Shown: piece by piece, positions 1 to 64,000 of the stretch | How the letters are laid out: each line of letters begins with the position of its first letter | How positions within the stretch are numbered: the stretch's first letter is position 1 | NCBI GenBank assembly: GCA_000513055.1 | Contig: AZYB01000001.1 | Span: 4,715-68,714, forward strand | Origin: an alpha proteobacterium SCGC AAA288-N07 | GTDB lineage: Bacteria; Pseudomonadota; Alphaproteobacteria; Pelagibacterales; Pelagibacteraceae | DNA length: 64,000 nt | Direction of reading: 5' to 3' | Program-made: the position numbers and the translations under genes | Notes under the pieces: model-generated | Seen by the model: the letters and a program-made list of their open reading frames with translations, nothing else | The model's database searches: none | Told to the model about the DNA's origin: nothing

Positions 1-1
1 T

Positions 2-106
2 GGTTGGGGTTTAAGTTGGCAAGGACAACAGTTTATACTAGGTTTATTAATTATACCAATGGTAGCTCTATACGCTAGATCGCCACACATTAGATCGCAA
101 ATATAA
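2..106 (+). CDS. 3' end of a gene entering from the left edge; hydrophobic C-terminus, product unknown (probably a membrane protein)
   Basis: Frame 2 is open from the window edge to TAA at 104-106 (GWGLSWQGQQFILGLLIIPMVALYARSPHIRSQI*). Convergent with the MBL gene. Too short to identify. Confidence 0.3.
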   Translation, partial: GWGLSWQGQQFILGLLIIPMVALYARSPHIRSQI

Positions 107-144
107 ATGGAAGCAACAATTAATTTTTCTAAAAAAAATAAAAT

Positions 145-999
145 TTAATCGTAGTAAAACATAGGTGCTTTTTTCCAATCAAGCCAGGAAACTGGATCAT
201 GACCCCAAACGACTTTTGCATCGTGTTCTTTTGCTACCCTTCTTAATTTTTTAACTGATTCTGCTGCATCAGAAGAAGAAGAGGCAAGTCCAGGTAGACA
301 TTTATCACACCAATGATCTCCTGTATAACAAGCATCTCCAGTAAATAACATATGACCAGTTTTTGGAAGATTAACCAGTACAGATTGGTGACCAGGAGTA
401 TGTCCTGGTGTAAATATTAATTTTATAACTCCATCACCATACACATCATAAAAATCAGTTTTTCTAGCCTGCAAGAATTTCCAACGAATATTTGGTTTAT
501 CAAAATCTGCTCTGATATAGGCCGGACCAGAAAACCAATCAGGATTAAATGCATAATCGTATTCTAATCTTTGTGTAATATGAGTAGCATTTGGAAAATG
601 TCCTATTGCACCTGAATGATCTAGATGAAGATGAGTTTGTATCACGTACTTGATATCTTCAGGTTTTGTATTTACAGTTTTTATCATATCTCTACACCAT
701 TCTGATACTTTCATTACTGGGTCATAGGCTTCGACCACAGAACCCCAATGTTTATGTTTGTCAATAGCTGCTTCTATTGGCATTCCACCATCAATAATAA
801 CGTCACCCTCAGGATGTTTAATTAAAAACCATGGCACAGGTATTTCATAAGGTTCATCGCTGTGATTCATTTTTATAAATTTTAATTTCGTTTTAATTGA
901 TCCTGTTTGAAACATATATAACCTAATACCTGAATTAAATTTTTTAGTTTGTTCAAAAATGTCTTTGTTTTTTTCTTGCATAAATATCTGCTCTACCAA
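145..999 (-). CDS. MBL-fold metallo-hydrolase, lactonase-like (AiiA/AttM-type family)
   Basis: 284-aa ORF with the HxHxDH zinc signature (THLHLDHSG), plus TPGHTPGH and later GD/HD ligand-like positions. Last gene of the co-directional cluster. Start overlaps the ADH stop by 7 nt; the Met codon at 979-981 is an alternative start. Confidence 0.7.
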   Translation of the reverse strand: MVEQIFMQEKNKDIFEQTKKFNSGIRLYMFQTGSIKTKLKFIKMNHSDEPYEIPVPWFLIKHPEGDVIIDGGMPIEAAIDKHKHWGSVVEAYDPVMKVSEWCRDMIKTVNTKPEDIKYVIQTHLHLDHSGAIGHFPNATHITQRLEYDYAFNPDWFSGPAYIRADFDKPNIRWKFLQARKTDFYDVYGDGVIKLIFTPGHTPGHQSVLVNLPKTGHMLFTGDACYTGDHWCDKCLPGLASSSSDAAESVKKLRRVAKEHDAKVVWGHDPVSWLDWKKAPMFYYD

Positions 1000-2162
1000 G
1001 CTGCCTGATAAATGTTAAAAGCATCTGCTTCCTTTACTTCTCTCGGATTATTAACTAATAGCCTTGTTTGTTTCATTGCATCACGCGCCATTTTTTCACA
1101 CGCATTTTTTGGTATATCAACTTCCCTTAATTTTTGTGGCAAACCTAATCTCTTTGATAATTCTTCCATCCTGTCAATAAATTCCGCACTGACCGCTTGG
1201 GCTCCTCTATCAGTATTTAAATCTGGAAAAACATAAGGTGCTAGTTCGGCATAATCTTTTGCTGCTTTTGCATCAATACTGTTGAATCTGAGCACATAAG
1301 GTAAAACCAAAGAATTTGAAAGTCCGTGTGAAACATGAAAAGTTCCTCCTAAAGGATATGCTAGTGCATGGACAGCTGCGACCGGAGAGTTTGCAAAAGT
1401 TTTTCCAGCAAGCATTGCTCCAATAAGCATGTTGCCTCTAGCCTCAACATTGGAACCATCTGAAACTGCCGTTTCTATTGAACCTCCAAGCAATTTAAGC
1501 GCCTCTATTGCTAACATTTTTGATATCGGGTTATTATTTTTACTGGTTGAAGCGTATCCCTCAATGGCATGTACCATTGCATCAATACCAGTTGATGCTG
1601 TAGTTCCTGAGGGCAAGCCTAATGTAAGATCCGGATCTAAAATTGCCAAATCTGGTAAAATTATTGAAGACGATACTCCTTTTTTTTCTTCTTCTCCTAT
1701 TGTAATAATTGCAACAGGTGAAACCTCAGAACCTGTTCCTGCTGTAGTGGGAACTAAAACTAGTGGCAAACGAGGTCCTTTAGCGTTTTCAACTCCCCAA
1801 GCCAATTCTAAATCTTCGTTAGAACCAAGTATTAGCGCTACAAGTTTAGCAACGTCCATGGATGATCCTCCACCAAACCCAATAACACCCGTTGCATTAA
1901 ATTTCTTTCCAATTTCTATTGCTGATAAAAGAGTCTTTCGAGATGGATCTGCTTCAACTTCGTCAAATATCTCAACTGAACTAATTTTATTAAGTTCTTC
2001 TATGGTAGGTTTAGTCAATCCTAAAGACATCAAACCTTTATCTGTTATAAAAAGTATACGAAGACCAAGTTTTTTGGAAATTTCTTTACAAGAATCTTTT
2101 GCTTGACCACTACCAAACCGAAGGCCAGGCGTTGTGTTAAAATTAAAAGAATTTAAAGTCAT
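993..2162 (-). CDS. iron-containing (family III) alcohol dehydrogenase
   Basis: 389 aa. Has the glycine-rich GFGGGSSMDVAK nucleotide site and the conserved His-rich metal region (DAMVHAIEGY, HALAYPLGG, HVSHG) typical of Fe-ADH enzymes such as FucO and 4-hydroxybutyrate dehydrogenase. Only 6 nt after the symporter gene. Confidence 0.8.
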   Translation of the reverse strand: MTLNSFNFNTTPGLRFGSGQAKDSCKEISKKLGLRILFITDKGLMSLGLTKPTIEELNKISSVEIFDEVEADPSRKTLLSAIEIGKKFNATGVIGFGGGSSMDVAKLVALILGSNEDLELAWGVENAKGPRLPLVLVPTTAGTGSEVSPVAIITIGEEEKKGVSSSIILPDLAILDPDLTLGLPSGTTASTGIDAMVHAIEGYASTSKNNNPISKMLAIEALKLLGGSIETAVSDGSNVEARGNMLIGAMLAGKTFANSPVAAVHALAYPLGGTFHVSHGLSNSLVLPYVLRFNSIDAKAAKDYAELAPYVFPDLNTDRGAQAVSAEFIDRMEELSKRLGLPQKLREVDIPKNACEKMARDAMKQTRLLVNNPREVKEADAFNIYQAAW

Positions 2163-2168
2163 AATTTT

Positions 2169-4235
2169 TTATACAAAATAAATATAGAATATCACCGAAA
2201 ATATTGCCATTCCTACAAGGATCAATATCCAACCATAGCCTGTTCCAACCTTGTCGATATAATTAACTTCTCCCTGAATTTCATCTGGCTTTTTATAAAG
2301 ATCATTTGCTAGAATTGGTTTGTTGGGCAAGGTTGATAAATCCATTTTGCTAGCTAGAAACCAAATTATTCCTATACCAAAAAGCCACCAAATAAGTTGA
2401 TATCCCCAAATAGAAGGTATTTTAAGAATCCAAGCTTCATAACCCGCTCCAGGCTCTCCAAAAAAATCATTCCCAATTATTTGTCCTGGTCCAACTGCAA
2501 AAAAAAGCCAGATCAAAACAATTACATAAGCAAAGGATCTTAGCTTTGTTCTGCTTGGATGAAGGCCCATATGATCATCTAAAAAATCATGAAACTTTTG
2601 TCTATGAGATCTATAAATATCAATTTTTGTAATATTAGAAAAAGCAGAAATAGAAAAACAAACAAACACATTAAATAACAATCCCCATACTCCAGAGTGT
2701 ATTGTTAGCGGCCATCTTCCCCAGGGCAACCTGTTACCAGTAATTTGTTGTCCTATAGTTTCTGTTAAAATAACTATAATTATTCCAATAATTAATCCAA
2801 ATGTTGCCGCTCCTTTTGTTATCCAAGGAAACCAAATTAGGCCTAGTAAAACAATTAAAAACTGGAATGCTATAGAAATTGCTATGCCACTAAAAATCAC
2901 CATTGCCGGTTTAGCAAATGTTGCTATATAAAGTGAGGCCAAAAATATTAACATCATTATTATACGAGCGACCGCACGTTCCTTTTCCCAACTTACGTTT
3001 TGATTAACATAAACTTTATATAAATCTCTTGTGACAATACTTCCGGATGTCATTAAAAGTGCGGCGGATGTTGACTGGAGAGCTGCAATCAATCCTACTC
3101 CTAACAAACCAGTTAACCAGACAGCATGCTTATCCATTAAGCTTATAATGTGATAAATTATTAGGGAGTGATCCTTATTAGAAACTTCTGGCAATAAAGT
3201 ATTTACAGAAAGACCGCTATTATTGATATCTGCATTGGCCCCTAGTAAACTTGCTCCAATTCCTTGATATGTTGTAAATATAAATAATAATAAACCTACA
3301 ATAACAGCAGATCCCCAAATCTGATAATAAGAAAAAGCTTTTGGATGTTTTACAGAATAACTCCACATAGAAAAAGAAGGCGAAAGAACTATTCCCATAA
3401 ATGAAATTGTAAAAGTAAAAATCATCATTGCTGTCCAAGGGCCACCCACTGCTTCATTCTTTCCTAGTCCTGCCACCCATTGAATGACACCTGGCAAAGC
3501 AAAATAGCTATTATAATCACCACCTCCATAGCCATTGGTGTTTCCCCAACTGCTTACTGATGTGCTGGCTATTTTTGCTAATGATTTACCAAAAGTTTCA
3601 ATATCTCCTACAAAAAAATAAACAATAATTCCCAAAAGAATTATAGTTAAAAAATAAAGCCAAGATTGAACCACCCCTATACTGACAATAGATTTAAATC
3701 CTCCCCTTGTTACATAAAACAAAACAATTAAAGAAATCACCCACATACTAAGTTCTCTAGAAACATATCCTGCTGTTAATGTGTTTACTAAATAGCCTGT
3801 AGCACCAAAAAAAACTGCTAATAGAGGTATTGCTATAAATAAAGTTACCAATACTGAAATAACACGAATTGTATCACTTTTATAATAATCATAATACATT
3901 TCGCCCGGCGTAATATATCCAAACTTTCTACTTAACATCCATTGTCTTTTAAAAAAAAATACACTTCCTAAAGGAACAGTTATGGCAATAAAAGCTGTAC
4001 CGACATACTGAAAACCATCGTGAAAAACAAGACTAGTTTGAGATATTACTGTTAGTCCGGCAAATGTGGCGGTAGTGGCTGCGAAAAAAAAAACCCATGA
4101 AGAAATATTTTTGTTTGCTAAATAATATCTTTCTGGATTTTCAGAATTATATCTTGATCCCCTTACGCCCCAAAAAAAACAATAAACAGCGTACAACAAT
4201 AAAAAAATAAATAACCAAAGAGTTTTTTCGGACAT
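2169..4235 (-). CDS. sodium:solute symporter (SSS) family transporter with a C-terminal membrane extension
   Basis: 688 aa and strongly hydrophobic throughout. The first ~520 aa resemble SSS-family proteins (e.g. TRGGFKSIVSIGVVQS). A further ~160 aa contain 3-4 additional hydrophobic helices. Confidence 0.7.
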   Translation of the reverse strand: MSEKTLWLFIFLLLYAVYCFFWGVRGSRYNSENPERYYLANKNISSWVFFFAATTATFAGLTVISQTSLVFHDGFQYVGTAFIAITVPLGSVFFFKRQWMLSRKFGYITPGEMYYDYYKSDTIRVISVLVTLFIAIPLLAVFFGATGYLVNTLTAGYVSRELSMWVISLIVLFYVTRGGFKSIVSIGVVQSWLYFLTIILLGIIVYFFVGDIETFGKSLAKIASTSVSSWGNTNGYGGGDYNSYFALPGVIQWVAGLGKNEAVGGPWTAMMIFTFTISFMGIVLSPSFSMWSYSVKHPKAFSYYQIWGSAVIVGLLLFIFTTYQGIGASLLGANADINNSGLSVNTLLPEVSNKDHSLIIYHIISLMDKHAVWLTGLLGVGLIAALQSTSAALLMTSGSIVTRDLYKVYVNQNVSWEKERAVARIIMMLIFLASLYIATFAKPAMVIFSGIAISIAFQFLIVLLGLIWFPWITKGAATFGLIIGIIIVILTETIGQQITGNRLPWGRWPLTIHSGVWGLLFNVFVCFSISAFSNITKIDIYRSHRQKFHDFLDDHMGLHPSRTKLRSFAYVIVLIWLFFAVGPGQIIGNDFFGEPGAGYEAWILKIPSIWGYQLIWWLFGIGIIWFLASKMDLSTLPNKPILANDLYKKPDEIQGEVNYIDKVGTGYGWILILVGMAIFSVIFYIYFV

Positions 4236-4251
4236 TTAATCCTTTTTAAAT

Positions 4252-4620
4252 TTAGGTACAACGCCTTGGTGCTGATTCACCTCGCTCTTTTTTAATTCTT
4301 TCTGCTTCTTTCTGTGCCGTTTCAATTGAAGGAAAAACTTTATCTTCGTACAAAATAAATGGTTTAGCTCTGTCAGCATTAAGTTGGGCTACGCACCATT
4401 CTTTACCAGGTTTAGTACACATTACCATGTATGCCCCTGGTATCGGACCGTATTTTCTATTATTTAAAACAAAAAGACATTCTGCAAGATCATTAAGTTT
4501 GTCTTTATCCAAATTGTTTAAAGCAATTTTTTCTAAATCATTTATGGAAGTGACGTTATCAGAACCAAGTATTCCTTTACCGTCGGTACCAGTTGGTCTA
4601 CTTATTTCTACTTTTGACAT
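4252..4620 (-). CDS. small protein, possible second (paralogous) dimethylformamidase small-subunit-like protein
   Basis: 122 aa. Its ATG overlaps the stop of the large-subunit gene (TAATG at 4618-4622). The C-terminal half (PIPGAYMVMCTKPGKEW...KPFILYEDKVFPSIETAQKEAERI) aligns loosely by eye with the C-terminal half of the 138-aa protein at 7000-7416. Confidence 0.45.
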   Translation of the reverse strand: MSKVEISRPTGTDGKGILGSDNVTSINDLEKIALNNLDKDKLNDLAECLFVLNNRKYGPIPGAYMVMCTKPGKEWCVAQLNADRAKPFILYEDKVFPSIETAQKEAERIKKERGESAPRRCT

Positions 4621-6977
4621 TATGGTAATGGCCCTTCCTTTAAAAATCCTCTAATTGCGTTTTCTAAAATTTTAGATACGTTATTGTTGTAATTATTGTA
4701 AGATAAACTTCCACACCATGATAATGATCCAGGTGCGAACAAAGCTCCATCTTTTGGTGTTTTATAGTAAATCATATCAGCTCTAACCATTGGGTTTTCA
4801 GTACCTCCTCCATAAAAACCTCTCACTGAAAAATGAATTTCTTCATTAACTTGTAGCATTAAGTTTGTATGATTTTCAGATCTTGCTAATAAATAAGCGT
4901 TGTGTGGTGTTCCAAAATCTAAATCATATCTATCTAATTCAAGACCAGCTGCTCCACCTCCTACTAGACCAAAATCTCCTATTATTTCGTCTTCTCCCAC
5001 GCCTTCAAAAATCCACGAACATTCTGGTCTCTTACTATCTGGTTCTCTTTTATAATATGAAGAAACATCAAATCCATAAGCAGTAAATGTTAAACCACAT
5101 ACTTTTGAAGGTATTCTTCCACGCGCACGCCACATACCACCATATTTTCCATCAAAAGCATTATTGTATTCCCCGGGATTTGCTGTCCAAGCTCTTGTTC
5201 CGGCTTCACCTTTTCTTACCTCAATAATATTTGTATTGTCCGGGTGATATTCACTAATCCAATAAAAACCATCTGAACCTAAATATATCCATCTCCCACC
5301 GTTTAATTGATAGGACTCATATGCTGCTAACATTTTTTCAGAACTATATTCTGGATGTGAACCAGTTAGTACACATTGGTAACGATTCAACAAATCAACA
5401 CCTTCTATATGTAAATCTTCATCAGTAACAACATCAAAATCAAAATTCTTTTCCTCTAACCAATCAGTTAAATGTAGGTCTGCATTTAATTGCCATAAAG
5501 ATGGAGATAACCAGTGTCTATATTTTGGTCTCATATTAAGTATAGGTCTTAATCTTGAAGAAATAGCTACACCAGTTCCATCAGAGTGTTTTGAATAAGT
5601 TGATAGTCCATATTCTCTGTGTTCATTAAGATACAAATCTGAAGCTGCTAAAACTGGAACCTTTCCAGCAAGTAATTGAGCAACTACTGAATTTGTTCCT
5701 AGGTTGTCGTTTGAATAAGCCATATAACTATTTGAAGGAAGTACGAATAAAAGTTTTGAAGTTGTTTTACCTTTTGGTGGTTTTATTACAAAAGGAACAA
5801 AATCTTCGGTCTCAGGAGAATCTTCTCCATTAATTCTTAACCTTGCAGCATAAACTCCACTTTTAATAAGGTCTGGAATATCAAAAGTAAAATCAACTTC
5901 CCATCTTGCATCATCTATGTCGTCATCGTGAAAATGAATTGCTCCATATTCTTCGGGTTTGTGGTGATATACCATCTCATCTGCAGTCCAATTATATCCT
6001 GTCATTCCTCTATTAGGTAAATTAATAATAAAACCATTTAGGTGATTTGAAGTTGTGTCAATTATAAAAGTAGAAGCTATATTTTTAGTAATATTTGCGT
6101 GAAAATCCCAAGCGCCAATAACTTCAGATCTTAACTCTGATGTGCAACCACCATAACCTCTTGCTAAAGATTCGATCTCAGCTTTTGATAGAGCTTTTCT
6201 ACTTAGTCTTGGTCTATCAATCTTTCCATTGTAAGTTAAAGTTTGTTCTGGTAATTCGACTGGTACAGTAGCTTCTTTGTAATGTCCTCCTTGAATATGT
6301 CTTCCTGTACGATCTACAAGAGTACATGCGGCCATTAAAAAAGGCGTCATGTTTGCTCGTGGTTTTAAATTGCTCGTTGTTTCAACAACAGAAGTAGTTT
6401 CATCAGCCGGGTGCAACAAAGACATTCCCAATCCACCATTTGTGGGTGTAACGCAAGGTTCTTGATAAAGTTTTACTTTTCCTGTTTCAGCATCATAGCT
6501 TACTGCAATAAGGTACCAGACTTTGGCCATTAATTTTTTTTCACTAGACAAATTTGTAACTTGTCCAGCTCCATCACCTATCATTACTGAAAGACAAGCT
6601 TTTTCATCAATAAAAAGGCCATAACCACTTTTTTCAGTTTCATTCCATTTTGTTAAAAGACCTTGCTTTCCTTTATCCGGAGTTGTTGGAAATATATATG
6701 CCTGCAAGGTAAAGCTTTTTGCATTTAATCTTTCGTCATGAGGGATAACAACATAAGATCCTCCATGGATTCTTTGGTTTCTTCCTTTATAGGTTTTATT
6801 ACATTGTGCTCCAGTTTCCTCTTCTTTGTATCCTGGTCCTTCCGGGTTTGTATCTCCATGAATTAATCTTATAATTTGAACATCATAATCTTCATTTTTT
6901 TCAGAATTAATATAAAACTTAACTTTTTCTCCAGGAAACGCAGAGTATTTGTCGCTGTAGCCAGTAATTCTTAACAT
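4620..6977 (-). CDS. N,N-dimethylformamidase large (beta) subunit-like amidohydrolase
   Basis: 785 aa. Full-length resemblance to my recollection of DmfA2: N-terminal RLIHGDTNPEGPGYKEE, then WDFHANI, EEYGAIHFHDDDIDDARWE, LTGSHPEYSS, GLVGGGAAGLELDRYD and C-terminal SLSWCGSLSYNNYNNNVS. Confidence 0.8.
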   Translation of the reverse strand: MLRITGYSDKYSAFPGEKVKFYINSEKNEDYDVQIIRLIHGDTNPEGPGYKEEETGAQCNKTYKGRNQRIHGGSYVVIPHDERLNAKSFTLQAYIFPTTPDKGKQGLLTKWNETEKSGYGLFIDEKACLSVMIGDGAGQVTNLSSEKKLMAKVWYLIAVSYDAETGKVKLYQEPCVTPTNGGLGMSLLHPADETTSVVETTSNLKPRANMTPFLMAACTLVDRTGRHIQGGHYKEATVPVELPEQTLTYNGKIDRPRLSRKALSKAEIESLARGYGGCTSELRSEVIGAWDFHANITKNIASTFIIDTTSNHLNGFIINLPNRGMTGYNWTADEMVYHHKPEEYGAIHFHDDDIDDARWEVDFTFDIPDLIKSGVYAARLRINGEDSPETEDFVPFVIKPPKGKTTSKLLFVLPSNSYMAYSNDNLGTNSVVAQLLAGKVPVLAASDLYLNEHREYGLSTYSKHSDGTGVAISSRLRPILNMRPKYRHWLSPSLWQLNADLHLTDWLEEKNFDFDVVTDEDLHIEGVDLLNRYQCVLTGSHPEYSSEKMLAAYESYQLNGGRWIYLGSDGFYWISEYHPDNTNIIEVRKGEAGTRAWTANPGEYNNAFDGKYGGMWRARGRIPSKVCGLTFTAYGFDVSSYYKREPDSKRPECSWIFEGVGEDEIIGDFGLVGGGAAGLELDRYDLDFGTPHNAYLLARSENHTNLMLQVNEEIHFSVRGFYGGGTENPMVRADMIYYKTPKDGALFAPGSLSWCGSLSYNNYNNNVSKILENAIRGFLKEGPLP

Positions 6978-6999
6978 ATTAACCTTTCAATAATAGTAA

Positions 7000-7416
7000 T
7001 CATTCTCCGTACTTTTCTAAAAGTTCCAAAATTCTTTTTAAAAAAATTGCGTGCTCACAGGCTTCTTCTGAAGAGAAAGGATCGTTTAAAATTTTTACAG
7101 GTTGACCTCTTACTCCACTGCAAACTCCAATCCTGTAATCTTTAAAATCTTTTTTGCATACAGTTATGTATTTTCCAGCCATTGGTTGTCTTCTTAATTT
7201 GTCTAAAACAGTTCTTAATTCTTTGCTATGTTCAACTCCTGGCTGTCCTTTATGAAGTGCAGGAGCTTTACCAACTGGGCATGCTCTATGTTCTTCAATT
7301 AATCGATTTCTGGTTTTTTCATCTCTTAATAAAGGCAAGACATATTTGCGAGTTATAAAATCATCCGTACTTGTATGTCCTTGATTTAATTGTACTCCCG
7401 TTTTATCTTTAGTCAT
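7000..7416 (-). CDS. N,N-dimethylformamidase small (alpha) subunit-like protein
   Basis: 138 aa, located 22 nt upstream of the large-subunit gene as in dmfA1-dmfA2 operons. The C-terminal region QPMAGKYITVCKKDFKDYRIGV...FSSEEACEHAIFLKRI matches the pattern I recall for DmfA1 (QP..G.Y.I....W..YRI...F.tEEEA.HA.FLrRI). Confidence 0.6.
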   Translation of the reverse strand: MTKDKTGVQLNQGHTSTDDFITRKYVLPLLRDEKTRNRLIEEHRACPVGKAPALHKGQPGVEHSKELRTVLDKLRRQPMAGKYITVCKKDFKDYRIGVCSGVRGQPVKILNDPFSSEEACEHAIFLKRILELLEKYGE

Positions 7417-7431
7417 TATTACTCTCCAAAA

Positions 7432-8286
7432 TTACTTGTTGGTCCTTTCTTTAATAATTTTTAACGCTTCCATTAAATAAACACGAAATACTTCATGATT
7501 TTCGCTCATTGGAAAATGTCCTATATCAGTCATTTCTATATAAACTCCTCCTTTTATTTGTCGGGCTGTATTTTCAGTTGCTTCTGGAGGTGTTAGATAA
7601 TCATATGTTCCTGTTAACATAACAACAGGACACTTATGTCCATCAATATTTTTTAATTCTTTTCTTAGATCATGATCAACTGAGTAAAAATATAAATCTC
7701 CCTTAAATGCTTCTGAGCCTTGAGTATAATAGTGCCAAGTCAACCATCTGTCTTTTTCTGGTGATTGTGGTGCCATAAGGTCCCATGTTCCACTTGCACA
7801 AACTTGAGCCGCATTTGCATGAGGATGACGCCACCAATCCAAATAAAAACCAGGAGCATAATCTGCTGCCTCTACTGGTATGACTGCTCTAAATTTATTT
7901 GGATAACGCAAGGCTAATTGTAAAGCTACATTTCCACCAAAAGAAGAACCCATAAAAATAGGTTTTTGCAAACCTAAGGCTTCACATAATTTTAGAATAA
8001 AATTACAATAATGTTCAGCTGTTAATTTGTATTCTTCCTTCCACCATTCTTTGTTATGTGGGGGATCTGACTTTCCATGTCTTGGTAAATCGTAAGCAAT
8101 AACATTGTAGTCTTTAGTAATTTCTTTATCTTCAAGTAAACCTCTCCATTGATGATTGTGACATCCAGCTGTATGTTGGCAAATTAAAGGTATTCCTTTT
8201 CCATTTTGTAAATAGAAAACCTTATATTCACAATCATCAACTTCAATCGTAACATAGCGGCCTACGACTTCGTGATGCACTACCAT
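7432..8286 (-). CDS. alpha/beta-fold hydrolase
   Basis: 284 aa. Nucleophile elbow GSSFGG (GxSxG), a candidate acid in LTGTYDY and a candidate His in DIGHFP. Size and layout are typical of the alpha/beta hydrolase fold. Confidence 0.75.
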   Translation of the reverse strand: MVVHHEVVGRYVTIEVDDCEYKVFYLQNGKGIPLICQHTAGCHNHQWRGLLEDKEITKDYNVIAYDLPRHGKSDPPHNKEWWKEEYKLTAEHYCNFILKLCEALGLQKPIFMGSSFGGNVALQLALRYPNKFRAVIPVEAADYAPGFYLDWWRHPHANAAQVCASGTWDLMAPQSPEKDRWLTWHYYTQGSEAFKGDLYFYSVDHDLRKELKNIDGHKCPVVMLTGTYDYLTPPEATENTARQIKGGVYIEMTDIGHFPMSENHEVFRVYLMEALKIIKERTNK

Positions 8287-8317
8287 TATAATGCTCCTTT
8301 TAATTCAAAATAATTCA

Positions 8318-8707
8318 TTAAACTGGTACTCCTATTTTTCTTAGTAATTCAAACTGAACAGTAAAATTTCTTAAATTTTTCATTAAAATCAAATGATTGC
8401 CCTCAATTTTTAAATCTCTTAAAAAACTTGCAGCCCATATTCCGTGATACATTGGTTTTGGAACGGGTTGCCCAAATTCTTTCCAAGTTTTTGCAGAAGC
8501 TCTAAGAGCAAAATCATAAGGATCCAAAGGTGATGGTTTCGTATTTATGTTTTTAACTTTGCCATCATGCATTTCGATAATTGCTTTTGCATTTTCCATA
8601 TCGAACATAAAGGAACAAGTATAATATTTTGCCATAGCCTTAATAGTTTCATCGCTATTAGTAACCTCTTCATATTTCTTTGCCCAATTATCTAACTCAC
8701 TACTCAT
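8318..8707 (-). CDS. SCP2 (sterol/lipid carrier)-like small protein
   Basis: 129 aa. Overall pattern resembles SCP-2 sterol-transfer domains (alpha-rich N-terminus, FDM...II.M.DGKV, ...LKIEGN..L..KL). Called by eye only. Confidence 0.4.
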   Translation of the reverse strand: MSSELDNWAKKYEEVTNSDETIKAMAKYYTCSFMFDMENAKAIIEMHDGKVKNINTKPSPLDPYDFALRASAKTWKEFGQPVPKPMYHGIWAASFLRDLKIEGNHLILMKNLRNFTVQFELLRKIGVPV

Positions 8708-8722
8708 AATATTTTACTTTCG

Positions 8723-8987
8723 TTACTTAGAACTTTTGCTTCCTTTAGTTGGATCTTTATCAAAATTCATATGATAATCTTTTTTAGGATTTTCATAATC
8801 GCCAAGAATATTTCTGATATTGCTTATCTCTCCAGGATGCATGCCAATTTCTTTAAGCAAATGATCTAGAAATGGTTGGTGTGCTCTATAACGTAATGCA
8901 GAACTAACTACGCTATCTGCTAAATTGCCACTTCTTCCAGATCCACCACCTTGAGTGCCTGCAGTTACTGCTTCACCACTGCCCCCC
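8723..8987 (-). pseudogene. out-of-frame C-terminal continuation of the flotillin gene
   Basis: The listed 126-aa ORF (8723-9103) overlaps the flotillin 3' end in another frame. From the G6 run onward it encodes a Gly-rich linker followed by NLADSVVSSALRYRAHQPFLDHLLKEIGM. This looks like the usual YqiK/flotillin C-terminus rather than an independent protein. Confidence 0.6.
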
Positions 8988-10706
8988 TGAACCAGAAGTT
9001 CCACTAAAGCCAGGTAAACCATTAACATCAACAATTTTAATATCTCCAATGTTCGCCATCGGTTTAACACTTTCTCTAATGATTGCTTCAATTTTTTCAG
9101 CAAGTTTTAATCTTAAAGCACTTCTTCTGCTTGCATCACTTCTCAAGTTCTCAGCAGCATTTAATGCTTCCTTACCAGCAGCATCTATCTCATATCTTAG
9201 TTTTGCTGCCAAAGTTGCAAATCTATCCTGTTCGGCTTTTGAAGCAGCAGTGATGACATCAACTTTCTTAATACCTTGGGCTTTTTCAACGTACATAGCT
9301 GAGTTCGCTTTTTCTTCAGCTTCTACTGCTCTAGCTCTAGTAACCTGTTCTTCAGCTTTAGATTTTAAAACTTGTTTAGATTTATTTATAACTTCAAGAT
9401 TTTTTTGATGTTCTTCTATACTTAATCTTTTCGTTTTATCTATATCAAGAAGTCTTGTTTCTCTTTCTGACTCAATTCTGTGAGCATCTAGATTTCTTTG
9501 TTGAGCAATTTTAGCATTTTTAATATCTTGTTCAGAAATTATTTGTGCTTCCTCAGCATCTTTTTGTCTTTCAGACTGTTCTTTAATTATAGTAGCTTTC
9601 TCTTGTGCCCGTTTCACATCAACGAGTCTTTGTTTTTCTAAACGTGCATACTCACTTTCTTTATCTAATTTTAAAATCTTAACTTCTGTCTCAAGATCTT
9701 TTTGCCTAATTTCATACGCCGAATTTTTCTCTAATTCGTTTTGTTCTTTTCGACGTTTTTCAATTTCTTCGATCAATCTTGTTTCTGTTAGTTTTTTTTC
9801 AACTTCAATAACCTGATTTTGCGAAATTTTTGCAACTTCAATTTGTTCTTGACTGCTTATTTCAGCTTCCTCAGCTTCACGTTCTTTTTCTGCTCTTTGT
9901 TTAACAGTTTCAGTTCTTTCTTTGGCTTTTTGAATGGCAATTTCTCTTTCTTGTTTGTATCTAGAAAATTCTTCGTTCTTCTTAATTTCTAGTTCTTTTT
10001 GAATCGTTTCTAAATTTTTACTTTCAATTGAAACTCTTGTATCTTGTGAAATAGCGTTTCTTTTTTTCTTTCTAGACTCAATTTGTTCAGTTAATTGTGT
10101 TAAACCTTGAGAATCAAAAGTATTTGCAGGATTAAACTGTTCGATTGGAGTTTGATCCAAAGATATAATAGAAACTGTTTCTAGTGCTAAACCTGTATGT
10201 CCTATCGATGCATCTGCAATTTTTGTAACATCTTTTACAAACTGTCCTCTATTTTCTTGTATTTCATCCAGTGTCATTTTTGCAGCAACTTCCCCTAGCG
10301 CATCTGCAAAACGACCTTGTACTACCTCTCTTAAATGTTCAGGATCAAGAGTTCTGTTACCTAAAGTTTGTGCAGCAGTTGCTACGGCTTTTTGTTCAGG
10401 TGGAACTTTTGTAAAAAATTCCGTAACTAGTTCTGCTCTCATTCGGTCTTTTGTTATCAAAGATTTGTCTCCACTTCTTTTTATAGTTATGCTCAGAGTA
10501 CGCATTCCCACTTGAGTTATGTTGTGAATTATAGGTAAGACAAAGGCTCCTCCCGATATAACTACTTTCTCACCAAGCATTCCTGTACGTACAAATGAAA
10601 CTTCCTTAGATGATCTTCTGTATAACCAATGCAATAGATAAACTATAATCGCTATTGCAAGTGCTAGTAGAATTATTGCTGCTATTATATCTGCTCCTCT
10701 AGTCAT
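8973..10706 (-). CDS. flotillin / SPFH (band 7) family protein (YqiK-like), apparently truncated by a frameshift
   Basis: 577 aa. N-terminal membrane anchor (IIAAIILLALAIAIIVYLL), SPFH core (VRTGMLGEKVVISGGAFVLPIIH...), and a long E/K/Q/A-rich coiled-coil region. Ends just after a G6 homopolymer (8982-8987). Starts 18 nt after the rhodopsin stop. Confidence 0.8.
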   Translation of the reverse strand: MTRGADIIAAIILLALAIAIIVYLLHWLYRRSSKEVSFVRTGMLGEKVVISGGAFVLPIIHNITQVGMRTLSITIKRSGDKSLITKDRMRAELVTEFFTKVPPEQKAVATAAQTLGNRTLDPEHLREVVQGRFADALGEVAAKMTLDEIQENRGQFVKDVTKIADASIGHTGLALETVSIISLDQTPIEQFNPANTFDSQGLTQLTEQIESRKKKRNAISQDTRVSIESKNLETIQKELEIKKNEEFSRYKQEREIAIQKAKERTETVKQRAEKEREAEEAEISSQEQIEVAKISQNQVIEVEKKLTETRLIEEIEKRRKEQNELEKNSAYEIRQKDLETEVKILKLDKESEYARLEKQRLVDVKRAQEKATIIKEQSERQKDAEEAQIISEQDIKNAKIAQQRNLDAHRIESERETRLLDIDKTKRLSIEEHQKNLEVINKSKQVLKSKAEEQVTRARAVEAEEKANSAMYVEKAQGIKKVDVITAASKAEQDRFATLAAKLRYEIDAAGKEALNAAENLRSDASRRSALRLKLAEKIEAIIRESVKPMANIGDIKIVDVNGLPGFSGTSGSGGQW

Positions 10707-10724
10707 AAATTATTTCTCCCAAAT

Positions 10725-11423
10725 TTAAGTTGCTTTCTTTGTATCGTTTAAAGCAGCGCCGTAGATTATCATTCCAAAAATGATTTTGTTTAATATGTCT
10801 GCTAAGTTGTAAATAATGTTTAAACTGTTAATGTTTGCGCCTCCGGCCAAGTGCTCAATAAAATATCCTATATGGTAAATTGAGAAACCTATGGTTATAA
10901 TCAATCTATTTGCAAAGAATGCCATTTGAACACTTTCATTGTTACAAGAAGCATTTTGTCTTCCTGCATCTCCCATGTAAAGTTCGCCAATAATATAAAG
11001 CCAACCAACAATACCTACTAAAAAGCCAAGAGTAACACTCATATATCCATAAGCTCCTAATAGCTGGGCTATAACCCAGACTAATGTTCCCACAAGCAGT
11101 CGCCAGAACATTCCTCTCTTAACGTTAGTAACCGACTTAAGCATTACGTAAAAAGTTAAAATCGTGAGCGGGAAAGTTAATATCCAATCAATATATCTTA
11201 AAGCTGTAGGTGCCTGACCATTCAAAACCCATAAATTTTTTGCATAGAGATAATGTATAGAGGACATTAGAGCTATTACCCCCACAAGATTCATTGCCGT
11301 TCCCCATCTGTTCGACAGACGGCCTCTCTCTAAGAAGAAAAATATCGCCGCTCCTATCATTGCAACCGAAATTAACCAAAAAGATCCTCCGACGACGTCC
11401 TGTGGCAGCAATAATTTGTTCAT
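10725..11423 (-). CDS. microbial (type 1) rhodopsin, divergent proteorhodopsin paralogue with a D-T-T motif
   Basis: 232 aa with 7 hydrophobic helices. Aligns along its whole length with green proteorhodopsin: SFWL, FFFLER, IHYLY, RYIDWILTFPL, NLADILNKIIFG with the Schiff-base Lys at residue 213. The donor position is Thr. No signal peptide. AAGGA SD-like sequence upstream of the ATG. Confidence 0.85.
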   Translation of the reverse strand: MNKLLLPQDVVGGSFWLISVAMIGAAIFFFLERGRLSNRWGTAMNLVGVIALMSSIHYLYAKNLWVLNGQAPTALRYIDWILTFPLTILTFYVMLKSVTNVKRGMFWRLLVGTLVWVIAQLLGAYGYMSVTLGFLVGIVGWLYIIGELYMGDAGRQNASCNNESVQMAFFANRLIITIGFSIYHIGYFIEHLAGGANINSLNIIYNLADILNKIIFGMIIYGAALNDTKKAT

Positions 11424-11690
11424 GATTTCCTTTTCAGACTTTTTTTTTATTTTTTTCTATTAAAATTGTATTTTTTATACAAATCAATAAAATAAAATTT
11501 GATTTAAGTAAAAAATATTTCAAAATCTTTTAAAATACCTCTAAAAAAAATTTATTTTTTTAACAATTCAATTAACACTAGAATTTTTTTAAAATTGTTT
11601 TTTTTGGTTTAAGTTAAGCAACGGATGGGTTGTTTATAATTTTAAAATTCCACTTCGTTAAATATTTATTATCTATATTATTATGCTTGA

Positions 11691-12329
11691 ATGCTTTCTA
11701 AAGTCATAACAATAGCGCAACAAAAAGGAGGTACGGGAAAAACAACTTTGGCAGTGCATTTGGCTCTGGCTTTAATAAAATACCATAATCTAAAAATTGT
11801 TATTATTGATACCGATCCACAAGGAAGTCTTGGTAAGTGGTATATTATTCGTTCAGAAAAAAAACTTTCAAACGACAATTTAACTTTTAAAACTGCCAGT
11901 TTATGGGGGGCTCAGTATGAGTCAAAAGCATTAAAAAAAGATCATGATATTGTAATTATAGATACTCCACCGAAAATTGAATCTGATGCACGTCCATCTA
12001 TTGAAGCTGCAGATTTAGTTTTAATACCAATGACACCTTCTCATGTTGATTTTTGGGCTACTGAAGCAATTGTAGAGATTGCAAAAAAAGCAAATAAAAA
12101 AATATTAATACAAATCAACAGAGCTAATCAACGATCTAAACTTATAAGTAAGACAAATGAATATATTAAAAGTATAAATCTTTCACCAACCCAAACAATA
12201 GTTGGACATCGACAAATTTTTGCATCATCTATGGGGGAAGGTAAAACTGCAGTGGAAAAACAAAAAAAAGGTAAAGCTGTAGAAGAAATAAAAAAGCTAA
12301 CAGAACAAATTCTATTAGAATTAAAATAA
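11691..12329 (+). CDS. ParA/MinD-family P-loop ATPase (small, orphan ParA-like)
   Basis: 212 aa. Deviant Walker A QKGGTGKTT near the N-terminus, plus IIDTDPQGS and IIDTPP motifs. No parB-like gene follows. Confidence 0.8.
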   Translation: MLSKVITIAQQKGGTGKTTLAVHLALALIKYHNLKIVIIDTDPQGSLGKWYIIRSEKKLSNDNLTFKTASLWGAQYESKALKKDHDIVIIDTPPKIESDARPSIEAADLVLIPMTPSHVDFWATEAIVEIAKKANKKILIQINRANQRSKLISKTNEYIKSINLSPTQTIVGHRQIFASSMGEGKTAVEKQKKGKAVEEIKKLTEQILLELK

Positions 12330-12415
12330 TTTTATCATTTAAAATTTATTGGCGTAATTTAAATCTATGTTGCAATTTTTATATCCTTCTATAATGGTAT
12401 TTATATAGCTTTTAG

Positions 12416-12489
12416 GAGGTTTCTTAATAAAATATTTATTCATCATATAAATGAGGTTTCTTAATAAAATATTTATTCATCATATAAAA
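12416..12489. repeat. 37-bp tandem duplication (2 copies, 36/37 identical)
   Basis: Copy 1 at 12416-12452 is gaggtttcttaataaaatatttattcatcatataaat. Copy 2 at 12453-12489 is identical except for the last base. Covers the 3' end of the GGCT-like ORF. Confidence 0.95.
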
Positions 12490-12783
12490 CATAATTTTTT
12501 TTCCATCCAAATAAAAATATTCTTTCTGATATGTGTCAGGAAATTCTTCATAACGATCTAATATTTTTTCATGTTTTTTTGTAATTTCCCATATTGCACC
12601 AGGTACTTTGAACCCTTTTTTTTTAATAACATTTGCATATCCAAATTTATTTTCTATATTTGAATGACAAAATGATAATTTGTAATCTTTAAGAAAAGTT
12701 GTCTTTAAATAATTCGACCCAACACATCGAATATTTTTCATCTGATGATGATTAAGATTGCTACCATAAGCAAAATATAACAT
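12436..12783 (-). CDS. gamma-glutamylcyclotransferase (GGCT/AIG2-like) family protein, C-terminus altered by the duplication
   Basis: 115 aa. N-terminal YFAYGSNL motif of the GGCT fold. The ORF terminates inside copy 1 of the 37-bp duplication. Confidence 0.65.
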   Translation of the reverse strand: MLYFAYGSNLNHHQMKNIRCVGSNYLKTTFLKDYKLSFCHSNIENKFGYANVIKKKGFKVPGAIWEITKKHEKILDRYEEFPDTYQKEYFYLDGKKIMFYMMNKYFIKKPHLYDE

Positions 12784-12786
12784 TGA

Positions 12787-13545
12787 TTAATCTTGTTTAA
12801 TTAATTCAATTTTTTTAAAATTAACAAATTTTAATATTTGTTCATTGCAAATATTAATTTTTGATTCTTCTTCAGATCTTAAAACTATAACGACTCCAAT
12901 TTTTCCCGCTCTAAAAAAGGGATAGCTGCCTATTTCAACTTCTTCATTATTTTCTTGAACTTCTTTTAGTGATATAGCAATTTCACTTTCCACAGTTCTT
13001 AAATTAATTGTCTTAGTCAATAGTTTTTTACCACCAGAAATTTTATCGTTTATTCCTGACAACATAGACTGAAGTATAGAGGGAACTCCTGGTAAACAAA
13101 AAACATTTTCAACGGAAAAACCAGGTGCTCCGCTTGTTGGATTGTAAATTAAAATTGCTTTTGAAGGCATCATAGCCATCTTCTGTCTTCCTTTATTAAA
13201 TTCTCCAGGTTTATAATATTTTTCCAAAATATTGAAAGCTTCGTGATGAATTTCGTAATTTAAATTAAATGCCTTTGATATTGACTCAGCTGTTATATCA
13301 TCATGAGTAGGTCCAATTCCTCCGGTTGTAAAAACATAGTTAAATTTTTTTCTTAGTTCATTAACGCAATCAATAATCTTATTTTCTTTATCGGTAATAA
13401 TTCTGACTTCATCAACCCTTACACCCACCTTATTAAGCCAGATTGAAAGATGAGAAAGATTAACTTCCTGGGTTCTTCCAGATAAAATTTCATTACCAAT
13501 TATAATTATTGCAGCAGTTATTTTATTTGATTTGTTATTTATCAT
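12787..13545 (-). CDS. CinA-like / molybdopterin-binding (MoCF-BD) domain protein
   Basis: 252 aa. IIIIGNEILSGRTQEVN and TTGGIGPTHDDIT motifs typical of the CinA N-terminal/MoCF biosynthesis domain. Confidence 0.7.
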   Translation of the reverse strand: MINNKSNKITAAIIIIGNEILSGRTQEVNLSHLSIWLNKVGVRVDEVRIITDKENKIIDCVNELRKKFNYVFTTGGIGPTHDDITAESISKAFNLNYEIHHEAFNILEKYYKPGEFNKGRQKMAMMPSKAILIYNPTSGAPGFSVENVFCLPGVPSILQSMLSGINDKISGGKKLLTKTINLRTVESEIAISLKEVQENNEEVEIGSYPFFRAGKIGVVIVLRSEEESKINICNEQILKFVNFKKIELIKQD

Positions 13546-13568
13546 TAAATTAATATTATATTTTTTTT

Positions 13569-14261
13569 ATGAGATTTACAGATAATTTATTAAATGGAAT
13601 ATTAATTAAAAGATACAAACGTTTTTTTGCAGATGTGGAAATTAAAAATCAAATAGTTACCGCCCATTGTCCCAATACTGGCTCGATGATGGGATTAATA
13701 GATAAAAAAAATAAAGTTTGGATTTCTAAATCAGATAACCCAAAAAGAAAACTAAAATATACTTTAGAGTTGATCAAAGTCAAAGAGAGCCTTGTTGGTG
13801 TTAATACTATATTTGCAAATAAAATTGTAAATGAGGCTTTAAAAAAAAAATTAATTAAGGAATTTATTGAATTTAATGATATTAAATCTGAAGTAACATA
13901 TGATAAGCAAACAAGGTTTGATTTTTTTCTTGAAAATAAAAATAAAAAAATTTTTTTAGAAGTTAAAAATGTCACCCTATCTTTAGAAAAAGGTATTGCA
14001 GAATTTCCTGATGCAAAAACTTCAAGGGGGACTAAACATTTAATAAAATTGCTTGAAGCAAAAAAAAAGGGTTTTCAAAGCTATATTTTATATTTAATTC
14101 AAAGGGAAAATTGTAATTTCTTTAGAATTGCAGATAAAATTGATATTGAATACAAAAAGACTTTTATTAAAGTTAAAAAAGAAGGTGTAAAAATACTTTG
14201 CTATAATTGTAAATTGAGTCCTCAAGAGATAAAAGTAAATGAACCCGTTGAAATACTATAG
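13569..14261 (+). CDS. sfsA: sugar fermentation stimulation protein SfsA homologue
   Basis: 230 aa. Has the characteristic N-terminal RYKRFFADV and HCPNTGSM motifs. Confidence 0.8.
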   Translation: MRFTDNLLNGILIKRYKRFFADVEIKNQIVTAHCPNTGSMMGLIDKKNKVWISKSDNPKRKLKYTLELIKVKESLVGVNTIFANKIVNEALKKKLIKEFIEFNDIKSEVTYDKQTRFDFFLENKNKKIFLEVKNVTLSLEKGIAEFPDAKTSRGTKHLIKLLEAKKKGFQSYILYLIQRENCNFFRIADKIDIEYKKTFIKVKKEGVKILCYNCKLSPQEIKVNEPVEIL

Positions 14262-14267
14262 TTAAAG

Positions 14268-15044
14268 ATGAAAAAAATTGATGTTGAATTATTTGAAAAA
14301 ATGCACATTGCAGGAAAGCTTGCTGCAAGAACTCTCGATGAACTTACTTCATTTGTTAAGCCTGGTGTAACTACAAATTTTTTGGACAAAATTTGTTATG
14401 AATATATAAAAGATCATGGTGGCAATTCCGCTCCACTTTACTACAGAGGTTTTCCAAAATCATGTTGCACTTCAGCAAACCACACTGTGTGCCATGGAAT
14501 ACCTTCTGAGAAGATACTTAAAGACGGTGATATTATTAATGTTGATGTTACGGCATTCATAAATGGACATCATGGTGATACGAGTAGAATGTTTTATATT
14601 GGAGACATTTCTGTTAAAAGTAAAAATCTTATATCTGCAACTTATGTATCAATGATGAAAGCTCTATCAATAATTAAACCTGGAATGAAATTAGGTGATA
14701 TTGGTGCAACAATTCAAGATTATGTTGAATTAAAGGGATACTCGGTAGTAAAGGATTTTTGCGGTCACGGAATTGGAACGGTTTTCCATGAACCACCAAA
14801 CGTATTGCATTATGGGAAAAAAAATTCTGGAATAACTTTAAAAAGTGGAATGATTTTTACCATAGAGCCAATGATAAATGAGGGAAAGTATGACATTAAA
14901 ATCCTTAACGATGGATGGACAGCCGTTACAAAAGATAAAACTTTATCGGCACAATTTGAACATACTGTAGGTGTAACAGATGAAGGGTTTGAAATATTTA
15001 CAAAATCAGATAAAAATCTTACTCAACCCCCTTACTTAGTATGA
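14268..15044 (+). CDS. map: type I methionine aminopeptidase
   Basis: 258 aa. Metal-ligand contexts DIINVDVT, HGDTSRMF, CGHGIG, FTIEPM and QFEHT. Confidence 0.9.
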   Translation: MKKIDVELFEKMHIAGKLAARTLDELTSFVKPGVTTNFLDKICYEYIKDHGGNSAPLYYRGFPKSCCTSANHTVCHGIPSEKILKDGDIINVDVTAFINGHHGDTSRMFYIGDISVKSKNLISATYVSMMKALSIIKPGMKLGDIGATIQDYVELKGYSVVKDFCGHGIGTVFHEPPNVLHYGKKNSGITLKSGMIFTIEPMINEGKYDIKILNDGWTAVTKDKTLSAQFEHTVGVTDEGFEIFTKSDKNLTQPPYLV

Positions 15045-16333
15045 TCAAAAGATATTCGAGAAAAAAATTAACCGATATTTGGGAAGAAAAAAATAAATAT
15101 AGAATTTGGCTTAATATTGAATTAGCTGCTGCTGAAGGAATGGAAAAAATTAAGGCAATTCCTAAGGGAGTAGCAAAAGCTGTTAAATCTAAAGCAAAAA
15201 TTAATGTTAAAAGAATCCATAAAATTGAAGATAAAGTTAAACATGATGTAATCGCTTTCTTAACATCGATAACAGAACAAGTTAATTCAAAAGGAAAATT
15301 TTTACACCAAGGAATGACTTCTTCTGATGTTTTGGATACTTGTTTTAATATTCAATTAGTTCAATCAGGAAAAATTTTGTTAAATGATATTGATGAAATT
15401 TTAAAAGTTTTAAAAAAACAAGCAAGCAAACATAAGTTTACTATTTGTATTGGAAGGAGTCACGGTATGCATGCCGAACCGATTACATTTGGCTTAAAAT
15501 TGGCAAGTTTTTATGAAGAATTTAAAAGAAATCGAAAACGTTTAGTTCAAGCCATAACCGAAATTTCAACTTGTGCTATTTCTGGTGCTGTCGGTACTTA
15601 TGCAAATGTTGATCCTAGAATAGAAAAATATGTTGCCAAAAAATTTAAATTAAAAATTGAACCTATTTCATCACAAATTATACCTAGAGACAGACATGCA
15701 TATTTTTTTTCTATTTTAGGAATAATTGCCGGCTCAGTTGAAAGAATAGCAATCGAAATAAGACATTTACAAAAAAACGAGGTACAAGAAGTTCAGGAAT
15801 TTTTTTCAAAAAATCAAAAAGGTTCTTCAGCTATGCCTCACAAAACTAATCCAATTCTAAGTGAAAATCTAACTGGACTTTCTAGATTGGTAAGAAGTTA
15901 TGTTATTCCTGCTTTAGAAAATATCTCATTGTGGCATGAAAGAGATATTTCTCATTCTAGTGTTGAACGAAATATTGGCCCAGATTCTACAATTACGTTA
16001 GATTTTGCACTTTTTAGGTTAAAAAATATTTTAAAAAATCTAAATGTTTATCCAAAAAATATGCTTAACAATTTAAATTTATCTAAAGGATTAATTTTTT
16101 CACAAGGATTAATGCTTGAATTAACAAAAAATGGTTTTTCAAAAGAACTTTCATATAAACTATTACAAAAACACTCTACAAACGCGCGAAATAAAAATAT
16201 TTCTTTACTAGACAGTCTTAAGAGCGATAAAAAGATTTATAGATACTTTGATAATAAAAAATTAGCAAAAATTTTTGATTTTAAATATTATACAAGAAAC
16301 ATTGGTTTAATTTTTAATAGAGTTTTTAAGTAA
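15041..16333 (+). CDS. purB: adenylosuccinate lyase
   Basis: 430 aa. Fumarate-lyase signature GSSAMPHKTNP and a typical PurB N-terminus (RYSRKKLTDIWEE). Overlaps map by 4 nt. Confidence 0.9.
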   Translation: MIKRYSRKKLTDIWEEKNKYRIWLNIELAAAEGMEKIKAIPKGVAKAVKSKAKINVKRIHKIEDKVKHDVIAFLTSITEQVNSKGKFLHQGMTSSDVLDTCFNIQLVQSGKILLNDIDEILKVLKKQASKHKFTICIGRSHGMHAEPITFGLKLASFYEEFKRNRKRLVQAITEISTCAISGAVGTYANVDPRIEKYVAKKFKLKIEPISSQIIPRDRHAYFFSILGIIAGSVERIAIEIRHLQKNEVQEVQEFFSKNQKGSSAMPHKTNPILSENLTGLSRLVRSYVIPALENISLWHERDISHSSVERNIGPDSTITLDFALFRLKNILKNLNVYPKNMLNNLNLSKGLIFSQGLMLELTKNGFSKELSYKLLQKHSTNARNKNISLLDSLKSDKKIYRYFDNKKLAKIFDFKYYTRNIGLIFNRVFK

Positions 16334-16353
16334 AATATGCAAAATCAACTGTT

Positions 16354-16590
16354 ATGACTATGAATTTGAATGAAATTGAAAATCTAGTGAAGAAAGCTAT
16401 TCCTGATGCTATAATTGATATTCAAGATTTAGCTGGAGATGGTAATCACTACTCTGCTACAATAATTTCATCCTTATTCAAAGGTAAAAGTAAAATAGAA
16501 CAACACAAAATAGTTTATAATGCTTTAAAAGGCAAAATGGGAAACGAACTGCATGCTTTAGCAATAAAAACAAAGGAAAAAGATAAATGA
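16354..16590 (+). CDS. BolA family protein
   Basis: 78 aa. GDGNHY...IISSLFKGKS...QHKIVYNAL pattern of BolA-like proteins. Adjacent to a monothiol glutaredoxin, its usual partner. Confidence 0.8.
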   Translation: MTMNLNEIENLVKKAIPDAIIDIQDLAGDGNHYSATIISSLFKGKSKIEQHKIVYNALKGKMGNELHALAIKTKEKDK

Positions 16591-16922
16591 GTGAAAATAC
16601 AAAAAATTTAATTAAAAATGAAATAGAACAGAATGATGTATGTTTTTTTATGAAAGGTACACCAGATGCTCCTCAATGCGGTTTTTCAATGGCTGTATCC
16701 AATATTTTAAAAATTTTGGATGTAAATTTTAAAAGTATCAATGTTCTAGAAAATGATGAATTAAGACAAGGGATAAAAGAATTTAGTGATTGGCCTACAA
16801 TACCCCAACTTTATGTTAAAGGAGAATTTTTAGGTGGCTGCGATATAGTTAAAGAAATGTATGAGTCAGGCGAACTACAAAAAAAATTTTCTGAAAAATC
16901 AATAGACTACAAAAAAAAATAA
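16587..16922 (+). CDS. grxD: Grx4-type monothiol glutaredoxin
   Basis: 111 aa. CGFS active site (PQCGFS) and WPTIPQLYVKGEFLGGCDI. Overlaps the bolA-like gene by 4 nt. Confidence 0.9.
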   Translation: MSENTKNLIKNEIEQNDVCFFMKGTPDAPQCGFSMAVSNILKILDVNFKSINVLENDELRQGIKEFSDWPTIPQLYVKGEFLGGCDIVKEMYESGELQKKFSEKSIDYKKK

Positions 16923-16961
16923 TTTATCTATATTAAAACTATTTTTTTTTAAATTGATGAA

Positions 16962-17579
16962 TTACCTAGAATAATATTCTATTACCAAGTTTGGTTCCAT
17001 CAAAACTGGATAAGGAACTTCAGCAAATTTTGGTGTTCTTACAAACTTAATTTTTTTTTGTTTTTCATCTACTTGTATATACTCTGGAACATCTCTTTCT
17101 TTACTAGCAATCGAAACTTCTACGGGCATTAGTTGTTTCGACTTTTCTTTTAATTCTATTGTGTCTTCTTCTTTTAATTGATAACCAGGTATATTAACTT
17201 TTTTTCCATTTACTTTTATATGCCCATGATTTATTAATTGTCTCGATGAAAAAACTGTTAATGCAAATTTTGCCCTGTATACAATTATATCAAGTCTCTT
17301 TTCTAACAATCCAATCAAATTCTCTACGGTATCACCCCTTTTTTTTATAGCTTTTCTATAAAAATTTCTAAACTGTCTCTCGTTTATGTTCCCATAATAG
17401 GATTTCAATTTTTGCTTAGCTTGAAGTTGAAGTCCATAATCAGATAGTCTTGCACCTCTTTTTGTTCCGTGTTGACCAGGAAGGTAATTTCGAGAATTAA
17501 ATGGACTTTTTGGTCTTCCCCATAAATTTACTTTTAATCTTCTATCTACTTTATGCTTTGAAGAAATTCTTTTCGTCAT
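16962..17579 (-). CDS. rpsD: 30S ribosomal protein S4
   Basis: 205 aa. S4 N-terminal region plus the S4 RNA-binding domain ([39 protein letters not shown]). Confidence 0.95.
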
Positions 17580-17617
17580 TTTTAATTTGATGATTTATAG
17601 TCACTACCTATACTTTG

Positions 17618-18337
17618 TCAATCAACCTTTTTATTTTTTAGAGAAGCAAATATACCTAATAAAATTCGCGCTTCTTTGTCTGATAAATTCATCTTATGAA
17701 AAATTATCCGTATGTTTTCTATCATACTTTTACGCTTATGGTCTGGTTGCAAAAATCCAACCTGATCTAAAGAATTTACTAAGAAATTTATGAATTTATT
17801 TAGATCTTTTTTATTAAATGATTTATCTTTATATCTTGATTTATTTTTTTTAATTTTTTTATTCAGAATTTTAAATATTTCATAACAAAGTAAAATTACA
17901 CAATGAGATAGATTTAGTGATTGAAACTTGTTATTAGTTGGTAATTTTATCACATAATTTGCATAACTTATTTCATTATTTGTTAATCCTGATGCTTCTG
18001 GACCAAAAACAATTGCTATTTTTTTTTTGAAATTAATTTTTTTTAATTCATTTATTGAGAGATATTTATAATTTTTTTTTCTTATTCTTGAAGAGGTAGC
18101 AATTACACAATTCACATTTTTAATGGCATCTTCAAAATCATCATATATTTTGCTTGAATTAATTATATCTTTAGCACCAACGCTGGTAGCAAAAACTCTT
18201 TCATTTGGAAAATTTATTTTTGGAGAAACAATTATTAATTTACTAAAATTAAAATTTTTTAATGCTCTTGCACAGAAACCTATATTCTCAGCTAATTGAG
18301 GTTTAAATAATACAAAATGAACATTTGAATAGCTCAT
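17618..18337 (-). CDS. SpoU/TrmH-family RNA 2'-O-methyltransferase (TrmJ-like)
   Basis: 239 aa. Motifs ENIGFCARA, FGPEASGLTNNE and SLNLSHCV typical of class IV (SPOUT) methyltransferases. Confidence 0.75.
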   Translation of the reverse strand: MSYSNVHFVLFKPQLAENIGFCARALKNFNFSKLIIVSPKINFPNERVFATSVGAKDIINSSKIYDDFEDAIKNVNCVIATSSRIRKKNYKYLSINELKKINFKKKIAIVFGPEASGLTNNEISYANYVIKLPTNNKFQSLNLSHCVILLCYEIFKILNKKIKKNKSRYKDKSFNKKDLNKFINFLVNSLDQVGFLQPDHKRKSMIENIRIIFHKMNLSDKEARILLGIFASLKNKKVD

Positions 18338-19938
18338 TATATATTGGCTGGGGCTTTTTCTTTATATAATTTATAATCTAAACTATCTATTAATGCTTTA
18401 AATGAGGCTTCAATAATATTTGGTGACACACCTATTGTAAACCAACTTTGACCTGTTGAATCTGTGCTTTCTATAGAAACCCTCGTGGTTGCGTTAGTAC
18501 CAGTATTTAATATTCTTACTTTGTAATCTACTAATTTCAAATCTTTTAAATATTTAGAATATTTTCCAACTTTTTCAACATTAGATCTTATTGCATTATC
18601 TAAAGCATTAACTGGACCATTTCCTGATCCTTCGCAAACAATTTCTTTACCATCAACTATAATGTGAGCTTTTGCAAAAGAATTTATTTCATCTTTCGAT
18701 TCTTTTTTAACTGATACATCATATTTTGAAATTGTTAAATATTTTGGTATTTCTCCTAAAAGTCGCCTTGCCAGTAATTCGAATGAAGCATCTGCGCCAT
18801 CGTATGAATAACCAATAAATTCTCTATCTTTAACTTCATTAAGTAAATTTTGAACTTTGGGATCATTTTTATCAATTTTAATTCCATATTTGTTTAATCT
18901 TGACATTATGTTTGATTTGCCAGCTTGATCTGAAACAATAATATTTCTTACATTTCCTACTAAGCTCGGATCTATATGTTCATACGTCTTGGGATTTTTA
19001 GAAACAGCTGAAACATGAAGTCCTCCTTTATGAGCAAAAGCAGAAGGTCCAACATAAGCAGCTCTTCTATTAGATTTTCTATTTAAAATTTCATCTAACA
19101 GCCTTGAATATTCAGTCAAAGTCTTAATTTTATTTTTATTTATTTTTATTTCAAAATAATCAGAAAAAGACTTTTTCAAGGCTATAGTTGGAATTAAAGA
19201 TATTAAATTTGCATTTCCACACCTCTCGCCAAGTCCGTTGATTGTACCTTGAACTTGACGTGCGCCAGCCAAAACTGCTGTCAAAGAATTTGCAACGGCA
19301 TTTTCAGTATCGTTGTGGGCATGTATTCCAAGATTTTTTCCTGGAATTTCTTTACTTACTTTTGAAACAATCTCTCCTAATTCGTGTGGTAATGTTCCGC
19401 CATTAGTATCACAAAGAACAATCCATCTTGCCCCTTCATCATAGGCTGTTTTAATACAGGATAACGCATAATCTTTATTGTGTTTGTATCCATCAAAAAA
19501 ATGCTCTGCATCAAACAGAAATTCTTTCTTATTTTTTACAAATAATTTTGCTGATTCTTTAATATTTTCTAAATTTTCTTCATTAGTTATATCTAAAGCT
19601 ACATCAACGTGAAAATCCCAAGATTTTCCCACTAAACAAATTGCGGGTGCTTTCGAATTTAACAAAACTGAAAGCCCAGGATCATTTTCTGCACTTCTAC
19701 CAGATTTTTTTGTCATGCCAAAAGCAGTTAGAGTTGTATTTGTTAACTTTGGTGGATTATTAAAAAAAGTTGTATCCAAAGTGTTTGCTCCTGGCCATCC
19801 GCCTTCTAAATAATCAACTCCTAAATCCGATAATGCTCTAGCAATCTTAATTTTATCATCAATAGAAAAGTTCACACCTTCGGTTTGTGCGCCATCTCTA
19901 AGTGTAGTATCAAAAATATATATTTTTTCTTTACTCAT
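18337..19938 (-). CDS. cimA: citramalate synthase (LeuA/CimA family)
   Basis: 533 aa. N-terminal IFDTTLRDGAQTEG HMGL-like barrel, HAHNDTENAVANS, and a C-terminal LeuA-dimer-type regulatory domain. Length fits CimA. Confidence 0.75.
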   Translation of the reverse strand: MSKEKIYIFDTTLRDGAQTEGVNFSIDDKIKIARALSDLGVDYLEGGWPGANTLDTTFFNNPPKLTNTTLTAFGMTKKSGRSAENDPGLSVLLNSKAPAICLVGKSWDFHVDVALDITNEENLENIKESAKLFVKNKKEFLFDAEHFFDGYKHNKDYALSCIKTAYDEGARWIVLCDTNGGTLPHELGEIVSKVSKEIPGKNLGIHAHNDTENAVANSLTAVLAGARQVQGTINGLGERCGNANLISLIPTIALKKSFSDYFEIKINKNKIKTLTEYSRLLDEILNRKSNRRAAYVGPSAFAHKGGLHVSAVSKNPKTYEHIDPSLVGNVRNIIVSDQAGKSNIMSRLNKYGIKIDKNDPKVQNLLNEVKDREFIGYSYDGADASFELLARRLLGEIPKYLTISKYDVSVKKESKDEINSFAKAHIIVDGKEIVCEGSGNGPVNALDNAIRSNVEKVGKYSKYLKDLKLVDYKVRILNTGTNATTRVSIESTDSTGQSWFTIGVSPNIIEASFKALIDSLDYKLYKEKAPANI

Positions 19939-21290
19939 TTATATTTCCAATTTGTTTGGTTTTGCTTATCTTCAATTATCACTCCATCATTTTCTAATTT
20001 TTTTCTTATGCTATCTGCTAATTTATAATTTCCTTCTTTTCTAGCTTTATTTCTATCTTTAATTTTTTGATTAATAAAATTCTCATCGACATGGGATTTA
20101 GATTTTTTAAAATTTTCCCAAGATTCCTTATCTTCTTCAAGTAAACCGATTAAATTACAAGCAGACAAAAATTTTACTTTTGAAGATTTACTTCCTTTAG
20201 ATGTTTCTTCGTAAAGCAAATGTAGTTTGGATATATATTCGGGTGTATTCAGATCTTCTAATAGTGGAAGTAATACATCTTCTTGAAATTCTCCTGGATC
20301 TATTTTTTCAAATTGACTATACCATTTATTTAATGTGTTTTGACTTTCTTTTATTAACTTTTCGTTCCAATCTAATGGCTGTTTGTAATGTGAACTTAAA
20401 AGTGCCAACCTTATAACTTGACCGTTTATATTTTCTCTCAGCTTATGAATCTGGACAATGTTTCCTATGGATTTAGACATCTTTTCCTTATCAAAGGTAA
20501 CAAAACCATTATGCACCCAATAATTTGCAAAATTATCTATCTTGTTGGCGCAACATGATTGAGCAATTTCGTTTTCATGGTGAGGAAAAATGAGATCTAG
20601 ACCTCCACCATGGATGTCGAATTTCTTACCCAAAAATTTTTCACTCATAATAGAACATTCTAAATGCCAACCTGGTCGACCTCTACCCCATGGAGAGTCC
20701 CAACCAGGATCCTTTGTCTCAGAAGGTTTCCAAAGAACAAAATCTAACGGATCTTTTTTATAGCTGGAAACTTCAACCCTTGATCCTGCAATCAGTTGTT
20801 CTGAATTTTTATTTGATAATTTTCCATATTCTTTGAAAGACGAAACAGAAAAATAAACATGCTTTTCATTTTCATAAGCATGTTTATTTTTTATTAAATT
20901 CGTAACCATGCTTATCATTTCTTTAATATGATCAGTAGCTTTAGGTTCAAAACTTGGTTTCAAACAATTTAAATATTTGCAGTCTTTATGAAAGCTAGTA
21001 GTAATAGTTTTGGTTAAATCTCCAATGCTTTTATTATTTTTTTTTGATGACTCGATAATTTTATCATCAATATCTGTTATATTTCGCACATAAGTAACTT
21101 TATTATTTCCATGAATTTTTTTTAGCAGACGGTATAAGACATCAAACACAACCAATGGCCTAGCGTTACCGATATGGGGATAGTCATAAACTGTAGGTCC
21201 ACATACATACATTCCTATTTTGTCTTTGCTGATTGGAACAAAATTTTCTTTTTTTTTTGTTAAAGAATTAAATATTTTGAGTTCTTTCAT
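19935..21290 (-). CDS. cysS: cysteine--tRNA ligase
   Basis: 451 aa. HIGH motif (PHIGNARP) and KMSKS motif (KMSKSIGN). Confidence 0.95.
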   Translation of the reverse strand: MKELKIFNSLTKKKENFVPISKDKIGMYVCGPTVYDYPHIGNARPLVVFDVLYRLLKKIHGNNKVTYVRNITDIDDKIIESSKKNNKSIGDLTKTITTSFHKDCKYLNCLKPSFEPKATDHIKEMISMVTNLIKNKHAYENEKHVYFSVSSFKEYGKLSNKNSEQLIAGSRVEVSSYKKDPLDFVLWKPSETKDPGWDSPWGRGRPGWHLECSIMSEKFLGKKFDIHGGGLDLIFPHHENEIAQSCCANKIDNFANYWVHNGFVTFDKEKMSKSIGNIVQIHKLRENINGQVIRLALLSSHYKQPLDWNEKLIKESQNTLNKWYSQFEKIDPGEFQEDVLLPLLEDLNTPEYISKLHLLYEETSKGSKSSKVKFLSACNLIGLLEEDKESWENFKKSKSHVDENFINQKIKDRNKARKEGNYKLADSIRKKLENDGVIIEDKQNQTNWKYK

Positions 21291-21320
21291 TTTTTAATCT
21301 TAAAAATTTAAATGCAACAA

Positions 21321-22706
21321 TTAAGATGCTGCTTGAGCAATATTTTTAGAATATTGAGAATTTTTTTTAATTTCATCAGAAATTAAAAACGCTAATTCAA
21401 GTGCTTGGCTCGCATTTAATCTGGGATCACAATGCGTGTGATATCTGTGGGATAAGTCTTGATCTGATATCTTTTGAGCACCTCCTGTGCATTCAGTAAC
21501 ATTTTGACCAGTCATTTCTATATGAAGACCTCCGGCAAAACTTCCTTCGGATTGGTGAACAGAAAAAACATTTTTTACTTCCTTAACAACGTTATTAAAA
21601 GGTCTGGTTTTGAATCCAGTAGCTGACTTAATCGTATTACCATGCATTGGGTCACATGACCAAACAACATTTAACCCTTCTTTTTTAATAGCTCTAATTA
21701 ATTTGGGCAAAAACTTTCCTACATTATCATGCCCAAATCTTGAAATTAGTGTAATCTTTCCTTTTTCATTTTTTGTATTTATTACATTACAAATCTTTAC
21801 AATTTCATCTGGTTTAGATGTAGGGCCGCATTTTATTCCAATTGGATTTTCAATTCCTTTACAAAATTCAACATGTCCTCCATCAAGTTGTCTTGTTCTA
21901 TCACCGATCCATACAAAATGAGCAGAAGTATCGTGAAATTCTCCTGTGGTTGAGTCTACTCTTGTCATGGACTCTTCAAAAGGTAATAACAGCGCTTCAT
22001 GAGAAGTCCAAAAATTCACTGTTTTTAATCTTCTATTAAAATCAGAATTAATTCCACATGCATCCATAAAAGCTAATGCATCTGCAATTAAATCTTCAAG
22101 TTCTTTAAATTTTTTAGCTTGCGGACTTTTTTTTATAAATCCTAAGTTCCAAGTATGAACCATTTTTAAATCTGCAAAACCACCATGAGAAAATGCTCTT
22201 ATAAGGTTTAAGGTAGATGCTGCTTGAGAATAAGCTTTAAATAACCTTTTGGGATCAGGCACTCTTGATCTTTCATTAAATTCTATACCATTAATATTGT
22301 CGCCTAAGTAACTAAGCAACTCTGCACCATCTTTTGTTTCCGTTGGTTCACTTCTAGGTTTTGAAAATTGCCCCGCTATTCTTCCTAACTTAACAACTGG
22401 TAATGATGCAGAATAAGTAAGAACTAATGACATCTGTAAAATCACTTTAAAAGTATCTCTAATATTATCAGGATGAAATTCAGCAAAACTTTCTGCACAA
22501 TCTCCGCCTTGAAGTAAGAAAGCTTTTCCATCTACAACATTTGCTAATTGTTCTTTTAGATGTCTTGTTTCACCAGCAAATACTAAAGGGGGGAAACTTT
22601 TAAGTTTCTCAAGAACCTTATCTAGTTCTTTTTTATCCGGATATTCCGGAATATGTTTTACAGGATAGTTTTTCCAACTATTTATTTTCCATTTTTTCAT
22701 TTTCAA
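21321..22706 (-). CDS. class II 3-deoxy-7-phosphoheptulonate (DAHP) synthase
   Basis: 461 aa. Full-length look of the plant/actinobacterial-type class II enzyme (GRIAGQFSKPRS, WIGDRTRQLDGGHVEF, SCDPMHGNT). Confidence 0.85.
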   Translation of the reverse strand: MKMKKWKINSWKNYPVKHIPEYPDKKELDKVLEKLKSFPPLVFAGETRHLKEQLANVVDGKAFLLQGGDCAESFAEFHPDNIRDTFKVILQMSLVLTYSASLPVVKLGRIAGQFSKPRSEPTETKDGAELLSYLGDNINGIEFNERSRVPDPKRLFKAYSQAASTLNLIRAFSHGGFADLKMVHTWNLGFIKKSPQAKKFKELEDLIADALAFMDACGINSDFNRRLKTVNFWTSHEALLLPFEESMTRVDSTTGEFHDTSAHFVWIGDRTRQLDGGHVEFCKGIENPIGIKCGPTSKPDEIVKICNVINTKNEKGKITLISRFGHDNVGKFLPKLIRAIKKEGLNVVWSCDPMHGNTIKSATGFKTRPFNNVVKEVKNVFSVHQSEGSFAGGLHIEMTGQNVTECTGGAQKISDQDLSHRYHTHCDPRLNASQALELAFLISDEIKKNSQYSKNIAQAAS

Positions 22707-22762
22707 CCTTTAATATATAAGATAATTTGGTTAAAAAACCAAGATCAGTTAAGCTCCAAGGC

Positions 22763-24580
22763 TTACTCTACTGTAACTGATTTTGCTAGGTTTCTAGGTT
22801 TATCTATATCGCAGTTTTTGAACGAAGCAACATAATAGGCTAACATTTGTAAAGGCAAAGTTAAAAGGAAAGGTTTTATGTGATCATTGCTGTTTGGAAT
22901 ATTAAACTTATATCTTACATTTTCGCTTATAATTTCATTATCGTCATCGGTGAACAAAAATACTTTTCCACCTCTTGCAATAACCTCTTGCATATTTGAA
23001 ATTGTTTTTTCAAAATATTTATCTTTTGGAGCTAAAACCACAACTGGTAAACCATCTTCAATTAATGCTAACGGTCCATGTTTCATTTCTCCTGCCGGAT
23101 AACCTTCTGCATGGATATATGAAAGTTCCTTTAATTTTAAAGCACCTTCCAAAGCAATTGGATAAGAAAAACCTCGCCCTAAAAACATGGTTCCTTTTGA
23201 TTTAATAAAATCTTTTGCTATGATTTGTATTTCATCTCTTTTTGCTAAAACTTCTTCGATTAGTGATGGTAAATTATTTAAATCATTTATACTTTTTGCA
23301 TAATTTTGATTTGTTATTTCATTTCTAATTTTAGAAATTTTTAAAGATAGCATGTACAAAACCAACATTTGACCAATAAAAGCTTTTGTTGATGCAACAC
23401 CAATCTCTGGGCCAGCATAAATTGGTAGAACAAAATTAGCTGTTCTGGAAATTGAGCTTTCTACAACATTCACTATTGCGCATGTATTTGCTTTATTTTT
23501 TTTACACAATTCTAGTGCTGCAAAAGTATCTGCTGTTTCTCCAGATTGTGAAACAAAAACATAAAGATTATTTTTTTTAAAATTAATTTTTCTATATCTA
23601 AATTCCGATGCAACATCAGTATCGACTGTAATCGATGTAAGATCTTCAAATAAATATCTTGCTATTAAACAAGAATGATAAGCCGTACCACATCCTATAA
23701 ACGTAATTTTATTTATTTCATTTGGATTAAAAGGAAAGTTATGAAAATTAATATCTTTTTTTAAATGGTCTATATATTTCTTTAAACAAGTTTTAGAAGT
23801 TACTGATTGCTCATTAATTTCTTTGGACATGAAATCTTTAAAATCACCCTTGCTAGTTATATTTTCATCGATTGATAAAGTTAATATTTCTTTATTAATT
23901 TTATTTTTTTCTGAATTATAAAATTCGACCTTGTCTTTAGTTAAAATACAAATTTCTCCATCCTCCAAATAAGAAATTTTATTTGTCATTGACTTAAGGG
24001 CATAAGAGTCAGAGCCAATATAATTTTCTTCATGCCCATACCCAACTGCCAGAGGGCTTCCTCTTCTAGCACCTACAACAATATTTTTAAAATTCTTAAA
24101 AATAATCCCAAGTGCAAAACTTCCCTCGAGTCTTTCTAGAGTTTTATGCACTGCGTTTATGATGTCATAATTTTTTAAATAATTTGTTAGAAGAAGAGTG
24201 ACTACTTCTGTATCTGTTTGTGATTTGAATAAGTAATTTTTTTTTGTTAGTTCACTTTTGATTAAATTTGAATTTTCAATTATGCCATTATGAACTACAG
24301 ATACAACCTCTGATGAGTGTGGATGAGCATTAATTTCATTGGGGATGCCATGTGTTGCCCATCTTACATGACCAATGCCCAAATTTCCTTTTGATGGATT
24401 TTTAAATAAAATTTTTTCAAGATTATCAACTCGCCCGGAACATTTTTTTTCATTTATTTCATTGTTATCTATCGTTGATAGTCCTGCTGAGTCGTATCCT
24501 CTGTATTCAAGTTTTTTTAATGCTTCAATTATATTTCCAGATACGGGTTTGGCACTAGCAATTCCAATTATTCCACACAT
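22763..24580 (-). CDS. glmS: glutamine--fructose-6-phosphate aminotransferase (isomerizing)
   Basis: 605 aa. Ntn-hydrolase start MCGIIGI, two SIS domains, C-terminal ...AKSVTVE. Confidence 0.95.
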   Translation of the reverse strand: MCGIIGIASAKPVSGNIIEALKKLEYRGYDSAGLSTIDNNEINEKKCSGRVDNLEKILFKNPSKGNLGIGHVRWATHGIPNEINAHPHSSEVVSVVHNGIIENSNLIKSELTKKNYLFKSQTDTEVVTLLLTNYLKNYDIINAVHKTLERLEGSFALGIIFKNFKNIVVGARRGSPLAVGYGHEENYIGSDSYALKSMTNKISYLEDGEICILTKDKVEFYNSEKNKINKEILTLSIDENITSKGDFKDFMSKEINEQSVTSKTCLKKYIDHLKKDINFHNFPFNPNEINKITFIGCGTAYHSCLIARYLFEDLTSITVDTDVASEFRYRKINFKKNNLYVFVSQSGETADTFAALELCKKNKANTCAIVNVVESSISRTANFVLPIYAGPEIGVASTKAFIGQMLVLYMLSLKISKIRNEITNQNYAKSINDLNNLPSLIEEVLAKRDEIQIIAKDFIKSKGTMFLGRGFSYPIALEGALKLKELSYIHAEGYPAGEMKHGPLALIEDGLPVVVLAPKDKYFEKTISNMQEVIARGGKVFLFTDDDNEIISENVRYKFNIPNSNDHIKPFLLTLPLQMLAYYVASFKNCDIDKPRNLAKSVTVE

Positions 24581-24583
24581 AAG

Positions 24584-25222
24584 CTATTTTTTTTTATAAT
24601 TTTTTTTCTCAACTTGTTTTGATCTTGTCAAAGCTAAGGATTTTTCTCTAACATTTTTAGTTATCACCGAACCAGCTCCTACAACGGAATTTTTTCCAAT
24701 TGTTACTGGTGCCACCAACGAAGAATTTGAACCAATAAAAACTTCATCACGAATATTTGTTTTATGTTTTCTTTTACCATCATAATTACAAGTTATTGTT
24801 CCTGCTCCTATGTTTGTGAACTTACCTACCGTTGCATCACCAACATATGATAAGTGATTTATCTTCGTTCCAGTACCTACTCTGCTATTCTTGACTTCCA
24901 CAAAATTTCCTATTCTAGATCTTTTGGATAAAACTGTTCCTGGTCTAACTCTCGAAAAGGGCCCTACTTTTGCGTTATCTTCAATTTTTGCACCCTCAAT
25001 ATGAGTGAATGATAAAATTTCTACATTATTCCCAATTTTTACGTTTGAACCAATTACAACGTAAGGATTAATAACAACATTTTTTCCAATCTTTGTGTTT
25101 GCTGATAAAAAAATTGTATCTGGAGCTACCAGTGTTACTCCCTTTGTCATAAATTTATTACGAATTTTGTCTTGCTTTTGTTTTTCTTGTAATGCAAAAT
25201 TTTTTTTATTTTTCGATTTCAT
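24584..25222 (-). CDS. glmU: GlmU-like left-handed beta-helix acetyltransferase domain only (glucosamine-1-phosphate N-acetyltransferase)
   Basis: 212 aa. Aligns with the C-terminal half of E. coli GlmU (GVTL..P.T, hexapeptide repeats, NIGAGTITCNYDG..K.KT.I.D.VFIGSNS.LVAPVTIG). No pyrophosphorylase domain precedes it. Confidence 0.75.
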   Translation of the reverse strand: MKSKNKKNFALQEKQKQDKIRNKFMTKGVTLVAPDTIFLSANTKIGKNVVINPYVVIGSNVKIGNNVEILSFTHIEGAKIEDNAKVGPFSRVRPGTVLSKRSRIGNFVEVKNSRVGTGTKINHLSYVGDATVGKFTNIGAGTITCNYDGKRKHKTNIRDEVFIGSNSSLVAPVTIGKNSVVGAGSVITKNVREKSLALTRSKQVEKKNYKKK

Positions 25223-25293
25223 GAAAAATTATCTTTACATTACTAATTTAATTATAATAACTCACAAAATATTTCTTATTAATACTTTTTAAA

Positions 25294-25986
25294 ATGAGTC
25301 AAAAACTAACAATTTTATTCGATCTAGATGGTACATTAATTGATACTGCTCCTGATTTAATGAGTGCGCACAATCACGTAATGAAAAAATTTGGTTATAT
25401 AGTAAGAGAATTGGAAGACATCAAAAAACTGGCAGGACGTGGATCAAAAGCAATGATCAAAAAATCAATACATGAAATAGCTGAAAGAACTGGAAAAATT
25501 AAAAAAACGAATGAAAATGAAGCTGAAGAAATGACGAAAGAATTTATAAATTATTATAGTCAAAATATTTGTAACAAAAGTAAACTAAGAGCTGGGGTGT
25601 TGAATTTTTTAACCTGGTGCAAGAAAAATTCTATTTTGATGGCTATTTGTACCAATAAGCAAGAACATTTATCCATAGATCTTTTGAAAAAAATTAAACT
25701 TTATGATTTTTTTGACTACATTGCTGGTGGTAATACATTTAATTACAATAAACCCGACCCAAGACATTTAACAAGTACTATCGAAATTGTTGGTGGAAAT
25801 TTGAAAAAAAGCATTATGATTGGAGACAGTGAAACAGATTCCAGAGCAGCTGAAGACGCCAATGTAACTTTTATATTAATTGAAAATGGTTATACAGAAA
25901 AAAAACCGAATCAAATTCATTATAATCATTTGGTTAAAAATTTTATCGGATTAGATAAAATAATTCAAAAATATATTAATGATTGA
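25294..25986 (+). CDS. HAD-superfamily hydrolase, phosphoglycolate phosphatase-like
   Basis: 230 aa. HAD motif I FDLDGTLIDT, a later TNK, and GDSETD. Confidence 0.75.
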   Translation: MSQKLTILFDLDGTLIDTAPDLMSAHNHVMKKFGYIVRELEDIKKLAGRGSKAMIKKSIHEIAERTGKIKKTNENEAEEMTKEFINYYSQNICNKSKLRAGVLNFLTWCKKNSILMAICTNKQEHLSIDLLKKIKLYDFFDYIAGGNTFNYNKPDPRHLTSTIEIVGGNLKKSIMIGDSETDSRAAEDANVTFILIENGYTEKKPNQIHYNHLVKNFIGLDKIIQKYIND

Positions 25987-26578
25987 ATATAAATTATTTT
26001 TTGCGTTAGTAAGTTATTATTTTGTAATGTTTGTAACTCCAGGACCTAACAATGCAATGCTTACCGCCTCTGGAATTAAATTTGGTTTTAAAAAAACTAT
26101 TCCACATTTAATTGGCATTCCTTTTGGTCATGTTATTCAAATCACTCTTGTTTGCTTTGGTTTAGGTAATTTATTTCAAAAATATCCATTAGTTCAAAAT
26201 TATTTGAAATGGTTATGTTTTTTTTACTTACTTTATTTAGGTTGGAAAATTATAGGATCCTTTTCTGAACATAAAAAAGAATCAGGTAGACCTTTAAAAT
26301 TATATGAAGCTGCGCTTTTTCAATTTATGAACCCAAAAGCCTGGGTTGTAGCATTAACTGCTTCAACGGCTTTTTTTCCAGTAAATGAAAACTTTTATTT
26401 GGCAACCATTTTTGTTGCTTTAACTGCTCCTTTTATATGTTTTCCATCAATTTGTTTATGGGCTTTATTTGGTTCTTCGATAAAAATGCTTATAAAAAAT
26501 GCTAAAATAAAAAGAATTGTAGAATATTTTTTGGCTGTTTTACTAGTAATTACAGCTATAATTATACTTTTTAATTAG
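25979..26578 (+). CDS. LysE/RhtB family amino-acid exporter
   Basis: 199 aa with about 6 hydrophobic segments and the N-terminal FVTPGPNNAM motif typical of LysE-type translocators. Confidence 0.75.
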   Translation: MIEYKLFFALVSYYFVMFVTPGPNNAMLTASGIKFGFKKTIPHLIGIPFGHVIQITLVCFGLGNLFQKYPLVQNYLKWLCFFYLLYLGWKIIGSFSEHKKESGRPLKLYEAALFQFMNPKAWVVALTASTAFFPVNENFYLATIFVALTAPFICFPSICLWALFGSSIKMLIKNAKIKRIVEYFLAVLLVITAIIILFN

Positions 26579-26590
26579 CAAGGGAAAAAA

Positions 26591-28093
26591 TTGAAAAAAT
26601 TTACTGTAAAAGTATATCTTTCTAAGTTTAGGTTAAAAAAACAAAACCAGTTGGCATGGAAATTGGCTGAAGTTGCCTCGGATAAAGCCCCGCTAAATAA
26701 ATTATCTATAGAAATGGTAATTAATCGACTAATTGATAATGCCTCTGTTGCAATTGCATCTTTAAACAGAAAGCCTGTTATTACAGCTAGGCAAATGGCG
26801 ATAGCTCATCCCAGAAAAAATGGTGCTTCTATTTTTGGAATATCTTCAAAAAAAAAATTCAATTGTGAATGGTCTACATGGGCTAATGGAACTGCAGTCA
26901 GAGAATTAGATTTTCATGATACTTTCTTAGCAGCTGACTATAGTCACCCAGGTGATAATATTCCTCCAATATTAGCTGTTGCCCAACAAAAAAGTTTAAA
27001 TGGTTTCGACCTTTTAAGAGGAATAATTTCAGCTTATGAAATTCAAGTTAATTTAGTAAAAGGCATATGTTTGCATAAACATAAAATTGACCATATTGCG
27101 CATTTGGGACCAAGCATAGCCGCTGGATTAGGCTCATTATTAAAACTAAATACTGAAATTATATATCAAGGTATACAACAAGCTTTACACACAACAATAT
27201 CAACAAGACAATCAAGAAAGGGGGCAATATCAAGTTGGAAAGCTTTTGCACCTGCGCACGCAGGAAAACTTGCAATCGAAGCAATAGATAGAGTGATGAG
27301 AGGTGAAAATGCTCCAAGCCCTATTTATGAAGGAGAAGATAGCGTTATCGCCCAAATATTGGATGGAAAAAAAGCAAGATACTTAATTTCACTGCCAAAC
27401 AAAAATGAACAAAAGAAAGCAATATTAGAGACTTACACAAAAGAACACTCTGCTGAGTATCAAGCACAAGCTTTGATAGATATAGCAATTAAACTAAATA
27501 AAAAAATCGACAATTTTTCAAAAATAAAAAAAATAGATATCTACACAAGCCATCATACCCACAATATAATTGGAACTGGAGCAAATGATCCCCAAAAATA
27601 TGATCCCAATGCAAGTCGAGAAACACTTGACCACTCGATCATGTATATATTTGCCGTAGCTTTAGAAGATGGAAAATGGCATCATATAAAATCGTATAAT
27701 AAAAAAAGATCCCACCAAAAATCAACAGTTGATTTATGGCATAAAATAAAAACTCAAGAAAATAAAGTTTGGACAAAAAAATATCATCATCCTGATCCCA
27801 GAAAAAAATCTTTTGGAGCAAAAGTAATTTTAGAAATGAAAGATGGAAAAAAAATAATAGAATCTTTAGAAAAGGCAAACGCACATACCTACGGGGCATA
27901 TCCTTTTAAAAGAGCAAATTATATTGAAAAATTTTTAACCTTAACTAAAGGAATTATTAGAATTAGTGAAAGTAATAGATTTTTGAAAGATGTTCAAAAT
28001 TTAAGAAAAATTAAATCTGGAGAGTTGCATAAACTGAACATCGAAATTGATGAAAGAAAGTTAAAAAAAAATAATGCTAAGGGTATCTTTTAA
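26591..28093 (+). CDS. prpD: 2-methylcitrate dehydratase (MmgE/PrpD family)
   Basis: 500 aa with PrpD-family sequence throughout. Followed by prpB and prpC. TTG start as listed; the true start is uncertain. Confidence 0.85.
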
Positions 28094-28989
28094 TGCATTT
28101 CGTTAAAAAAACAGTAAAAGAAAAAAGAGATGATTTTGATAATAAATTATCAAGTAAAAAAATTCTCAGAATTCCTGGTGCCTATAACCCTCTAACAGCA
28201 AAAATAATTGAAGAAATTGGTTATGATGGGGTCTATGTTTCTGGAGGCGTTATGTCAAATGATCTTGGTTACCCGGATATTGGCCTGACTACACTCAAAG
28301 AAGTAGGTTACAGATCTAATCAAATAGCTAGGGTAACCAATTTACCAACCATTGTTGATGTAGATACTGGATATAATTCCTGCGAAGAGACTGTTAACAC
28401 TTTTGAAAGATTAGGATTATCAGGGATTCATATTGAAGATCAGATCAGTCAAAAAAGATGTGGGCATTTAGATAATAAAGAATTGATATCAAAAGAAGAA
28501 ATGGTAAAGAAAATTAAATTATCAGTTAAATCAAGAAAAGAAAAAAATTTTAAAATAATTGCTAGAACGGACGCAAATAGTGTTGAAGGTATTGATAAGA
28601 TGATTGACAGAGCTAAATCTTATCAAGACGCTGGTGCAGATATTATATTTCCTGAAGCATTAAAAGATGAAAAAGAATTTGAAAAAGTAAGAAAAAATTT
28701 GGACGTATATTTATTAGCAAATATGACTGAATTTGGCAAAACAAAAATTCTTTCGTACAAACAACTAGAAGATTTTGGATATAATATTGTTATATATCCA
28801 ATAACTACACAAAGACTTGCAATGAAAAGTGTCGAGGATGGATTAAGAAATATTTTTGAGTATGGACATCAAAATAATATTATTGATAAAATGCAGACAA
28901 GAAAAAGATTATATGAATTGGTTGAATATGAAAAATATAATTCTTTAGATGAAAAAATTTATAATTTTAGTACTGAAGGACATGAATAA
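28093..28989 (+). CDS. prpB: methylisocitrate lyase
   Basis: 298 aa. PEP-mutase/isocitrate-lyase superfamily with the active-site loop QKRCGH and IHIEDQ. Confidence 0.9.
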   Translation: MHFVKKTVKEKRDDFDNKLSSKKILRIPGAYNPLTAKIIEEIGYDGVYVSGGVMSNDLGYPDIGLTTLKEVGYRSNQIARVTNLPTIVDVDTGYNSCEETVNTFERLGLSGIHIEDQISQKRCGHLDNKELISKEEMVKKIKLSVKSRKEKNFKIIARTDANSVEGIDKMIDRAKSYQDAGADIIFPEALKDEKEFEKVRKNLDVYLLANMTEFGKTKILSYKQLEDFGYNIVIYPITTQRLAMKSVEDGLRNIFEYGHQNNIIDKMQTRKRLYELVEYEKYNSLDEKIYNFSTEGHE

Positions 28990-28992
28990 ATT

Positions 28993-30117
28993 ATGACTGA
29001 CGAAATTAAAAAAGGTTTATTGGGTATAGTAGTTGATGAGACTACAGTTTCACAAGTAATGCCCGAAATTAATTCTCTTACTTATAGAGGCTATGCTGTT
29101 CAAGATTTGTGTGAAAAGTGTAGTTTTGAAGAAGTTGCTTATCTAATTCTTAATGGAAATCTCCCCAATAGTATTCAACTTAATAAATTCATGAAAGAAG
29201 AAAGAACAAATAGAAATATCACTATAAATCTTAGAGAAATAATCACGCACGTTCCAAAAAAGGCTCATCCGATGGATGTTGTAAGAACTGTTGTTAGTGT
29301 TATGGGACTAGAAGACAAAGAAACAGTAGATAATTCTCCAGAGGCAAATATGAGAAAAGCAATGAGAATTTTAGCTAAAACACCAACCGCATTAGCAGCT
29401 TTTTTTAGAGCCAGAAAAGGTAAAAAGATAATAAAGCCTAAAAATAAATTATCATTTTCTGAAAACTTTTTTTATATGTGTTTTGGTAAAGTTCCTCAAA
29501 AAGAAATAGTAAAAGCTTTTGACGTTTCTTTAATCTTATATGCTGAACATAGTTTTAATGTTTCTACATTTACAGCGAGAACTATTACAAGCAGTTTATC
29601 AGATATCCATGGAGCCATAACGGGAGCTATTGCTAGTTTAAAAGGTCCTTTACATGGTGGAGCAAACGAAGAAGTAATGAATATGATAAAAAAAATTAAG
29701 ACACCAAATAAAGCAAAAAATTGGTTAATAGATACCTTAAATAAAAAGCAGGTAGTCATGGGTTTTGGTCATAGAGTTTATAAAAGTGGAGACTCAAGAG
29801 TTCCGAGTATGAAAAAATATTTTTTAAAAGTTGCTAAAATTAAAAAAGATAAAAAATTACATAAAATTTACGATATCTTAGAAAAAGAAATGATAGAAAG
29901 AAAAAATATTTACCCTAATCTAGACTTTCCAACTGGGCCTACTTATCACTTAATGGGTTTTGATACAGATTTTTTTACGCCTATATTTGTTATTTCAAGA
30001 ATTACTGGTTGGTCAGCACACATTATGGAACAGTATGCTTCGAACAAACTAATTAGGCCTCTTTCTAAATACAAAGGTAGTAAGCACAGAAAAGTAATGC
30101 TTTTAAATAATAGATAA
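28993..30117 (+). CDS. prpC: 2-methylcitrate synthase / citrate synthase family
   Basis: 374 aa. Citrate synthase signatures (GPLHGGANE, GFGHRVYK). Operon context with prpD and prpB. Confidence 0.85.
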   Translation: MTDEIKKGLLGIVVDETTVSQVMPEINSLTYRGYAVQDLCEKCSFEEVAYLILNGNLPNSIQLNKFMKEERTNRNITINLREIITHVPKKAHPMDVVRTVVSVMGLEDKETVDNSPEANMRKAMRILAKTPTALAAFFRARKGKKIIKPKNKLSFSENFFYMCFGKVPQKEIVKAFDVSLILYAEHSFNVSTFTARTITSSLSDIHGAITGAIASLKGPLHGGANEEVMNMIKKIKTPNKAKNWLIDTLNKKQVVMGFGHRVYKSGDSRVPSMKKYFLKVAKIKKDKKLHKIYDILEKEMIERKNIYPNLDFPTGPTYHLMGFDTDFFTPIFVISRITGWSAHIMEQYASNKLIRPLSKYKGSKHRKVMLLNNR

Positions 30118-30127
30118 TTTTTGTTAA

Positions 30128-31141
30128 TTAAGAGAAAGCTTCGACCCAAGAACCTTTTGTGGAAGCTTTTGAATACTCGGTAGCTCTTCCTTCAAAAAAA
30201 TTCATATGTTCAACTGCATTGAGCATTGTATCAAGCCAAGGGAGAGGATTTTTTTTTACATTATAAATTGGTTTTAATCCTAGTTGCACTAACCTTCTAT
30301 TTCCAATCCATCTAATATATTGCTTAATTTCTTTAGGTGTAAGTCCATTTATAGGTCCCATTTCAAAAGCTAAATCAATAAATGCATCCTCATGAGATAT
30401 AATTGTACGACAAGCTTCGTAGATTTCTTTTTTTAATTTGTCATTCCAAATTTCTGGGTTTTCTTTAACAAATTCACTAAATAATCTTATCATTGAGTTA
30501 CAATGTAAAGTTTCATCTCTTGCTGACCAAGTAACAATTTGACCCATTCCTTTCATTTTATTTTGTCTTGGAAAGTTGAGTAAAATTGCAAAGCTTGCAA
30601 ATAACTGTAGACCTTCAGTAAATGCGCTGAATACAGCAATTGTTTTTGCAATATCTTGGTTTGAATTGATATTGAAGCTTTGCATATAATCATATTTGTC
30701 TTTCATTTGTTTATATTTTAAAAATGCAGAATACTCAGATTCTGGCATACCTATGGTATCCAATAAATGTGAGTAGGCAGCTATATGCACCGTTTCCATA
30801 GATGCAAAAGCTGACATCATCATTAGAACTTCTGTGGGTTTAAAAACATTCATGTAATGTCTAATATAACAATTGTTAACTTCCACATCTGCTTGGGTAA
30901 AAAATCTAAAAATTTGTGTTAATAAATTTTTTTCTGATTGATTTAAATTTTTTTGCCAATCTCTAACATCATCACCCAAAGGAACCTCCTCTGGTAACCA
31001 ATGTATACGTTGTTGAGTCAACCAAGCATCATAACACCAAGGATACCTGAATGGTTTGTAAACAGGATTTCCAACAAGTAGTCCTTTTTTATTAGGTATT
31101 ACTGTTTCTTTTGATAATTTTGCTACTGACATGATAAACAA
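30128..31141 (-). CDS. nrdB: class I ribonucleotide reductase beta subunit
   Basis: 337 aa. Di-metal and radical motifs ExxHxxxY (METVHIAAY) and RDETLH. Overlaps the nrdA 3' end by 19 nt (10 nt if the Met at 31132 is used). Confidence 0.9.
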   Translation of the reverse strand: MFIMSVAKLSKETVIPNKKGLLVGNPVYKPFRYPWCYDAWLTQQRIHWLPEEVPLGDDVRDWQKNLNQSEKNLLTQIFRFFTQADVEVNNCYIRHYMNVFKPTEVLMMMSAFASMETVHIAAYSHLLDTIGMPESEYSAFLKYKQMKDKYDYMQSFNINSNQDIAKTIAVFSAFTEGLQLFASFAILLNFPRQNKMKGMGQIVTWSARDETLHCNSMIRLFSEFVKENPEIWNDKLKKEIYEACRTIISHEDAFIDLAFEMGPINGLTPKEIKQYIRWIGNRRLVQLGLKPIYNVKKNPLPWLDTMLNAVEHMNFFEGRATEYSKASTKGSWVEAFS

Positions 31142-33021
31142 TCTTCATATTCTGTTTCTTCAACTGCAAAATTTTCAGTATTTACATTTTCTGCTCTTTG
31201 AATTGATTTAGATCTACAATAATAAAGGCTTTTTAATCCTTTTTTCCATGCTTGAAAATGTATTTGATGAAGTTCTTTTTTATGAACATCCGCTGGTAAG
31301 AAAATATTAATGGACTGAGCTTGAGAAATATATGAAGTCCGATCAGCCCCTAATTCAACGATCCATTTTTGATCTAATTCAAAAGCTGTTTTAAACACAT
31401 CTTTCTCAAGATCGGTTAAAAAGTATAAATGTGACACTGAACCTTGATTAGTAGTAATGCTAGACCAAATTTCTTCATTATTTTTTTTATATTTTTCTAA
31501 TATTTTTTCTAAATATTTGTTTCTTACGTTGTAAGAACCAGAAAGAGTTTTATGCGTATAGCTGTTGGCAGCAATTGGTTCAATTCCCGGCGAAGCTCCT
31601 CCACAAATTATTGAAATTGAAGCAGTTGGTGCAATCGATGTTTTATTAGAAAATCTTTCATTAAAACCATATTCAGCTGCATCAGGGCATGGGCCTTTTT
31701 CTTCAGCAAGAATCTTCGATGCTTCATTAACTCTTTCTTGAATATTTTTAAATATCTTGTTGTTCCAAATTTTACTCATCACTGATTCAAATGGAATCAT
31801 TTTTTTTTGAAAATATGAATGCAAACCCATCACTCCAAGACCTACACTTCTCTCTCTCATAGCTGAATATTTAGCATTTTTAAATGTTTCAGGAGCCTTT
31901 TCAATAAAATCAGTGAGAACATTATCCAAAAATCTCATCACATCCTCAACAAAACCTTTATTATCTTTCCATTCATCATATTTTTCCAGATTGAGCGAGG
32001 ACAAACAACAAACAGCTGTTCTTTCTTCTCCATCTTTGTCAATTCCTGTTGGCAAAGTAATCTCACTACATAAGTTTGAGGTTTTTACATTCAATCCAGC
32101 AAGCTTATGATGTTGTGGTATCAACCTATTAACTGTATCTATAAAAATAATATAAGGTTCTCCTGTTTCAACTCTTGCAGTTAACAATCTTATCCATAAA
32201 TTTCTTGCAGAAACAGTTGACTGGGCAATTCCATCTTTTGGACTTTTTAAAGTCCACTGGTCATCAGTTTCTACTGCACGCATAAAAGCATCGCTCACCA
32301 AAACTCCATGATGTAAATTTAGTGATTTTCTATTTGGATCACCCCCGGTTGGTCTCCTCATTTCAATAAACTCTTCAATTTCTGGATGTTCAATTGGCAA
32401 GTAACATGCTGCAGAGCCTCTCCTTAAAGATCCTTGGCTTATTGCCATTGTTAGAGAATCCATTACTTTTATAAATGGAATAATTCCAGAAGTTTTACCA
32501 ACTTTCCCAATTTTTTCTCCAATAGATCTTAGATTGCCCCAATAACTACCTATACCACCACCTTTAGCTGCCAACCAAACATTTTCATTCCATAAATCTA
32601 GAATTCCATCTAAACTATCACTTGCTTCATTTAAAAAACAAGAAATGGGCAAACCTCTTTTTGTGCCGCCGTTTGATAAAATTGGAGTTGCTGGCATAAA
32701 CCATAAATCACTTATGTAGTTATAAATTCTCTGTCCATGTAAATTGTTATCAGCATATGTACTTGCGACTCTTGCAAATAAATCTTGAAAGGATTCGTTA
32801 AATCCTAAGTACCTATCGCTTAAAGTTGCTTTACCAAAATTAGTTAAATTACTATCTTTAGATCTATCTATTTTTACAGTGATACCCTTATTATTTTGAA
32901 ATAACTCTGTTTCCTGATTTAGTGAAAAAAGATCAGGTCTTTTATCAAGATCCTTAATTTTATGTTCTGATGGAAAATTGCGGACAGCTTCCTCTATTGC
33001 CAAAGACAGGTTTTTATTCAT
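31123..33021 (-). CDS. nrdA: class I ribonucleotide reductase alpha subunit (short form, no ATP-cone seen)
   Basis: 632 aa. Catalytic core motifs (LPISCFL, NLCSEI) and a C-terminal redox pair CLSC. The N-terminus lacks the V.KRDG-type ATP-cone pattern. Confidence 0.9.
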   Translation of the reverse strand: MNKNLSLAIEEAVRNFPSEHKIKDLDKRPDLFSLNQETELFQNNKGITVKIDRSKDSNLTNFGKATLSDRYLGFNESFQDLFARVASTYADNNLHGQRIYNYISDLWFMPATPILSNGGTKRGLPISCFLNEASDSLDGILDLWNENVWLAAKGGGIGSYWGNLRSIGEKIGKVGKTSGIIPFIKVMDSLTMAISQGSLRRGSAACYLPIEHPEIEEFIEMRRPTGGDPNRKSLNLHHGVLVSDAFMRAVETDDQWTLKSPKDGIAQSTVSARNLWIRLLTARVETGEPYIIFIDTVNRLIPQHHKLAGLNVKTSNLCSEITLPTGIDKDGEERTAVCCLSSLNLEKYDEWKDNKGFVEDVMRFLDNVLTDFIEKAPETFKNAKYSAMRERSVGLGVMGLHSYFQKKMIPFESVMSKIWNNKIFKNIQERVNEASKILAEEKGPCPDAAEYGFNERFSNKTSIAPTASISIICGGASPGIEPIAANSYTHKTLSGSYNVRNKYLEKILEKYKKNNEEIWSSITTNQGSVSHLYFLTDLEKDVFKTAFELDQKWIVELGADRTSYISQAQSINIFLPADVHKKELHQIHFQAWKKGLKSLYYCRSKSIQRAENVNTENFAVEETEYEDCLSCQ

Positions 33022-33192
33022 AAAATAACAATATTGTTAAGATTTTATGTAAAATCAACTATATGTTGTATGTATATTAACTTAATATACTATATAAATT
33101 ACTAAATCAATAGAACATTAGTAGAACATTAATAAAAAAAAATCAAGAAAAAAATTTACTGTAAAACTTATATAAATATTACATAAATAAAA

Positions 33193-34653
33193 ATGAACAA
33201 GCCAGAACTTATCCACATAGAGCCCTTGGGGTTTAGAGAATATGATGCAAGATGGATCTACCCCAAAGATATAAATGCAGAAGGAATTGCAAGTGTCGGT
33301 AGAGGATTAGGTACACAAATAAAAAATAAAACCAAAAAAAAAAACCCAAGAGTAGTAGTGGGTCATGACTACAGATCATATAGCGAAGAGGTTAAAAAAA
33401 AATTAATCGAAGGATTAATGTCTACAGGATGCAATGTAGAAGATATAGGTCTGTCTTTATCTCCTATGACATATTTTTCACAATTTAAGTTAAATGCAGA
33501 TTCAATTGCAATGGTCACAGCGAGCCATAATGAGAATGGATGGACAGGGATAAAAATGGGGATTGATAAAGGACTAACTCACTCTTCAGAAGAAATGAAA
33601 GATTTAAAAGAAATAGTTTTAAATAATAATTTCATTGAAGGCAAAGGTTCCTATAAAAAAATTAATAATTTTAAAGAAACTTATATACAATATTTATCAA
33701 AGGAAAAAATTAAAAATAAAATTAAAGTAGTTGTAGCCTGTGGAAATGGAACTGCTGGAATTTTTGCGCCAAAGATAATAAAAAATGTTGGTTGTGAAGT
33801 AATTGAACTTGATTGCAATCTTGATTATAATTTCCCAAAATACAATCCTAATCCGGAAGATTTAAAAATGCTGCGTGCTTTAAGTGATTGTGTTAAAAAA
33901 AATCGAGCTGATATAGGTTTTGCTTTTGATGGAGATGGAGATAGAGTCGGAGTGGTAGATGAAAAAGGCAACGAAATATTTGCTGATAAAATTGGACTCC
34001 TTATTGCAAGAAATTTATCTTATAAACATAAAAATTCTAAATTTGTTGTAGATGTTAAATCTACGGGTTTATTTAAAACTGACGAAATACTGAAAAAAAA
34101 CTCTTGCAAAACAGTTTATTGGAAAACGGGACATTCATATATTAAGAGAAAAGTAAGCGAAGAAAATTCTCTAGCTGGATTTGAAAAAAGTGGACATTTT
34201 TTTTTCAATAAGCCTTTGGGACTGGGCTATGATGACGGAATACTATCTGCTCTTCAAGTATGTAAATTACTCGATAACAACCCATCAATAAAAATGTCAA
34301 ACTTATTAGACCAACTGCCTAAAACTTATCAGAGCCCTACCATGGCACCTTATTGTAGTGATGAAGAAAAATACAAAGTTGTAGATATTGTGACAAAAAA
34401 GTTCAAGGATTTATTTGAAAAAAAAACAAAAATTACAGATAAATTTATAAGTGAAATTTTAACAGTTAATGGGGTTAGATTTACTTTAGAAGACGGTTCC
34501 TGGGGACTCATCAGAGCTTCTTCAAACAAACCTTCATTGGTAGTAGTAACAGAAAGTGTTCGCTCAACCGCTGAAATGAAGGCAATATTTGTTTTTATTG
34601 ATAATATACTAAAGACAACTGGAAAAATTGGTGAGTACGATCAAAAAATTTAA
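33193..34653 (+). CDS. alpha-D-phosphohexomutase (phosphomannomutase/phosphoglucomutase family)
   Basis: 486 aa. Catalytic serine loop TASHNENGWTG, Mg loop FAFDGDGDRVG, sugar loop GFEKSGH. Confidence 0.85.
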   Translation: MNKPELIHIEPLGFREYDARWIYPKDINAEGIASVGRGLGTQIKNKTKKKNPRVVVGHDYRSYSEEVKKKLIEGLMSTGCNVEDIGLSLSPMTYFSQFKLNADSIAMVTASHNENGWTGIKMGIDKGLTHSSEEMKDLKEIVLNNNFIEGKGSYKKINNFKETYIQYLSKEKIKNKIKVVVACGNGTAGIFAPKIIKNVGCEVIELDCNLDYNFPKYNPNPEDLKMLRALSDCVKKNRADIGFAFDGDGDRVGVVDEKGNEIFADKIGLLIARNLSYKHKNSKFVVDVKSTGLFKTDEILKKNSCKTVYWKTGHSYIKRKVSEENSLAGFEKSGHFFFNKPLGLGYDDGILSALQVCKLLDNNPSIKMSNLLDQLPKTYQSPTMAPYCSDEEKYKVVDIVTKKFKDLFEKKTKITDKFISEILTVNGVRFTLEDGSWGLIRASSNKPSLVVVTESVRSTAEMKAIFVFIDNILKTTGKIGEYDQKI

Positions 34654-35483
34654 AAAGAAAAATATTCATAAAATAATTTAAAAGATACGATAAAAAGATA
34701 AATACCAAACAACTTTCCAATAAGTCTTTTGTCAAATTTATGAACTGTTTTAGCTCCTATCTTGGCCATAAACATTGTAATCGGTACAAAAATTAAAAAT
34801 GTTGGTATATTTACAAATCCTAAGCTCAATGGAACATTGATATTAAGGTAACTTCCTGAAACTGCAAAACCTATAGCTCCGATTAAAGCAATTAAGAACC
34901 CGACAGCTGCTGAACAGCCAATAGCTACTTTAATTGGATAGCCAAACATTTTTAATACTGGGGTATTAATTACACCTCCCGCAATCCCCATTGGAGCTGA
35001 TAAAAAACCTGACAAAAAGCCACAAATAACTCTATAAATTAATTTTATTTTTATGGGTTTAGGATTAATTTTTTCTTTTGAAGTCAAAAAATAGAGAGAG
35101 AAAAGCATGGTCATAATTGAAAAAAATAAAACTAAACTAGAAGTCTTTAAACTGACAGCAAATACCGTACCAAACACAACTCCAATTGCAACAAATGCCC
35201 CGAAAGTTTTAACAATGCCAAAATCGACAGCCTTAAATTTCATGTGTGTCATTGTTGATATTATTGATGTTGGAATTATAATTGAAAAAGATGTTCCTAA
35301 GGCCAGATGCATAATAATAGCTTGTTCTATGCCGGCAAAACCAAATATATAAAAAAGAATAGGAACCATTATTAAGCCACCACCTATTCCAAAAAAACCA
35401 GCCATAAAACCAGCAACAACAGCCGATGTAGTCATTACAGTTAAAATAAATATTATTTGATTTTGATCTAAGCTTTCTAACAA
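34650..35483 (-). CDS. TauE/SafE (TSUP) family anion exporter
   Basis: 277 aa with 7-8 hydrophobic helices and duplicated GIGGG-type motifs (GFFGIGGGLIMVP / PMGIAGGVINTP). Confidence 0.7.
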   Translation of the reverse strand: MLESLDQNQIIFILTVMTTSAVVAGFMAGFFGIGGGLIMVPILFYIFGFAGIEQAIIMHLALGTSFSIIIPTSIISTMTHMKFKAVDFGIVKTFGAFVAIGVVFGTVFAVSLKTSSLVLFFSIMTMLFSLYFLTSKEKINPKPIKIKLIYRVICGFLSGFLSAPMGIAGGVINTPVLKMFGYPIKVAIGCSAAVGFLIALIGAIGFAVSGSYLNINVPLSLGFVNIPTFLIFVPITMFMAKIGAKTVHKFDKRLIGKLFGIYLFIVSFKLFYEYFSF

Positions 35484-35484
35484 C

Positions 35485-36471
35485 TTATCTACCTAGAGAA
35501 GTAGTCTTGCTATTACTTTTAATGTGATCCATGATGTGATTGACTTTCTGTAAATCAGCTTCTCTTATACACATGTTTTTACTTAAATATCTTTTCCAAT
35601 GAGCCGAACCTTTTTGACCATGGAACAAACCGATTGTATGTCTCATTATTTGATTTAACCTAGTACCTCTTCCCATTTCTTCTTTAATGTAAGGAATCAT
35701 TTTTTCCATAACTTCAGTTCTTGATAGTATATTATGATTATTAAAAATTTCTTTTTCAACTTCTGCTAAAAAATATGGGGAATGGTAGGCTGCTCTGCCA
35801 ATCATTACTCCATCTACTTTTTTTAAATGAGATTGAATTTTATTTACAGAGTCTATCCCTCCATTTACAATAATGACATTATTAGGAAAATCTTTTTTGA
35901 TATTATAAACAAAATTATAGTTTAAAGGAGGTATATTTAGGTTTTGCTTAGGTGTTAATTTATTTAATATAGCTCTCCTAGCATGAATAATAAAAGTTTT
36001 TGTTCCAGCATTTTTTATTATTGTGATAAATTTTTTTAAAAATTCATAATCTTCTACGTCATTAATTCCAATTCTTGTTTTTACCGTAACTGGTAAAATA
36101 GTAGCGTTTGTCATTTCATTAACGCATTCTCCAACTAAATTTGGTTCTTTCATTAAACACGCACCAAACTTATTTTTTTGAACTTTTTTACTAGGACATC
36201 CTAAATTTAGATTAATTTCATCATAACCAAAATCTTCTCCTATTTTTGCAGCTTCAGCTAAAATTTTTGGTGAAGATCCTCCAGTCTGAAGAGCTAGAGG
36301 TTTTTCTTTAATATTAAATTCTAGCAATTTTTTTTTATCACCATTTTTAATTGCTTCTGATACAATCATGTCCGTATACAAAATAACATTCTTGCTAATC
36401 AACCTTAAAAAATATCTATCATGACGATCTGTGCAATCCATCATTGGTGCCACGGAAACTTTTTTATTCAT
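35485..36471 (-). CDS. dusA: tRNA-dihydrouridine synthase A
   Basis: 328 aa. N-terminal VAPMMDCTDRHDRYFLR and NLGCP motifs characteristic of DusA. Confidence 0.9.
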   Translation of the reverse strand: MNKKVSVAPMMDCTDRHDRYFLRLISKNVILYTDMIVSEAIKNGDKKKLLEFNIKEKPLALQTGGSSPKILAEAAKIGEDFGYDEINLNLGCPSKKVQKNKFGACLMKEPNLVGECVNEMTNATILPVTVKTRIGINDVEDYEFLKKFITIIKNAGTKTFIIHARRAILNKLTPKQNLNIPPLNYNFVYNIKKDFPNNVIIVNGGIDSVNKIQSHLKKVDGVMIGRAAYHSPYFLAEVEKEIFNNHNILSRTEVMEKMIPYIKEEMGRGTRLNQIMRHTIGLFHGQKGSAHWKRYLSKNMCIREADLQKVNHIMDHIKSNSKTTSLGR

Positions 36472-36511
36472 TTTACGGGTATTAAAAAAAAATATTTAAT
36501 TTAATTTTATT

Positions 36512-37012
36512 TTAATTGTTATCAGAAGTCTCTATTGAATCTTCTTCTATTTTTTCTTGATCTTTTAATTCTTCTAATGAAATTTCACTATTTTCTGGTA
36601 AGTTTTTTTCTTCAAGTTTTTTTTTTTGAATTTTATTTACTTTAAAAATTTCTATTTTTTCAGGAATTCTTCTAGCTCTTTTAGATGGTAAAATAGGAAC
36701 CCCGCTTTTTGAAACTTCTCCTTTGTAAATATTTTCAAAATCATCTCCCTCTGATTCATCTTGATCTGAAATACCTGTATCTGGTTTGACATGTTTTCTT
36801 AGCTTATTAATTGCCGATTCCTGTAACTGATCTACAGAAATTTTTTTTTCTGCAATCTCTTTTAATGCAATTACCGTATTTTTATCATTTTCGGGATCAA
36901 CGTTTGGCTTTTCACCAGAATTTAACTGTACAGCTCTTTCTTTAGCAATCAAAACCAAATCGTAAGGACCTTCTACCTTATCAATACAATCTTCAACAGT
37001 TATTCTGGCCAT
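36512..37012 (-). CDS. rpoZ: DNA-directed RNA polymerase omega subunit with a long acidic C-terminal tail
   Basis: 166 aa. N-terminal MARITVEDCIDKV..PYDLVLIAKERAVQL is the RpoZ core. About 90 extra residues are rich in E/D/K/S. Confidence 0.85.
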   Translation of the reverse strand: MARITVEDCIDKVEGPYDLVLIAKERAVQLNSGEKPNVDPENDKNTVIALKEIAEKKISVDQLQESAINKLRKHVKPDTGISDQDESEGDDFENIYKGEVSKSGVPILPSKRARRIPEKIEIFKVNKIQKKKLEEKNLPENSEISLEELKDQEKIEEDSIETSDNN

Positions 37013-37046
37013 AAGTGAGAACTATTATAAAATGTACAATAGAAAA

Positions 37047-38282
37047 TCAAGATTTATTTTTCACTAAAGTTGGTTTGTATGAACTTCGAAAAACCATAAC
37101 AATAACAATTGATATGACAGTATAAATAGCACAGAAAAATGCAATATTTTCAATGGAATAACCTAAATCAATCAAAACCCCAAATACCACGCTTGCTAAG
37201 GCCGTTGAAAAAACCATTAGTGATCCTGTTAAAGCTTTAATTGATCCTAGATAATTTACACCATAAATTTCTGCCCAAAATGAAGATATTAATACATTTG
37301 TTAATCCGTTTGAAATGCCCATCATCCCCATAAAAATAAAAGCAGAATAAGGTTGATCAAAAACAGCTAGTATAATTACACTTAACAACAAAGGAACATT
37401 TAGTAGCGGAAAAATTTTTCTGCTTGTAAATTTATCAACCAAAAATCCCGATAGGAACAAAGTAATTACTGTGAGTATTGAATAAATCATAAATGATTTG
37501 GCCAACGCAAATCTTCCCCAGTCCTTTGATTCTATAATAAATGTTTGATTTATAACTATGCCTGTAATAATAAATGATGAAGCTAGCAAAGCTGGTAAAG
37601 CTGAATAAAATTTTAGATCTTTTAATACCTCTTTTCTTGTCCAACTTTTAATCAAACTAACATTATTTTTTATATGATCTCCTTTTTCTTTTTCTCTTGA
37701 AAATATGCTTATTTTTTTAATTGTTAGATAAGTAAATATCGGCAAGAATAATAAAATCATAACTGCTAATCCCTGCCACAAATTTCTCCAATATATAAAT
37801 GTTAATAAGTAGACTATTAGCACAGGTAGTAAAAACTCTCCTAATGACATGCCGACCCAAACACAGCTCAATGCTTTACCTCTGCTCTTGTCAAAATATC
37901 TAGCAATAGTAGTTGTTGCGGTATGTGCCATTAACCCTTGGCCGGATAATCTAAGAAAAAAAATTCCAACAATTAAAAAAATTATTCCATTAATAAATGA
38001 AAAAAAAAGAGCTGCAAAGGACAAAAAAATAACTACTAATAGAGAGTAATTGACCAGCTTTAAATCATCAATTTTTTTTCCTAACCAAATTAATGTTAGA
38101 CTACTACATAAAGTAGCTATTCCATAAAGTGTTCCAAATTCCCCATGAGAAATTTTTAATTCCTCTCTAATACTAGAGTTAAATAATCCTATAAAAAAAC
38201 TCTGCCCAAAACTTGAAAAAAAAGTAAAAACAAAGCCAAAAAAAATTATTTTGAAGTTTGTTCTAATAATATCTATAGTCAT
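37047..38282 (-). CDS. MFS transporter
   Basis: 411 aa with about 12 hydrophobic helices and an MFS-like loop between TM2 and TM3 (GKKIDD). Confidence 0.7.
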   Translation of the reverse strand: MTIDIIRTNFKIIFFGFVFTFFSSFGQSFFIGLFNSSIREELKISHGEFGTLYGIATLCSSLTLIWLGKKIDDLKLVNYSLLVVIFLSFAALFFSFINGIIFLIVGIFFLRLSGQGLMAHTATTTIARYFDKSRGKALSCVWVGMSLGEFLLPVLIVYLLTFIYWRNLWQGLAVMILLFLPIFTYLTIKKISIFSREKEKGDHIKNNVSLIKSWTRKEVLKDLKFYSALPALLASSFIITGIVINQTFIIESKDWGRFALAKSFMIYSILTVITLFLSGFLVDKFTSRKIFPLLNVPLLLSVIILAVFDQPYSAFIFMGMMGISNGLTNVLISSFWAEIYGVNYLGSIKALTGSLMVFSTALASVVFGVLIDLGYSIENIAFFCAIYTVISIVIVMVFRSSYKPTLVKNKS

Positions 38283-38290
38283 AATTATTT

Positions 38291-39169
38291 ATGAGTTGCA
38301 AAGTTTCTTTTATTGGTCTTGGTGTAATGGGTTACCCTATGGCTGGATATATATCAAAGGCTGGTCATAATGTAACTGTATTTAATAGAACTAAATCAAA
38401 AGCTGAAAAATGGCTTAAAACATACTCTGGTAAATTGTCAGAAACTCCTGCTGAAGCTGTAAAAGATTCTGATTTTGTATTTACATGTGTGGGAAATGAC
38501 AATGATTTAAAAGAAGTAACTTTTGGAAAGAATGGAATATTTAAAACGATAAAAAAACGATCTGTTTACATAGACAACACAACTGCTTCTGCTTCGATTG
38601 CACGCGAAATTTATTCTTACGCAAAAAAAAACAGTTTTGGTTTTTTAGATGCCCCAGTTTCAGGAGGACAAGCTGGAGCAGAAAATGGTTCTTTAACAGT
38701 AATGATCGGTGGTGATCAAAAAGATTATGATAAAGCAAACCCAATTATTGGTTGTTATAGTAAAAAAATTAAATTATTAGGCAAAGCTGGAAGTGGTCAA
38801 CTTGCTAAAATGGTAAATCAAATTTGTATAGCTGGATTGGTTCAGGGTTTATCAGAAGGCATAAATTTTGGAATTAATGCTGGCTTGAATATGGAAGATG
38901 TAATTGAAGTTATTTCAAAAGGTGCAGCCCAATCATGGCAGATGGAAAATAGATATAAAACTATGATTGAAGATAAATTTGATTTTGGATTTGCTGTTAA
39001 TTGGATGCGAAAAGATTTGAAGTTTGCACTAGAAGAAGCAAAAAAAAATAATTCATTGTTGCCAGTAACTGAAATTATAGATAAATATTATGGTGACATT
39101 CAAAAAATGGGTGGCGAACGCTGGGACACCTCTAGTTTAATCAAACGATTAAGGAAACAATTAAAATGA
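38291..39169 (+). CDS. NAD(P)-dependent 3-hydroxyisobutyrate/6-phosphogluconate dehydrogenase-like oxidoreductase
   Basis: 292 aa. N-terminal Rossmann motif FIGLGVMGYPMAG and the DAPVSGG motif of the HIBADH family. Confidence 0.8.
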   Translation: MSCKVSFIGLGVMGYPMAGYISKAGHNVTVFNRTKSKAEKWLKTYSGKLSETPAEAVKDSDFVFTCVGNDNDLKEVTFGKNGIFKTIKKRSVYIDNTTASASIAREIYSYAKKNSFGFLDAPVSGGQAGAENGSLTVMIGGDQKDYDKANPIIGCYSKKIKLLGKAGSGQLAKMVNQICIAGLVQGLSEGINFGINAGLNMEDVIEVISKGAAQSWQMENRYKTMIEDKFDFGFAVNWMRKDLKFALEEAKKNNSLLPVTEIIDKYYGDIQKMGGERWDTSSLIKRLRKQLK

Positions 39170-39720
39170 CACTAACAAAAACGCCTATCTGTAATTTTGG
39201 AGAAAAAGCAAAAGATTTTAATTTGTTATCTGTTGAAAATAAAAAAATATCTCTAGGTGAAGTTAAAGGAGAAAATGGCACTTTAATTATGTTTATTTGC
39301 AATCACTGTCCTTACGTAAAAGCTGTAATTAAAGAAATCGTTCAAGATGCAAAATTTTTAGAAAACCAAGGTATAAAATTTTCAGCTATAATGTCTAATG
39401 ATGTAAAAAACTATCCAGAAGATTCTTTCGAAAACATGATATCATTTTCAAAACTGCATAATTTTTCCTTTCCTTATCTGATTGATAAATCACAACAAGT
39501 AGCTAAAAATTATGGCGCAGTATGTACACCAGATTTTTTCGGTTATAATAATAATCTAGAACTACAATACAGAGGTAGAATTAGAGAATTAAAAGATCAT
39601 AAACCCGTTAGTACAGGAGATAGTGAACTAAGAATTGCTATGAAATTAATAGCTACCTCTGGAAAAGGTCCTGCCAAACAAACTCCGAGTATGGGTTGTA
39701 ATATTAAATGGTTTGATTAA
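39166..39720 (+). CDS. thioredoxin-fold (AhpC/TSA-like) protein with a CxxC motif
   Basis: 184 aa. MFICNHCPYV (C-N-H-C) in a redoxin-like context. Overlaps the upstream gene by 4 nt. Confidence 0.7.
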   Translation: MTLTKTPICNFGEKAKDFNLLSVENKKISLGEVKGENGTLIMFICNHCPYVKAVIKEIVQDAKFLENQGIKFSAIMSNDVKNYPEDSFENMISFSKLHNFSFPYLIDKSQQVAKNYGAVCTPDFFGYNNNLELQYRGRIRELKDHKPVSTGDSELRIAMKLIATSGKGPAKQTPSMGCNIKWFD

Positions 39721-40817
39721 TGTTTTTGGTTAATACCAGAAATTTTCCTCCCGAATTAGGTGGAATGCAAGCATTGATGGGAGGATTGTCTGTGGCTTTA
39801 TTAAATTACGGTCCAGTTAAAATTTTCGCAGAAAAACATAAAAATTCTGATGCCCACGATAAAGAATTTAAATACGATATCACCAGAGTATCTGGAATAA
39901 AATTATTCAGAAAATTCAGAAAAGCTAATTTAGTAAATAATTATTTAAAAGAGAATCGATCTATCAAAGCTCTGATTGGCGATCATTGGAAAAGTTTAGA
40001 ATATATAAATAAAAAAAATTTGTTAAATAAGAAGACTCTTTGCTTAATCCATTCCAAAGAAATAAATCATCCTATAAATTCACGATTAAACAAAAGAATG
40101 ATAGAATGTTTCTCAAAAGCAGATTTTATAATATCTAATTCAAATTTTACAAAAAGATTGGCAGAAAAGAATGGAATTGATGTGAATAAAATTAAAGTTA
40201 TTCACCCAGGAGTAAATTATTGCGAAGAACCTGGTGAAGAAAATATAAAAGCTGCTCAAAATTTATTAAAAGATTCATTTCCATGTTTAATTACAGTGGC
40301 TAGATTTGATAAAAGGAAAGGCCACGATAAAACTATTATGGCAGTAAAAAATCTTAAAGAAAAATTTCCTAAAATAAAATATGTTTGTGTAGGATATGGA
40401 GATGAAGAAAAAAATTTAAAAAAATTAGTCCATGAATTAAACTTAGACAAAATTGTTATTTTTATGAAAAATGTAAATTCTGATCTTAAATCAGCTTTAG
40501 TAAAGAAATCTCACTTATTTATTATGCCTTCAATTATTTATAAAAAATCAGTAGAAGGATTTGGCATAACATTTATTGAAGCTGGCCAACATGGAATTCC
40601 GTCGATCGGTGGCAAAGATGGTGGTGCATCAGATGCAATCATTCACAATAAAACCGGCTTAATTTGTAACGGTAATGAACTTGATTCAATTTATCAAAGT
40701 ATAAAAAATATTTTTGAAGAAAATAAATATTTAACACTTGGAAAAAATGCCAAAGAATTTTCAAAGCAATTTGAATGGAGTAATATTATAAAAAAATATA
40801 TTGAACTTTTAGACTAA
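39720..40817 (+). CDS. glycosyltransferase, GT4 (GT-B fold) family
   Basis: 365 aa. C-terminal EGFGITFIEAGQHGIPSIG (E-x7-E type motif). Confidence 0.8.
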   Translation: MFLVNTRNFPPELGGMQALMGGLSVALLNYGPVKIFAEKHKNSDAHDKEFKYDITRVSGIKLFRKFRKANLVNNYLKENRSIKALIGDHWKSLEYINKKNLLNKKTLCLIHSKEINHPINSRLNKRMIECFSKADFIISNSNFTKRLAEKNGIDVNKIKVIHPGVNYCEEPGEENIKAAQNLLKDSFPCLITVARFDKRKGHDKTIMAVKNLKEKFPKIKYVCVGYGDEEKNLKKLVHELNLDKIVIFMKNVNSDLKSALVKKSHLFIMPSIIYKKSVEGFGITFIEAGQHGIPSIGGKDGGASDAIIHNKTGLICNGNELDSIYQSIKNIFEENKYLTLGKNAKEFSKQFEWSNIIKKYIELLD

Positions 40818-41744
40818 TGATATTTCTTTAGAAATATTTGAATAAACTTCTTTAGCTGATAATTCTTTTAAATTTTCTTTAACTATTGCTTTAAATTTAT
40901 TTGTTTCTATACTGACTTTTTTTGGTGTTGTATGGTACCCAAATAAAGTTACTCCTTTTGCTCCCAAATGAGCTGCCATGTGAGCAGGGCCTGTATCATT
41001 TGAAATAATAAACTGAGCATTGTGTATTAAACCTGCTAACTGAGTTATTGTTAACGCTTTATTATTTTTAAGTATTACTTGAGCATTTATTTTTTTCGAT
41101 TCTTCTATTTCACTAGGACTTGGTGCAATAACTAGTTCAAATTCTGGATTATTCTTTTTAATTAGTAAAATTAAATCATTGTAGTATGGCCATTTTTTAT
41201 GCGGTAAACTTATAGAGCAGAAAGGGAATAGTAAAATATATTTTTTTAAACGATATTTTTTTTTTAGGTCATCTATGTTTTCACAAGCCCAAGAAAAATT
41301 AGGCTTCAGTGTATGTTTAGTAATAATGTTGGAATTAGATAATTGAAAATTAAATCTCTCTAATACTGGGTCATTGTCAAAATCTTTTTTACTAGTACCT
41401 GGGGGTAGTGTTGTTCCTGTACTGGACCATTTTATTTTATTGAACAAGAACTTTCTGTAAAATGATGTTCTCGATGAATTTTGTAGATCAAATATTTTTG
41501 CTAATTCAAGTTTGGATATCATTTTTTTTAATTTTAACAAATAAAATAAGTTCAAACGCGAAAATCTTGGATCAATATAAACTTCATCGATGTATGGACA
41601 TTTGTGAAATAATTCTTCATAAAGAGAAGCTGTAAGTATAATTATTTTATCACTAGAATGATTTTCTTTTATATCTTGAATTGCACCACTAATTTGAGCT
41701 ATATCTCCAAGAGAACCGTGTTTTATGATCAATATATTTGACAT
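40809..41744 (-). CDS. glycosyltransferase family 9 (heptosyltransferase-like)
   Basis: 311 aa. N-terminal ILIIKHGSLGDI and C-terminal SNDTGPAHMAA motifs typical of GT9 LPS core enzymes. Confidence 0.8.
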   Translation of the reverse strand: MSNILIIKHGSLGDIAQISGAIQDIKENHSSDKIIILTASLYEELFHKCPYIDEVYIDPRFSRLNLFYLLKLKKMISKLELAKIFDLQNSSRTSFYRKFLFNKIKWSSTGTTLPPGTSKKDFDNDPVLERFNFQLSNSNIITKHTLKPNFSWACENIDDLKKKYRLKKYILLFPFCSISLPHKKWPYYNDLILLIKKNNPEFELVIAPSPSEIEESKKINAQVILKNNKALTITQLAGLIHNAQFIISNDTGPAHMAAHLGAKGVTLFGYHTTPKKVSIETNKFKAIVKENLKELSAKEVYSNISKEISLV

Positions 41745-41785
41745 TAAAATTTATCAAATAATCTTATATCACTTATATTTATAAA

Positions 41786-42175
41786 ATGAGAAAAATTCTG
41801 ATTGAAATATCTGCGGGTGAATTATTGGATAAACTTACTATTTTAGAAATAAAGTTAAAAGAAATAAAAAATCCAAGTTTATTGCAAGAAATAAAAAAAG
41901 AATACAACACATTAAATGAAACAAAAGTTAATAATATTAATTCCACAAATGAATTAGATGCCCTTTATAAAAGTTTAAAAGAAACAAATGAAAAATTATG
42001 GAAAATTGAAAATAAAAAAAGATTATGTGAAAAGAATTCTGATTTTAATGATAAATTTATTCAATTAGCTAGAGATGTATATATTGAGAATGATAAAAGA
42101 TCCAAAATAAAGTTAGAAATAAATAAAATCCTAGGCTCAAATATTAAAGAAATTAAGCAATATACCAAATATTAA
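41786..42175 (+). CDS. conserved hypothetical protein (helical, Lys/Glu-rich)
   Basis: 129-aa ORF. The N-terminal GELLDKLTILEIKL pattern recalls small uncharacterised proteins found beside LPS core genes. No function assigned. Confidence 0.5.
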   Translation: MRKILIEISAGELLDKLTILEIKLKEIKNPSLLQEIKKEYNTLNETKVNNINSTNELDALYKSLKETNEKLWKIENKKRLCEKNSDFNDKFIQLARDVYIENDKRSKIKLEINKILGSNIKEIKQYTKY

Positions 42176-42202
42176 TCTACAATATAGACTTTCAACATAT
42201 TT

Positions 42203-42874
42203 CTATTTTGAATAATCGAATTTTTTTTCTAAAATTTTTATAAAATTATGAATGATAAAGGTCATTAATAAGTAAATACTTCCTGCAACAATAAATACTT
42301 CTATCGGTCTAAAAGTTGTTGATATTATATGTTTTGCTACTCCAGTAAGATCAAGAAGAGTTACTGTGCTTGCTAAAGAAGTTCCTTTCAACATTAAAAT
42401 CATTTCATTTCCATAAGCTGGTAAAGATTGTTTGATTGCTATGGGAAGTTTGATTTTAAAAAAGGTATGTATCTTGTTTAATCCAAGACCTTCGGCTGCT
42501 TCCAAAATACCTTTTTGAATTGTTTCAAATGCCGATCTAAAAATTTCAGACGTGTAAGCTCCTGTGTTTAAAGTGAAAGCAATAATGGCACATGAATATG
42601 GTTCTTTAAAAATTACCCAAAGAAATGATTCTCTTAACCATTCTACCTGACCAAGACCAAAATATATTATAAATATTTGAACTAGTAGTGGTGTTCCTCT
42701 AAAAATGTAGGAATAGTAATAAGATATAAAGTAAAGAATTTTAACTTTACTAGTTCTCAAAACTGCAAAAAAGGCACCAACAAAAACACCAAAAAGTAAA
42801 GATAACAAAGTTAACTCAATTGTTAAAATTGTAGCATTAAGTAATCTTGGAAAGCTTTCTATCATTAAATCCAT
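42203..42874 (-). CDS. polar amino-acid ABC transporter permease (His/Glu/Gln/Arg/opine family)
   Basis: 223 aa. EAA loop (LEAAEGLGLNKIHTFFKIKLP) and N-terminal family motif. Confidence 0.85.
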   Translation of the reverse strand: MDLMIESFPRLLNATILTIELTLLSLLFGVFVGAFFAVLRTSKVKILYFISYYYSYIFRGTPLLVQIFIIYFGLGQVEWLRESFLWVIFKEPYSCAIIAFTLNTGAYTSEIFRSAFETIQKGILEAAEGLGLNKIHTFFKIKLPIAIKQSLPAYGNEMILMLKGTSLASTVTLLDLTGVAKHIISTTFRPIEVFIVAGSIYLLMTFIIHNFIKILEKKFDYSK

Positions 42875-43567
42875 TTAATACCCCTTGCTATAATGTTTTT
42901 CTAAATTGTTAAATAATTTCAAGCTTAGAAAAGTTAGAAATAAATATAAAACCGCTGCAAAAGAATAAAAAAACAAAGGATCTCTTGTAGATCCTGCGGC
43001 AATGTAAGACTGTCTCATAATCTCAACAAGTCCGGTAACTGATATTAATGAAGTATCTTTTAAAGTGATTTGCCAAACGTTACTTATATTGGGCAAAGCC
43101 AATCTCAACATCTGGGGAATTATTACTTTGTAATAGTAAATTTTTTTTTTTAAACCTAAAACTTCTGATGCTTCAAATTGACCTTTATTTATAGCTTGAA
43201 CTGCACCACGAAATACTTCTGTAGAATAAGCTCCAGAAATAATGCCTATCGATAACGCTCCTGTCAAAAAAGCATTGACCTCAATATAGCCATCATAACC
43301 AAATATTTTGGCTACGTACATTACTGCACCACTACTTCCAAAGAAAAATAAATAAATTACTAAAAGTTCAGGAACTCCCCTAAAAACAGTTGTATAAAAA
43401 CTTCCAATTAAATTTAGCGTTCTAATATTTGATAATTTAAATGAGGTAAAAATTGCTGCTAATAAAAAACCAATAAAAATTGCCGTTAGTGCAACGGCTA
43501 TTGTCATTAAGGTTGCAAAAAAAAGTTCGTCTCCCCAACCAGTATCACCGTAAGCTAAAAGTCCCAT
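42875..43567 (-). CDS. polar amino-acid ABC transporter permease (His/Glu/Gln/Arg/opine family)
   Basis: 230 aa. EAA-type loop (FEASEVLGLKKKIYYYKVIIPQ). Directly abuts the next permease gene. Confidence 0.85.
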   Translation of the reverse strand: MGLLAYGDTGWGDELFFATLMTIAVALTAIFIGFLLAAIFTSFKLSNIRTLNLIGSFYTTVFRGVPELLVIYLFFFGSSGAVMYVAKIFGYDGYIEVNAFLTGALSIGIISGAYSTEVFRGAVQAINKGQFEASEVLGLKKKIYYYKVIIPQMLRLALPNISNVWQITLKDTSLISVTGLVEIMRQSYIAAGSTRDPLFFYSFAAVLYLFLTFLSLKLFNNLEKHYSKGY

Positions 43568-43573
43568 ATATTT

Positions 43574-43604
43574 TAAGGCGATAGATTAAATATCCACCGC
43601 CTTA
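43574..43604 (-). promoter_or_regulatory. inter-cistronic stem-loop between binding-protein and permease genes
   Basis: Perfect 7-bp inverted repeat TAAGGCG (43574-43580) / CGCCTTA (43598-43604) with a 17-nt loop. No U-tract follows, so it is not a classical terminator. Confidence 0.3.
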
Positions 43605-43616
43605 AAAATAAATTTA

Positions 43617-44471
43617 TTACATTGAAGCGTCAAAGCCAAAATGTTTAATCGCAAGCTCGCTTATAATTCCTTGTTTTCTTGCTTTATCAATTGCTTTGTT
43701 AAAATCTTTGAGAAGTTTAACATCTCTTTTGCCGATAGCTCCATCACCAGCTTGTCTTATTCCAACTCCAACTCCATTACCAAAAGCTCCACCTGAAAAA
43801 GTTGGACCAACTAGCACAACTGATTTTCCAGATTTTTCAGCATAATCAGTAAAAGCAACTGCTGCTGCTAAAGCAGCATCACATCTACCTGCCGCTAAAT
43901 CTAAATTAACTTCATCTTGTGTTTTGTAAGTTCTAACATTTACTTTACCTACGTCACCCGACTCTAAAAAGTTTTGGTGAATAGTTGCTGTTTGAACACA
44001 TACAGTTTTTCCAGCAAGAGCAGCGGTTATAGTTGTTAAAGCTTTTTTAACATCGGCTCCACCTATTGATAAATTAACACCTTCAGGTGTATCCATGCTT
44101 CCTAAACCAGATCCCTTCATAACTGCAAGTGAAGCAACTTCATCTGCATAACCTTGAGAAAAAGTAATTGTTTTTTGTCTTTCAGCAGTAATTGACATTC
44201 CTGCCATAATCGCATCAAACTTTCTCATTAAAAGAGCTGGGATCATTCCATCCCAATCTTGTTCAACGATGGTACACTCGCGACCCATGATTGTACAAAG
44301 CTCTTTAGCCAAATCAACTTCAAATCCAATAAGATTACCCGAAGCATCTTTAGCATTCCATGGTGGATATGCACCCTCTGTTCCTATTTTTATTTTATCA
44401 GCTATTGCACTTGTACTTAACAAAAGTACTGAGGCTATTGCAGATAAAAAAATTTTCTTAAATTTACTCAT
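43617..44471 (-). CDS. periplasmic polar amino-acid/opine-binding protein (SBP family 3)
   Basis: 284 aa. Signal peptide (LLLSTSAIA-DK), then GTEGAYPPW and GFEVDLAKELC motifs of the HisJ/ArgT/OccT type. Strong GAGGAGGGG Shine-Dalgarno just upstream. Confidence 0.85.
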   Translation of the reverse strand: MSKFKKIFLSAIASVLLLSTSAIADKIKIGTEGAYPPWNAKDASGNLIGFEVDLAKELCTIMGRECTIVEQDWDGMIPALLMRKFDAIMAGMSITAERQKTITFSQGYADEVASLAVMKGSGLGSMDTPEGVNLSIGGADVKKALTTITAALAGKTVCVQTATIHQNFLESGDVGKVNVRTYKTQDEVNLDLAAGRCDAALAAAVAFTDYAEKSGKSVVLVGPTFSGGAFGNGVGVGIRQAGDGAIGKRDVKLLKDFNKAIDKARKQGIISELAIKHFGFDASM

Positions 44472-44554
44472 TTACCCCTCCTCATTAATTAACAATAGTA
44501 GAATTAAAAAAAAGATTATTCCAGAAAAATTAATACGTGAAATAGTTGAATTAT

Positions 44555-45598
44555 TTAAGAATTCATAATAGAAGAAGCGAAATTCCAGCGACAATCAAAG
44601 CTTGGTATTACCGCTTCATCCAATTTAGAATTACCAAAATTCTGCGAAAGTATTTTTAACCAATTATTTACTTGTTTAGGTTTTTTAGACAGAGAACCAA
44701 CTTGAACAGTAATAACTCCATTTGATTTTAAAATTCTCTTCAAACCTTTCATATTTTTTTCAGCTAAATCTATACAGTATTGGTCATCGTTAAGGTCTAC
44801 AAAAATTTTGTCATATTTTGAATCTTTAACTTTTTTAATACTCTCAAAAGCATCTCCCCAATAACATTTTACATTATTATTTGCTTTTATTTCACCGCAA
44901 ATTTTTGGAAGGTGTGTTTGACAAGCTTTTACTACTTCGGGATCTAGCTCGTACCAATCAATCAAATCAAACCCTTTTGATAAACACTCTCTTGCAACGC
45001 CACCGTCTCCACCACCAATTATTGCTGCACTAGAATTATCTTTGGATAAACTAAGAGCTGAATTTACGAATTGCCCGCTATACTTTTTTTCATCTTTTTC
45101 TGCAACTTGTAATTCACTATCAATAAAAAGAGCGTTGCCAAATTCTTCAAGTTTTAAAATTTCTATATGTTGACCAACTTTTGAAATAAAATTCTCTAGA
45201 ACATCATCTACAACATAATATTTTTTATGTCCTGGTGTACTGTATATATCTTCATATATACCCTTGTTACTTCTATCAAAATTTCTGATTACTGCTCTTT
45301 CATGTTTAATTTCTTTTTTTAAAATGTCCAGTGCAGCTGTTGGAGAAATTTTTGCGCAGGTAAAAAAATCAAAACTAATTATTCCTTTTTCTGGAAAAGT
45401 GTGAAAACTCATATGACTTTCCGCTAAAAGAGCAACGCATGTAAATCCGTGTGGTTTAAATTTATGTTCAGCAATATTAAGAATATTGACTTTGGCTTTT
45501 TTAGCAATTTTGTCGATAATCTTTTTGTAAAAATCAGGGGTATAATCCTGTTTTACGCCTAAAAAATCTATTGTTACGTGTTCTCCAACTTTTTTCAT
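44555..45598 (-). CDS. fusion protein: pyruvoyl-dependent S-adenosylmethionine decarboxylase (SpeH-type) + spermidine synthase-like aminopropyltransferase
   Basis: 347 aa. The N-terminal ~115 aa carry the AdoMetDC self-processing motif LLAESHMSFHTFPE. The C-terminal ~220 aa carry IIGGGDGGVARE plus the D..ELDP layout of spermidine synthases. Confidence 0.75.
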   Translation of the reverse strand: MKKVGEHVTIDFLGVKQDYTPDFYKKIIDKIAKKAKVNILNIAEHKFKPHGFTCVALLAESHMSFHTFPEKGIISFDFFTCAKISPTAALDILKKEIKHERAVIRNFDRSNKGIYEDIYSTPGHKKYYVVDDVLENFISKVGQHIEILKLEEFGNALFIDSELQVAEKDEKKYSGQFVNSALSLSKDNSSAAIIGGGDGGVARECLSKGFDLIDWYELDPEVVKACQTHLPKICGEIKANNNVKCYWGDAFESIKKVKDSKYDKIFVDLNDDQYCIDLAEKNMKGLKRILKSNGVITVQVGSLSKKPKQVNNWLKILSQNFGNSKLDEAVIPSFDCRWNFASSIMNS

Positions 45599-45695
45599 AA
45601 TATTTTACGAATCGATATTTATTATTTTAAACTAATCAAATTTTTTACTTCTTTCAAATAAAAAACTGCTATAAATATTTCCGACGGAGTAAATT

Positions 45696-47729
45696 TTGAA
45701 AAACGATTGGTCGAATAGCGAAGCAATAAAATTTATAAAAAAATATAAAAATCTTGGTTTTTCCAAAGATATAGCTTTGCGCATATATACAAGCCGGTTA
45801 TTGGGAAAAAATAAAGAATTGGTGTTACATGGTGGAGGAAATACTTCTGTTAAAACGAGAATCAAAGATATAGATGGGGAAAAATACGAAGTTTTGTGTG
45901 TAAAGGGTAGCGGTTGGGATATGGCAGATATTGAACCTGAAGGTTTACCTGCTGTCAAGCTAGAACCATTATTAGCTATGAAAAAGAAAAAATACCTATC
46001 TGATGAAGATATGGTCAATTTCCAAAAAAGAAACTTGATTAATATTAAATCACCAAATCCATCTGTTGAAACATTTTTACATGCTTTTTTACCATTTAAA
46101 TATGTAGACCATACTCACTCTAATGCAATCTTAAATTTAACTAATAGACCAGGGGGACTAACTTTTTGCAAAAAAATATTTTCAAATAAAGTTAGTATAG
46201 TTCCATATGTAATGCCTGGTTTTATTCTGGCCAAAAAAATAAATGAGATTTATTTAAAAAATTCAAACATTAACTGTTTAATATTAATGAACCATGGAAT
46301 CTTTACTTTTAGTGATGATGCCAAAGATGCTTATGATTTAATGATAAAATATGTATCATTGGCTGAAAGGACTATTAAGAAACTTAAAGTTAAAAAAATT
46401 AAACAAATAAAAAGTTTTTACACAAAATTTGATGCTCATGAAATTGCTCCTATTATAAGAGGTCTTTTGTCTAATAGTAAAGATCAAAAATTTGTAGTTA
46501 ATTATAGATTAAACAAAACTTTAAAATATTTTATGAATGGAAAAAATGTAAGATCCTATTCATCAAAAGGAACTGTAACGCCAGATCATGTAATTAGAGT
46601 TAAACCTTTTCCATTAATAATAACTCCAAAGAAAAATTCCTCTATTGATGAATTTAAAACTTCAGCAATAAAAGCTTTTGAAAATTATAGAAAAAAATAC
46701 ATCAATTACTTCAATATTAATAAAAATAAAGTTAAAGGTAAAAAAGTAATGCTAGATACTTCTCCAAGAGTAGTTTTGGTACAAAATGTTGGAGTGTTTA
46801 CTATTGGAAAAGATTTAAATGCTGCAAAAATAGCTGGGGATTTAACTGAAACAAATGCTAAAGTAATAGCTTCAGTTGAAGAAACCTCTACTTATAAATT
46901 CATTCCAGAAAAAGACCTGTTTGATGTAGAATATTGGTCTTTAGAACAAGCAAAAATCAAAAGAAAGAAAAAATTACTTGAAGGAAATGTTGTTGCAATC
47001 ACTGGCAGCACAGGAACCATTGGTTTTGCAACTTATAAGATGTTTAAAAGTCATGGGGCTGAAGTTGTTCTGCTTGATTATAATCTAGAAAGATTAAAAA
47101 ATCTACAATCTAAAATTAAAGATCTTTGTATTCATTGCGATGTAAGAAAAAAAAAAAGCGTTAGAAAAGCTTTTAATCAAATTTGTGAAAAGTATGGAGG
47201 TGTAGATATCTTAATTTTAAATTCAGGAACAGCAACTAATGGGGCTATCGGCGATATAGAAGATAATATATTAAGACAAAGTTTTGAAGATAATTTCTTT
47301 TCTCATCAAAATTGTGCCTCTGAGGCTATTAAAATAATGAAGAAACAAAATATAAATGGTTGTCTGCTTTTTAATATTTCTAAACAATCTGTAAACCCTG
47401 GAAAAAATTTTGGACCTTATGGATTACCTAAATCTGCTTTACTTAGTCTATGTAAACAATACGCAGTAGATTACGGATCGTATGGAATTAGATCTAATGG
47501 AGTCAACGCAGACAGAATAAGGAGTGGTTTAATGACAGATAAAATGATCAAGACTAGAGCAAAAGCAAGATCAGTTAGCACAGATGATTACATGAAAGGA
47601 AATTTATTATTAAACGAAGTTAAGGCAGAAGACGTTGCTAAAGCCTTTTTTCATCTAGCTACTTCAAAAAAAACTACTGGAGCTGTTCTAGCTGTAGATG
47701 GCGGTAATATAGCTGCTTCTTTAAGATAA
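45696..47729 (+). CDS. bifunctional class II aldolase/adducin-domain protein fused to a short-chain dehydrogenase/reductase
   Basis: 677 aa with a TTG start. The N-terminal region (LVLHGGGNTSVK) resembles rhamnulose-1-phosphate aldolase/alcohol dehydrogenase-type fusions. The C-terminal SDR has ITGSTGTIGFA and the catalytic Y-G-L-P-K. Confidence 0.75.
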   Translation: MKNDWSNSEAIKFIKKYKNLGFSKDIALRIYTSRLLGKNKELVLHGGGNTSVKTRIKDIDGEKYEVLCVKGSGWDMADIEPEGLPAVKLEPLLAMKKKKYLSDEDMVNFQKRNLINIKSPNPSVETFLHAFLPFKYVDHTHSNAILNLTNRPGGLTFCKKIFSNKVSIVPYVMPGFILAKKINEIYLKNSNINCLILMNHGIFTFSDDAKDAYDLMIKYVSLAERTIKKLKVKKIKQIKSFYTKFDAHEIAPIIRGLLSNSKDQKFVVNYRLNKTLKYFMNGKNVRSYSSKGTVTPDHVIRVKPFPLIITPKKNSSIDEFKTSAIKAFENYRKKYINYFNINKNKVKGKKVMLDTSPRVVLVQNVGVFTIGKDLNAAKIAGDLTETNAKVIASVEETSTYKFIPEKDLFDVEYWSLEQAKIKRKKKLLEGNVVAITGSTGTIGFATYKMFKSHGAEVVLLDYNLERLKNLQSKIKDLCIHCDVRKKKSVRKAFNQICEKYGGVDILILNSGTATNGAIGDIEDNILRQSFEDNFFSHQNCASEAIKIMKKQNINGCLLFNISKQSVNPGKNFGPYGLPKSALLSLCKQYAVDYGSYGIRSNGVNADRIRSGLMTDKMIKTRAKARSVSTDDYMKGNLLLNEVKAEDVAKAFFHLATSKKTTGAVLAVDGGNIAASLR

Positions 47730-48719
47730 TTTTTTAATTTTTTCTATTAATTCTTTGTTTATTTTTCTTGGTCCTAAGTCTAATCTGTTTTTATGTCTTC
47801 TTTCACCCGGTAAGCGTACACCATCCATTGATGACATTTTTCTAAAAAATTCATCTGAATGTTTACCCCAATCAGGACCAGCTATTTTTTCTGGTGAAAT
47901 AGCTAAAATAAATTCTCCTCCGCTTGGTGGACCGCCATCATTATTATCTTTTGCAGCAGTTTCATAACTAAAATTTTCTCCAACGAGAGCACCGGCTAAT
48001 AATTCTACCATCATTGCAATTGCAGAACCTTTATATCCACCAAAAGGAAGCAATACTCCTCCTTTTGAAATTTCGTTTGGGTTTGTTGTTTCTTTTCCAT
48101 CTTTATTTAAACCTGTTCCCAAAGGAACTTTGTGTCCATCTCTAGCTGCAACCATAACCTCTCCCATAGCCATAGCTGCTGTTGCCATATCATAAACAAC
48201 TGGAGTTTTTCCTGGACGTGGCCATGCAAATGAAATGGGATTAGTTCCAAATAATGCCTTCTTAGCACCCGCAGGTGCTACCATTGGTTTATATGATGTA
48301 CATGCAAAACCAACCAGGCCTGTTTCTGCTATAGCTTCGGTCTCAGGCCACAGAGCAGCCATATGATGTGAATTAGTAATAGCTAAAACTGCAACCCCTG
48401 TTTCTTTAGCCAGTTTAATTAATTTTGGTAAACCAACTTTTAAAACTATTGGTGCAAAAGCACTATTACCTAAAACTTTAATAACACTTGGTGAAATTTT
48501 TTTTAGTTCTGGTCTTGCTTTACCATTAACTTTTTTACTTTTTAAAGCAGCGACATAAGCTGGCAATCTAAATAAACCATGTGAAAGAGAACCATCTCTT
48601 TCAGCACGCATTATTGTATCAGATAAAATATTTGCATTTTCTTCATCACAGCCATTAAATAGTAATGTTTTTTTAGTTAAATCATAAATTTCATCTAGTG
48701 ATATAGAAATGATGCTCAT
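47721..48719 (-). CDS. Ldh_2 family oxidoreductase, Delta1-piperideine-2-carboxylate/Delta1-pyrroline-2-carboxylate reductase-like
   Basis: 332 aa. Strong resemblance to DpkA-type enzymes as I recall them (RDGSLSHGLFRLP, SHHMAALWPE, LFGTNPISFAWPR, LLPFGGYKGSAIAMMVELLAG, RLPGERR). Confidence 0.7.
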   Translation of the reverse strand: MSIISISLDEIYDLTKKTLLFNGCDEENANILSDTIMRAERDGSLSHGLFRLPAYVAALKSKKVNGKARPELKKISPSVIKVLGNSAFAPIVLKVGLPKLIKLAKETGVAVLAITNSHHMAALWPETEAIAETGLVGFACTSYKPMVAPAGAKKALFGTNPISFAWPRPGKTPVVYDMATAAMAMGEVMVAARDGHKVPLGTGLNKDGKETTNPNEISKGGVLLPFGGYKGSAIAMMVELLAGALVGENFSYETAAKDNNDGGPPSGGEFILAISPEKIAGPDWGKHSDEFFRKMSSMDGVRLPGERRHKNRLDLGPRKINKELIEKIKKLS

Positions 48720-48749
48720 TTAATGTTTGGATTTTATCTTATATTTTTT

Positions 48750-49826
48750 TTATTTAAATAATTTTTTTAGCCCTTCTTTAGATGCCTCACAAACACCTTT
48801 TTCAGTAATCAAACCTGTTATATATTTGGCTGGAGTTATGTCAAAAGCTAAGTTCATTGCCTTACTCTTCTTTGGATAAATTAGTATTTTTTTGAGCGTG
48901 CCATCTTTGCCTAACCCTTCCAAATGAGATAGTTCTTCAGAATTTCTTTCTTCAATTGGAATCTTTTTTAGGTCAGTAGTTTCCCAATCTATTGAGGAAC
49001 TTGGTAAAGCTACATAAAAGGGAATATTATTATCTTTAGCAGCTAAAGCTTTTAAATAAGTTCCAATTTTATTTGCTACATCCCCTGTAGCAATTGTTCT
49101 ATCGGTGCCAACTATGCACATATCAACTTCGCCTCTTTGCATTAATATTCCACCAGCATTATCAGCTATAATTGTATTAGGTACTCCTTCTTCGTTTAGT
49201 TCATAAGATGTAAGGAAAGCACCTTGATTTCTTGGTCTCGTTTCATCAACCCAGACATGAATTTTAATTCCTTTTTTATATGCATGATAAATTGGAGAAG
49301 TTGCTGTACCCCAATCAATTGTTGCAAGCCAACCTGCATTGCAATGGGTCAAAATATTTACTGTATCTTTCTTTTTATTATAAATTTCTTCAATAATTTT
49401 TAATCCGTTAAGTCCAATATTTTCGCAAAATTTTACATCTTCTTCACAAATTAATTTTGCCTCCTCTAAAGCGATTTTTAAAACTTCATTATTATTTATA
49501 CCTGACAATTTTTTTAGCATCCTATTTACTGCCCATTTTAAATTTATTGCGGTGGGTCTAGATTGTACTAAATTTTCACAGCTCACTTTAATAAATTTAT
49601 GGTCATTATTTTCCATAATGGCTAAAACTACTCCATAAGCTGCTGTAGCTCCTATAAGGGGTGCTCCCCTTACCTCCATGATTTTGATAGCATTAATAGC
49701 ATCTCTAATTGTTTTAAGATTTTTTATTTCAAATTTATGAGGAAGCTTAGTTTGATCAATGATTTTTACTGCTTGGTCTTTTTCATCAAACCAAATTGTT
49801 CTAAATGCCTTTCCATTTATATGCAT
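48750..49826 (-). CDS. mtnA: S-methyl-5-thioribose-1-phosphate isomerase
   Basis: 358 aa. eIF-2B alpha/beta/delta-like family with VRGAPLIGATAAYG and GTDRTIATGDVANKIGTY. Adjacent to mtnP. Confidence 0.85.
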   Translation of the reverse strand: MHINGKAFRTIWFDEKDQAVKIIDQTKLPHKFEIKNLKTIRDAINAIKIMEVRGAPLIGATAAYGVVLAIMENNDHKFIKVSCENLVQSRPTAINLKWAVNRMLKKLSGINNNEVLKIALEEAKLICEEDVKFCENIGLNGLKIIEEIYNKKKDTVNILTHCNAGWLATIDWGTATSPIYHAYKKGIKIHVWVDETRPRNQGAFLTSYELNEEGVPNTIIADNAGGILMQRGEVDMCIVGTDRTIATGDVANKIGTYLKALAAKDNNIPFYVALPSSSIDWETTDLKKIPIEERNSEELSHLEGLGKDGTLKKILIYPKKSKAMNLAFDITPAKYITGLITEKGVCEASKEGLKKLFK

Positions 49827-50701
49827 TATTTTTTAAAAAGTACTCTTCCAGCTATATTTTTCAATTTCTTTTTAGTTCTTTTTGTCATTAATTTTGGATT
49901 CGTAATTATAGCAGTATCAAGACAATTGCTTGCTGGATCATTTTTTTTAATTTCGCTTTCAAAATTCTCTATGACTATCTTGATCATATTTTTTGCCTTT
50001 TCTGCATTATCCATTAAGGTCTTAATTATCATTTGAACTTCAACATTTTCATGGTCTGGATGCCAGCAATCAAAATCTGTTACCATAGCTATAGTTGTGT
50101 ATCTAATTTCTGCTTCTCTAGCTAATTTAGCTTCAGGCATATTTGTCATTCCTATTACATCAGCGTTCCAGCTTCGATATAGATTAGATTCTGCAAAGCT
50201 AGAAAATTGAGGACCCTCCATAACTATATATGTGCCACCTCTTTGATATTTAATTTTTAATTGTTTCAAAGCATTTTCACACGCATTTGCTAAACCGACA
50301 CTGGTTGGGTGTGCCATAGAAACATGAGCAACAATCTCTTCATCAAAAAAAGTTTTTATCCTTGAAAAAGTTCTATCAATAAATTGGTCTACAAGTACAA
50401 AAGTTCCTGGGTCAAGATTTTCTTTAAGTGAACCTACAGCTGATACAGAAATAATATCTGTAACACCTAATTGCTTTAATGCATCAATATTGGCTCTAAA
50501 ATTTATATTTGTTGGTGAAATTTTATGACCTCTACTATGTCTAGGTAAAAAACATACTTCTTTTCCTTTATATTTGAAGTTTAATATTTCGTCTGAAGGA
50601 TTTCCCCATGGAGTTTTAATTTTCTTCCATTTGGGATTTTTCAATCCGTCAATTTCATAAAGACCACTTCCACCAATTACTGCTAATTTTGAATTTGTCA
50701 T
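49826..50701 (-). CDS. mtnP: S-methyl-5'-thioadenosine phosphorylase
   Basis: 291 aa. IGGSGLY, FLPRHSRGH, INFRANIDALK and GMTNMPEAKLAREAE motifs of MTAP. Overlaps the mtnA start by 1 nt. Confidence 0.9.
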   Translation of the reverse strand: MTNSKLAVIGGSGLYEIDGLKNPKWKKIKTPWGNPSDEILNFKYKGKEVCFLPRHSRGHKISPTNINFRANIDALKQLGVTDIISVSAVGSLKENLDPGTFVLVDQFIDRTFSRIKTFFDEEIVAHVSMAHPTSVGLANACENALKQLKIKYQRGGTYIVMEGPQFSSFAESNLYRSWNADVIGMTNMPEAKLAREAEIRYTTIAMVTDFDCWHPDHENVEVQMIIKTLMDNAEKAKNMIKIVIENFESEIKKNDPASNCLDTAIITNPKLMTKRTKKKLKNIAGRVLFKK

Positions 50702-50737
50702 TTTTATAATTAATTATTATGATGTTTCTTTTTTAAT

Positions 50738-51277
50738 TTGAATAAAAAAATGGATTTAAAAAAATATATTAGGTCAATTCCAGATTACCCCAAAAAAGGT
50801 ATATTATTTAGAGATATTACAACCTTAATTAAAGATGAAAATGCATTTAAAAGTTGCATTGATAAGATTATAGAAATTTCAAAAAAGATTAATTTCGATA
50901 AAATAGCAGCTATTGAATCAAGGGGATTTATCTTCTCCTCTCCAATTTCCTACATTCTTAATAAACCTTACGTGTTATTAAGAAAAAAGAATAAACTACC
51001 TGCAGATAAATATTCCATGGATTTTAAACTTGAATACGGAACTGCTACACTTGAAATGCATAAAGATTCGGTTAAAGAAAATGAAAAAGTTTTGATAATT
51101 GACGACTTAATAGCAACAGGGGGAAGCGCAGAAGCAGCGGCTAAACTTATTAAAATGGCTGGCGGGAAAGTTAGTGGATTTATTTTTGTAATAAACTTAT
51201 TTGATTTAGGTGGTTTAGATAATCTCAGAAAAAATTCTTACTTTGCTGAAAGCATAATTAGCTTTCCTGGTCACTGA
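50738..51277 (+). CDS. apt: adenine phosphoribosyltransferase
   Basis: 179 aa as listed (TTG start); the ATG at 50750 (MDLKKYIRSIPDYPKKGILFRDIT) is the more likely start. PRPP loop VLIIDDLIATGGSA. Confidence 0.9.
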   Translation: MNKKMDLKKYIRSIPDYPKKGILFRDITTLIKDENAFKSCIDKIIEISKKINFDKIAAIESRGFIFSSPISYILNKPYVLLRKKNKLPADKYSMDFKLEYGTATLEMHKDSVKENEKVLIIDDLIATGGSAEAAAKLIKMAGGKVSGFIFVINLFDLGGLDNLRKNSYFAESIISFPGH

Positions 51278-52179
51278 AATAGTGATCCAACTCTATACCA
51301 AGACTTTTTTCCTAAAATACCATTGATTATTCCTAAAGTTCTTGCAGAGTATATTTTTCTTTTTTCTGAATTTAACAAAGTTGCATATAAAAAAAAATAA
51401 AAAATTGATCTAAAAAGTTTTCCGTAGGTTTTGTATACAGCATAAAAATAACCATAGTATTTTTTTTGATAATAGAATGTTGACCACATCCAATGCCAAT
51501 TTCTTAACAATTCAAATTCTAGATTGCGATTATTTTCGGTAGAACTTTTTTTGCCAAGATGTTTAACGTATAAATCTTTAGCAGAATAAATTTTTCCTTC
51601 TCTACTTTTAACTCTCCTACAGAGATCAAATTCTTCAAAATATAAAAAAATATTTTCATCAAATAAATTTCTTGTATCAAACTTTTTTAAATCAACTAAC
51701 ATTGCATTCCCTGACACCCAGTCAACTACTTCGAGTGAGTCATCATTAGACTTTTCTTCATTGTTAAATTTTACTCTTTTGTCAAATTCACTAAATACAC
51801 CAGAGCTCTTCCATGTTGAATCATTTCGATAGTTAGCGCCGATGATATGGAAATTAATTTTTTGATCTAAATATTTATCAATTTTTTTAAAAAAATCTTG
51901 TTCTAAAATAACATCTGGATTTAAAATTAAAGCATATCTTGTTTTTACCTCTGTTATTCCAAAATTATTTCCTTTACCATATCCAAAATTTTTACCAGTC
52001 ATAATTATATTTAGTCCCGGATATTTCTTAGTAATATTTTCCTTAAATAAGTAATTTTTTGAATTTTCTACAATTAAAACTTTAACCTTAGAATCGATAG
52101 AATCTAAACAATCAGACAAAATCTTTTCATTAGTTTTATATGTTAGAATAACTACAGTTAAATTATCAATATTATCCAT
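51271..52179 (-). CDS. glycosyltransferase family 2
   Basis: 302 aa. N-terminal VVILTYKTNE...DCLDSI GT-A fold with LNPDV (DxD-like) motif. Its stop overlaps the apt stop (convergent). Confidence 0.8.
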   Translation of the reverse strand: MDNIDNLTVVILTYKTNEKILSDCLDSIDSKVKVLIVENSKNYLFKENITKKYPGLNIIMTGKNFGYGKGNNFGITEVKTRYALILNPDVILEQDFFKKIDKYLDQKINFHIIGANYRNDSTWKSSGVFSEFDKRVKFNNEEKSNDDSLEVVDWVSGNAMLVDLKKFDTRNLFDENIFLYFEEFDLCRRVKSREGKIYSAKDLYVKHLGKKSSTENNRNLEFELLRNWHWMWSTFYYQKKYYGYFYAVYKTYGKLFRSIFYFFLYATLLNSEKRKIYSARTLGIINGILGKKSWYRVGSLFQ

Positions 52180-52254
52180 TTGTTATAATTTTTATCAAAT
52201 TATTTATTAAGAAAAAATGTATACTTTTTTTTTTCATTGATGTAAAAAATCTTA

Positions 52255-53286
52255 ATGCAGAAAAAGGCTATTGTTACAGGCGGATTGGGTTTCATAGGAA
52301 GCAATTTAATCAAGCTACTTTTAAAAAACAATTTTTTTGTCATCAACATCGATAAAATTACCTATGCATCAAATTTTTACAATTTAAGAGACATTAAAAA
52401 AAATAATTATAAGTTCTATAAATTAGATATCTGTAACAAAAAAAAAATAAACTTAATTTTAAAAAAATATAAACCAAATGTTTTATTTAACTTAGCTGCT
52501 GAAACACATGTAGATCGTTCCATAAATAATCCTGAAATTTTTTTTAAGTCAAATATTATGGGTGTCTATAATATTTTGGAATGCATAAAAAAATATGTAA
52601 AAATTAAAAAAAACTTTAGAATGATTCATGTCTCTACTGATGAAGTTTATGGAGATATCAAAAAATTTAAAAAGTCTAAAGAAGGAGACAAATATAGCCC
52701 TAGTTCACCTTATTCAGCTTCAAAAGCAAGCGCAGATCATTTAATTAATTCTTATATTAGAACTTATAAATTACCAGTTGTGATTTCAAATTGTTGCAAT
52801 AACTTTGGTCCTAATCAATTTCCAGAAAAATTTATTCCCAAAGCAATATTTAATATTATAATTAATAAAAATATTCAAATTTATGGAAAAGGCCGAAACC
52901 AAAGAGAATGGATATATGTTGAAGACCATTGTCGAGCACTAATTAATATATTTAGGAAAGGAAAAATTGGTGAAAGTTATAACGTTGGAACTGGGTTTAT
53001 AGTCAATAATTTAGAGCTAGCAAAAAAAATAAGAAAAATTTATAGATCTAGTTTCGATAAAAAAAAACAAAAAGTAAAAATTGATTTTATAAAAGATAGG
53101 CCTGGACATGACTTAAGATATGCTTTGGATAGTAGTAAAATTAAAAAAAAATTGGGTTGGAAACGTCTGTATAGTTTTGATAGAGCATTGTTTAAAACAA
53201 TAGAATGGTATTTAAATAATCCAAGATTTTATAGTAGCAACCAAAGAAAAAAATTTGATAAAAGGTTAGGTTTAATTAATGATTAA
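52255..53286 (+). CDS. rfbB: dTDP-glucose 4,6-dehydratase
   Basis: 343 aa. TGGLGFIGSN Rossmann motif, STDEVYG, catalytic YSASK. Confidence 0.9.
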   Translation: MQKKAIVTGGLGFIGSNLIKLLLKNNFFVINIDKITYASNFYNLRDIKKNNYKFYKLDICNKKKINLILKKYKPNVLFNLAAETHVDRSINNPEIFFKSNIMGVYNILECIKKYVKIKKNFRMIHVSTDEVYGDIKKFKKSKEGDKYSPSSPYSASKASADHLINSYIRTYKLPVVISNCCNNFGPNQFPEKFIPKAIFNIIINKNIQIYGKGRNQREWIYVEDHCRALINIFRKGKIGESYNVGTGFIVNNLELAKKIRKIYRSSFDKKKQKVKIDFIKDRPGHDLRYALDSSKIKKKLGWKRLYSFDRALFKTIEWYLNNPRFYSSNQRKKFDKRLGLIND

Positions 53287-54145
53287 AAAGGGGATTATAT
53301 TAGCTGGGGGTTATGGAACAAGACTTGGTCCTCTTACAAAGGGGGTAAATAAGCAATTGCTTCCCCTTTATGATAAACCTTTAATTTACTATCCTTTGTC
53401 AGTTTTAATGCTTGCTGGAATAAAAAATATTTTAATTATTACTAATAAAGGTGAAAAATACAATTTTATAAAATTGTTCGGAGATGTATCTCAACTTGGT
53501 ATAAAAATTTCATTCTTAGAACAAGATAGGCCCAGAGGTTTACCAGATGCTTTTATTGTTGGTAAAAATTTTATCGGAAAAGATGACGTTGTATTAATTT
53601 TGGGTGATAATTTTTTTTATGGCCAAGGATTTACTAACAGACTTAAAACAGCCCTTAATAAAAATAAAGGTGCTACTATATTTACTTATATTGTAAACAA
53701 CCCTTCTGACTACGGAATATTAGAAATTGATGATAAAAATAAAATTAAAAGGATTGTTGAAAAGCCATCTAAACCTAAATCCAACTTAGCTATTACCGGA
53801 CTGTATTTCTTTAATCATAAAGTGGTTAATTTTGCCAAAACATTAAAACCTTCTAAAAGAAATGAATTAGAAATAGTTGATTTACTGAATATATATTTAC
53901 AAAATAAATCATTAAAGTCAGAATTTATGGGTAGAGGTAGCGCTTGGTTAGATACTGGAAATGCAACAAATCTATTTAATGCATCACAATACATAGCCGC
54001 AATAGAAGAAAGACAGGGATTAAAAATTGCATGCATTGAAGAAATTTCTTATCAAAATAAATGGATTTCAAAAAAACAAATCTTAAAAAGAATTAATTTC
54101 TATGGGAAATGTGATTATTCCAATTATCTGAAGAAGATAATCTAA
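53279..54145 (+). CDS. rfbA: glucose-1-phosphate thymidylyltransferase
   Basis: 288 aa. GIILAGGYGTRLGPLT and KQLLPLYDKPLIYYPLS motifs. Confidence 0.9.
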   Translation: MIKKGIILAGGYGTRLGPLTKGVNKQLLPLYDKPLIYYPLSVLMLAGIKNILIITNKGEKYNFIKLFGDVSQLGIKISFLEQDRPRGLPDAFIVGKNFIGKDDVVLILGDNFFYGQGFTNRLKTALNKNKGATIFTYIVNNPSDYGILEIDDKNKIKRIVEKPSKPKSNLAITGLYFFNHKVVNFAKTLKPSKRNELEIVDLLNIYLQNKSLKSEFMGRGSAWLDTGNATNLFNASQYIAAIEERQGLKIACIEEISYQNKWISKKQILKRINFYGKCDYSNYLKKII

Positions 54146-54156
54146 TTATCAATAAT

Positions 54157-54693
54157 ATGAGAATTATTAATACTAATTTTAAAGATCTCATAATTATTGC
54201 TCATAAAAGTCATTCTGATTTTAGAGGTAGTTTAAGAGAGACATACAACAAAAAAATAGTTGATTGGGATAAATTTATATTTGATTACGCAACTATTTCT
54301 AAAAAAAATGTTTTGAGAGGATTTCATTTTCAATATAAACATCAACAATCTAAGTTAGTTACTGTTATTAAAGGAAAAATATTAGATTTGGCAATTGATC
54401 TTAGAAGAAATTCGACTACGTTTGGTAAAACTTTTTCTATAATCTTGTCAGAAAATAACTGTAAATCTTTATATATTCCTAGAGGATTTGCTCATGCTTA
54501 TTTTTCAATACAGAAAATGAACGTAATTTATTACAAACTATCTGATTATTATAATCCTAAATTTGAAGATGGAATTTGTTATAATGACAAAGATATAAAC
54601 GCTAAATGGCCTAAAACAAAATTAATTGTGTCAAAAAAGGATAAGTTGCTAGGTAACTTTCAAAGCTTCAAAAAAAAATATAAAGGATTGTAA
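54157..54693 (+). CDS. rfbC: dTDP-4-dehydrorhamnose 3,5-epimerase
   Basis: 178 aa. RGFHFQ, KLVTVIKGKILD and IPRGFAHAY cupin motifs of RmlC. Confidence 0.85.
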   Translation: MRIINTNFKDLIIIAHKSHSDFRGSLRETYNKKIVDWDKFIFDYATISKKNVLRGFHFQYKHQQSKLVTVIKGKILDLAIDLRRNSTTFGKTFSIILSENNCKSLYIPRGFAHAYFSIQKMNVIYYKLSDYYNPKFEDGICYNDKDINAKWPKTKLIVSKKDKLLGNFQSFKKKYKGL

Positions 54694-54720
54694 ACAATTT
54701 ATAAATAGATTTATTTATTA

Positions 54721-55440
54721 ATGTTTCAAATTAAAAGTAATATACAAAAGAAAATTTTAAGACTTAAAGGTAGTAAAAATACTTTAAAATTAAATTTTTT
54801 TTTTCATAAGTACTTTGGTGAAAAAAACATAGGGAAAATAGGATTAAATTTTTCAAATAAACCAGATAAAAAAAAAATAGTACAAGATACGATCAATAGA
54901 AAAAAATATAAATCTTATTTGGAGATCGGTTGTTTTGATGACGATTTATTTAATCATATAAATTGTCAAACAAAAGTGGGCGTTGATCCTTATTCAGGCG
55001 GAACTTTAAGAAAAACGAGTGATGATTTTTTTTTAAAAAATAAAAATACTTTTGATTGTATTTTTATAGATGGTCTTCATTATTATCATCAGGTAAAAAA
55101 AGATATTACTAATTCAATAAAATCTTTAAATCAAAATGGAGTAATTTTTATTCATGATTGTTTGCCAAATAATGTTTTTGATCAAGCTGTCCCTCGATGT
55201 AAATATGTCTGGAACGGTGACGTTTGGAAAGCAATTGTGGAATTTAGAACCCTAGATTATGTGGATACGTATACATGTTATGCTGATATGGGAATAGGAA
55301 TAATTTTAAAGAACAAAAACAAAAATAAATTAAAAATAGATATTAATGATTTTTCGAAACTTAAATTTTCTGATTATTTTAAAAACTTTAAGGAATATAT
55401 GAATATAGTTGAATATGAAGAACTAGTAAATTTATTCTAA
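54721..55440 (+). CDS. class I SAM-dependent methyltransferase-like protein
   Basis: 239 aa. YLEIGCFDDD (motif I-like), IFIDGLHYY and VIFIHDC resemble methyltransferases found in glycan clusters. Assignment by eye. Confidence 0.5.
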   Translation: MFQIKSNIQKKILRLKGSKNTLKLNFFFHKYFGEKNIGKIGLNFSNKPDKKKIVQDTINRKKYKSYLEIGCFDDDLFNHINCQTKVGVDPYSGGTLRKTSDDFFLKNKNTFDCIFIDGLHYYHQVKKDITNSIKSLNQNGVIFIHDCLPNNVFDQAVPRCKYVWNGDVWKAIVEFRTLDYVDTYTCYADMGIGIILKNKNKNKLKIDINDFSKLKFSDYFKNFKEYMNIVEYEELVNLF

Positions 55441-55444
55441 ATAA

Positions 55445-55521
55445 TGGTAGCGGGGGGCGGAGTTGAACCGCCGACCCCAGGCTTATGAGTCCTGTGCTCT
55501 AACCAACTGAGCTACCCCGCC
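55445..55521 (-). tRNA. tRNA-Met (anticodon CAU), elongator-like; a lysidine-modified tRNA-Ile2 cannot be excluded
   Basis: The reverse complement GGCGGGGTAGCTCAGTTGGTTAGAGCACAGGACTCATAAGCCTGGGGTCGGCGGTTCAACTCCGCCCCCCGCTACCA folds as a cloverleaf: 7-bp acceptor, D arm GCTC/GAGC, anticodon loop CTCATAA, T arm GGCGG/CCGCC, encoded CCA. Confidence 0.9.
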
Positions 55522-55565
55522 ATTAGCATTGTATTGAGTTATAATACTTATAAAAAATTCTTCAA

Positions 55566-56048
55566 TTAATTTTTCAAAGCAGGAAAAACAGGGTTCATTT
55601 TTAAAAATAATCTTTGATATTCTTGTTTTATACATCGATTAGCAACGTAAATAATATTAGCAGAATTAGAAATATTTTCTGCTTCCATATTTTGAATGCC
55701 ATATTGCAACCAAAAAACTCTTGTTTTAATTTCAGTAGCTAATTTAGCTATTTCAGGAGTCTCGGTTGAGGGACGAAAAACATTAACTATATCGACTGGC
55801 ACAGTTATATCTTTAAGGCTACCAACTATGGTCTCACCAAATAATTGCTTTCCTTCAGAAGTTGGATTCACTGGTATGACCTTATAACCAAATTCTTGAA
55901 GATACTTCATAACAATAGTTGAAGGCCTCCTTTTAATAAAACTTGGGTTCTCTTCTTTTTTTAATGAACTCACCCCCACCATCGCAATAGTTTTTGATGT
56001 AGTAAAAATTTTTTTTAATAATTGATCATCTGGTATTAAAGAAGTCAT
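55566..56048 (-). CDS. CoA-binding domain protein (YccU-like)
   Basis: 160 aa. KTIAMVGVSS...GYKVIPVNP pattern of the CoA-binding (succinyl-CoA synthetase-like flavodoxin) domain. Confidence 0.65.
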   Translation of the reverse strand: MTSLIPDDQLLKKIFTTSKTIAMVGVSSLKKEENPSFIKRRPSTIVMKYLQEFGYKVIPVNPTSEGKQLFGETIVGSLKDITVPVDIVNVFRPSTETPEIAKLATEIKTRVFWLQYGIQNMEAENISNSANIIYVANRCIKQEYQRLFLKMNPVFPALKN

Positions 56049-56834
56049 TTATTTATTTTTCCAATGAGGATCTCTTTTTTCTAGAAAAGCAGAAATACCC
56101 TCTTTGGCATCTAAAGTTGTCATATTTTCGGACATTACTTGACTTGTATACTTGTAGGCCTCTTCTAATGGCATCTCTAGTTGTTTATAAAAGGCTTCTT
56201 TTCCTATCTTTACTACTTTTGTTGATTTAGAAGCAATTGTCTCTGCTAGCTTTAATACTTCTTCTTCTAGTTTTGATTTTTCAAAATGGTCATTTATCAA
56301 TCCAATTTCCTTTGCATATTTAGCAGAAATAGATTTTCCAGTTAGAAGCATATTCATTGTTTTTTTTCTATTAATATTTCTACTTAAAGAAACCATAGGT
56401 GTGCTACAAAAAAGTCCAATATTAACTCCGGGAGTGGCAAATATTGCATCGTTTGTACTTAAGGCTAAATCACATGTAGCGACCAATTGGCACCCTGCTG
56501 CAAAGGCAGCGCCATGTACTTTAGCTATAACGGGTTTGTTATTTTGCACAATACGCATCATCAATTCAGAACATAAACTAAACAACTTGAGATAATCAGG
56601 TTTACCCTTTAAAGAATTAATTTCTTTAAGATTGTGGCCAGCACTAAATCCCTTTCCTAACCCCTCTATAATAATTACTTTTGTTTTTTCATCATCATTA
56701 AAACTATCAAAACTTTTTATTAATGATTTGAGTGTATTTAGAGATAAAGCATTATAAGTACTAGGCTCATTTAACTTAATACGTGAAATTCCATTATTTG
56801 ATGATTGAACAGTAATATTTGATAATTCTCTCAT
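56049..56834 (-). CDS. enoyl-CoA hydratase/isomerase (crotonase) family protein
   Basis: 261 aa. Crotonase oxyanion-hole motifs (GKGFSAGHNL, VHGAAFAAGCQL). Confidence 0.85.
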   Translation of the reverse strand: MRELSNITVQSSNNGISRIKLNEPSTYNALSLNTLKSLIKSFDSFNDDEKTKVIIIEGLGKGFSAGHNLKEINSLKGKPDYLKLFSLCSELMMRIVQNNKPVIAKVHGAAFAAGCQLVATCDLALSTNDAIFATPGVNIGLFCSTPMVSLSRNINRKKTMNMLLTGKSISAKYAKEIGLINDHFEKSKLEEEVLKLAETIASKSTKVVKIGKEAFYKQLEMPLEEAYKYTSQVMSENMTTLDAKEGISAFLEKRDPHWKNK

Positions 56835-56927
56835 TAGAAAAATCTACCAATGTGATTATACTGTGGCAAGATTATTATTTATTGACGAAAATAGCTCTAT
56901 TTAAAATATTTTTTGGAAGAAAAATTG

Positions 56928-58316
56928 CTATTGCTGTTTTTTTAATTTATTGGCTGACCATATTCCTTTTCTTATACCTCCGTCAGGATATGATAGTGAT
57001 CCTTGGCCGTGCCTTTTACCATTTTTCCATTCACCAATATAAACTCTTCCATTAGAATACTCCATTGTTCCATGTCCGTTCAATTTGTCATTTAACCATC
57101 CCCCTTCATATTTTATAAATAAACCTCTTTTTTCTTTTTTGTTTTCTGATGAAGCTGCGGTAAAATTCATAGTACCTAGTCCATCACGTTTATTTTCTTC
57201 CCATTCTCCAACATAACCCCCTCCATCTTCATAAGTAAAAGATGCTTGTCCATTTCTTATAATTAGTTCACCATTTTTCCAGATGCCTTCTTCTGCTGAT
57301 CCGTCAGCTTTAGTCCATGATCCTTGCCCGTTTCTCTCACCATATTTGTATAATCCAAAATATTTACCACCGTCTTTTAAGAAAATACTTACTTCACCAT
57401 CAAGCAAACCGTTAACCCATCTTCCGCTATTTTTTCTTCCATCAGGAAATATAAATGTTCCTTGTCCATTATATACCCCTTGCGCGAATTCACCTTCATA
57501 TTTTCCCCCAAGATGATTGGTGAAAGTTCCTGCTCCGTGAAATGAGTCTGCTTTAAACTCACCAATATATAGATCTCCATTAGCAAATTTGTACACTCCA
57601 TATCCTTCTGATTTACCTCTTTTAAATCCTCCTTCGTAAATCGCCCCATCATTATACGTATAGGTTCCTTGCCCTGAAAATTTTCCACCTTGAAATTCAC
57701 CAACGTATTTGGATCCATCTTTACCAATCAAAGTTCCTTGACAATTTCTCCATTTAGCAAACATCTTCATTCCTGAAAAGGAAAATGTTTTAACTTCCAT
57801 AGGACTTCCTTCACATTCAATAAATGAACTTTCTATTTGCGTTGGTTCTTTCTTAGCTGACTTAGCTTCCTTTTTTTTCTTAGCTTTATTTTTCTTAGCT
57901 TTATTTTTACCTATTTCAATACGTTCAATTAATTTCCCCTTTTCCCAGATACCGTGATCTATGTCTCCATTAGAAAATGTGTAAGTTCCTAAACCACTTC
58001 GTTTACCTTTTAAAAACTCTCCAACATATTTATCTCCAGCAAATTCACCATCTCCCCATGTGAAAGTTCCTTGTCCTGAATATTTTCCACCTTGAAATTC
58101 ACCAGCATATTTGGATCCATCTTTATGAATCAAAGCACCTTGACAATCTCTCCATTTAGCTAGCATCTTCATTTTAGTTGCAACTCCACCGCCTGTTAAA
58201 GAGAATTTTTTAACTTCATAAGGGCTTCCTTTGCACTCTGGCAATGAACTTGCTGCCTGTGCTATATTGAAAAACAATGAACTTAGAAATAAAGTAACTA
58301 AAAATTTTTTCATCAA
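56928..58316 (-). CDS. secreted MORN-repeat protein with an internal module duplication
   Basis: 462 aa. Signal peptide ending AQA-AS. More than ten YxGxxxxGkxxGxG MORN-type repeats. A Lys-rich linker (KNKAKKNKAKKKKEAKSAKKE) separates two homologous modules. Confidence 0.75.
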   Translation of the reverse strand: MMKKFLVTLFLSSLFFNIAQAASSLPECKGSPYEVKKFSLTGGGVATKMKMLAKWRDCQGALIHKDGSKYAGEFQGGKYSGQGTFTWGDGEFAGDKYVGEFLKGKRSGLGTYTFSNGDIDHGIWEKGKLIERIEIGKNKAKKNKAKKKKEAKSAKKEPTQIESSFIECEGSPMEVKTFSFSGMKMFAKWRNCQGTLIGKDGSKYVGEFQGGKFSGQGTYTYNDGAIYEGGFKRGKSEGYGVYKFANGDLYIGEFKADSFHGAGTFTNHLGGKYEGEFAQGVYNGQGTFIFPDGRKNSGRWVNGLLDGEVSIFLKDGGKYFGLYKYGERNGQGSWTKADGSAEEGIWKNGELIIRNGQASFTYEDGGGYVGEWEENKRDGLGTMNFTAASSENKKEKRGLFIKYEGGWLNDKLNGHGTMEYSNGRVYIGEWKNGKRHGQGSLSYPDGGIRKGIWSANKLKKQQ

Positions 58317-58364
58317 ATATAATTATGAAAAATATCAATCTATTTGTAAAGTTTTAATTTATAA

Positions 58365-58556
58365 ATGTTAGGAAAAGCTGCAATTCTTTTTGTTATACTT
58401 GCTTTACTGCTTGTATTTTATTTGGTCATTAGGTTGGGCGCAGGGAAAAAAAAAGACATTTCTAAATCTCTTCAAATATCCAATTATTTATTTGGGGTTC
58501 GTATTTTAATAATTATACTTGCCATAGTAGCTTTAATTTTATGGTTTTTTTTATAA
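58365..58556 (+). CDS. small two-helix membrane protein (HIG1-like twin-TM protein?)
   Basis: 63 aa. Two hydrophobic helices joined by a basic loop, with an SN...RI pattern at the start of helix 2. Confidence 0.45.
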   Translation: MLGKAAILFVILALLLVFYLVIRLGAGKKKDISKSLQISNYLFGVRILIIILAIVALILWFFL

Positions 58557-58562
58557 ACAAAT

Positions 58563-59618
58563 TTAAGGTGCTGGATTTGGATTGTTTTTGTGAACTACAT
58601 CAATTTCATTAATAATCTCTGAACTTAATTCAACATTAATACTTTCTACATCTTCTTTGAGCTGTTTCATAGTTGTGGCTCCTATTATATTACTTGTTAC
58701 ATGTGGTTGTTGATTAACAAATGCTAAGGATAATTGGGCTAGAGAAATATTATGTTTTTTTGCAATTTTAAAATATTCTTCTACTGCTAATAAAGGCATT
58801 TTACCAACATATCTTGGAAATTGATCACCAAACAATTGTAATCTTGAGCCCTTTGGTCTTTGATTATTTCTATATTTACCACTCAAAACACCAAATGCCA
58901 TTGGAGAGTATGCAAGCAAACCGGATTTTTCTCGAATAGAAATTTCTGCCAAACTAACTTCATATGCTCGGTTTAATAAATTGTAAGGATTTTGAACAGA
59001 TACAAGTCTAGGCAAATCATAAGATTTTGAAATTTCTAAAAACTTAGAAAGCCCCCAGGCCGTTTCATTTGAAAGACCTATATGACGAATTTTTCCTTGA
59101 TCAATAAATTGTTTTAAAACTCGCAAAATAGATTCGAAACTATTCCATTCTTTTTCTTTATCTTCGTGCTTATAGCCTAATTTTCCAAAATAATTTGTAT
59201 TACGTTCTGGCCAATGTAATTGATAAAGATCAATATAATCTGTTTGTAATCTTATTAAACTTTCTTCAATAGCTTTTGAAATATTTTCTTTTGTATAATT
59301 AAGACCTCCCCCACGTATCCATGGAAGACCTGGCCCAGAAATTTTTGTTGCCAATATTACTTTCTCACGATTATTTCGTTCTTTAAACCAATTTCCAATA
59401 ATTATTTCAGTTTTTCCAAAAGTTTTTTCTTTAGGTGGAATAGAATATAATTCTGCTGTGTCGAAAAAATTTACACCTTGATTTATGGCATAATCCATTT
59501 GTTCGAAAGCTTCTTCTTGACTATTTTGTTCGCCCCATGTCATGGTGCCGAGACAAATCAAACTTACTTTTAAATCAGTGTCTCCAAGTTTTTTAAATTT
59601 CATAAAAAAATATTCCAA
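58563..59618 (-). CDS. aldo/keto reductase (Tas-like)
   Basis: 351 aa. AKR motifs FFDTAELY, LATKISG, DLYQLHWPER, GLSNETAWG. Confidence 0.85.
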   Translation of the reverse strand: MEYFFMKFKKLGDTDLKVSLICLGTMTWGEQNSQEEAFEQMDYAINQGVNFFDTAELYSIPPKEKTFGKTEIIIGNWFKERNNREKVILATKISGPGLPWIRGGGLNYTKENISKAIEESLIRLQTDYIDLYQLHWPERNTNYFGKLGYKHEDKEKEWNSFESILRVLKQFIDQGKIRHIGLSNETAWGLSKFLEISKSYDLPRLVSVQNPYNLLNRAYEVSLAEISIREKSGLLAYSPMAFGVLSGKYRNNQRPKGSRLQLFGDQFPRYVGKMPLLAVEEYFKIAKKHNISLAQLSLAFVNQQPHVTSNIIGATTMKQLKEDVESINVELSSEIINEIDVVHKNNPNPAP

Positions 59619-59626
59619 ATAATATT

Positions 59627-59881
59627 TTATTTTTTTTGAATTAAATTTTTCTTAAATAAAGAAATCCCGTTTTTGGTTTTATATTCATAAGATTCCTTAA
59701 AACTCTCTAGTTGCCAACCTGACATTCTTTTGGTGATTTCGCTAAGATTATTTTTTTTCCACTCTTCAGTAGTTTTTTTTTCTTTCCATATTCTTTTTTC
59801 TTCATTAGTTCTGGCACATCCATAACAATAGCTAGTTATAGGATCTGTTTTACAAATACTTAGACAAGGTGAAATAATCAT
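59627..59881 (-). CDS. DUF1289-type small Cys-rich protein
   Basis: 84 aa. SPCLSICKTD...YCYGCARTNEEKRIW matches the DUF1289 cysteine pattern. Confidence 0.7.
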   Translation of the reverse strand: MIISPCLSICKTDPITSYCYGCARTNEEKRIWKEKKTTEEWKKNNLSEITKRMSGWQLESFKESYEYKTKNGISLFKKNLIQKK

Positions 59882-59954
59882 ATAAATAAAAAAACCTAAT
59901 TTAAAATAAATTAAGATATTTTTAAACTATTAAAATATGTATATAATATTTGAA

Positions 59955-60031
59955 GGACTGTTAGCTCAGTTGGTTAGAGCAATCGCCTCTTAAGCGATGG
60001 GTCCTGGGTTCGAATCCCAGACAGTCCACCA
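59955..60031 (+). tRNA. tRNA-Lys (anticodon CUU)
   Basis: GGACTGTTAGCTCAGTTGGTTAGAGCAATCGCCTCTTAAGCGATGGGTCCTGGGTTCGAATCCCAGACAGTCCACCA. Perfect cloverleaf: acceptor GGACTGT/ACAGTCC, anticodon stem ATCGC/GCGAT, loop CTCTTAA, T arm CTGGG/CCCAG, encoded CCA. Confidence 0.95.
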
Positions 60032-60036
60032 TAAGA

Positions 60037-60279
60037 CTATTTATTTATCAAATTATATAGCCAAGCAAAAATTGCTCCACCAATTCCGAAATCAACGAAA
60101 CCCCAAATAGCACCAATAACACTTCCGAGCGGGGTAAAGCTGTAGCCAATATACATCCTTTCAAGCAGGGTAGTTGGTCCCTCTGCATTTCCAATGATAA
60201 TTAACCACCAGGCAAGCAAAAACATTGATACTCCACCCATAATACCTAGAGTCAAAGCAACCGAACGAATAGACAGCAT
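60037..60279 (-). CDS. small integral membrane protein (hypothetical)
   Basis: 80 aa with 2-3 hydrophobic helices. Strong AAGGAGG Shine-Dalgarno upstream of the ATG. Confidence 0.55.
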   Translation of the reverse strand: MLSIRSVALTLGIMGGVSMFLLAWWLIIIGNAEGPTTLLERMYIGYSFTPLGSVIGAIWGFVDFGIGGAIFAWLYNLINK

Positions 60280-60435
60280 ATTATTATTCCTCCTTAACGA
60301 TTTTACGATACTGCATTATTTTTTAGTTGTGAATAGATTTTATTATAAATTTTATTTTTGATTTGAGTGATAAAAATCTCAATTAAGACAACATTAAAAC
60401 AAGCAAATATCCAAATTTGGATTTAATTAGTTATC

Positions 60436-60642
60436 ATGAAAAAAATCATAATTATACTTTCAACATTATTGTTAACTGAATGTTCGAATCATTTGGTCAA
60501 AGCAGGAAAGCGTTGTACCCTTTTGGACAATAATGGCGCCTATGAAAGGTCATTTGTATGGCTTGTAAATAAAGATAATTTAGAGTCCTTTGACGAAAAA
60601 ATTAACAAATTAAATTGTGAAATGAATGGGGAAAAAATTTGA
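60436..60642 (+). CDS. small exported protein (hypothetical)
   Basis: 68 aa. Hydrophobic N-terminal signal-like segment (MKKIIIILSTLLLTEC) with a Cys that could be a lipoprotein acylation site, although the lipobox is atypical. Confidence 0.45.
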   Translation: MKKIIIILSTLLLTECSNHLVKAGKRCTLLDNNGAYERSFVWLVNKDNLESFDEKINKLNCEMNGEKI

Positions 60643-60797
60643 AAACGTTATTTATATTGATCCTCGCATTTTATTGGTCAGTAATAATTTTAGCTCCAGT
60701 TTTAGCTAATTAATATATTTAATTAATATTTGTAGGTTTTTTTCCAATTATATAATGTTGTTGTTCCGTGATTTAACTTTTATAATAAAAATACATT

Positions 60798-61067
60798 ATG
60801 AAAATCAAGGTTGAACTATATGGGGCTAGCAAAGATTTTAGTCCTGAAAATACTATAGAATTAGACTTAAAAAGTAACAGCCATATCAAAGATTTAAGAA
60901 ATGAATTAATTAAATTTATTAATAATAAACACAATGGAAATAAAAATTTTTTCCAAATAGTGAAGTCCTCGGCATTCTGTTCAGAAGATAATAATATTGT
61001 GCATGATGATTACCTAATTTCAAAAGAACAAAAAATAGCTATTATTCCACCTATTGCAGGCGGCTAA
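60798..61067 (+). CDS. MoaD/ThiS-family ubiquitin-like sulfur-carrier protein
   Basis: 89 aa ending in ...IIPPIAGG* (C-terminal Gly-Gly), with beta-grasp-like length and pattern. Confidence 0.65.
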   Translation: MKIKVELYGASKDFSPENTIELDLKSNSHIKDLRNELIKFINNKHNGNKNFFQIVKSSAFCSEDNNIVHDDYLISKEQKIAIIPPIAGG

Positions 61068-61076
61068 ATCTTAAGC

Positions 61077-61658
61077 TTATTTAAGTAAAAAATCTTTTTG
61101 TGTATTAAAATCTTTAAAAATAGATTTAGAATTTACTTTAATCAAACTAAGATTTTTTTTATTTCTTTTAATTATTTTTTTTGCCCCCGAGTCTCCCTTA
61201 GTTTTATTTAGTATTTTAGTCATTGAACTTTTAAAACCGATTGGGTTTCCCATCTTTCTTTTATAGATCGGTGCAATTATTTCTTTTTTTCTAATGTTTT
61301 TTATAGCATAACAAATAGAATTAATAATATTCTTTGAAATTAAGGGCATGTCAGCCTGGATAATTAAAAATCCTATATTTTTTTTTGAAACTCTTTTCAA
61401 ACCAGTTTTAATTGAACTTGCCATACCAGACTTATAATTCTTATTAAAAACAAAGTTAATTTTTTTATTTTTAACTGTTATCTTCTTAACTTTTGAACTT
61501 TGAAAACCTAAAACAACAATTATTTTGTTTACGTTGCTTTTTATTAAAGTGCCTATAATGTGATTAATTAAATATTTTTTATTATATTTTTTTATTAGTT
61601 TATTGTCACCACTCATTCTTTTGGATTGTCCTGCAGCTAATAGAATTGAGGATATCAT
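61077..61658 (-). CDS. MobA/MocA-like nucleotidyltransferase (molybdenum cofactor cytidylyl/guanylyltransferase)
   Basis: 193 aa. N-terminal ILLAAGQSKRM motif. Abuts xdhC-type genes in a cox-like cluster. Confidence 0.7.
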   Translation of the reverse strand: MISSILLAAGQSKRMSGDNKLIKKYNKKYLINHIIGTLIKSNVNKIIVVLGFQSSKVKKITVKNKKINFVFNKNYKSGMASSIKTGLKRVSKKNIGFLIIQADMPLISKNIINSICYAIKNIRKKEIIAPIYKRKMGNPIGFKSSMTKILNKTKGDSGAKKIIKRNKKNLSLIKVNSKSIFKDFNTQKDFLLK

Positions 61659-62339
61659 TTATTTTTTATATGTTTCGGAAACTAATTGAGCAACTATTGA
61701 TAATGCAATTTCTGGAGCGGAACGTCCTCCAAGTTTTATTCCGATAGGTCCAAAAATTCTTTTGATTTCATCATCTTTAAATCCTGCTTCTTTTAATCTT
61801 TTGCATCTATTTTCATGAGTTTTTTTACTACCAAGTGCTCCTATGTAAAAAAAATTATTTTTTAGGGCATGTTGTAGCGCTGGATCATCTATTTTTGGAT
61901 CGTGAGTTAAAGCTATAAGGGCTGAATTTTGATTAGTTTCAATATCTTCAAATGCTTCTTTAGGCCACTTGTTTATTACTTTTATATTTGGAAATCTTTT
62001 CTCTGTTGCAAAATAACCTCTTGGATCAATAATGGAAATTTCAAAATTTAAACTTTTAGCAAAATTAACTAAATATTGAGCTATATGAACCGCTCCTACA
62101 ATAATTATTTTTATCGGACGTATGTAAGTCTCTAAAAAGATGTTAGTTCCTTCTATTATTCCATCTTTTTTACTTCTAAAGTGTAAATCAATTTTATCTT
62201 TATATTTCTCAAAATTTTTATCTATTGGTTTATTTTTTTCAAAAATACAACTTTCTCCATTCTGAAGATCTGTAACAATAGCAAACTCAATCTTTTTTTC
62301 TTTTTTCTCAATAATTTCTTTAAGTAATTGCTTTTTCAT
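61659..62339 (-). CDS. XdhC/CoxI family accessory protein, Rossmann-like C-terminal half
   Basis: 226 aa. IIIVGAVHIAQYL, THDPKIDDPAL and YIGALGSKKT motifs of the XdhC C-terminal domain. Confidence 0.75.
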   Translation of the reverse strand: MKKQLLKEIIEKKEKKIEFAIVTDLQNGESCIFEKNKPIDKNFEKYKDKIDLHFRSKKDGIIEGTNIFLETYIRPIKIIIVGAVHIAQYLVNFAKSLNFEISIIDPRGYFATEKRFPNIKVINKWPKEAFEDIETNQNSALIALTHDPKIDDPALQHALKNNFFYIGALGSKKTHENRCKRLKEAGFKDDEIKRIFGPIGIKLGGRSAPEIALSIVAQLVSETYKK

Positions 62340-62482
62340 TACTTAATAAAAAAATGATAAATCAATAATCCAATTATCAATCCTTTAATAAAGGAAATCC
62401 ATAAAAGACCATAATCAGATACATTTAATTTTTTTTTCCACCATTTTATGTATTTTTTATGAAAAGCTACGAATGTACTCAT
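62339..62482 (-). CDS. unlisted 47-codon ORF encoding a single-pass membrane peptide
   Basis: ATG at 62480-62482 lies 10 nt after the upstream stop. The TAA at 62339-62341 overlaps the ATG of the next gene (TAATG). Product: MSTFVAFHKKYIKWWKKKLNVSDYGLLWISFIKGLIIGLLIYHFFIK. It fills an otherwise odd 153-bp gap. Confidence 0.5.
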   Translation of the reverse strand: MSTFVAFHKKYIKWWKKKLNVSDYGLLWISFIKGLIIGLLIYHFFIK

Positions 62483-62492
62483 AATATTTTAT

Positions 62493-62822
62493 TTAATTAA
62501 TCTGTTCTAAAAAGATTGCAATTTCTCCACCGCAAGCTAAGCCAATTTCCCAAGCACTTTCATTTGAAACTTTAAATTCTATTTTTTTATGTGTTTTTTT
62601 GTCTTTTAATAAACCTAAACATTCACGAACAACCGCGGTTTCTACACATCCTCCTGATACCGAACCTGAAAAATCACCTTTATCGTTAATAATCATTCGA
62701 CTCCCAACCGGTCTTGGGGATGAGCCCCATGTTTGAGTGACAGTTGCTAAAATCACATTTCTCTTGGCTGACAGCCAGTCTTGGGCTTCTTCCAAGATTT
62801 TCTCATCAAACGAATTTTTCAT
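62493..62822 (-). CDS. XdhC/CoxI family accessory protein, N-terminal domain
   Basis: 109 aa. ATVTQTWGSSPRPVGSRMII...GSVSGGCVE motif of the XdhC N-terminal domain. Confidence 0.75.
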   Translation of the reverse strand: MKNSFDEKILEEAQDWLSAKRNVILATVTQTWGSSPRPVGSRMIINDKGDFSGSVSGGCVETAVVRECLGLLKDKKTHKKIEFKVSNESAWEIGLACGGEIAIFLEQIN

Positions 62823-62862
62823 TGATCTATCTTAAATTAAAAGTGAATGGTTTTGAAAGAGC

Positions 62863-63651
62863 TTATTTGCAGCCAGCAACTGCTTTTTTAGCTAGAACTT
62901 TTATTAGATGTGCACGATAATCAGATGACGCGTGAATATCTGAGTTAAAACCTGATGAACTAATTTTTACACTGTCTAGGGCTGAACTTGAAAAGTTAGA
63001 TTTTAAAGCACTTTCAATTTTTTTACATCGAAAAACTACAGATTCAACACCAGTAACTGCAACATTTACTTCTTTTTTATACTTTGCAACATAAACTCCG
63101 ACTATTGCATATCTAGATGCAGGATTAGGAAATTTTACATAGCAAGATTTATCTGGAACTTGAAATTCTACTGTTTGTATTAATTCACCTTTTTTTAAAG
63201 CAGTTTCAAACATTCCTTTAAAAAATTTATCAGCACCTATTTTTCTATCGCTTGTGTGAATTATTGCATTTAAGGCCAAACAAGCTGATGGATAATCAGC
63301 TGCAGGATCATTATTTGCAATTGATCCCCCTATCGTTCCACGATTTCTAACTTGAGGATCTCCAATACCGTCTGCTAAATGAGCCAAAGAACTAATAGCT
63401 CTTTTCACTTCCTTTGAAGACGCAACTTCCGCATGTTTAGTTGTTGCTCCAATTCTTAGACTCTTACTTGATACTTTGATACCCGATAAATCTTTAATAT
63501 TTTTTATATCAATAATATCTGAATACAAAGCTAATCTAAGTTTCATTGCCGGAATCGTAGTCATGCCTCCAGCCAAAAAAGCTGATTTACCTGAAGCTAA
63601 TTTTTTTGCTTCCTTTACATTTTTTACCGAATGAAAATTAAAACCTTTCAT
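62863..63651 (-). CDS. FAD-binding medium subunit of a xanthine dehydrogenase/CO dehydrogenase-family molybdoenzyme (CoxM/CutM-like)
   Basis: 262 aa. AGGMTTIPAMKLR and GTIGGSIANNDPAADYP FAD-binding motifs. Confidence 0.85.
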   Translation of the reverse strand: MKGFNFHSVKNVKEAKKLASGKSAFLAGGMTTIPAMKLRLALYSDIIDIKNIKDLSGIKVSSKSLRIGATTKHAEVASSKEVKRAISSLAHLADGIGDPQVRNRGTIGGSIANNDPAADYPSACLALNAIIHTSDRKIGADKFFKGMFETALKKGELIQTVEFQVPDKSCYVKFPNPASRYAIVGVYVAKYKKEVNVAVTGVESVVFRCKKIESALKSNFSSSALDSVKISSSGFNSDIHASSDYRAHLIKVLAKKAVAGCK

Positions 63652-63656
63652 AATAT

Positions 63657-64000
63657 TTATGCTGCTTCCTTATTTTTTTTATTTTTCTGCAATGCATTGC
63701 ATACTTTTTCAGAAGTTGCTGGCATTGATATATCTTCGCCAATTGCATCAATAACTGCATTCATTACCGCTGGTGGAGCTGCGATTGTTCCTGCTTCTCC
63801 ACACCCTTTGGCTCCTAATGGATTTGATGTAGCTGGTGTCGATGTAAAACCTAATTTAAATTCTGGAAAATTGTCAGCCCTTGGCATTGTATAATCCATA
63901 TATGATGCAGTTATTAACTGTCCCGATTCATCATAATGCGCATTCTCATACAGAGCTTGTCCAATACCTTGTGCTACACCTCCATGAACTTGACCTTCAA
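63657..64000 (-). CDS. 3' part of the molybdopterin-binding large subunit (CoxL/aldehyde oxidase family), continues beyond the right edge
   Basis: The frame stays open upstream of the listed 80-aa ORF to the window edge: ...[43 protein letters not shown]...[14 protein letters not shown]. These are typical large-subunit C-terminal motifs. Confidence 0.85.

What the first reader, a model, noticed from the sequence alone, without database searches (positions are those of the whole stretch)
145..11423. Eleven-ORF co-directional, compositionally distinct cluster led by the rhodopsin
All ORFs from 11423 down to 145 are on the minus strand. Junctions are 18, 15, 31, 15, 22, -1 (TAATG), 16, 6 and -7 nt, which is consistent with a single transcript starting in the 267-bp spacer at 11424-11690. 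The cluster ends against a convergent gene (2-106). By eye this block is clearly richer in G+C than the housekeeping genes to its right: single 60-nt lines counted by hand gave 37%, 43% and 55% here against 15% for one line in the core. This has not been computed over the whole region. It combines a sensory-looking rhodopsin, a flotillin, lipid-handling proteins, an amidase complex, a Na+ symporter and two further catabolic enzymes. I do not recognise this combination as any described pathway. It could be a horizontally acquired, possibly light-coordinated, uptake and catabolism island.
Basis: partly seen in the sequence, partly recalled or inferred. Interest (0 to 1): 0.65.

Follow-up and report, generated by a model that had tools for sequence, protein, structure and literature searches.

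The report
Known SAR11 flotillin-rhodopsin (FAR) gene island
This block is one more copy of the already published "flotillin-associated rhodopsin" gene cluster of SAR11 bacteria: a light-blind rhodopsin relative and a membrane-scaffold protein are co-transcribed with a transporter and amide- and lactone-splitting enzymes, and the cluster's function is still unknown.

Summary
All genes from 11423 down to 145 are on the minus strand with the stated short junctions. There are ten genes, not eleven. The "extra" ORF (8723-9103) is the C-terminus of the flotillin gene, split by one extra base in a G6 run (8982-8987).

G+C is 34.7% against 29.5% in the rest of the window. That is real but far smaller than the hand counts, and it lies mostly in codon positions 1 and 2.

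The block is the FAR gene cluster of Pelagibacterales (Haro-Moreno et al. 2023), gene for gene. About 48 SAR11 genomes carry the same order. Alpha- and Gammaproteobacteria and a Verrucomicrobiaceae MAG carry a recognisable version.

The rhodopsin is a DTT-T FArhodopsin. That type was reported not to bind retinal, so "sensory" and "light-coordinated" are not supported.

The "amidase complex" is a dimethylformamidase-like iron amidase with two small alpha-like subunits.

RNA contigs and a conserved promoter support one main transcript. In this genome the island ends about 12304-12330, and related contigs without the island there carry tRNA-Leu and variable genes instead.

Verdict: already known, function open. 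The best guess is a flotillin/FAR membrane platform coupled to uptake and hydrolysis of a small amide or lactone compound.

The parts
11691..12329 (+). ParA/MipZ-like P-loop ATPase (212 aa), divergent from the operon. It is gene cds01 of the published FAR cluster and the right-hand end of the island in this genome.
   Evidence: Pfam AAA_31, MipZ and CbiA. It is 81-87% identical and always divergent upstream of FAR in about 48 SAR11 loci. Listed in Table S2 of PMC10308929. Colinear similarity to contig L060, which lacks the island here, stops at about 12304.
11424..11690 (-). 267-nt spacer holding the operon promoter. The -35 TTGATT is at 11487-11482 and, after 17 nt, the -10 TTTAAT is at 11464-11459. 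A conserved motif TTCTA-N6-ATTGAATT lies upstream at 11583-11565.
   Evidence: Alignment of 18 spacers and coordinates. RNA contig depth is zero over 11474-11665 in four metatranscriptomes, while four DNA metagenomes cover it.
10725..11423 (-). FArhodopsin (232 aa) of the SAR11 DTT-T type. Key residues are D79, T83, T90, T87, F84, Q120 and K213. It probably binds no retinal.
   Evidence: Pfam Bac_rhodopsin. The best PDB hit is 9r21, 'flotillin-associated rhodopsin', E 6e-88. It is 94-95% identical to the FAR of AG-390-L03. Literature.
8723..10706 (-). Flotillin (SPFH/Band 7 plus Flot domains), split by a one-base insertion in the G6 run at 8982-8987. The N-terminal 577 aa are read from 8973-10706. 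The C-terminal end continues in another frame down to 8723.
   Evidence: RNA contigs from four runs lack one base at 8981-8983.
8318..8707 (-). 129-aa protein, probably with an SCP2-like lipid-binding fold.
   Evidence: Pfam SCP2 only at E 0.078, covering 19-110. Assigned to the InterPro SCP2 superfamily in Table S2. It is 76-79% identical in the distant loci L053-L056. The AlphaFold single-sequence model was unusable.
7432..8286 (-). Alpha/beta-fold hydrolase (284 aa) of unknown substrate. It is the most conserved protein of the cluster.
   Evidence: Pfam Abhydrolase_1, E 5e-23. It is 84-86% identical in the distant MAG loci L049-L057. PDB gives only weak esterase and epoxide-hydrolase hits.
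7000..7416 (-). Dimethylformamidase small (alpha) subunit homologue (138 aa). The published table annotates it as 'inner-membrane translocator'.
   Evidence: PDB 6lvb_B, DMFase small subunit, E 2e-5. Pfam PF26354 DMF_alpha hits its orthologues.
4620..6977 (-). Dimethylformamidase large (beta) subunit homologue (785 aa), an Fe-dependent amidase.
   Evidence: Pfam DMFA2_C, E 2e-90. PDB 6lvb_A, E 2e-186, with Y399, Y440, E521, H519, E657 and F693 conserved and N547 replaced by D. The residue at position 547 is N or D among close relatives.
4252..4620 (-). Second alpha-like small subunit (122 aa). Its start overlaps the large subunit's stop (TAATG).
   Evidence: Profile-profile match to the first small subunit: probability 85.5%, E 6e-6. 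Pfam DMF_alpha hits its orthologues.
2169..4235 (-). Sodium:solute symporter family transporter (688 aa).
   Evidence: Pfam SSF and NCBIfam TIGR00813, both below any specific subfamily cut-off.
993..2162 (-). Iron-containing alcohol dehydrogenase (389 aa). It is a variable, distal part of the operon.
   Evidence: Pfam Fe-ADH and ADH_Fe_C. Marked 'SAR11 only' in Table S2. A variant that joins 105 to 2145, lacking this gene and the next, is seen in runs X1 and X9.
145..981 (-). Metallo-beta-lactamase-fold lactonase (278 aa from the ATG at 981; the ORF extends to a TTG at 999).
   Evidence: Pfam Lactamase_B. PDB 9kho, 'N-acylhomoserine lactonase', E 2.5e-95 over 257 residues.
2..106 (+). C-terminal end of an ABC-transporter permease (BPD_transp_2 type) that belongs to the other half of the FAR cluster, which lies beyond the window.
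   Evidence: 85% identical over 34 aa to the 472-aa permease just upstream of FAR in L044. Pfam assignment of the homologous permease of L053. Table S2, genes cds17-21.

Best explanation
Identity (near certain): this is the right-hand part of the published Pelagibacterales FAR gene cluster. It consists of a divergent ParA/MipZ-like gene, a conserved spacer and a ten-gene operon. The operon order is FArhodopsin, flotillin, SCP2-like protein, alpha/beta hydrolase, DMFase alpha-like, DMFase beta-like, DMFase alpha-like, Na+/solute symporter, Fe-alcohol dehydrogenase and lactonase. The other half of the cluster, an ABC transporter, converges on it from beyond the window's left end.

How it most likely works (largely inferred):
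1. One sigma-70-type promoter in the spacer drives a polycistronic RNA. FAR and flotillin are its most abundant part.
2. FAR is a seven-helix protein that no longer binds retinal. Together with the membrane-anchored flotillin it forms a membrane platform, not a light sensor.
3. The platform serves the pathway that always travels with it. The symporter (and the ABC system) import a small amide-containing compound.
4. A three-subunit iron amidase of the dimethylformamidase type splits that compound into an amine and formate or another acid.
5. The lactonase, the alcohol dehydrogenase, the alpha/beta hydrolase and the SCP2-like protein handle the rest of the molecule or related substrates. The substrate is not known.

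The cluster is a flexible island spread by horizontal transfer. In this genome it lies next to the GGACT gene, where related contigs without the island carry tRNA-Leu(UAA) and variable genes.
For: Identity:
- The gene-for-gene order matches Table S2 of PMC10308929.
- FAR is 94-95% and the other products 76-92% identical to those of AG-390-L03 (L015), and about 48 SAR11 loci carry the same order.

Transcription:
- A -35/-10 pair is conserved across 18 spacers.
- RNA contigs from four metatranscriptomes tile the operon but give zero depth over 11474-11665. DNA metagenomes do cover that stretch.
- RNA contigs cross the FAR/flotillin, flotillin/SCP2, SCP2/ABH, ABH/alpha and lactonase/ADH junctions.
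- FAR-flotillin co-transcription is published.

No light role:
- The motif is DTT-T, with the aromatic F84 at the position that blocks retinal in PsFAR.
- SAR11 DTT-T proteins showed no retinal binding or pumping in E. coli.

Functional link:
- Every FAR locus with enough sequence keeps FAR, flotillin, the symporter and the alpha-beta-alpha' trio, and mostly a lactonase-like gene, despite shuffled gene order and host G+C from 30% to 62%. These loci include MAGs labelled Rhizobiaceae, Hyphomicrobiales, Rhodobiaceae, Chromatiales, Oceanospirillaceae and Verrucomicrobiaceae, and FARs only 53-54% identical.

Amidase competence:
- The Fe ligands Y399, Y440 and E521 and the residues H519, E657 and F693 are conserved.
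- Both small ORFs belong to the DMF_alpha family.

Island status:
- The published absence from isolate genomes.
- The core flank (GGACT, CinA-like, SfsA, map, purB, grx, rpsD) occurs in 80 metagenome contigs, and none has ParA or FAR after it.
- In those contigs tRNA-Leu(UAA) lies 0.1-4.6 kb downstream, with variable inserts between.
Against: - No experiment links FAR or flotillin to the enzymes.
- The alpha-beta-alpha' trio also occurs on its own, without FAR, flotillin or the symporter (L144, L146, L147). It therefore does not need the platform.
- The substrate is unknown. DMF is described as not known in nature (abstract of bioRxiv 10.1101/2019.12.17.879908).
- The symporter, the alcohol dehydrogenase and the alpha/beta hydrolase match no specific subfamily.
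- The oxyanion residue N547 is D here.
- RNA contig depth is uneven, highest over FAR and flotillin. Contigs carry no strand and may contain some DNA, so internal starts or partial termination are not excluded.
- Retinal binding was not tested for this exact protein, which keeps K213 and has Q, not E, at position 120.
- In this genome the flotillin reading frame is broken.
Confidence: 0.5

Rival explanations
1. The hypothesis of the paper that described the cluster. FAR and flotillin form membrane microdomains that hold or tune the cell's true proteorhodopsin proton pump in dim light. The transporters and enzymes are passengers or only loosely related.
For: - Genomes with FAR always have a separate proteorhodopsin, and the cluster is most abundant at the deep chlorophyll maximum and in the lower photic zone.
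- FAR keeps the pentameric rhodopsin architecture.
- FAR and flotillin are the most highly represented part of the operon in RNA contigs.
Against: - It does not explain why the dimethylformamidase-like trio, the symporter and the ABC transporter stay linked to FAR and flotillin across Alpha- and Gammaproteobacteria and a Verrucomicrobiaceae MAG, through several rearrangements.
- At station ALOHA the DTT-T genes were found predominantly at 200-1000 m.
- No proteorhodopsin gene lies in the window.
Confidence: 0.2
2. The rhodopsin is a light sensor that coordinates expression or activity of an uptake and catabolism island.
For: - The retinal lysine K213 is kept, and position 120 is Q rather than the E that helps to block retinal in PsFAR.
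- The rhodopsin leads the operon.
Against: - SAR11 DTT-T rhodopsins bound no retinal and gave no light response in E. coli, and converting working pumps to DTT-T abolished their pumping.
- The aromatic residue at position 84, which fills the polyene channel, is present as F84 and is conserved in the clade.
- There is no transducer, kinase or regulator gene in the operon.
Confidence: 0.07
3. The block is a mosaic of functionally unrelated small modules (FAR-flotillin; SCP2-hydrolase; amidase trio; symporter; dehydrogenase-lactonase) that sit together because flexible genes pile up at insertion hot spots.
For: - The amidase trio exists alone elsewhere.
- The dehydrogenase and lactonase are missing in some environmental variants (joint 105 to 2145).
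- The SCP2-like protein and the hydrolase are missing from the Oceanospirillaceae version.
- The carboxylase/PxpA block of AG-390-L03 is not found beside the lactonase gene here.
- The insertion site is hypervariable.
Against: - The core set (FAR, flotillin, symporter, trio, ABC transporter) is retained in every FAR locus examined, including very distant hosts.
- Intergenic gaps are 6-31 nt with one start/stop overlap.
- RNA contigs cross module boundaries.
Confidence: 0.15

Closest known systems
FAR gene cluster of Pelagibacterales SAG AG-390-L03 (Haro-Moreno et al., mSystems 2023, PMC10308929)
   Same: The genes and their order are the same: ParA/MipZ, long spacer, FAR, flotillin, SCP2-like, alpha/beta hydrolase, small ORF, DMFase, small ORF, Na+/solute symporter, Fe-ADH and lactonase. 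Products are 76-95% identical.
   Different: - Here the flotillin is frameshifted.
- The permease gene abuts the lactonase gene directly, so the BCCP/carboxyltransferase/PxpA block (cds12-16) is not at that position.
- The thioesterase gene that follows ParA in other SAGs is missing.
- The chromosomal neighbours differ.
PsFAR, the FArhodopsin of Pseudothioglobus (PDB 9r21; Kovalev et al. 2025)
   Same: It is the closest solved structure (E 6e-88). The alignment is ungapped over 229 residues. The retinal lysine is kept and an aromatic residue sits at position 84.
   Different: The window protein has F84 and Q120 where PsFAR has H84 and E120. Its third motif residue is T90 where PsFAR has M (read from the alignment). 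Retinal binding was not measured for this protein.
N,N-dimethylformamidase of Paracoccus sp. DMF (PDB 6lvb; Arya et al. 2020, PMC7686228)
   Same: The large subunit matches along its full length (E 2e-186), with the 2-Tyr-1-Glu iron site and H519, E657 and F693 conserved. A small-subunit homologue lies beside it.
   Different: - There are two alpha-like small subunits instead of one.
- N547 is D.
- It is embedded in a membrane-protein operon.
- The natural substrate is unknown, and DMF is described as not known in nature.
Flotillins FloT and FloA of Bacillus subtilis (membrane microdomain scaffolds)
   Same: It has Band 7/SPFH plus Flot domains, an N-terminal membrane anchor and a long coiled-coil middle part.
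   Different: The match to the NCBIfam FloT model is only weak (26.8 bits against a cut-off of 700). The published tree places FAR-linked flotillins in a cluster of their own. No cargo has been identified.
AiiA-type N-acyl-homoserine lactonases (PDB 9kho, 2a7m)
   Same: The metallo-beta-lactamase fold with the HxHxDH motif. The match to 9kho is E 2.5e-95 and to AiiA E 1e-30.
   Different: Activity was not tested. The family also contains lactonases for other substrates, for example 4-pyridoxolactonase.

Membership tests
FAR gene cluster (Haro-Moreno et al. 2023) | The rhodopsin belongs to the FArhodopsin clade and carries a DTT, DTL or DNI motif. | tested here: met
   The best PDB hit is 'flotillin-associated rhodopsin' 9r21 (E 6e-88), ahead of proteorhodopsins (E 2e-57 or weaker). 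The motif residues are D79, T83 and T90. The protein is 94-95% identical to the FAR of AG-390-L03.
FAR gene cluster (Haro-Moreno et al. 2023) | A flotillin gene lies directly downstream on the same strand, about 16 nt away, and is co-transcribed. | tested here: met
   The gap is 18 nt. Pfam Band_7 and Flot match. An RNA contig spans 10617-10794. The reading frame is broken by one base.
FAR gene cluster (Haro-Moreno et al. 2023) | The ten-gene co-directional set follows a long conserved spacer, with the published gene content. | tested here: met
   The order is identical to Table S2 genes cds02-cds11 and to about 48 SAR11 loci. The spacer is 267 nt and carries conserved motifs.
FAR gene cluster (Haro-Moreno et al. 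2023) | The second half of the cluster is present: an ABC transporter, and in SAR11 also biotin carboxylase, carboxyltransferase, PxpA and an aldolase. | tested here: inconclusive
   Only the last 35 codons of the permease lie in the window (2-106). The carboxylase/PxpA block is not between the permease and the lactonase as it is in AG-390-L03. The rest lies outside the window.
FAR gene cluster (Haro-Moreno et al. 2023) | A bona fide proteorhodopsin is encoded elsewhere in the same genome. | not testable with these tools
   There is no second rhodopsin in the 64-kb window, and the rest of the genome is not available.
Flexible genomic island | The cluster is absent at the same site in related genomes, and its neighbours vary. 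| tested here: met
   None of 80 metagenome contigs carrying the adjacent core genes has ParA or FAR there. Similarity to L060 ends at about 12304. None of the 59 FAR loci shares this window's right flank. The absence from isolate genomes is published.
Flexible genomic island | Marks of site-specific integration are present: an integrase, flanking direct repeats or a tRNA at the border. | tested here: inconclusive
   There is no integrase or tRNA within 1-12400. The site without the island carries tRNA-Leu(UAA) 0.1-4.6 kb after the GGACT gene, and L124 has two copies of it. The left border is outside the window.
Retinal-free rhodopsin (as PsFAR) | A bulky aromatic residue at position 84 fills the polyene channel. 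| tested here: met
   F84 appears in an ungapped alignment with PsFAR H84. The preprint states that aromatic residues are conserved at this position in FARs.
Retinal-free rhodopsin (as PsFAR) | E120 blocks the beta-ionone pocket. | tested here: not met
   The window protein has Q120. [quoted passage not shown]
Retinal-free rhodopsin (as PsFAR) | The protein binds no retinal. | not testable with these tools
   Reported for SAR11 DTT-T proteins expressed in E. coli (PMC5864233), not for this exact sequence.
Sensory rhodopsin | A cognate transducer or signalling partner is encoded beside it. | tested here: not met
   No Htr-like transducer, kinase or regulator is among the operon products.
N,N-dimethylformamidase (DmfA1/DmfA2) | The large subunit carries the 2-Tyr-1-Glu iron site and the catalytic H519, N547 and E657. 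| tested here: inconclusive
   Y399, Y440, E521, H519, E657 and F693 are conserved, but N547 is D. Close relatives carry either N or D at that position.
N,N-dimethylformamidase (DmfA1/DmfA2) | A small alpha subunit is encoded next to the large one. | tested here: met
   ORF 7000-7416 matches 6lvb_B (E 2e-5). ORF 4252-4620 is a second, more distant alpha-like protein.
N,N-dimethylformamidase (DmfA1/DmfA2) | The enzyme hydrolyses DMF or N-alkylformamides. | not testable with these tools
   This needs an enzyme assay.
SCP2 sterol-carrier fold (the 129-aa protein) | The protein shows a significant match to the SCP2 domain or fold. | tested here: inconclusive
   Pfam SCP2 matches at E 0.078, below the cut-off. 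There is no PDB sequence hit. The AlphaFold single-sequence model has pLDDT 44.8. InterPro assigns the orthologue to the SCP2 superfamily.

The most novel reading that the evidence does not exclude
FArhodopsin and flotillin are not light-related at all. They are the membrane platform of a horizontally mobile uptake-and-hydrolysis pathway. The invariant enzymatic core of that pathway is a three-subunit (alpha-beta-alpha') dimethylformamidase-type iron amidase. Its natural substrate would be an unrecognised small amide, lactone or lactam compound of marine dissolved organic nitrogen, used by SAR11 and several other marine bacterial groups in the lower photic and upper mesopelagic zone.
Probability: 0.3. 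Interest if true: 0.65.

Novelty: already known. Interest (0 to 1): 0.33.

Why it matters
The cluster was described in 2023 and sits in some of the most abundant bacteria in the sea. Its function is still open, and the leading published idea is that it helps proteorhodopsin in dim light.

What this look adds is modest but testable.
- FAR and flotillin never appear here without a symporter, an ABC transporter and a dimethylformamidase-like amidase with two small subunits. One of those small subunits is mis-annotated as a 'translocator' in the published table.
- The enzymes are far better conserved across distant hosts (75-86% identity) than FAR (62%) or flotillin (54%).
- That points to nutrient uptake and amide hydrolysis, rather than light, as the job the platform serves.
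- It also gives a natural context for an enzyme family known only from degradation of a synthetic solvent.

For the scan itself, the finding is a correct rediscovery and not a new system.

Tried and rejected
- Consensus promoter and terminator scans of 1-12800 found no more sites than shuffled sequence, and no terminator in any intergenic gap, so they were not used.
- Rfam found only two tRNAs far from the block and no riboswitch in the spacer.
- An exact-sequence look-up of the window's Fe-ADH found no contig, so the window could not be extended to the left.
- The AlphaFold model of the 129-aa protein from a single sequence had pLDDT 44.8 and was not searched against structures.
- The second small subunit has no PDB sequence match, alone or as a profile. 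Its relationship rests on profile-profile comparison and the newer Pfam family.
- N547D was considered as a mark of a distinct enzyme subfamily and rejected. N and D both occur among 72-81% identical relatives, whether or not they lie next to FAR.
- The high GC3 of the rhodopsin gene was considered as a sign of very recent transfer. It is shared by all SAR11 orthologues (0.20-0.35), and C-ending Phe, Tyr and Asn codons contribute to it. Codon selection in a highly expressed gene is at least as likely.
- No public run holds the source genome (best word share 0.56). The G6 run could therefore not be checked in raw reads, and the ParA/GGACT junction could not be confirmed by a spanning contig.
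- No paper citing PDB 9kho was found.

Full report
**1. What is in the sequence**

Family searches name the products as follows:

| Coordinates | Product |
|---|---|
| 10725-11423 | rhodopsin |
| 8973-10706 | flotillin (Band_7 plus Flot domains) |
| 8318-8707 | 129-aa protein |
| 7432-8286 | alpha/beta hydrolase |
| 7000-7416 | 138-aa protein |
| 4620-6977 | N,N-dimethylformamidase beta-like protein |
| 4252-4620 | 122-aa protein |
| 2169-4235 | sodium:solute symporter |
| 993-2162 | iron alcohol dehydrogenase |
| 145-999 | metallo-beta-lactamase-fold protein |

The eleventh ORF (8723-9103) is not a gene of its own.
- It carries the end of the Flot domain in another frame.
- The two frames meet at a G6 run at 8982-8987.
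- The nearest relatives read GGAGG there.
- Removing one base restores a 660-aa flotillin that is 93% identical to that of locus L021, right to the C-terminus.
- All 15 SAR11 orthologues checked are single ORFs of 655-664 aa.
- RNA contigs from four metatranscriptomes lack one base at this spot.

The frameshift is therefore either an assembly error or a very recent mutation. The source reads could not be found.

**2. Composition**

The block is 34.7% G+C and the rest of the window is 29.5%. No window of equal size elsewhere exceeds 30.7%. The excess sits in codon positions 1 and 2, which reflects amino-acid content. GC3 is nearly the same (0.198 against 0.177).

The exception is the rhodopsin gene, with GC3 0.356 (z = 6.8), to which C-ending Phe, Tyr and Asn codons contribute. 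All SAR11 orthologues share this property (GC3 0.20-0.35, against 0.12-0.18 for their flotillins). It is a feature of the gene and not evidence of recent arrival here.

The same module occurs in hosts of 30-62% G+C, and its composition follows the host's. The synonymous sites in SAR11 are therefore fully adapted. The higher GC1 and GC2 most likely reflect strongly conserved proteins.

**3. What it is**

The best solved-structure match of the rhodopsin is PDB 9r21, 'flotillin-associated rhodopsin' (E 6e-88), well ahead of proteorhodopsins. That led to Haro-Moreno et al. 2023 (PMC10308929). The paper describes a roughly 26-kb 'FAR gene cluster' in Pelagibacterales, HIMB59 and Pseudothioglobus single-cell genomes. 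[quoted passage not shown]

Their Table S2 for SAG AG-390-L03 lists exactly the genes found here, in the same order. These are ParA/MipZ-like, FAR, flotillin (658 aa), SCP2-like, alpha/beta hydrolase, a 139-aa ORF, DMFase, a 121-aa ORF, the symporter, Fe-ADH and a lactonase-family protein. Beyond them the table lists BCCP, carboxyltransferases, PxpA, an ABC transporter and an aldolase.

A scan of one genome per species returned 59 loci.
- About 48 Pelagibacteraceae SAGs, MAGs and one isolate (Uisw_094) show the same order, with the ParA-like gene always divergent upstream.
- The ORF end at 2-106 is the C-terminus of the cluster's ABC permease.
- In this genome that permease abuts the lactonase gene directly. 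The carboxylase/PxpA block of AG-390-L03 is therefore not at that position.

**4. The rhodopsin is not a sensor**

In an ungapped alignment with PsFAR, the window protein has D79, T83 and T90 (the DTT motif), T87 at the tuning site, F84, Q120 and the lysine K213.

Olson et al. 2018 found SAR11 DTT-T proteins abundant below 200 m at station ALOHA. Expressed in E. coli, these proteins neither bound retinal nor pumped (PMC5864233).

The cryo-EM study of PsFAR shows that H84 fills the polyene channel. It states that an aromatic residue at that position is conserved in the clade, and that E120 is less conserved. F84 fits the first point and Q120 fits the second.

No transducer or regulator gene lies in the operon. 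Retinal binding by this exact protein remains untested.

**5. The 'amidase complex'**

The large protein aligns along its full length with the Paracoccus DMFase large subunit (E 2e-186). It keeps the iron ligands Y399, Y440 and E521, the residues H519 and E657, and F693 as defined by Arya et al. 2020 (PMC7686228). N547 is D here, but relatives of 72-81% identity carry either N or D.

Both small ORFs are alpha-subunit relatives.
- The 138-aa ORF matches the DMFase small subunit (E 2e-5). The published table calls it an 'inner-membrane translocator'.
- The 122-aa ORF is a more distant paralogue (profile-profile probability 85.5%, E 6e-6).
- The newer Pfam family DMF_alpha hits both small ORFs in related contigs.

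The enzyme is therefore most likely an alpha-beta-alpha' iron amidase. The solved Paracoccus enzyme hydrolyses DMF, N-methyl- and N-ethylformamide and formamide. DMF is described as not known in nature, so the natural substrate of this family is open.

The last gene is about 60% identical to a solved 'N-acylhomoserine lactonase' (9kho, E 2.5e-95). The hydrolase, the dehydrogenase and the symporter match no specific subfamily. The SCP2 assignment of the 129-aa protein is weak in my hands (E 0.078; failed model).

**6. How widely the set travels together**

The table gives the identity of window products to their homologues in distant MAGs labelled Rhizobiaceae, Poriferihabitaceae, Hyphomicrobiales, Chromatiales and Rhodobiaceae (loci L053-L057, 47-62% G+C).

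| Product | Identity |
|---|---|
| alpha/beta hydrolase | 84-86% |
| DMFase beta | 77-81% |
| SCP2-like protein | 76-79% |
| FAR | 62-63% |
| flotillin | 53-57% |
| symporter | 44-46% |

These MAGs keep FAR, flotillin, SCP2-like, hydrolase, a lactonase-like gene, the symporter and the trio. The ABC transporter, and there also hydantoinase A/B, lie just upstream.

Contigs found through the amidase or through FARs only 53-54% identical give the same picture in Oceanospirillaceae, Verrucomicrobiaceae and unnamed lineages. Carboxyltransferase (PxpB/C-type) genes lie nearby in two of them.

Three contigs of two further lineages carry the alpha-beta-alpha' trio alone. In this sample, then, FAR implies the trio, the symporter and the ABC transporter, but the trio does not imply FAR.

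That asymmetry is the main reason I favour a model in which FAR and flotillin serve the uptake and hydrolysis pathway. ATP-dependent lactam-opening enzymes recur in two unrelated forms (PxpA with carboxyltransferases, or hydantoinase A/B), and a lactonase recurs as well. This hints at a ring-containing amide substrate, but that is speculation.

**7. Transcription**

An alignment of 18 spacers shows a conserved TTGATT-N17-TTTAAT pair (11487-11459), about 35 nt before the start codon. An upstream conserved motif TTCTA-N6-ATTGAATT (11583-11565) is duplicated in seven loci.

Contigs from four independent metatranscriptomes cover the operon. Five of the nine junctions between genes are crossed by a listed RNA contig: FAR/flotillin, flotillin/SCP2, SCP2/hydrolase, hydrolase/alpha and lactonase/ADH. 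A sixth, alpha/DMFase, has non-zero depth in runs X1 and X9.

All four runs show zero depth over 11474-11665, although DNA metagenomes cover that stretch. This argues that the RNA contigs are real transcripts, that the 5' end lies near 11440-11470, and that ParA is transcribed separately.

Depth is highest over FAR and flotillin and lower downstream, as the paper also reports. Attenuation or extra internal starts cannot be excluded. Contigs have no strand, and their depth is a poor measure of expression.

The ADH/symporter junction is variable. Contigs in two runs join 105 directly to 2145, which is a form without the dehydrogenase and the lactonase.

**8. Island borders**

To the right of ParA lie core genes: GGACT-family, CinA-like, SfsA, map, purB, glutaredoxin and rpsD. 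None of the 59 FAR loci shares this flank. In other SAGs ParA is followed by a 4HBT thioesterase gene and then by different metabolic genes in each lineage.

Eighty metagenome contigs carry the CinA-like gene, nearly all together with the neighbouring GGACT gene. None has ParA or FAR after them.
- The closest one (L060) is colinear with the window from 18062 to about 12304 and then continues with a different gene (a predicted membrane protein) and what looks like the start of a tRNA gene.
- In 13 contigs a tRNA-Leu(UAA) lies 0.1 to 4.6 kb after the GGACT gene, with variable genes in between. One contig has two copies of the tRNA.

In this genome the island therefore ends at about 12304-12330, at the ParA stop codon. 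It occupies a position where other SAR11 contigs carry variable genes and tRNA-Leu. No integrase or repeat was seen, and the left border is off the window.

A deletion of the whole FAR cluster has been reported as a population-level structural variant in Pseudothioglobus (PMC12379486).

**9. Verdict**

- The 'island' and 'single transcript' ideas are supported.
- The 'sensory' and 'light-coordinated' ideas are not supported.
- The combination is already described, so novelty is 'already known'.
- Identity is near certain.
- The mechanistic model is an inference from conserved linkage and from homology to characterised enzymes. It proposes a retinal-free FAR plus flotillin platform coupled to a symporter, an ABC transporter and a three-subunit DMFase-like amidase with accessory hydrolases. 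I put it at roughly one in three.

Noticed in passing
window 8982-8987: A one-base insertion in a G6 run splits an otherwise intact flotillin gene. Relatives read GGAGG there, within a Gly/Ser-rich linker of variable length.
   Followed up: yes
window 10725-11423: The rhodopsin gene has GC3 0.356 against about 0.18 for every other gene in the window, with a preference for TTC, TAC and AAC codons. All SAR11 FAR orthologues share this, but the adjacent flotillin does not.
   Followed up: partly
window 11565-11583; also L001, L002, L003, L007, L008, L009, L021: The conserved motif TTCTA-N6-ATTGAATT lies about 100 nt upstream of the promoter. Seven loci carry it twice in tandem. It could be an operator for an unknown regulator.
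   Followed up: no
window 105 to 2145: Contigs in metatranscriptome runs X1 and X9 join the permease end directly to the end of the symporter gene. This is a natural variant of the cluster without the alcohol dehydrogenase and the lactonase.
   Followed up: partly
window 107-144: The ABC permease gene ends 38 nt from the lactonase gene. The roughly 4.5-kb BCCP/carboxyltransferase/PxpA block that separates them in AG-390-L03 is not at this position.
   Followed up: partly
window 12304-12435; L060, L063, L097, L101, L134, L124: Related SAR11 contigs carry tRNA-Leu(UAA) 0.1-4.6 kb after the GGACT gene, with different genes in between. L124 has two copies of the tRNA 1.3 kb apart. This looks like an insertion hot spot.
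   Followed up: partly
L015 8658-9125, L027 8636-9103, L002 8613-9074: In other FAR-bearing SAR11 genomes a 4HBT-family thioesterase gene follows the ParA-like gene on the same strand. It is missing in the window.
   Followed up: partly
L053 2125-6220 (also L056, L057); L149 19387-20705; Table S2 genes cds13-16: Enzymes of two unrelated families whose members open lactam rings with ATP recur next to FAR clusters. Hydantoinase A/B appears in Rhizobiales-type MAGs. PxpA with carboxyltransferases appears in SAR11 and in another lineage.
   Followed up: no
L142 7560-14549: On one contig the symporter-amidase-lactonase module sits beside a transposase fragment and a phage-type integrase. That fits mobility of the module.
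   Followed up: no
L044 17217-17495, L045 13347-13637, L049 13972-14247, L145 12722-13000: A small ORF of about 92 aa, with no family match on record, follows the second alpha-like gene in some lineages. It is absent in the window.
   Followed up: no
window 8800-13200 in DNA runs X25-X28: At 95% identity or more, metagenome contig depth over the island is several-fold higher than over the adjacent core genes. The island therefore seems less diverged among SAR11 lineages than the flank is.
   Followed up: no

Follow-up and report, generated by a model that had tools for sequence, protein, structure and literature searches.

A FArhodopsin-flotillin tandem opening the FAR gene cluster in a SAR11 genome

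What does a microbial rhodopsin do beside a flotillin? The question was raised by two same-strand genes in a 64-kb stretch of SAR11 DNA (hereafter the window). The original prediction described a tight rhodopsin-flotillin pair, 18 nt apart, with the rhodopsin promoter-proximal after a 267-bp spacer. Both distances proved exact (gap, 10707-10724; spacer, 11424-11690). It further suggested that a donor-less rhodopsin co-translated with a flotillin forms a light-responsive membrane-organisation or signalling module rather than a bioenergetic one. Overall, its observation was partly confirmed and its interpretation partly supported.

Identity and linkage of the pair

The two genes form a FArhodopsin-flotillin tandem at the head of the SAR11 'FAR' gene cluster, and the rhodopsin belongs to the DTT-T subclade. 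SAR11 rhodopsins of this kind were first seen as 'DTT-T' by Olson et al. (2018; PMC5864233). FArhodopsin, its Pelagibacterales DTT-T subclade, and the FAR gene cluster were described by Haro-Moreno et al. (2023, mSystems; PMC10308929), and cryo-EM structures (9r21 and 9r23) have been reported for PsFAR, the FArhodopsin of Pseudothioglobus (Kovalev et al., 2025, bioRxiv 10.1101/2025.04.29.651185; published in Structure). The window therefore holds a textbook copy of a published pair and not a new one. The clade of flotillin-associated proteorhodopsin paralogues mentioned in the original prediction exists (PMC10308929), with the window gene a member by every feature tested, and its remarks that the pairing was not new and that the function was still to be established were both borne out.

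The rhodopsin gene (10725..11423, minus strand) encodes a 232-aa, proteorhodopsin-derived, seven-transmembrane (7-TM) opsin, identified in the proposed HMM search as Bac_rhodopsin (Pfam, E = 6.8e-26). The best PDB sequence match was 9r21, 'flotillin-associated rhodopsin' (PsFAR; 6.2e-88, ungapped over residues 1-229), compared with 2.2e-57 for the proteorhodopsin 4jq6. Bit scores were 298 to PsFAR and at most 198 to any proteorhodopsin, with identities of 59% to PsFAR and 39% to a proteorhodopsin. The AF2 model (pLDDT 91.5) had 9r23 and 9r21 as its top Foldseek matches (TM 0.95). By PDB sequence search, identity and Foldseek, the window rhodopsin groups with FArhodopsins and not with pumping proteorhodopsins. 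It is 91-97% identical to the rhodopsins of many SAR11 single-cell genomes, including 95% to that of AG-390-L03, the reference of the published study (locus L015).

Because the alignment with PsFAR has no gaps over its 229 residues, the window rhodopsin shares PsFAR numbering. Its residues are S54, H57, R76, D79, T83, F84, T87, T90, W116, Q120, F180, H184, D209 and K213. The DTT-T motif is present (D79, T83 and T90, with T87 at the spectral-tuning position), and the Schiff-base lysine K213 is kept. The signature S54/D79/T83/F84/T87/T90/Q120/K213 is common to the window and all SAR11 FAR loci, and K213, D79 and D209 are almost invariant among FAR homologues. S54, R76, D79, T83, D209 and K213 are conserved with PsFAR, as are a bulky aromatic at position 84 and a long polar side chain at 120, whereas F84, Q120, T90 and H57 of the window stand against H84, E120, M90 and F57 of PsFAR. 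At W116, F180 and H184, both PsFAR and the proteorhodopsins have M, W and P. Compared with the proteorhodopsin pumps (Med12 BPR, 4jq6; GPR, 7b03), the 7-TM fold (TM 0.9), the Arg/Asp/Lys core and the Pfam family are shared, but F and Q stand in place of the small pocket residues V84 and G120, and Thr (T90) in place of the donor Glu. The rhodopsin is thus donor-less as originally described and, lacking a proton donor, is probably not a bioenergetic pump, which agrees with that part of the earlier interpretation. It also lacks the signal-peptide-like N-terminal extension of the pumps; residue 8 aligns with residue 27 of the full-length BPR/GPR chains 4kly and 8cqc, and FArhodopsin N-termini are reported to be about 23 aa shorter than those of paralogous proteorhodopsins, with no leader (PMC10308929).

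The intergenic spacer (10707..10724, minus strand; 18 nt, ATTTGGGAGAAATAATTT) holds a Shine-Dalgarno sequence of the flotillin gene, GGGAG, and a scan of these 18 nt found no terminator-like site. In homologues the gap is 12-22 nt with AGGAGG and a modal length of 18 nt; it is 16 nt in the reference single-cell genome, where the flotillin gene is likewise on the same strand and directly downstream. The word 'co-translated' was an overstatement, since flotillin has its own Shine-Dalgarno; what the literature shows is co-transcription, since metatranscriptome reads extend across the two genes (PMC10308929).

The check suggested earlier, linkage in other genomes, found flotillin directly 3' of the rhodopsin gene at all 64 related loci (53-97% identity), comprising 59/59 genome loci and 5/5 divergent metagenome loci, whose rhodopsins are 53-61% identical to that of the window. 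Proteorhodopsins, in contrast, are not linked to flotillin (PMC10308929). The linked loci span SAR11, other Alphaproteobacteria and Gammaproteobacteria, with the surroundings rearranged and the pair constant, and the pairing is far beyond chance. Pairwise distances of FAR and flotillin have a correlation of r = 0.98 over the whole set and of 0.82 among SAR11 loci, above the 0.61-0.67 obtained for either protein against the hydrolase encoded downstream; FAR and flotillin diverge in step. That two unrelated membrane-protein genes are merely chance neighbours is a general possibility, on which promoter and terminator scans were uninformative, but its probability is next to nil: the synteny, the parallel divergence and the published co-transcription all oppose it, and the synteny data refute it. 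The cluster is also carried by one cultured strain, Pelagibacter uisw_094.

The spacer 5' of the rhodopsin gene (11424..11690, minus strand; 267 bp, 16.5% GC) reaches a divergent ParA-like gene and is likely the promoter/regulatory region of the operon. Long conserved spacers are known to border the FAR cluster (PMC10308929), and alignment with 45 SAR11 loci revealed conserved blocks inside otherwise divergent sequence. A candidate sigma-70-like promoter (11459..11487, minus strand) was predicted about 35 nt 5' of the ATG, with TTGATT (11482-11487), a 17-nt gap and TTTAAT (11459-11464), at positions conserved at 90% or more across 46 spacers. It was not listed by the consensus scanner because the -10 rule of that program demands A at position 2. 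In addition, an imperfect inverted repeat, TTCTAGTGTTAATTGAA (TTCTA-N7-TTGAA; 11567..11583, minus strand), is a candidate operator; its single occurrence in the window, against a chance expectation of 0.77, is not significant alone, and 45 SAR11 loci have the repeat at the corresponding place upstream. Many SAR11 loci carry a second copy, which is absent from the window.

The flotillin gene and its frameshift

The flotillin start at 10706, with Band_7/SPFH and Flot domains, was correctly placed in the original prediction; the single intact gene assumed to run from there to 8723 was not found, as a +1 frameshift that had been overlooked splits it. The N-terminal frame (8973..10706, minus strand; 577 aa) matched Pfam Band_7 (1.1e-09) and Flot (8.8e-19, profile positions 2-85 of 124). 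It contains a membrane anchor at about residues 5-27 (a hydrophobic N-terminus by hydropathy and composition), the SPFH/Band_7 domain at 40-183, a long charged coiled-coil (47% E/K/R/Q over residues 201-520) and the start of the Flot domain. The match to NCBIfam FloT was weak (26 bits against a cut-off of 700), and the window flotillin is not an equivalog of B. subtilis FloT.

The frame ends at a premature TGA (8973-8975, minus strand), and the C-terminal 85-86 or so codons lie out of frame (8723..8983, minus strand, in the ORF 8723..9103; the conserved C-terminal part of the Flot domain, profile positions 77-124). A tblastn search with the repaired flotillin matched the window in two pieces, in frames -3 and -1, which join only after one G is removed from a G6 homopolymer (8982..8987, minus strand), where a +1 insertion shifts the reading frame. 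At this site the closest homologue, L021, reads TCA-GGAGGC and the window TCAGGGGGGC. The site falls within a Gly/Ser linker, in which homologues vary only by in-frame indels.

It is plausible, though somewhat doubtful, that the frameshift is a real mutation leaving a flotillin without its C-terminal 85 or so residues, as in early pseudogenisation or loss of function. The frame is split here, yet all 54 full-length homologues have a single frame of 1932-2082 bp; moreover, this is the only split gene in the 64 kb despite 468 A/T runs of at least 6 bases, so that the assembly is not generally frameshift-prone. One extra homopolymer base is nonetheless a classic sequencing or assembly error. FAR clusters have been lost in some populations (PMC12379486), and the FAR gene of locus L052 is also frameshifted, but in the window the out-of-frame tail has no internal stops, its synonymous changes against 10 homologues still exceed the non-synonymous ones, and the other nine genes of the same-strand string are all intact. 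Flotillin and HflK/C form cages in which the C-terminus stabilises the oligomer (PMC11260169), and the need of that segment for oligomerisation fits a loss of function. Such a mutation would concern the window copy only and is compatible with any functional model; if real, it would remove the C-terminal oligomerisation segment, and the module would probably be impaired in the strain from which the window comes.

The retinal pocket and the question of light

The retinal pocket of the window rhodopsin is predicted from its residues to be blocked despite K213, and retinal binding is almost certainly impossible. F84 and Q120 are joined by W116, F180 and H184 lining the same pocket, by which the SAR11 pocket looks even more filled and less rhodopsin-like; S54, in addition, replaces Ala. 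A bulky residue occupies position 84 in 119 of 120 homologues, and an aromatic there is conserved across the FArhodopsin clade (bioRxiv 10.1101/2025.04.29.651185). PsFAR is colourless, with H84 and E120 filling the retinal site in the cryo-EM structure (bioRxiv 10.1101/2025.04.29.651185). SAR11 DTT-T proteins produced in E. coli were colourless, bound no retinal and caused no pH change or pumping, and working pumps mutated to DTT-T lost their pumping (PMC5864233). The earlier term 'light-responsive' finds no support in these results, and the pocket in the window looks fuller still.

The near-invariance of K213, D79 and D209 is unexpected for a chromophore-free protein; in the PsFAR structure their equivalents form an internal hydrogen-bond network (bioRxiv 10.1101/2025.04.29.651185). 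Other retinal-less opsins, namely Rh-noK of Betaproteobacteria and the lysine-less haloarchaeal opsins (PMC10308929), likewise combine a microbial rhodopsin fold that binds no chromophore with selection beside a working rhodopsin. Those proteins, however, lost the lysine and have no flotillin linkage, whereas the window protein has retained the lysine and would instead be blocked at the pocket.

A role of the opsin in sensing light (or dim light) or in signalling, in which it would bind retinal or another chromophore together with flotillin in the native membrane and reorganise the membrane by light, is very improbable. The H84V/E120G variant of PsFAR does bind retinal and has a slow, nearly bistable, sensor-like photocycle, but wild-type PsFAR leaves no space for the polyene chain in any conformation (bioRxiv 10.1101/2025.04.29.651185), and the window pocket adds three residues to F84 and Q120. 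Flotillin was absent from the E. coli tests, and failure of SAR11 FAR there could reflect misfolding without it (a caveat in PMC5864233 and PMC10308929); grafting an N-terminus onto the SAR11 DTT-T proteins gave neither pigment nor activity (PMC5864233). Lysine and counter-ions kept in nearly all members would suit a sensor, although the lysine is missing in most freshwater relatives (PMC10308929). Single-cell genomes with FAR always encode a bona fide proteorhodopsin of the DTE type too, and the genes are found mostly in or near the photic zone (PMC10308929), yet their maximum at Station ALOHA lies at 200-1000 m, depths with negligible light (PMC5864233). Further, Pfam annotation of the SAR11 cluster as covered by the window revealed no transducer, kinase or regulator gene, and the 'signalling module' proposed earlier is not supported.

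The constant company of a bona fide proteorhodopsin (PMC10308929) also speaks for a published hypothesis, here judged improbable, that FAR and canonical proteorhodopsin assemble into mixed oligomers in flotillin microdomains and so adjust or raise proton pumping under dim light. The two share a pentamer type (bioRxiv 10.1101/2025.04.29.651185), and the fold of the window model is very close to that of PsPR (TM 0.94), but PsFAR is homopentameric, with inter-protomer contacts and a central pore unlike those of PsPR (bioRxiv 10.1101/2025.04.29.651185). No second rhodopsin was found within the 64-kb window, and proteorhodopsin is absent from the window and the cluster, so gene order gives no co-regulation of the two. 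FAR is constantly accompanied by genes for transport and an amidase rather than by genes for retinal or pumps, and abundance at aphotic depths (PMC5864233) speaks against pump boosting.

Companion genes and a proposed retinal-free membrane partner

The published SAR11 FAR cluster is an island of about 26 kb bordered by long spacers. Ten genes on one strand follow the spacer, among them those for an SCP2-like protein, an alpha/beta-hydrolase, a dimethylformamidase, a Na+ symporter and an Fe-ADH (PMC10308929). The window covers about 11.7 kb of such a cluster, the remainder being cut at the window start, and holds ten same-strand genes (145-11423) of matching families, the SCP2 assignment being tentative. 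GC content is 34.6% in the cluster part and 29.5% in the remaining window. At the border lies a divergent ParA/MinD-like ATPase gene (11691..12329, plus strand; Pfam AAA_31, MipZ, CbiA), found at the same place in SAR11 FAR loci (79-87% conserved) and absent from non-SAR11 FAR loci. Beyond it the window runs straight into low-GC housekeeping genes, with no similarity to any of six FAR loci compared, of which L015 and L027 have a thioesterase and variable genes there.

Downstream of flotillin, a two-gene cassette begins with a 129-aa, possibly SCP2-like protein (8318..8707, minus strand). Its Pfam SCP2 match is sub-threshold (E = 0.078; 13.8 bits, cut-off 21.3), 5 of 10 diverse members match (best E = 0.016), a profile search found no PDB relative, and the AF2 model is unusable (pLDDT 48.9). 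The second gene encodes a 284-aa alpha/beta-hydrolase with a GSSFGG nucleophile motif (7432..8286, minus strand; Abhydrolase_1, 5.2e-23). It occurs in every compared FAR locus long enough to show it and in 3/5 divergent clusters; it has 1575 homologues, the best 120 of which are at least 72% identical and come from Proteobacteria, Firmicutes and Actinobacteria. The 129-aa gene is always directly upstream of the hydrolase gene, also in P. putida, Effusibacillus and a Thermomonospora-type contig, all of which lack flotillin. The two form an independent cassette across phyla, and since it occurs alone in unrelated bacteria, part of the FAR cluster may be passenger.

Next follow a dimethylformamidase small-subunit-like protein (7000..7416, minus strand; 138 aa), which had no match in the Pfam profile search and is 59-69% identical to PF26354 DMF_alpha ORFs in FAR clusters L065-L068, and an N,N-dimethylformamidase large-subunit-like protein (4620..6977, minus strand; 785 aa; DMFA2_C, 1.9e-90, and Laminin_G_3). 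A second DMF_alpha-like small protein (4252..4620, minus strand; 122 aa) is 58% identical to a 122-aa ORF of L068 with a weak PF26354 match. A dimethylformamidase-like enzyme accompanies the pair in 5/5 divergent FAR clusters. The string continues with a sodium:solute symporter family transporter (2169..4235, minus strand; 688 aa; SSF, 4.4e-15), also present in FAR clusters L049-L057 and L064-L067, and SSF transporter and/or DMFase-like genes lie beside the pair in all divergent clusters viewed. An iron-containing alcohol dehydrogenase (993..2162, minus strand; 389 aa; Fe-ADH, ADH_Fe_C), listed for the FAR cluster (PMC10308929), and a metallo-beta-lactamase-fold protein (MBL; 145..999, minus strand; 284 aa; Lactamase_B, 6.8e-25), also within FAR cluster L064, complete the ten.

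As a whole, the locus is on balance best explained by a retinal-free opsin that serves as membrane partner of a flotillin scaffold and heads a transporter and amidase operon. Experiments on relatives suggest that the opsin would neither bind retinal nor pump nor sense light, and it would probably be pentameric, as PsFAR is. FAR and flotillin would be made from one mRNA. On the cytoplasmic face, flotillin would then build a cage or ring of the SPFH type and fence off a membrane patch; such cages are assumed by homology because the sequence search gave no close solved structure for a bacterial flotillin. The opsin oligomer would be its dedicated integral-membrane partner, either nucleating the patch or housed there, perhaps like FtsH inside HflK/C cages. 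No obvious feature for binding flotillin was, however, seen in the structural study of PsFAR (bioRxiv 10.1101/2025.04.29.651185). The symporter, two-subunit DMFase-like amidase, 129-aa/hydrolase cassette, Fe-ADH and MBL protein would form the payload that does the actual work, the uptake and breakdown of some small compound, and gene order suggests that the scaffold may organise this payload at the membrane.

Upstream of a flotillin-type SPFH gene, in the same operon, there is normally the gene of a membrane partner (Hinderhofer et al., 2009; PMC2636767), and the opsin stands at the operon position that NfeD has in YqiJ-YqiK of E. coli and YuaF-FloT of B. subtilis. There too, a polytopic membrane protein gene is directly upstream of, and co-inherited with, the SPFH gene, partner and SPFH trees are mirrored (r up to 0.91, against 0.98 here), and, as with HflK/C-FtsH, an SPFH-protein cage covering a patch of membrane is expected. 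The partner here is, however, a 7-TM opsin and not an NfeD protein with three hydrophobic stretches and an OB-fold domain; the likeness is an analogy of operon position, not homology. A bolder form of the retinal-free partner model, unlikely but conceivable, is that the opsin replaced NfeD as obligate partner of the flotillin cage, giving a portable 'membrane compartment' module that would organise uptake and hydrolysis of a small amide or ester via the Na+/solute symporter and the two-subunit DMFase-like enzyme. From SAR11 to large-genome MAGs labelled as Rhizobiales and Chromatiales, all the divergent clusters examined have the latter beside the pair. If this were true, FArhodopsin would be a structural part of a metabolic microdomain and not a photoreceptor relative with a light role.

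Identity of the rhodopsin-flotillin gene pair

A rhodopsin gene was found on the minus strand of the window at 10725-11423 (232 aa; Pfam Bac_rhodopsin, E = 6.8e-26). It was followed, after an 18-nt gap (10707-10724, minus; ATTTGGGAGAAATAATTT) containing the ribosome-binding site GGGAG, by a flotillin gene starting at 10706 on the same strand (Pfam Band_7/SPFH and Flot). Upstream, a 267-bp spacer (11424-11690; 16.5% GC) lay between the rhodopsin ORF and a divergent ParA-like gene. The gene order, gap, and spacer described in the original prediction were borne out by the ORF list and the sequence, and both gene identities by Pfam. The prediction had also placed the flotillin gene at 10706 to 8723; the start was correct, but not the single frame, which closes at 8973 (577 codons), and 8723 is the end of a second piece beyond a frameshift that had gone unnoticed.

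The clade of flotillin-associated proteorhodopsin paralogues from SAR11 and other bacteria that the prediction referred to does exist, and the window gene is a member of it. Flotillin-associated rhodopsins (FArhodopsins, FAR) were named by Haro-Moreno et al. (2023) as proteorhodopsin (PR) paralogues in Pelagibacterales, HIMB59, and Pseudothioglobus (PMC10308929). In that paper, the flotillin gene always comes after the FArhodopsin gene (16-nt spacer and 1,977-bp flotillin in the reference SAG), the cluster covers about 26 kb with long conserved spacers at its borders and, past the spacer, ten genes on one strand, the SAR11 form combines a DTT motif with Thr at the tuning site, and co-transcription of rhodopsin and flotillin was seen from metatranscriptome reads (PMC10308929). 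Olson et al. (2018) found 'DTT-T' SAR11 rhodopsins to be dominant at 200-1000 m at Station ALOHA; their expression in E. coli produced neither pigment nor a pH change on illumination, also when an N-terminus was grafted on, and conversion of working pumps to DTT-T abolished pumping (PMC5864233). The Pseudothioglobus FArhodopsin (PsFAR), solved by Kovalev et al. (2025), is a colorless pentamer with two side chains in the retinal site, H84 where the polyene chain would lie and E120 where the ionone ring would; retinal was bound only by the double mutant H84V/E120G, in which M116 and P184 must shift for retinal entry (bioRxiv 10.1101/2025.04.29.651185). The same authors described Ser54 and an aromatic side chain at residue 84 as clade-wide, noted no obvious adaptation for flotillin binding, and left the function open (bioRxiv 10.1101/2025.04.29.651185).

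Among all PDB sequences, the best match of the window rhodopsin was 9r21, 'flotillin-associated rhodopsin' (E = 6.2e-88, ungapped over residues 1-229), with the best proteorhodopsin far behind (2.2e-57); ungapped identity was 59% to the 9r21 protein versus 39% to the Med12 blue proteorhodopsin. The AlphaFold2 model, built on 42 diverse homologues, was confident (pLDDT 91.5), and its closest structural matches were the two PsFAR structures (TM 0.95). Because the alignment had no gaps, PsFAR numbering was directly usable, giving S54, H57, R76, D79, T83, F84, T87, T90, W116, Q120, F180, H184, D209, and K213 in the window protein. The SAR11 DTT motif (D79/T83/T90) and the Thr at the tuning site (T87) were matched exactly, and this residue signature was common to all 48 SAR11-type loci. 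Among the best 120 homologues, position 84 was H, F, R, W, Q, or I and position 90 was never Glu, with one metagenomic protein, P0216, as the exception in both cases. By every feature testable, the window gene is almost certainly a member of the SAR11 DTT-T FArhodopsin subclade.

The SAR11 subclade has W116, F180, and H184 in place of the M, W, and P shared by PsFAR and proteorhodopsins. Residue 180 corresponds to the Trp of the helix F WxxYP motif, conserved in PsFAR and the Med12 proteorhodopsin; in rhodopsins generally, this Trp lines the retinal pocket. Judging from these residues, the SAR11 FAR pocket appears to be at least as closed as that of PsFAR, in agreement with the four conserved residues that, according to the 2023 paper, clash with retinal in a SAR11 model (PMC10308929).

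Conservation of the pair and its gene neighborhood

A GTDB scan with one genome per species yielded 59 loci encoding relatives of the window rhodopsin, and a flotillin gene lay directly downstream on the same strand in all 59. The spacer was 12-22 nt in most SAR11 loci (mode 18 nt, with AGGAGG inside) and 30-67 nt in more distant taxa. In a large protein collection, 1,909 relatives were found; in the five divergent ones examined on long contigs (53-61% identity), a 666-684-aa Band_7+Flot gene was again immediately downstream, bringing the total to 64 of 64. Orthologues without conserved flotillin linkage, which the original prediction had named as evidence against its proposal, were not observed. 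Pairwise divergences of rhodopsin and flotillin were closely correlated (r = 0.98 for all loci, 0.82 within SAR11), and those of either protein with the downstream hydrolase less so (0.61-0.67). This is as expected from co-inheritance and consistent with co-evolution, although adjacency alone could yield much of it.

FAR-flotillin clusters of the DTL/H84/E120 Pseudothioglobus-like type were found in large-genome, non-streamlined MAGs (loci L053-L057 and L064; contigs up to 5.25 Mb) labelled Rhizobiaceae, Poriferihabitaceae, Hyphomicrobiales, Chromatiales, and Rhodobiaceae; with these labels included, the host range is wider than the three marine taxa of the 2023 paper. A further subgroup (L049-L051; MAGs labelled Alphaproteobacteria or Proteobacteria, one isolate name containing 'casp150') had a D-N-V/I motif, F84, F116, and E120, with the symporter gene directly after the hydrolase gene, and differs from the published HIMB59 DNI type, described with Gly120 and Trp137. 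In the single-cell genome RIS_SAG_27 (L052, 1225-1919), the FArhodopsin gene appeared frameshifted, with two tblastn pieces meeting at 1731. Candidatus Pelagibacter sp. Uisw_094 (L027; NZ_CP159823.1) had a FAR gene at 6001-6690, in a cluster with an intact flotillin. This strain comes from the Arctic, is in culture, and has a closed genome (PMC12509534). At least one cultured Pelagibacter thus carries the FAR cluster, so that the 'no isolate' statement of 2023 (PMC10308929) is outdated and native-host experiments are conceivable.

P0216, encoded on a 3-kb metagenome contig (L069) with no flotillin downstream, had V84, E90, and G120. Considered as a possible retinal-competent FAR control and an apparent counter-example, it is weak evidence, since its first ~80 residues nearly match the window FAR and the remainder is an ordinary DTE proteorhodopsin. 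The protein probably arose by chimeric assembly across the conserved RYIDW stretch; a natural recombinant is less likely.

Eight further genes follow the flotillin gene on the same strand, encoding a 129-aa protein (8318-8707), an alpha/beta-hydrolase (7432-8286), a 138-aa protein (7000-7416), a dimethylformamidase large-subunit-like protein (4620-6977), a 122-aa protein (4252-4620), a Na+/solute symporter (2169-4235), an Fe-alcohol dehydrogenase (993-2162), and a metallo-beta-lactamase-fold protein (145-999). This content agrees with the published FAR cluster (PMC10308929). The unannotated 138-aa and 122-aa proteins were homologues of ORFs flagged as PF26354 (DMF_alpha, dimethylformamidase small subunit) in other FAR clusters. 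The GC content of the gene string (34.6%, versus 29.5% in the rest of the window) fits an island. In all divergent clusters viewed (L064-L068), a dimethylformamidase-like enzyme with a large subunit and one or two DMF_alpha-like small subunits was present; the Na+/solute symporter was found in most, and an ABC transporter lay upstream in four of the five. Over all taxa viewed, the most constant companions of the pair were this alpha/beta enzyme and the symporter.

In one set of compared SAR11 and distant loci, the genes for the 129-aa protein and the hydrolase came after flotillin wherever the locus extended far enough, and their identity between SAR11 and the MAGs with Rhizobiales and Chromatiales labels was 77-86%. 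The two-gene cassette was absent from two of the five divergent FAR clusters. The hydrolase was also 72-80% identical in Pseudomonas putida, Stutzerimonas, Effusibacillus, Domibacillus, Paenibacillus, and Thermomonospora; in three such genomes the same 129-135-aa gene precedes it, with no flotillin or rhodopsin nearby. Such identity in Proteobacteria, Firmicutes, and Actinobacteria without a nearby pair rules out the cassette as a FAR-specific co-evolving core; kept without flotillin and rhodopsin, it is an autonomous unit, highly constrained everywhere. For the 129-aa protein, Pfam SCP2 scored below the cut-off (E = 0.078) and matched 5 of 10 diverse members, and a PDB profile search gave no match. 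In a third homology search, the best 120 were all close SAR11 relatives, so that the alignment was shallow and the AlphaFold2 model of this protein unusable. The 'sterol-carrier' annotation of the gene supports the lipid argument of the 2023 paper (PMC10308929). With the SCP2 assignment weak at the sequence level and the cassette independent across phyla, this lipid-raft argument is softer than published.

The Rfam scan of the whole window identified two tRNAs only; none of the known RNA elements matched within the 267-bp spacer. A promoter and terminator consensus scan of 4000-12500 gave fewer promoter-like sites than shuffled sequences and no informative terminator, and was therefore uninformative on operon structure. 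Inside the otherwise divergent spacer, an imperfect inverted repeat, TTCTA-N7-TTGAA (11567-11583, minus), and a promoter-like TTGATT-N17-TTTAAT (11459-11487, minus) were each conserved in position in about 45 SAR11 loci. The repeat may be an operator; many loci have a second copy, which the window lacks. Beyond the conserved ParA-like gene, comparison of 11691-13545 with positions 1-5800 of L015 and L027 revealed a 4HBT-type thioesterase gene in both, with variable genes after it: TauD, HD, GMC oxidoreductase, and arginase in one locus, molybdopterin oxidoreductase and aldehyde dehydrogenase in the second. The window passes from the ParA-like gene straight into low-GC housekeeping genes, and four further SAR11 loci compared with it showed no similarity beyond ParA. 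This island flank is therefore variable.

Frameshift in the flotillin gene

Flot profile positions 77-124 (Pfam) lie in an overlapping ORF in another frame (8723-9103). With the G6 run at 8982-8987 shortened by one base, both pieces join into a 660-aa flotillin. The extra base falls inside a Gly/Ser-rich linker in which homologues vary by in-frame indels only; at this site the closest relative reads TCA-GGAGGC and the window TCAGGGGGGC. All 54 homologous flotillins long enough to judge were single-frame (1,932-2,082 bp), and the intact frame is the one tested feature of the FArhodopsin system absent from the window. An exact-protein look-up gave no record of the window rhodopsin, and hence no other copy for comparison at the frameshift. 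The out-of-frame tail contained no stop codon and had more synonymous than non-synonymous differences from ten homologues, indicating that the frameshift is recent or an artefact.

Programmed frameshifting or transcriptional slippage at G6 found no evidence: none of the homologues has the run in that register, which is therefore not a conserved recoding site. The flotillin gene was the sole split gene in the 64 kb despite 468 A/T runs of at least six bases, so that the assembly is not generally frameshift-prone, and a generally error-prone long-read assembly is unsupported as the cause. The frameshift may be a real mutation disabling the module in this copy only, a reading that is compatible with those of its function; one local sequencing or assembly error at the G6 run is possible, and we consider the mutation plausible but somewhat short of probable. 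True truncation would probably matter; in the solved mammalian complex, the flotillin C-terminus stabilizes the oligomeric cage (PMC11260169).

Possible role of the pair

Both gene identities, the invariable adjacency, and the co-divergence are established, as is, from the literature, co-transcription; relatives of the window rhodopsin bind no retinal, do not pump, and form pentamers. In their operons, flotillin-type SPFH genes are normally preceded by the gene of a small polytopic membrane protein of the NfeD type (YqiJ/YuaF), a partner that co-evolves with them (PMC2636767), and SPFH proteins assemble into cages that close off an area of membrane, as HflK/C encloses FtsH (PMC11260169). A PDB sequence search with the repaired flotillin gave no match, so its cage architecture is taken from family-level homology only. 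The retinal-free opsin would hold the membrane-partner position of the NfeD-type proteins, as an integral-membrane component enclosed by, or nucleating, the flotillin assembly. The remaining operon would provide an uptake and hydrolysis route, which may be organized in the flotillin membrane patch. We regard this composite of FAR identity, scaffold partner, and uptake and hydrolysis route as fairly probable; its scaffold-partner step, drawn by analogy, could about equally well hold or fail.

The original prediction had favored a light-responsive module, and a native light or chromophore sensor would be in keeping with that idea. It is not supported: the pocket formed by F84, Q120, W116, F180, and H184 appears at least as closed as that of PsFAR, and the relatives are colorless and do not pump, which makes a sensor very unlikely. 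The 2023 paper proposed a hetero-oligomer of FAR with a canonical proteorhodopsin (PMC10308929), which we consider improbable; no second rhodopsin was found within the 64-kb window. The symporter and dimethylformamidase-like companions across distant taxa point to a metabolic, not light-related, role.

The pair is already known: it is a further example of a system that has been published and studied structurally, and a specialist would recognize it at once. Experiments could be guided by the cultured carrier strain, the constant association with amidase and symporter genes, the hydrolase cassette as an independent unit, and the motif conserved upstream. The function of FAR matters since SAR11, which outnumber all other marine bacteria, carry its genes in abundance, above all where the water is dim or dark.

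Follow-up and report, generated by a model that had tools for sequence, protein, structure and literature searches.

The window, by which we mean the whole 64-kb stretch of DNA analysed here (G+C content 30%), carries on its reverse strand an intact gene for a flotillin-associated rhodopsin (FArhodopsin or FAR) of the Pelagibacterales "DTT-T" type (10725..11423). The gene, identified from its ORF, its Pfam and PDB matches, and an AlphaFold2/Foldseek comparison, encodes 232 amino acids, begins with ATG, and is preceded by an AGGA Shine-Dalgarno-like motif. Its product matches the Pfam family Bac_rhodopsin over residues 14-223 (E 6.8e-26), and an NCBIfam scan of the protein returned no family. 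The protein was aligned using MAFFT with the Pseudothioglobus FAR (PsFAR), Med12 BPR, green proteorhodopsin (GPR), and BR; the GPR and BR sequences used reproduce all of the published residue numbers. MAFFT and the phmmer alignments to solved structures agree that H57, R76, D79, T83, T87, and T90 correspond to GPR residues H75, R94, D97, T101, L105, and E108, respectively, while F180, Y183, H184, D209, and K213 correspond to W197, Y200, P201, D227, and K231. They reproduce exactly the hand alignment to GPR behind an earlier sequence-only reading of this DNA, which had seen a paralogue of proteorhodopsin whose helix C carries a D-T-T motif and whose pocket is remodelled. Pfam and the alignments agree with that description, and every residue and codon that it quoted (H57, R76, D79, T83, T87, T90, D209, and K213) is correct.

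The Schiff-base lysine K213 is retained (10785-10787; all codons are on the reverse strand), as are S54, H57, R76, D79 (11187-11189), and D209. The DTT-T motif is made up of D79, T83, and T90, together with T87. The codons running from T87, at the spectral-tuning position, to T90 occupy 11154..11165, and T90 itself (11154-11156) stands in place of the cytoplasmic proton-donor glutamate. The replacement of this donor by threonine had been proposed from the hand alignment, and the alignment check finds T90 opposite E108 and no carboxylate. F84 (11172..11174) lies at a position whose role is known from the PsFAR structure (Kovalev 2025, bioRxiv 10.1101/2025.04.29.651185). W116 (11076..11078) replaces a methionine found in PsFAR, GPR (M134), and BR (M118), and Q120 (11064..11066) aligns with E120 of PsFAR and with a glycine in proteorhodopsins (PRs). 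In helix F, the codons from F180 to H184 (10872..10886) spell F-S-I-Y-H as against W-A-I-Y-P, a signature specific to the SAR11 type. It contains the Trp-to-Phe and Pro-to-His exchanges that had been picked out in the segment GFSIYHIGY, here F180 and H184. Compared with pumping PRs, side chains are larger at four pocket positions (V to F84, M to W116, G to Q120, and P to H184) and smaller at one (W to F180). By our own estimate, made with standard textbook residue volumes, the net extra bulk in the pocket is roughly twice that which blocks PsFAR. The N-terminus is 18 residues shorter than that of the GPR precursor in the MAFFT alignment, and the AlphaFold model places the beginning of helix A near residue 10, so that the leader peptide is absent, as had already been noted.

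Downstream of the FAR stop codon, a spacer of only 18 nt (10707..10724, reverse strand) leads to the start of a flotillin gene (8723..10706, reverse strand) with SPFH/Band_7 and Flot matches in Pfam. A +1 frameshift splits this gene into an ORF of 577 amino acids (8973..10706, reverse strand), which holds Band_7 and Flot positions 2-85, and one of 126 amino acids, which holds Flot positions 77-124. The frame is broken by a 1-nt insertion in a run of six Gs (8982..8987, reverse strand; C6 on the forward strand). When one G is deleted from the run, a 660-residue flotillin results that is 93% identical from end to end to that of a related locus (L021), and all the complete flotillin genes of relatives are intact, at 643-693 amino acids. 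Either the homopolymer was misassembled, or the gene was inactivated very recently. In all 59 related loci (see below), a flotillin ORF follows the rhodopsin after 3-67 nt. FAR and flotillin are probably co-transcribed in the window, since the 18-nt spacer contains no terminator-like site. A consensus scan found no terminators around the pair, and consensus promoter matches around the operon were fewer than the shuffle mean.

On the 5' side of the FAR gene, an AT-rich spacer of 267 nt (11424..11690) separates it from a divergent gene for a ParA/MinD-like P-loop ATPase (11691..12329, forward strand). This spacer presumably holds the promoter, and is presumably the "long conserved spacer" described in the literature as bordering the FAR cluster (Haro-Moreno 2023, PMC10308929). 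The ParA-like gene adjoins FAR in 47 related loci and is the last gene shared with them. Synteny stops just beyond it, and no flank past this gene common to the window and its relatives was found, in either DNA or protein comparisons, within the relatives' 10-kb flanks. The right-hand 52 kb consist of core housekeeping genes (rpsD, cysS, leuA, glmS, nrdAB, and others). On the other side, the flotillin gene is followed by co-oriented FAR-cluster genes (145..8707, reverse strand; Pfam assignments) that are collinear with those of AG-390-L03. In addition to unknown proteins of 129, 138, and 122 amino acids, they encode an alpha/beta hydrolase, an N,N-dimethylformamidase-like protein, a Na+/solute symporter, an Fe-alcohol dehydrogenase, and a metallo-beta-lactamase fold protein. 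This gene content matches the published FAR cluster (PMC10308929), and the cluster extends past the start of the window. Positions 709..12330 are collinear with the related loci over about 11 kb, at 76-84% nucleotide identity. A tblastn search of the 64-kb window found no second (DTE) rhodopsin, a Pfam search with 63 of its ORFs, taken from all along its length, found no crt or blh genes, and according to Pfam none of the FAR neighbours is a transducer or signalling gene. Rfam reports two tRNAs only.

In a phmmer search of the PDB, the best match is 9r21, the "flotillin-associated rhodopsin" PsFAR (E 6e-88), followed by 9r23 (5e-87), while PR structures score from 2e-57 to 1e-53. The window rhodopsin is 59% identical to PsFAR, as against 38-42% to PRs. 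An AlphaFold2 model was built from an alignment of 57 sequences (pLDDT 91, pTM 0.87), and its top Foldseek matches in the PDB are again 9r21, in first place, and 9r23, each with a TM score of 0.95. Judged by search scores, identity, and Foldseek, the window rhodopsin thus groups with the FARs and not with the pumping PRs. When one genome was scanned for each GTDB species, 59 related loci were found, about 48 of them from SAGs and MAGs of Pelagibacteraceae/Pelagibacterales whose rhodopsins are 90-97% identical to that of the window. They include AG-390-L03 (95% amino-acid identity; L015) and the complete chromosome of Ca. Pelagibacter sp. Uisw_094 (NZ_CP159823; L027), which has both FAR and flotillin. 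No public assembly holds a protein identical in sequence to that of the window, so that the taxonomic assignment follows from these 90-97% identical Pelagibacteraceae proteins and from the 76-84% DNA identity over 11 kb. The following features of the FAR clade are present: a flotillin gene downstream, DTT with a threonine at the tuning site, no leader, an aromatic residue at position 84 together with S54, and a place at the head of the cluster. Of what characterizes a DTE pump, only the Schiff-base lysine, the two aspartates equivalent to Asp97 and Asp227, the arginine (Arg94), and the histidine (His75) are found, as K213, D79, D209, R76, and H57. The carboxylate donor at E108 is lost to T90, and in place of the small V102 and G138 and of W197 and P201 come F84, Q120, F180, and H184, with W116 for M134. 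The nearby transducer typical of a sensory rhodopsin is missing from the neighbouring genes. The window gene is therefore a Pelagibacterales-type FArhodopsin, or "SAR11 DTT-T rhodopsin", and an ordinary member of a published family.

Much is already known about this family. At Station ALOHA, DTT-T SAR11 rhodopsins are the most abundant rhodopsin type between 200 and 1000 m, and they have no signal peptide (Olson 2018, PMC5864233). E. coli cells that produce these proteins stay unpigmented and show no change of pH driven by light; a PR N-terminus grafted onto a DTT-T protein does not restore activity, and functional DTE pumps changed to DTT-T lose pumping (PMC5864233). The authors pointed out that the negative E. 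coli results for DTT-T proteins could reflect misfolding or a missing flotillin (PMC5864233). The name flotillin-associated rhodopsin was given in 2023 with AG-390-L03 as the reference genome, and FARs were described as paralogues that SAR11, HIMB59, and Pseudothioglobus carry in addition to an ordinary DTE proteorhodopsin, PR being always present in FAR genomes (PMC10308929). According to the same study, FAR is always followed by flotillin, with which it is co-transcribed, and the pair heads a gene cluster about 26 kb long; in AG-390-L03 this co-transcription was seen in metatranscriptome reads, and the FAR gene is abundantly transcribed. Its motif is DTT in Pelagibacterales (with a threonine at the tuning site), DTL/M in Pseudothioglobus, and DNI in HIMB59, and the Pelagibacterales form has a 23-residue N-terminal deletion. 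The cluster is associated with photic or twilight waters and is enriched at DCM and lower photic depths. In AlphaFold models from that study, four highly conserved residues, named only in a figure, would intersect retinal (PMC10308929). We infer that these are F84, W116, Q120, and H184.

Conservation among homologues indicates that the residues which set the window protein apart are a property of its lineage. Our set comprised 113 full-length homologues, 13 of the SAR11 type and 100 others, among which the three motif groups (DTT, DTL/M, and DNI) are recovered. F84, T90, W116, Q120, and F180 are fixed in 13/13 SAR11-type sequences; T90, W116, and F180 are essentially absent from the 100 others. 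S181 is found in 12 of the 13, H184 in every full-length SAR11-type sequence and not in any of the approximately 100 other FAR-clade homologues, and T87 in most of the SAR11-type sequences, two of which have Q87. Because T90, F180, and H184 are essentially universal in full-length SAR11-type homologues, and T87 mostly so, these pocket and motif changes are not chance substitutions. Purifying selection on the gene is strong: against SAR11 relatives, dN/dS is 0.008-0.06 (about 0.02) and dS is near saturation. Near-identical proteins fall into clusters, drawn at 90% identity, that each contain from hundreds to thousands of metagenomic members, and dozens of streamlined genomes have kept the rhodopsin ORF whole.

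The question of whether such a pocket holds retinal, which the sequence-only reading rightly treated as central when it doubted that the protein is an efficient pump, can be addressed by comparison with relatives. The absence of pigment and of any light-driven pH change in SAR11 DTT-T proteins (PMC5864233) bears out that doubt. [quoted passage not shown] S54, D79, and D209, all kept in the window rhodopsin, form hydrogen bonds with the free lysine in PsFAR, and S54 thereby helps to hold it (Kovalev 2025). Retinal is bound only by the double mutant H84V/E120G (PsFAR-DM; 9r23), which has a slow, near-bistable, and non-pumping photocycle. For retinal to enter, Y183 and P184 shift by about 1.9 Å, and M116 reorients to avoid the C9 methyl of retinal (Kovalev 2025). 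At the sites of H84 and E120, the window protein has F84 and Q120, which are equally bulky or bulkier. Since F84, W116, Q120, and H184 all fall at positions that either block retinal or move in PsFAR, and given the experiments on relatives, the pocket of the window FAR is probably occluded, so that the protein would bind no retinal, undergo no photocycle, and pump no protons. The occlusion was deduced from the aligned positions.

The sequence-only reading had instead seen a slow-photocycle rhodopsin with a sensory or regulatory role. On that account, retinal would still be bound, and the loss of the donor would slow the photocycle enough for a light signal to be passed to a partner. The retention of K213, D79, D209, R76, and H57 speaks for it; FAR clusters lie at photic or twilight depths in genomes that also hold a PR (PMC10308929), and the photochemistry of PsFAR H84V/E120G shows that the scaffold is still capable of it. 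The part of the argument that does not survive is the pocket itself, with bulky F84, W116, Q120, and H184 at retinal-contact positions. A sensory function is very improbable because SAR11 DTT-T proteins are colourless and inactive in E. coli (PMC5864233) and wild-type PsFAR is without retinal, both in its spectra and in the cryo-EM map; moreover, neither our Pfam search nor the published description (PMC10308929) places a transducer gene in the cluster. The predicted slow photocycle matches only the engineered PsFAR mutant, not natural proteins. That reading also did not include the flotillin partner, the pocket-filling residues F84, W116, and Q120, or the prior publication of the family. At the opposite extreme, the gene might be a decaying, non-functional duplicate of a proteorhodopsin, as the lost donor and pocket residues, the inactivity in E. 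coli, and the frameshift in the neighbouring flotillin could lead one to suppose. This is ruled out by the dN/dS of about 0.02, obtained with synonymous sites near saturation, and is equally at odds with an ORF kept intact in dozens of streamlined genomes, protein clusters with thousands of members, and abundant transcription.

Two other proposals accept that FAR carries no retinal. Haro-Moreno et al. suggested that such an opsin enters mixed oligomers with the cell's own PR in flotillin rafts, where it would tune the performance or the spectrum of the pump in dim light. FAR and PR share a fold and a pentameric state (Kovalev 2025), every FAR genome has a PR, and the cluster is enriched at DCM and lower photic depths (PMC10308929). 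We nevertheless consider this unlikely: mixed oligomers have not been observed, interprotomer contacts differ between PsFAR and PsPR (Kovalev 2025), DTT-T genes peak at ALOHA between 200 and 1000 m where light is negligible (PMC5864233), and the window itself, according to tblastn, has no PR. The other proposal, raised in both PMC10308929 and bioRxiv 10.1101/2025.04.29.651185, is that the pocket serves a purpose other than light. A polar cavity lined by H57, D79, T83, T87, T90, Q120, H184, D209, and K213 might take up an ion, a small ligand, or a chromophore other than retinal. Judging from the residues, T87, T90, W116, Q120, F180, S181, and H184 could join H57, D79, D209, and K213 in a polar, histidine-containing site. 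Such a site might accept an ion or a ligand other than retinal, or it might sense protons or pH independently of light and be coupled to flotillin microdomains. It is true that the counterion and lysine core is strictly conserved without retinal, that the SAR11-specific changes are polar (P to H184, G to Q120, L to T87, and E to T90), and that PsFAR has water-filled cavities. Those cavities are small and fragmented, with no ligand density reported (Kovalev 2025), and no partner signalling gene is present, all of which makes a dedicated binding site distinctly unlikely, whether for a ligand or for protons.

The explanation that best fits the evidence, and which we hold to be very likely, is a Pelagibacterales-type FArhodopsin that would be a retinal-free, light-independent partner of flotillin. 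In this model, FAR would be a membrane protein that is independent of light and probably pentameric, and would be made stoichiometrically with flotillin from a single mRNA. It could then act with flotillin as a client or an organiser of a membrane microdomain, and where light is dim or the water deep, this microdomain could in turn influence either the transporters and enzymes that the FAR cluster encodes or the cell's bona fide proteorhodopsin. The physical partnership between FAR and flotillin is still a candidate, and the PsFAR structure displays no obvious adaptation for flotillin binding (Kovalev 2025). Two observations speak against parts of this model. K213, D79, D209, R76, and H57 are all conserved, and are not obviously needed in a scaffold. 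In addition, the flotillin frame is broken here; if the break is real, FAR would have been kept here without an intact partner.

These findings rediscover what is already known. Papers of 2018 and 2023 had described the DTT-T motif, the lack of a leader, the questionable pocket, and the abundance of the family in deep SAR11, and a FAR structure followed in 2025. What the window adds is a residue map in which the SAR11-type pocket filling (F84, W116, Q120, and H184, with F180) is unlike that of the solved PsFAR, as well as a FAR locus in which the flotillin reading frame is interrupted. The family deserves attention because its opsins are strongly conserved, well expressed, and apparently devoid of a chromophore, and because they invariably accompany the sole flotillin of marine bacteria that are among the most streamlined and the most abundant. 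If the polar-site reading were true, the microbial-rhodopsin fold would have a new chemistry, and this in the most abundant bacteria of the ocean.

How the window rhodopsin compares with known systems depends on how far one moves from SAR11. The proteorhodopsins GPR (7b03 and 2l6x), BPR (4jq6 and 4kly), and PsPR (9r22) have the same fold and belong to the same family, at 38-42% identity. The equivalents of H75, R94, D97, T101, Y200, D227, and K231 are kept, whereas V102, M134, G138, W197, and P201 become F, W, Q, F, and H, and both the E108 donor (T90) and the signal peptide are missing. A rhodopsin fold without a chromophore, as proposed here, has precedents in Rh-noK and the lysine-less haloarchaeal opsins (to which PMC10308929 and Kovalev 2025 refer). 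These lack the Schiff-base lysine, while the window rhodopsin keeps K213, and its exclusion of retinal would be steric.

The only solved FAR is the gammaproteobacterial PsFAR, 59% identical to the window protein (58% in the Foldseek alignment). The two share S54, R76, D79, T83, Y183, D209, and K213, and they are alike in that residue 84 is aromatic, residue 120 is long and polar, the donor carboxylate is missing, and flotillin is the neighbouring gene. They differ in how these positions are filled, the window having F84/Q120 where PsFAR has H84/E120, T87/T90 instead of Q87/M90, W116 instead of M116, F180/H184 instead of W180/P184, and the PR-type H57 instead of F57. Among the Pelagibacterales FARs, only a few substitutions distinguish the window rhodopsin, such as G222 where its relatives have serine. 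At the level of the locus, its flotillin is frameshifted when compared to loci of the AG-390-L03 type, and past the ParA-like gene its flank is unlike those of the related loci examined. In all else that was compared, the reference FAR of AG-390-L03 resembles that of the window: it has the DTT motif with threonine at the tuning position, it is without a signal peptide, a flotillin gene begins a few nucleotides downstream, and the gene order is the same.

The FAR-flotillin pair, in which the rhodopsin (FAR, flotillin-associated rhodopsin) is followed by a flotillin gene, recurs at five related loci (L053-L057). There the FAR is found at about 10001-10690, with flotillin about 42-67 nt downstream, and the rhodopsins are 62-63% identical to the window FAR. 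The metagenome-assembled genomes (MAGs) carrying them are labeled Rhizobiaceae, Poriferihabitaceae, Hyphomicrobiales, Chromatiales, and Rhodobiaceae, and one of the pairs lies in a chromosome of 5.25 Mb, so its occurrence is not limited to streamlined genomes. Closer to the window, a pair with 93% identity is present in 'Candidatus Pelagibacter sp. Uisw_094' (locus L027; NZ_CP159823.1, 350978-371667), a complete 1.37-Mb chromosome. No FAR was found in cultured genomes in the study that named the family (Haro-Moreno et al., 2023; PMC10308929), and if this Pelagibacter is cultured, the FAR-flotillin system could become experimentally tractable. Another FAR (L017), with 93% identity to the SAR11 type, comes from a MAG labeled Flavobacteriaceae. 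It is carried on a very short contig of 1.8 kb (CAZXST010000166.1); contamination during binning, not horizontal transfer, is the probable source.

Collinearity with related Pelagibacteraceae loci ends right past the ParA-like gene, at window 12330-12436 and rightwards. Beyond this gene the window contains core housekeeping genes, while the related loci L002, L015, and L027 (positions 1-9100) have unrelated ones. The genes bordering the FAR cluster thus vary from one genome to another, an island-like pattern.

Within the cluster, the rhodopsin's partner flotillin gene (8723-10706, minus strand) has its reading frame broken at 8982-8987, where a G6 homopolymer contains one inserted nucleotide. 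This leaves a 577-aa ORF and an overlapping 126-aa ORF, the latter containing the end of the Flot domain. Deleting one G from the run restores a 660-aa flotillin with 93% identity to that of a relative, and the gene is intact in all complete relatives (643-693 aa). Either the assembly is wrong at this point or the gene was inactivated recently. Three conserved ORFs of 129, 138, and 122 aa also lie inside the cluster (8318-8707, 7000-7416, and 4252-4620, all on the minus strand), and a Pfam search with them returned zero matches at E<=1e-3. The published FAR cluster includes a sterol-carrier-like protein, which was not identified in that of the window. Elsewhere, surrounded by core metabolic genes, a minus-strand gene (56928-58316) encodes a 462-aa protein made mostly of MORN repeats (Pfam E 1.8e-53), an uncommon domain for a streamlined alphaproteobacterium.

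In the window FAR itself, codon 222 (10758-10760) encodes Gly, a private substitution close to the cytoplasmic end of helix G, a region that published work suggests may contact flotillin. This residue is Ser in 12 of 13 SAR11-type homologues, and Arg or Lys in other FARs. A 231-aa relative, P0096 (L060, 161-856), is 62% identical to the window FAR. No flotillin gene is present 3' of it on the 3-kb contig of L060. P0096 retains S54 as in FARs, and its V84, L87, E90, G120, W180, and P184 form an open pocket and a donor like those of proteorhodopsin. This protein could represent a sister group to the FAR clade that is still competent to bind retinal.
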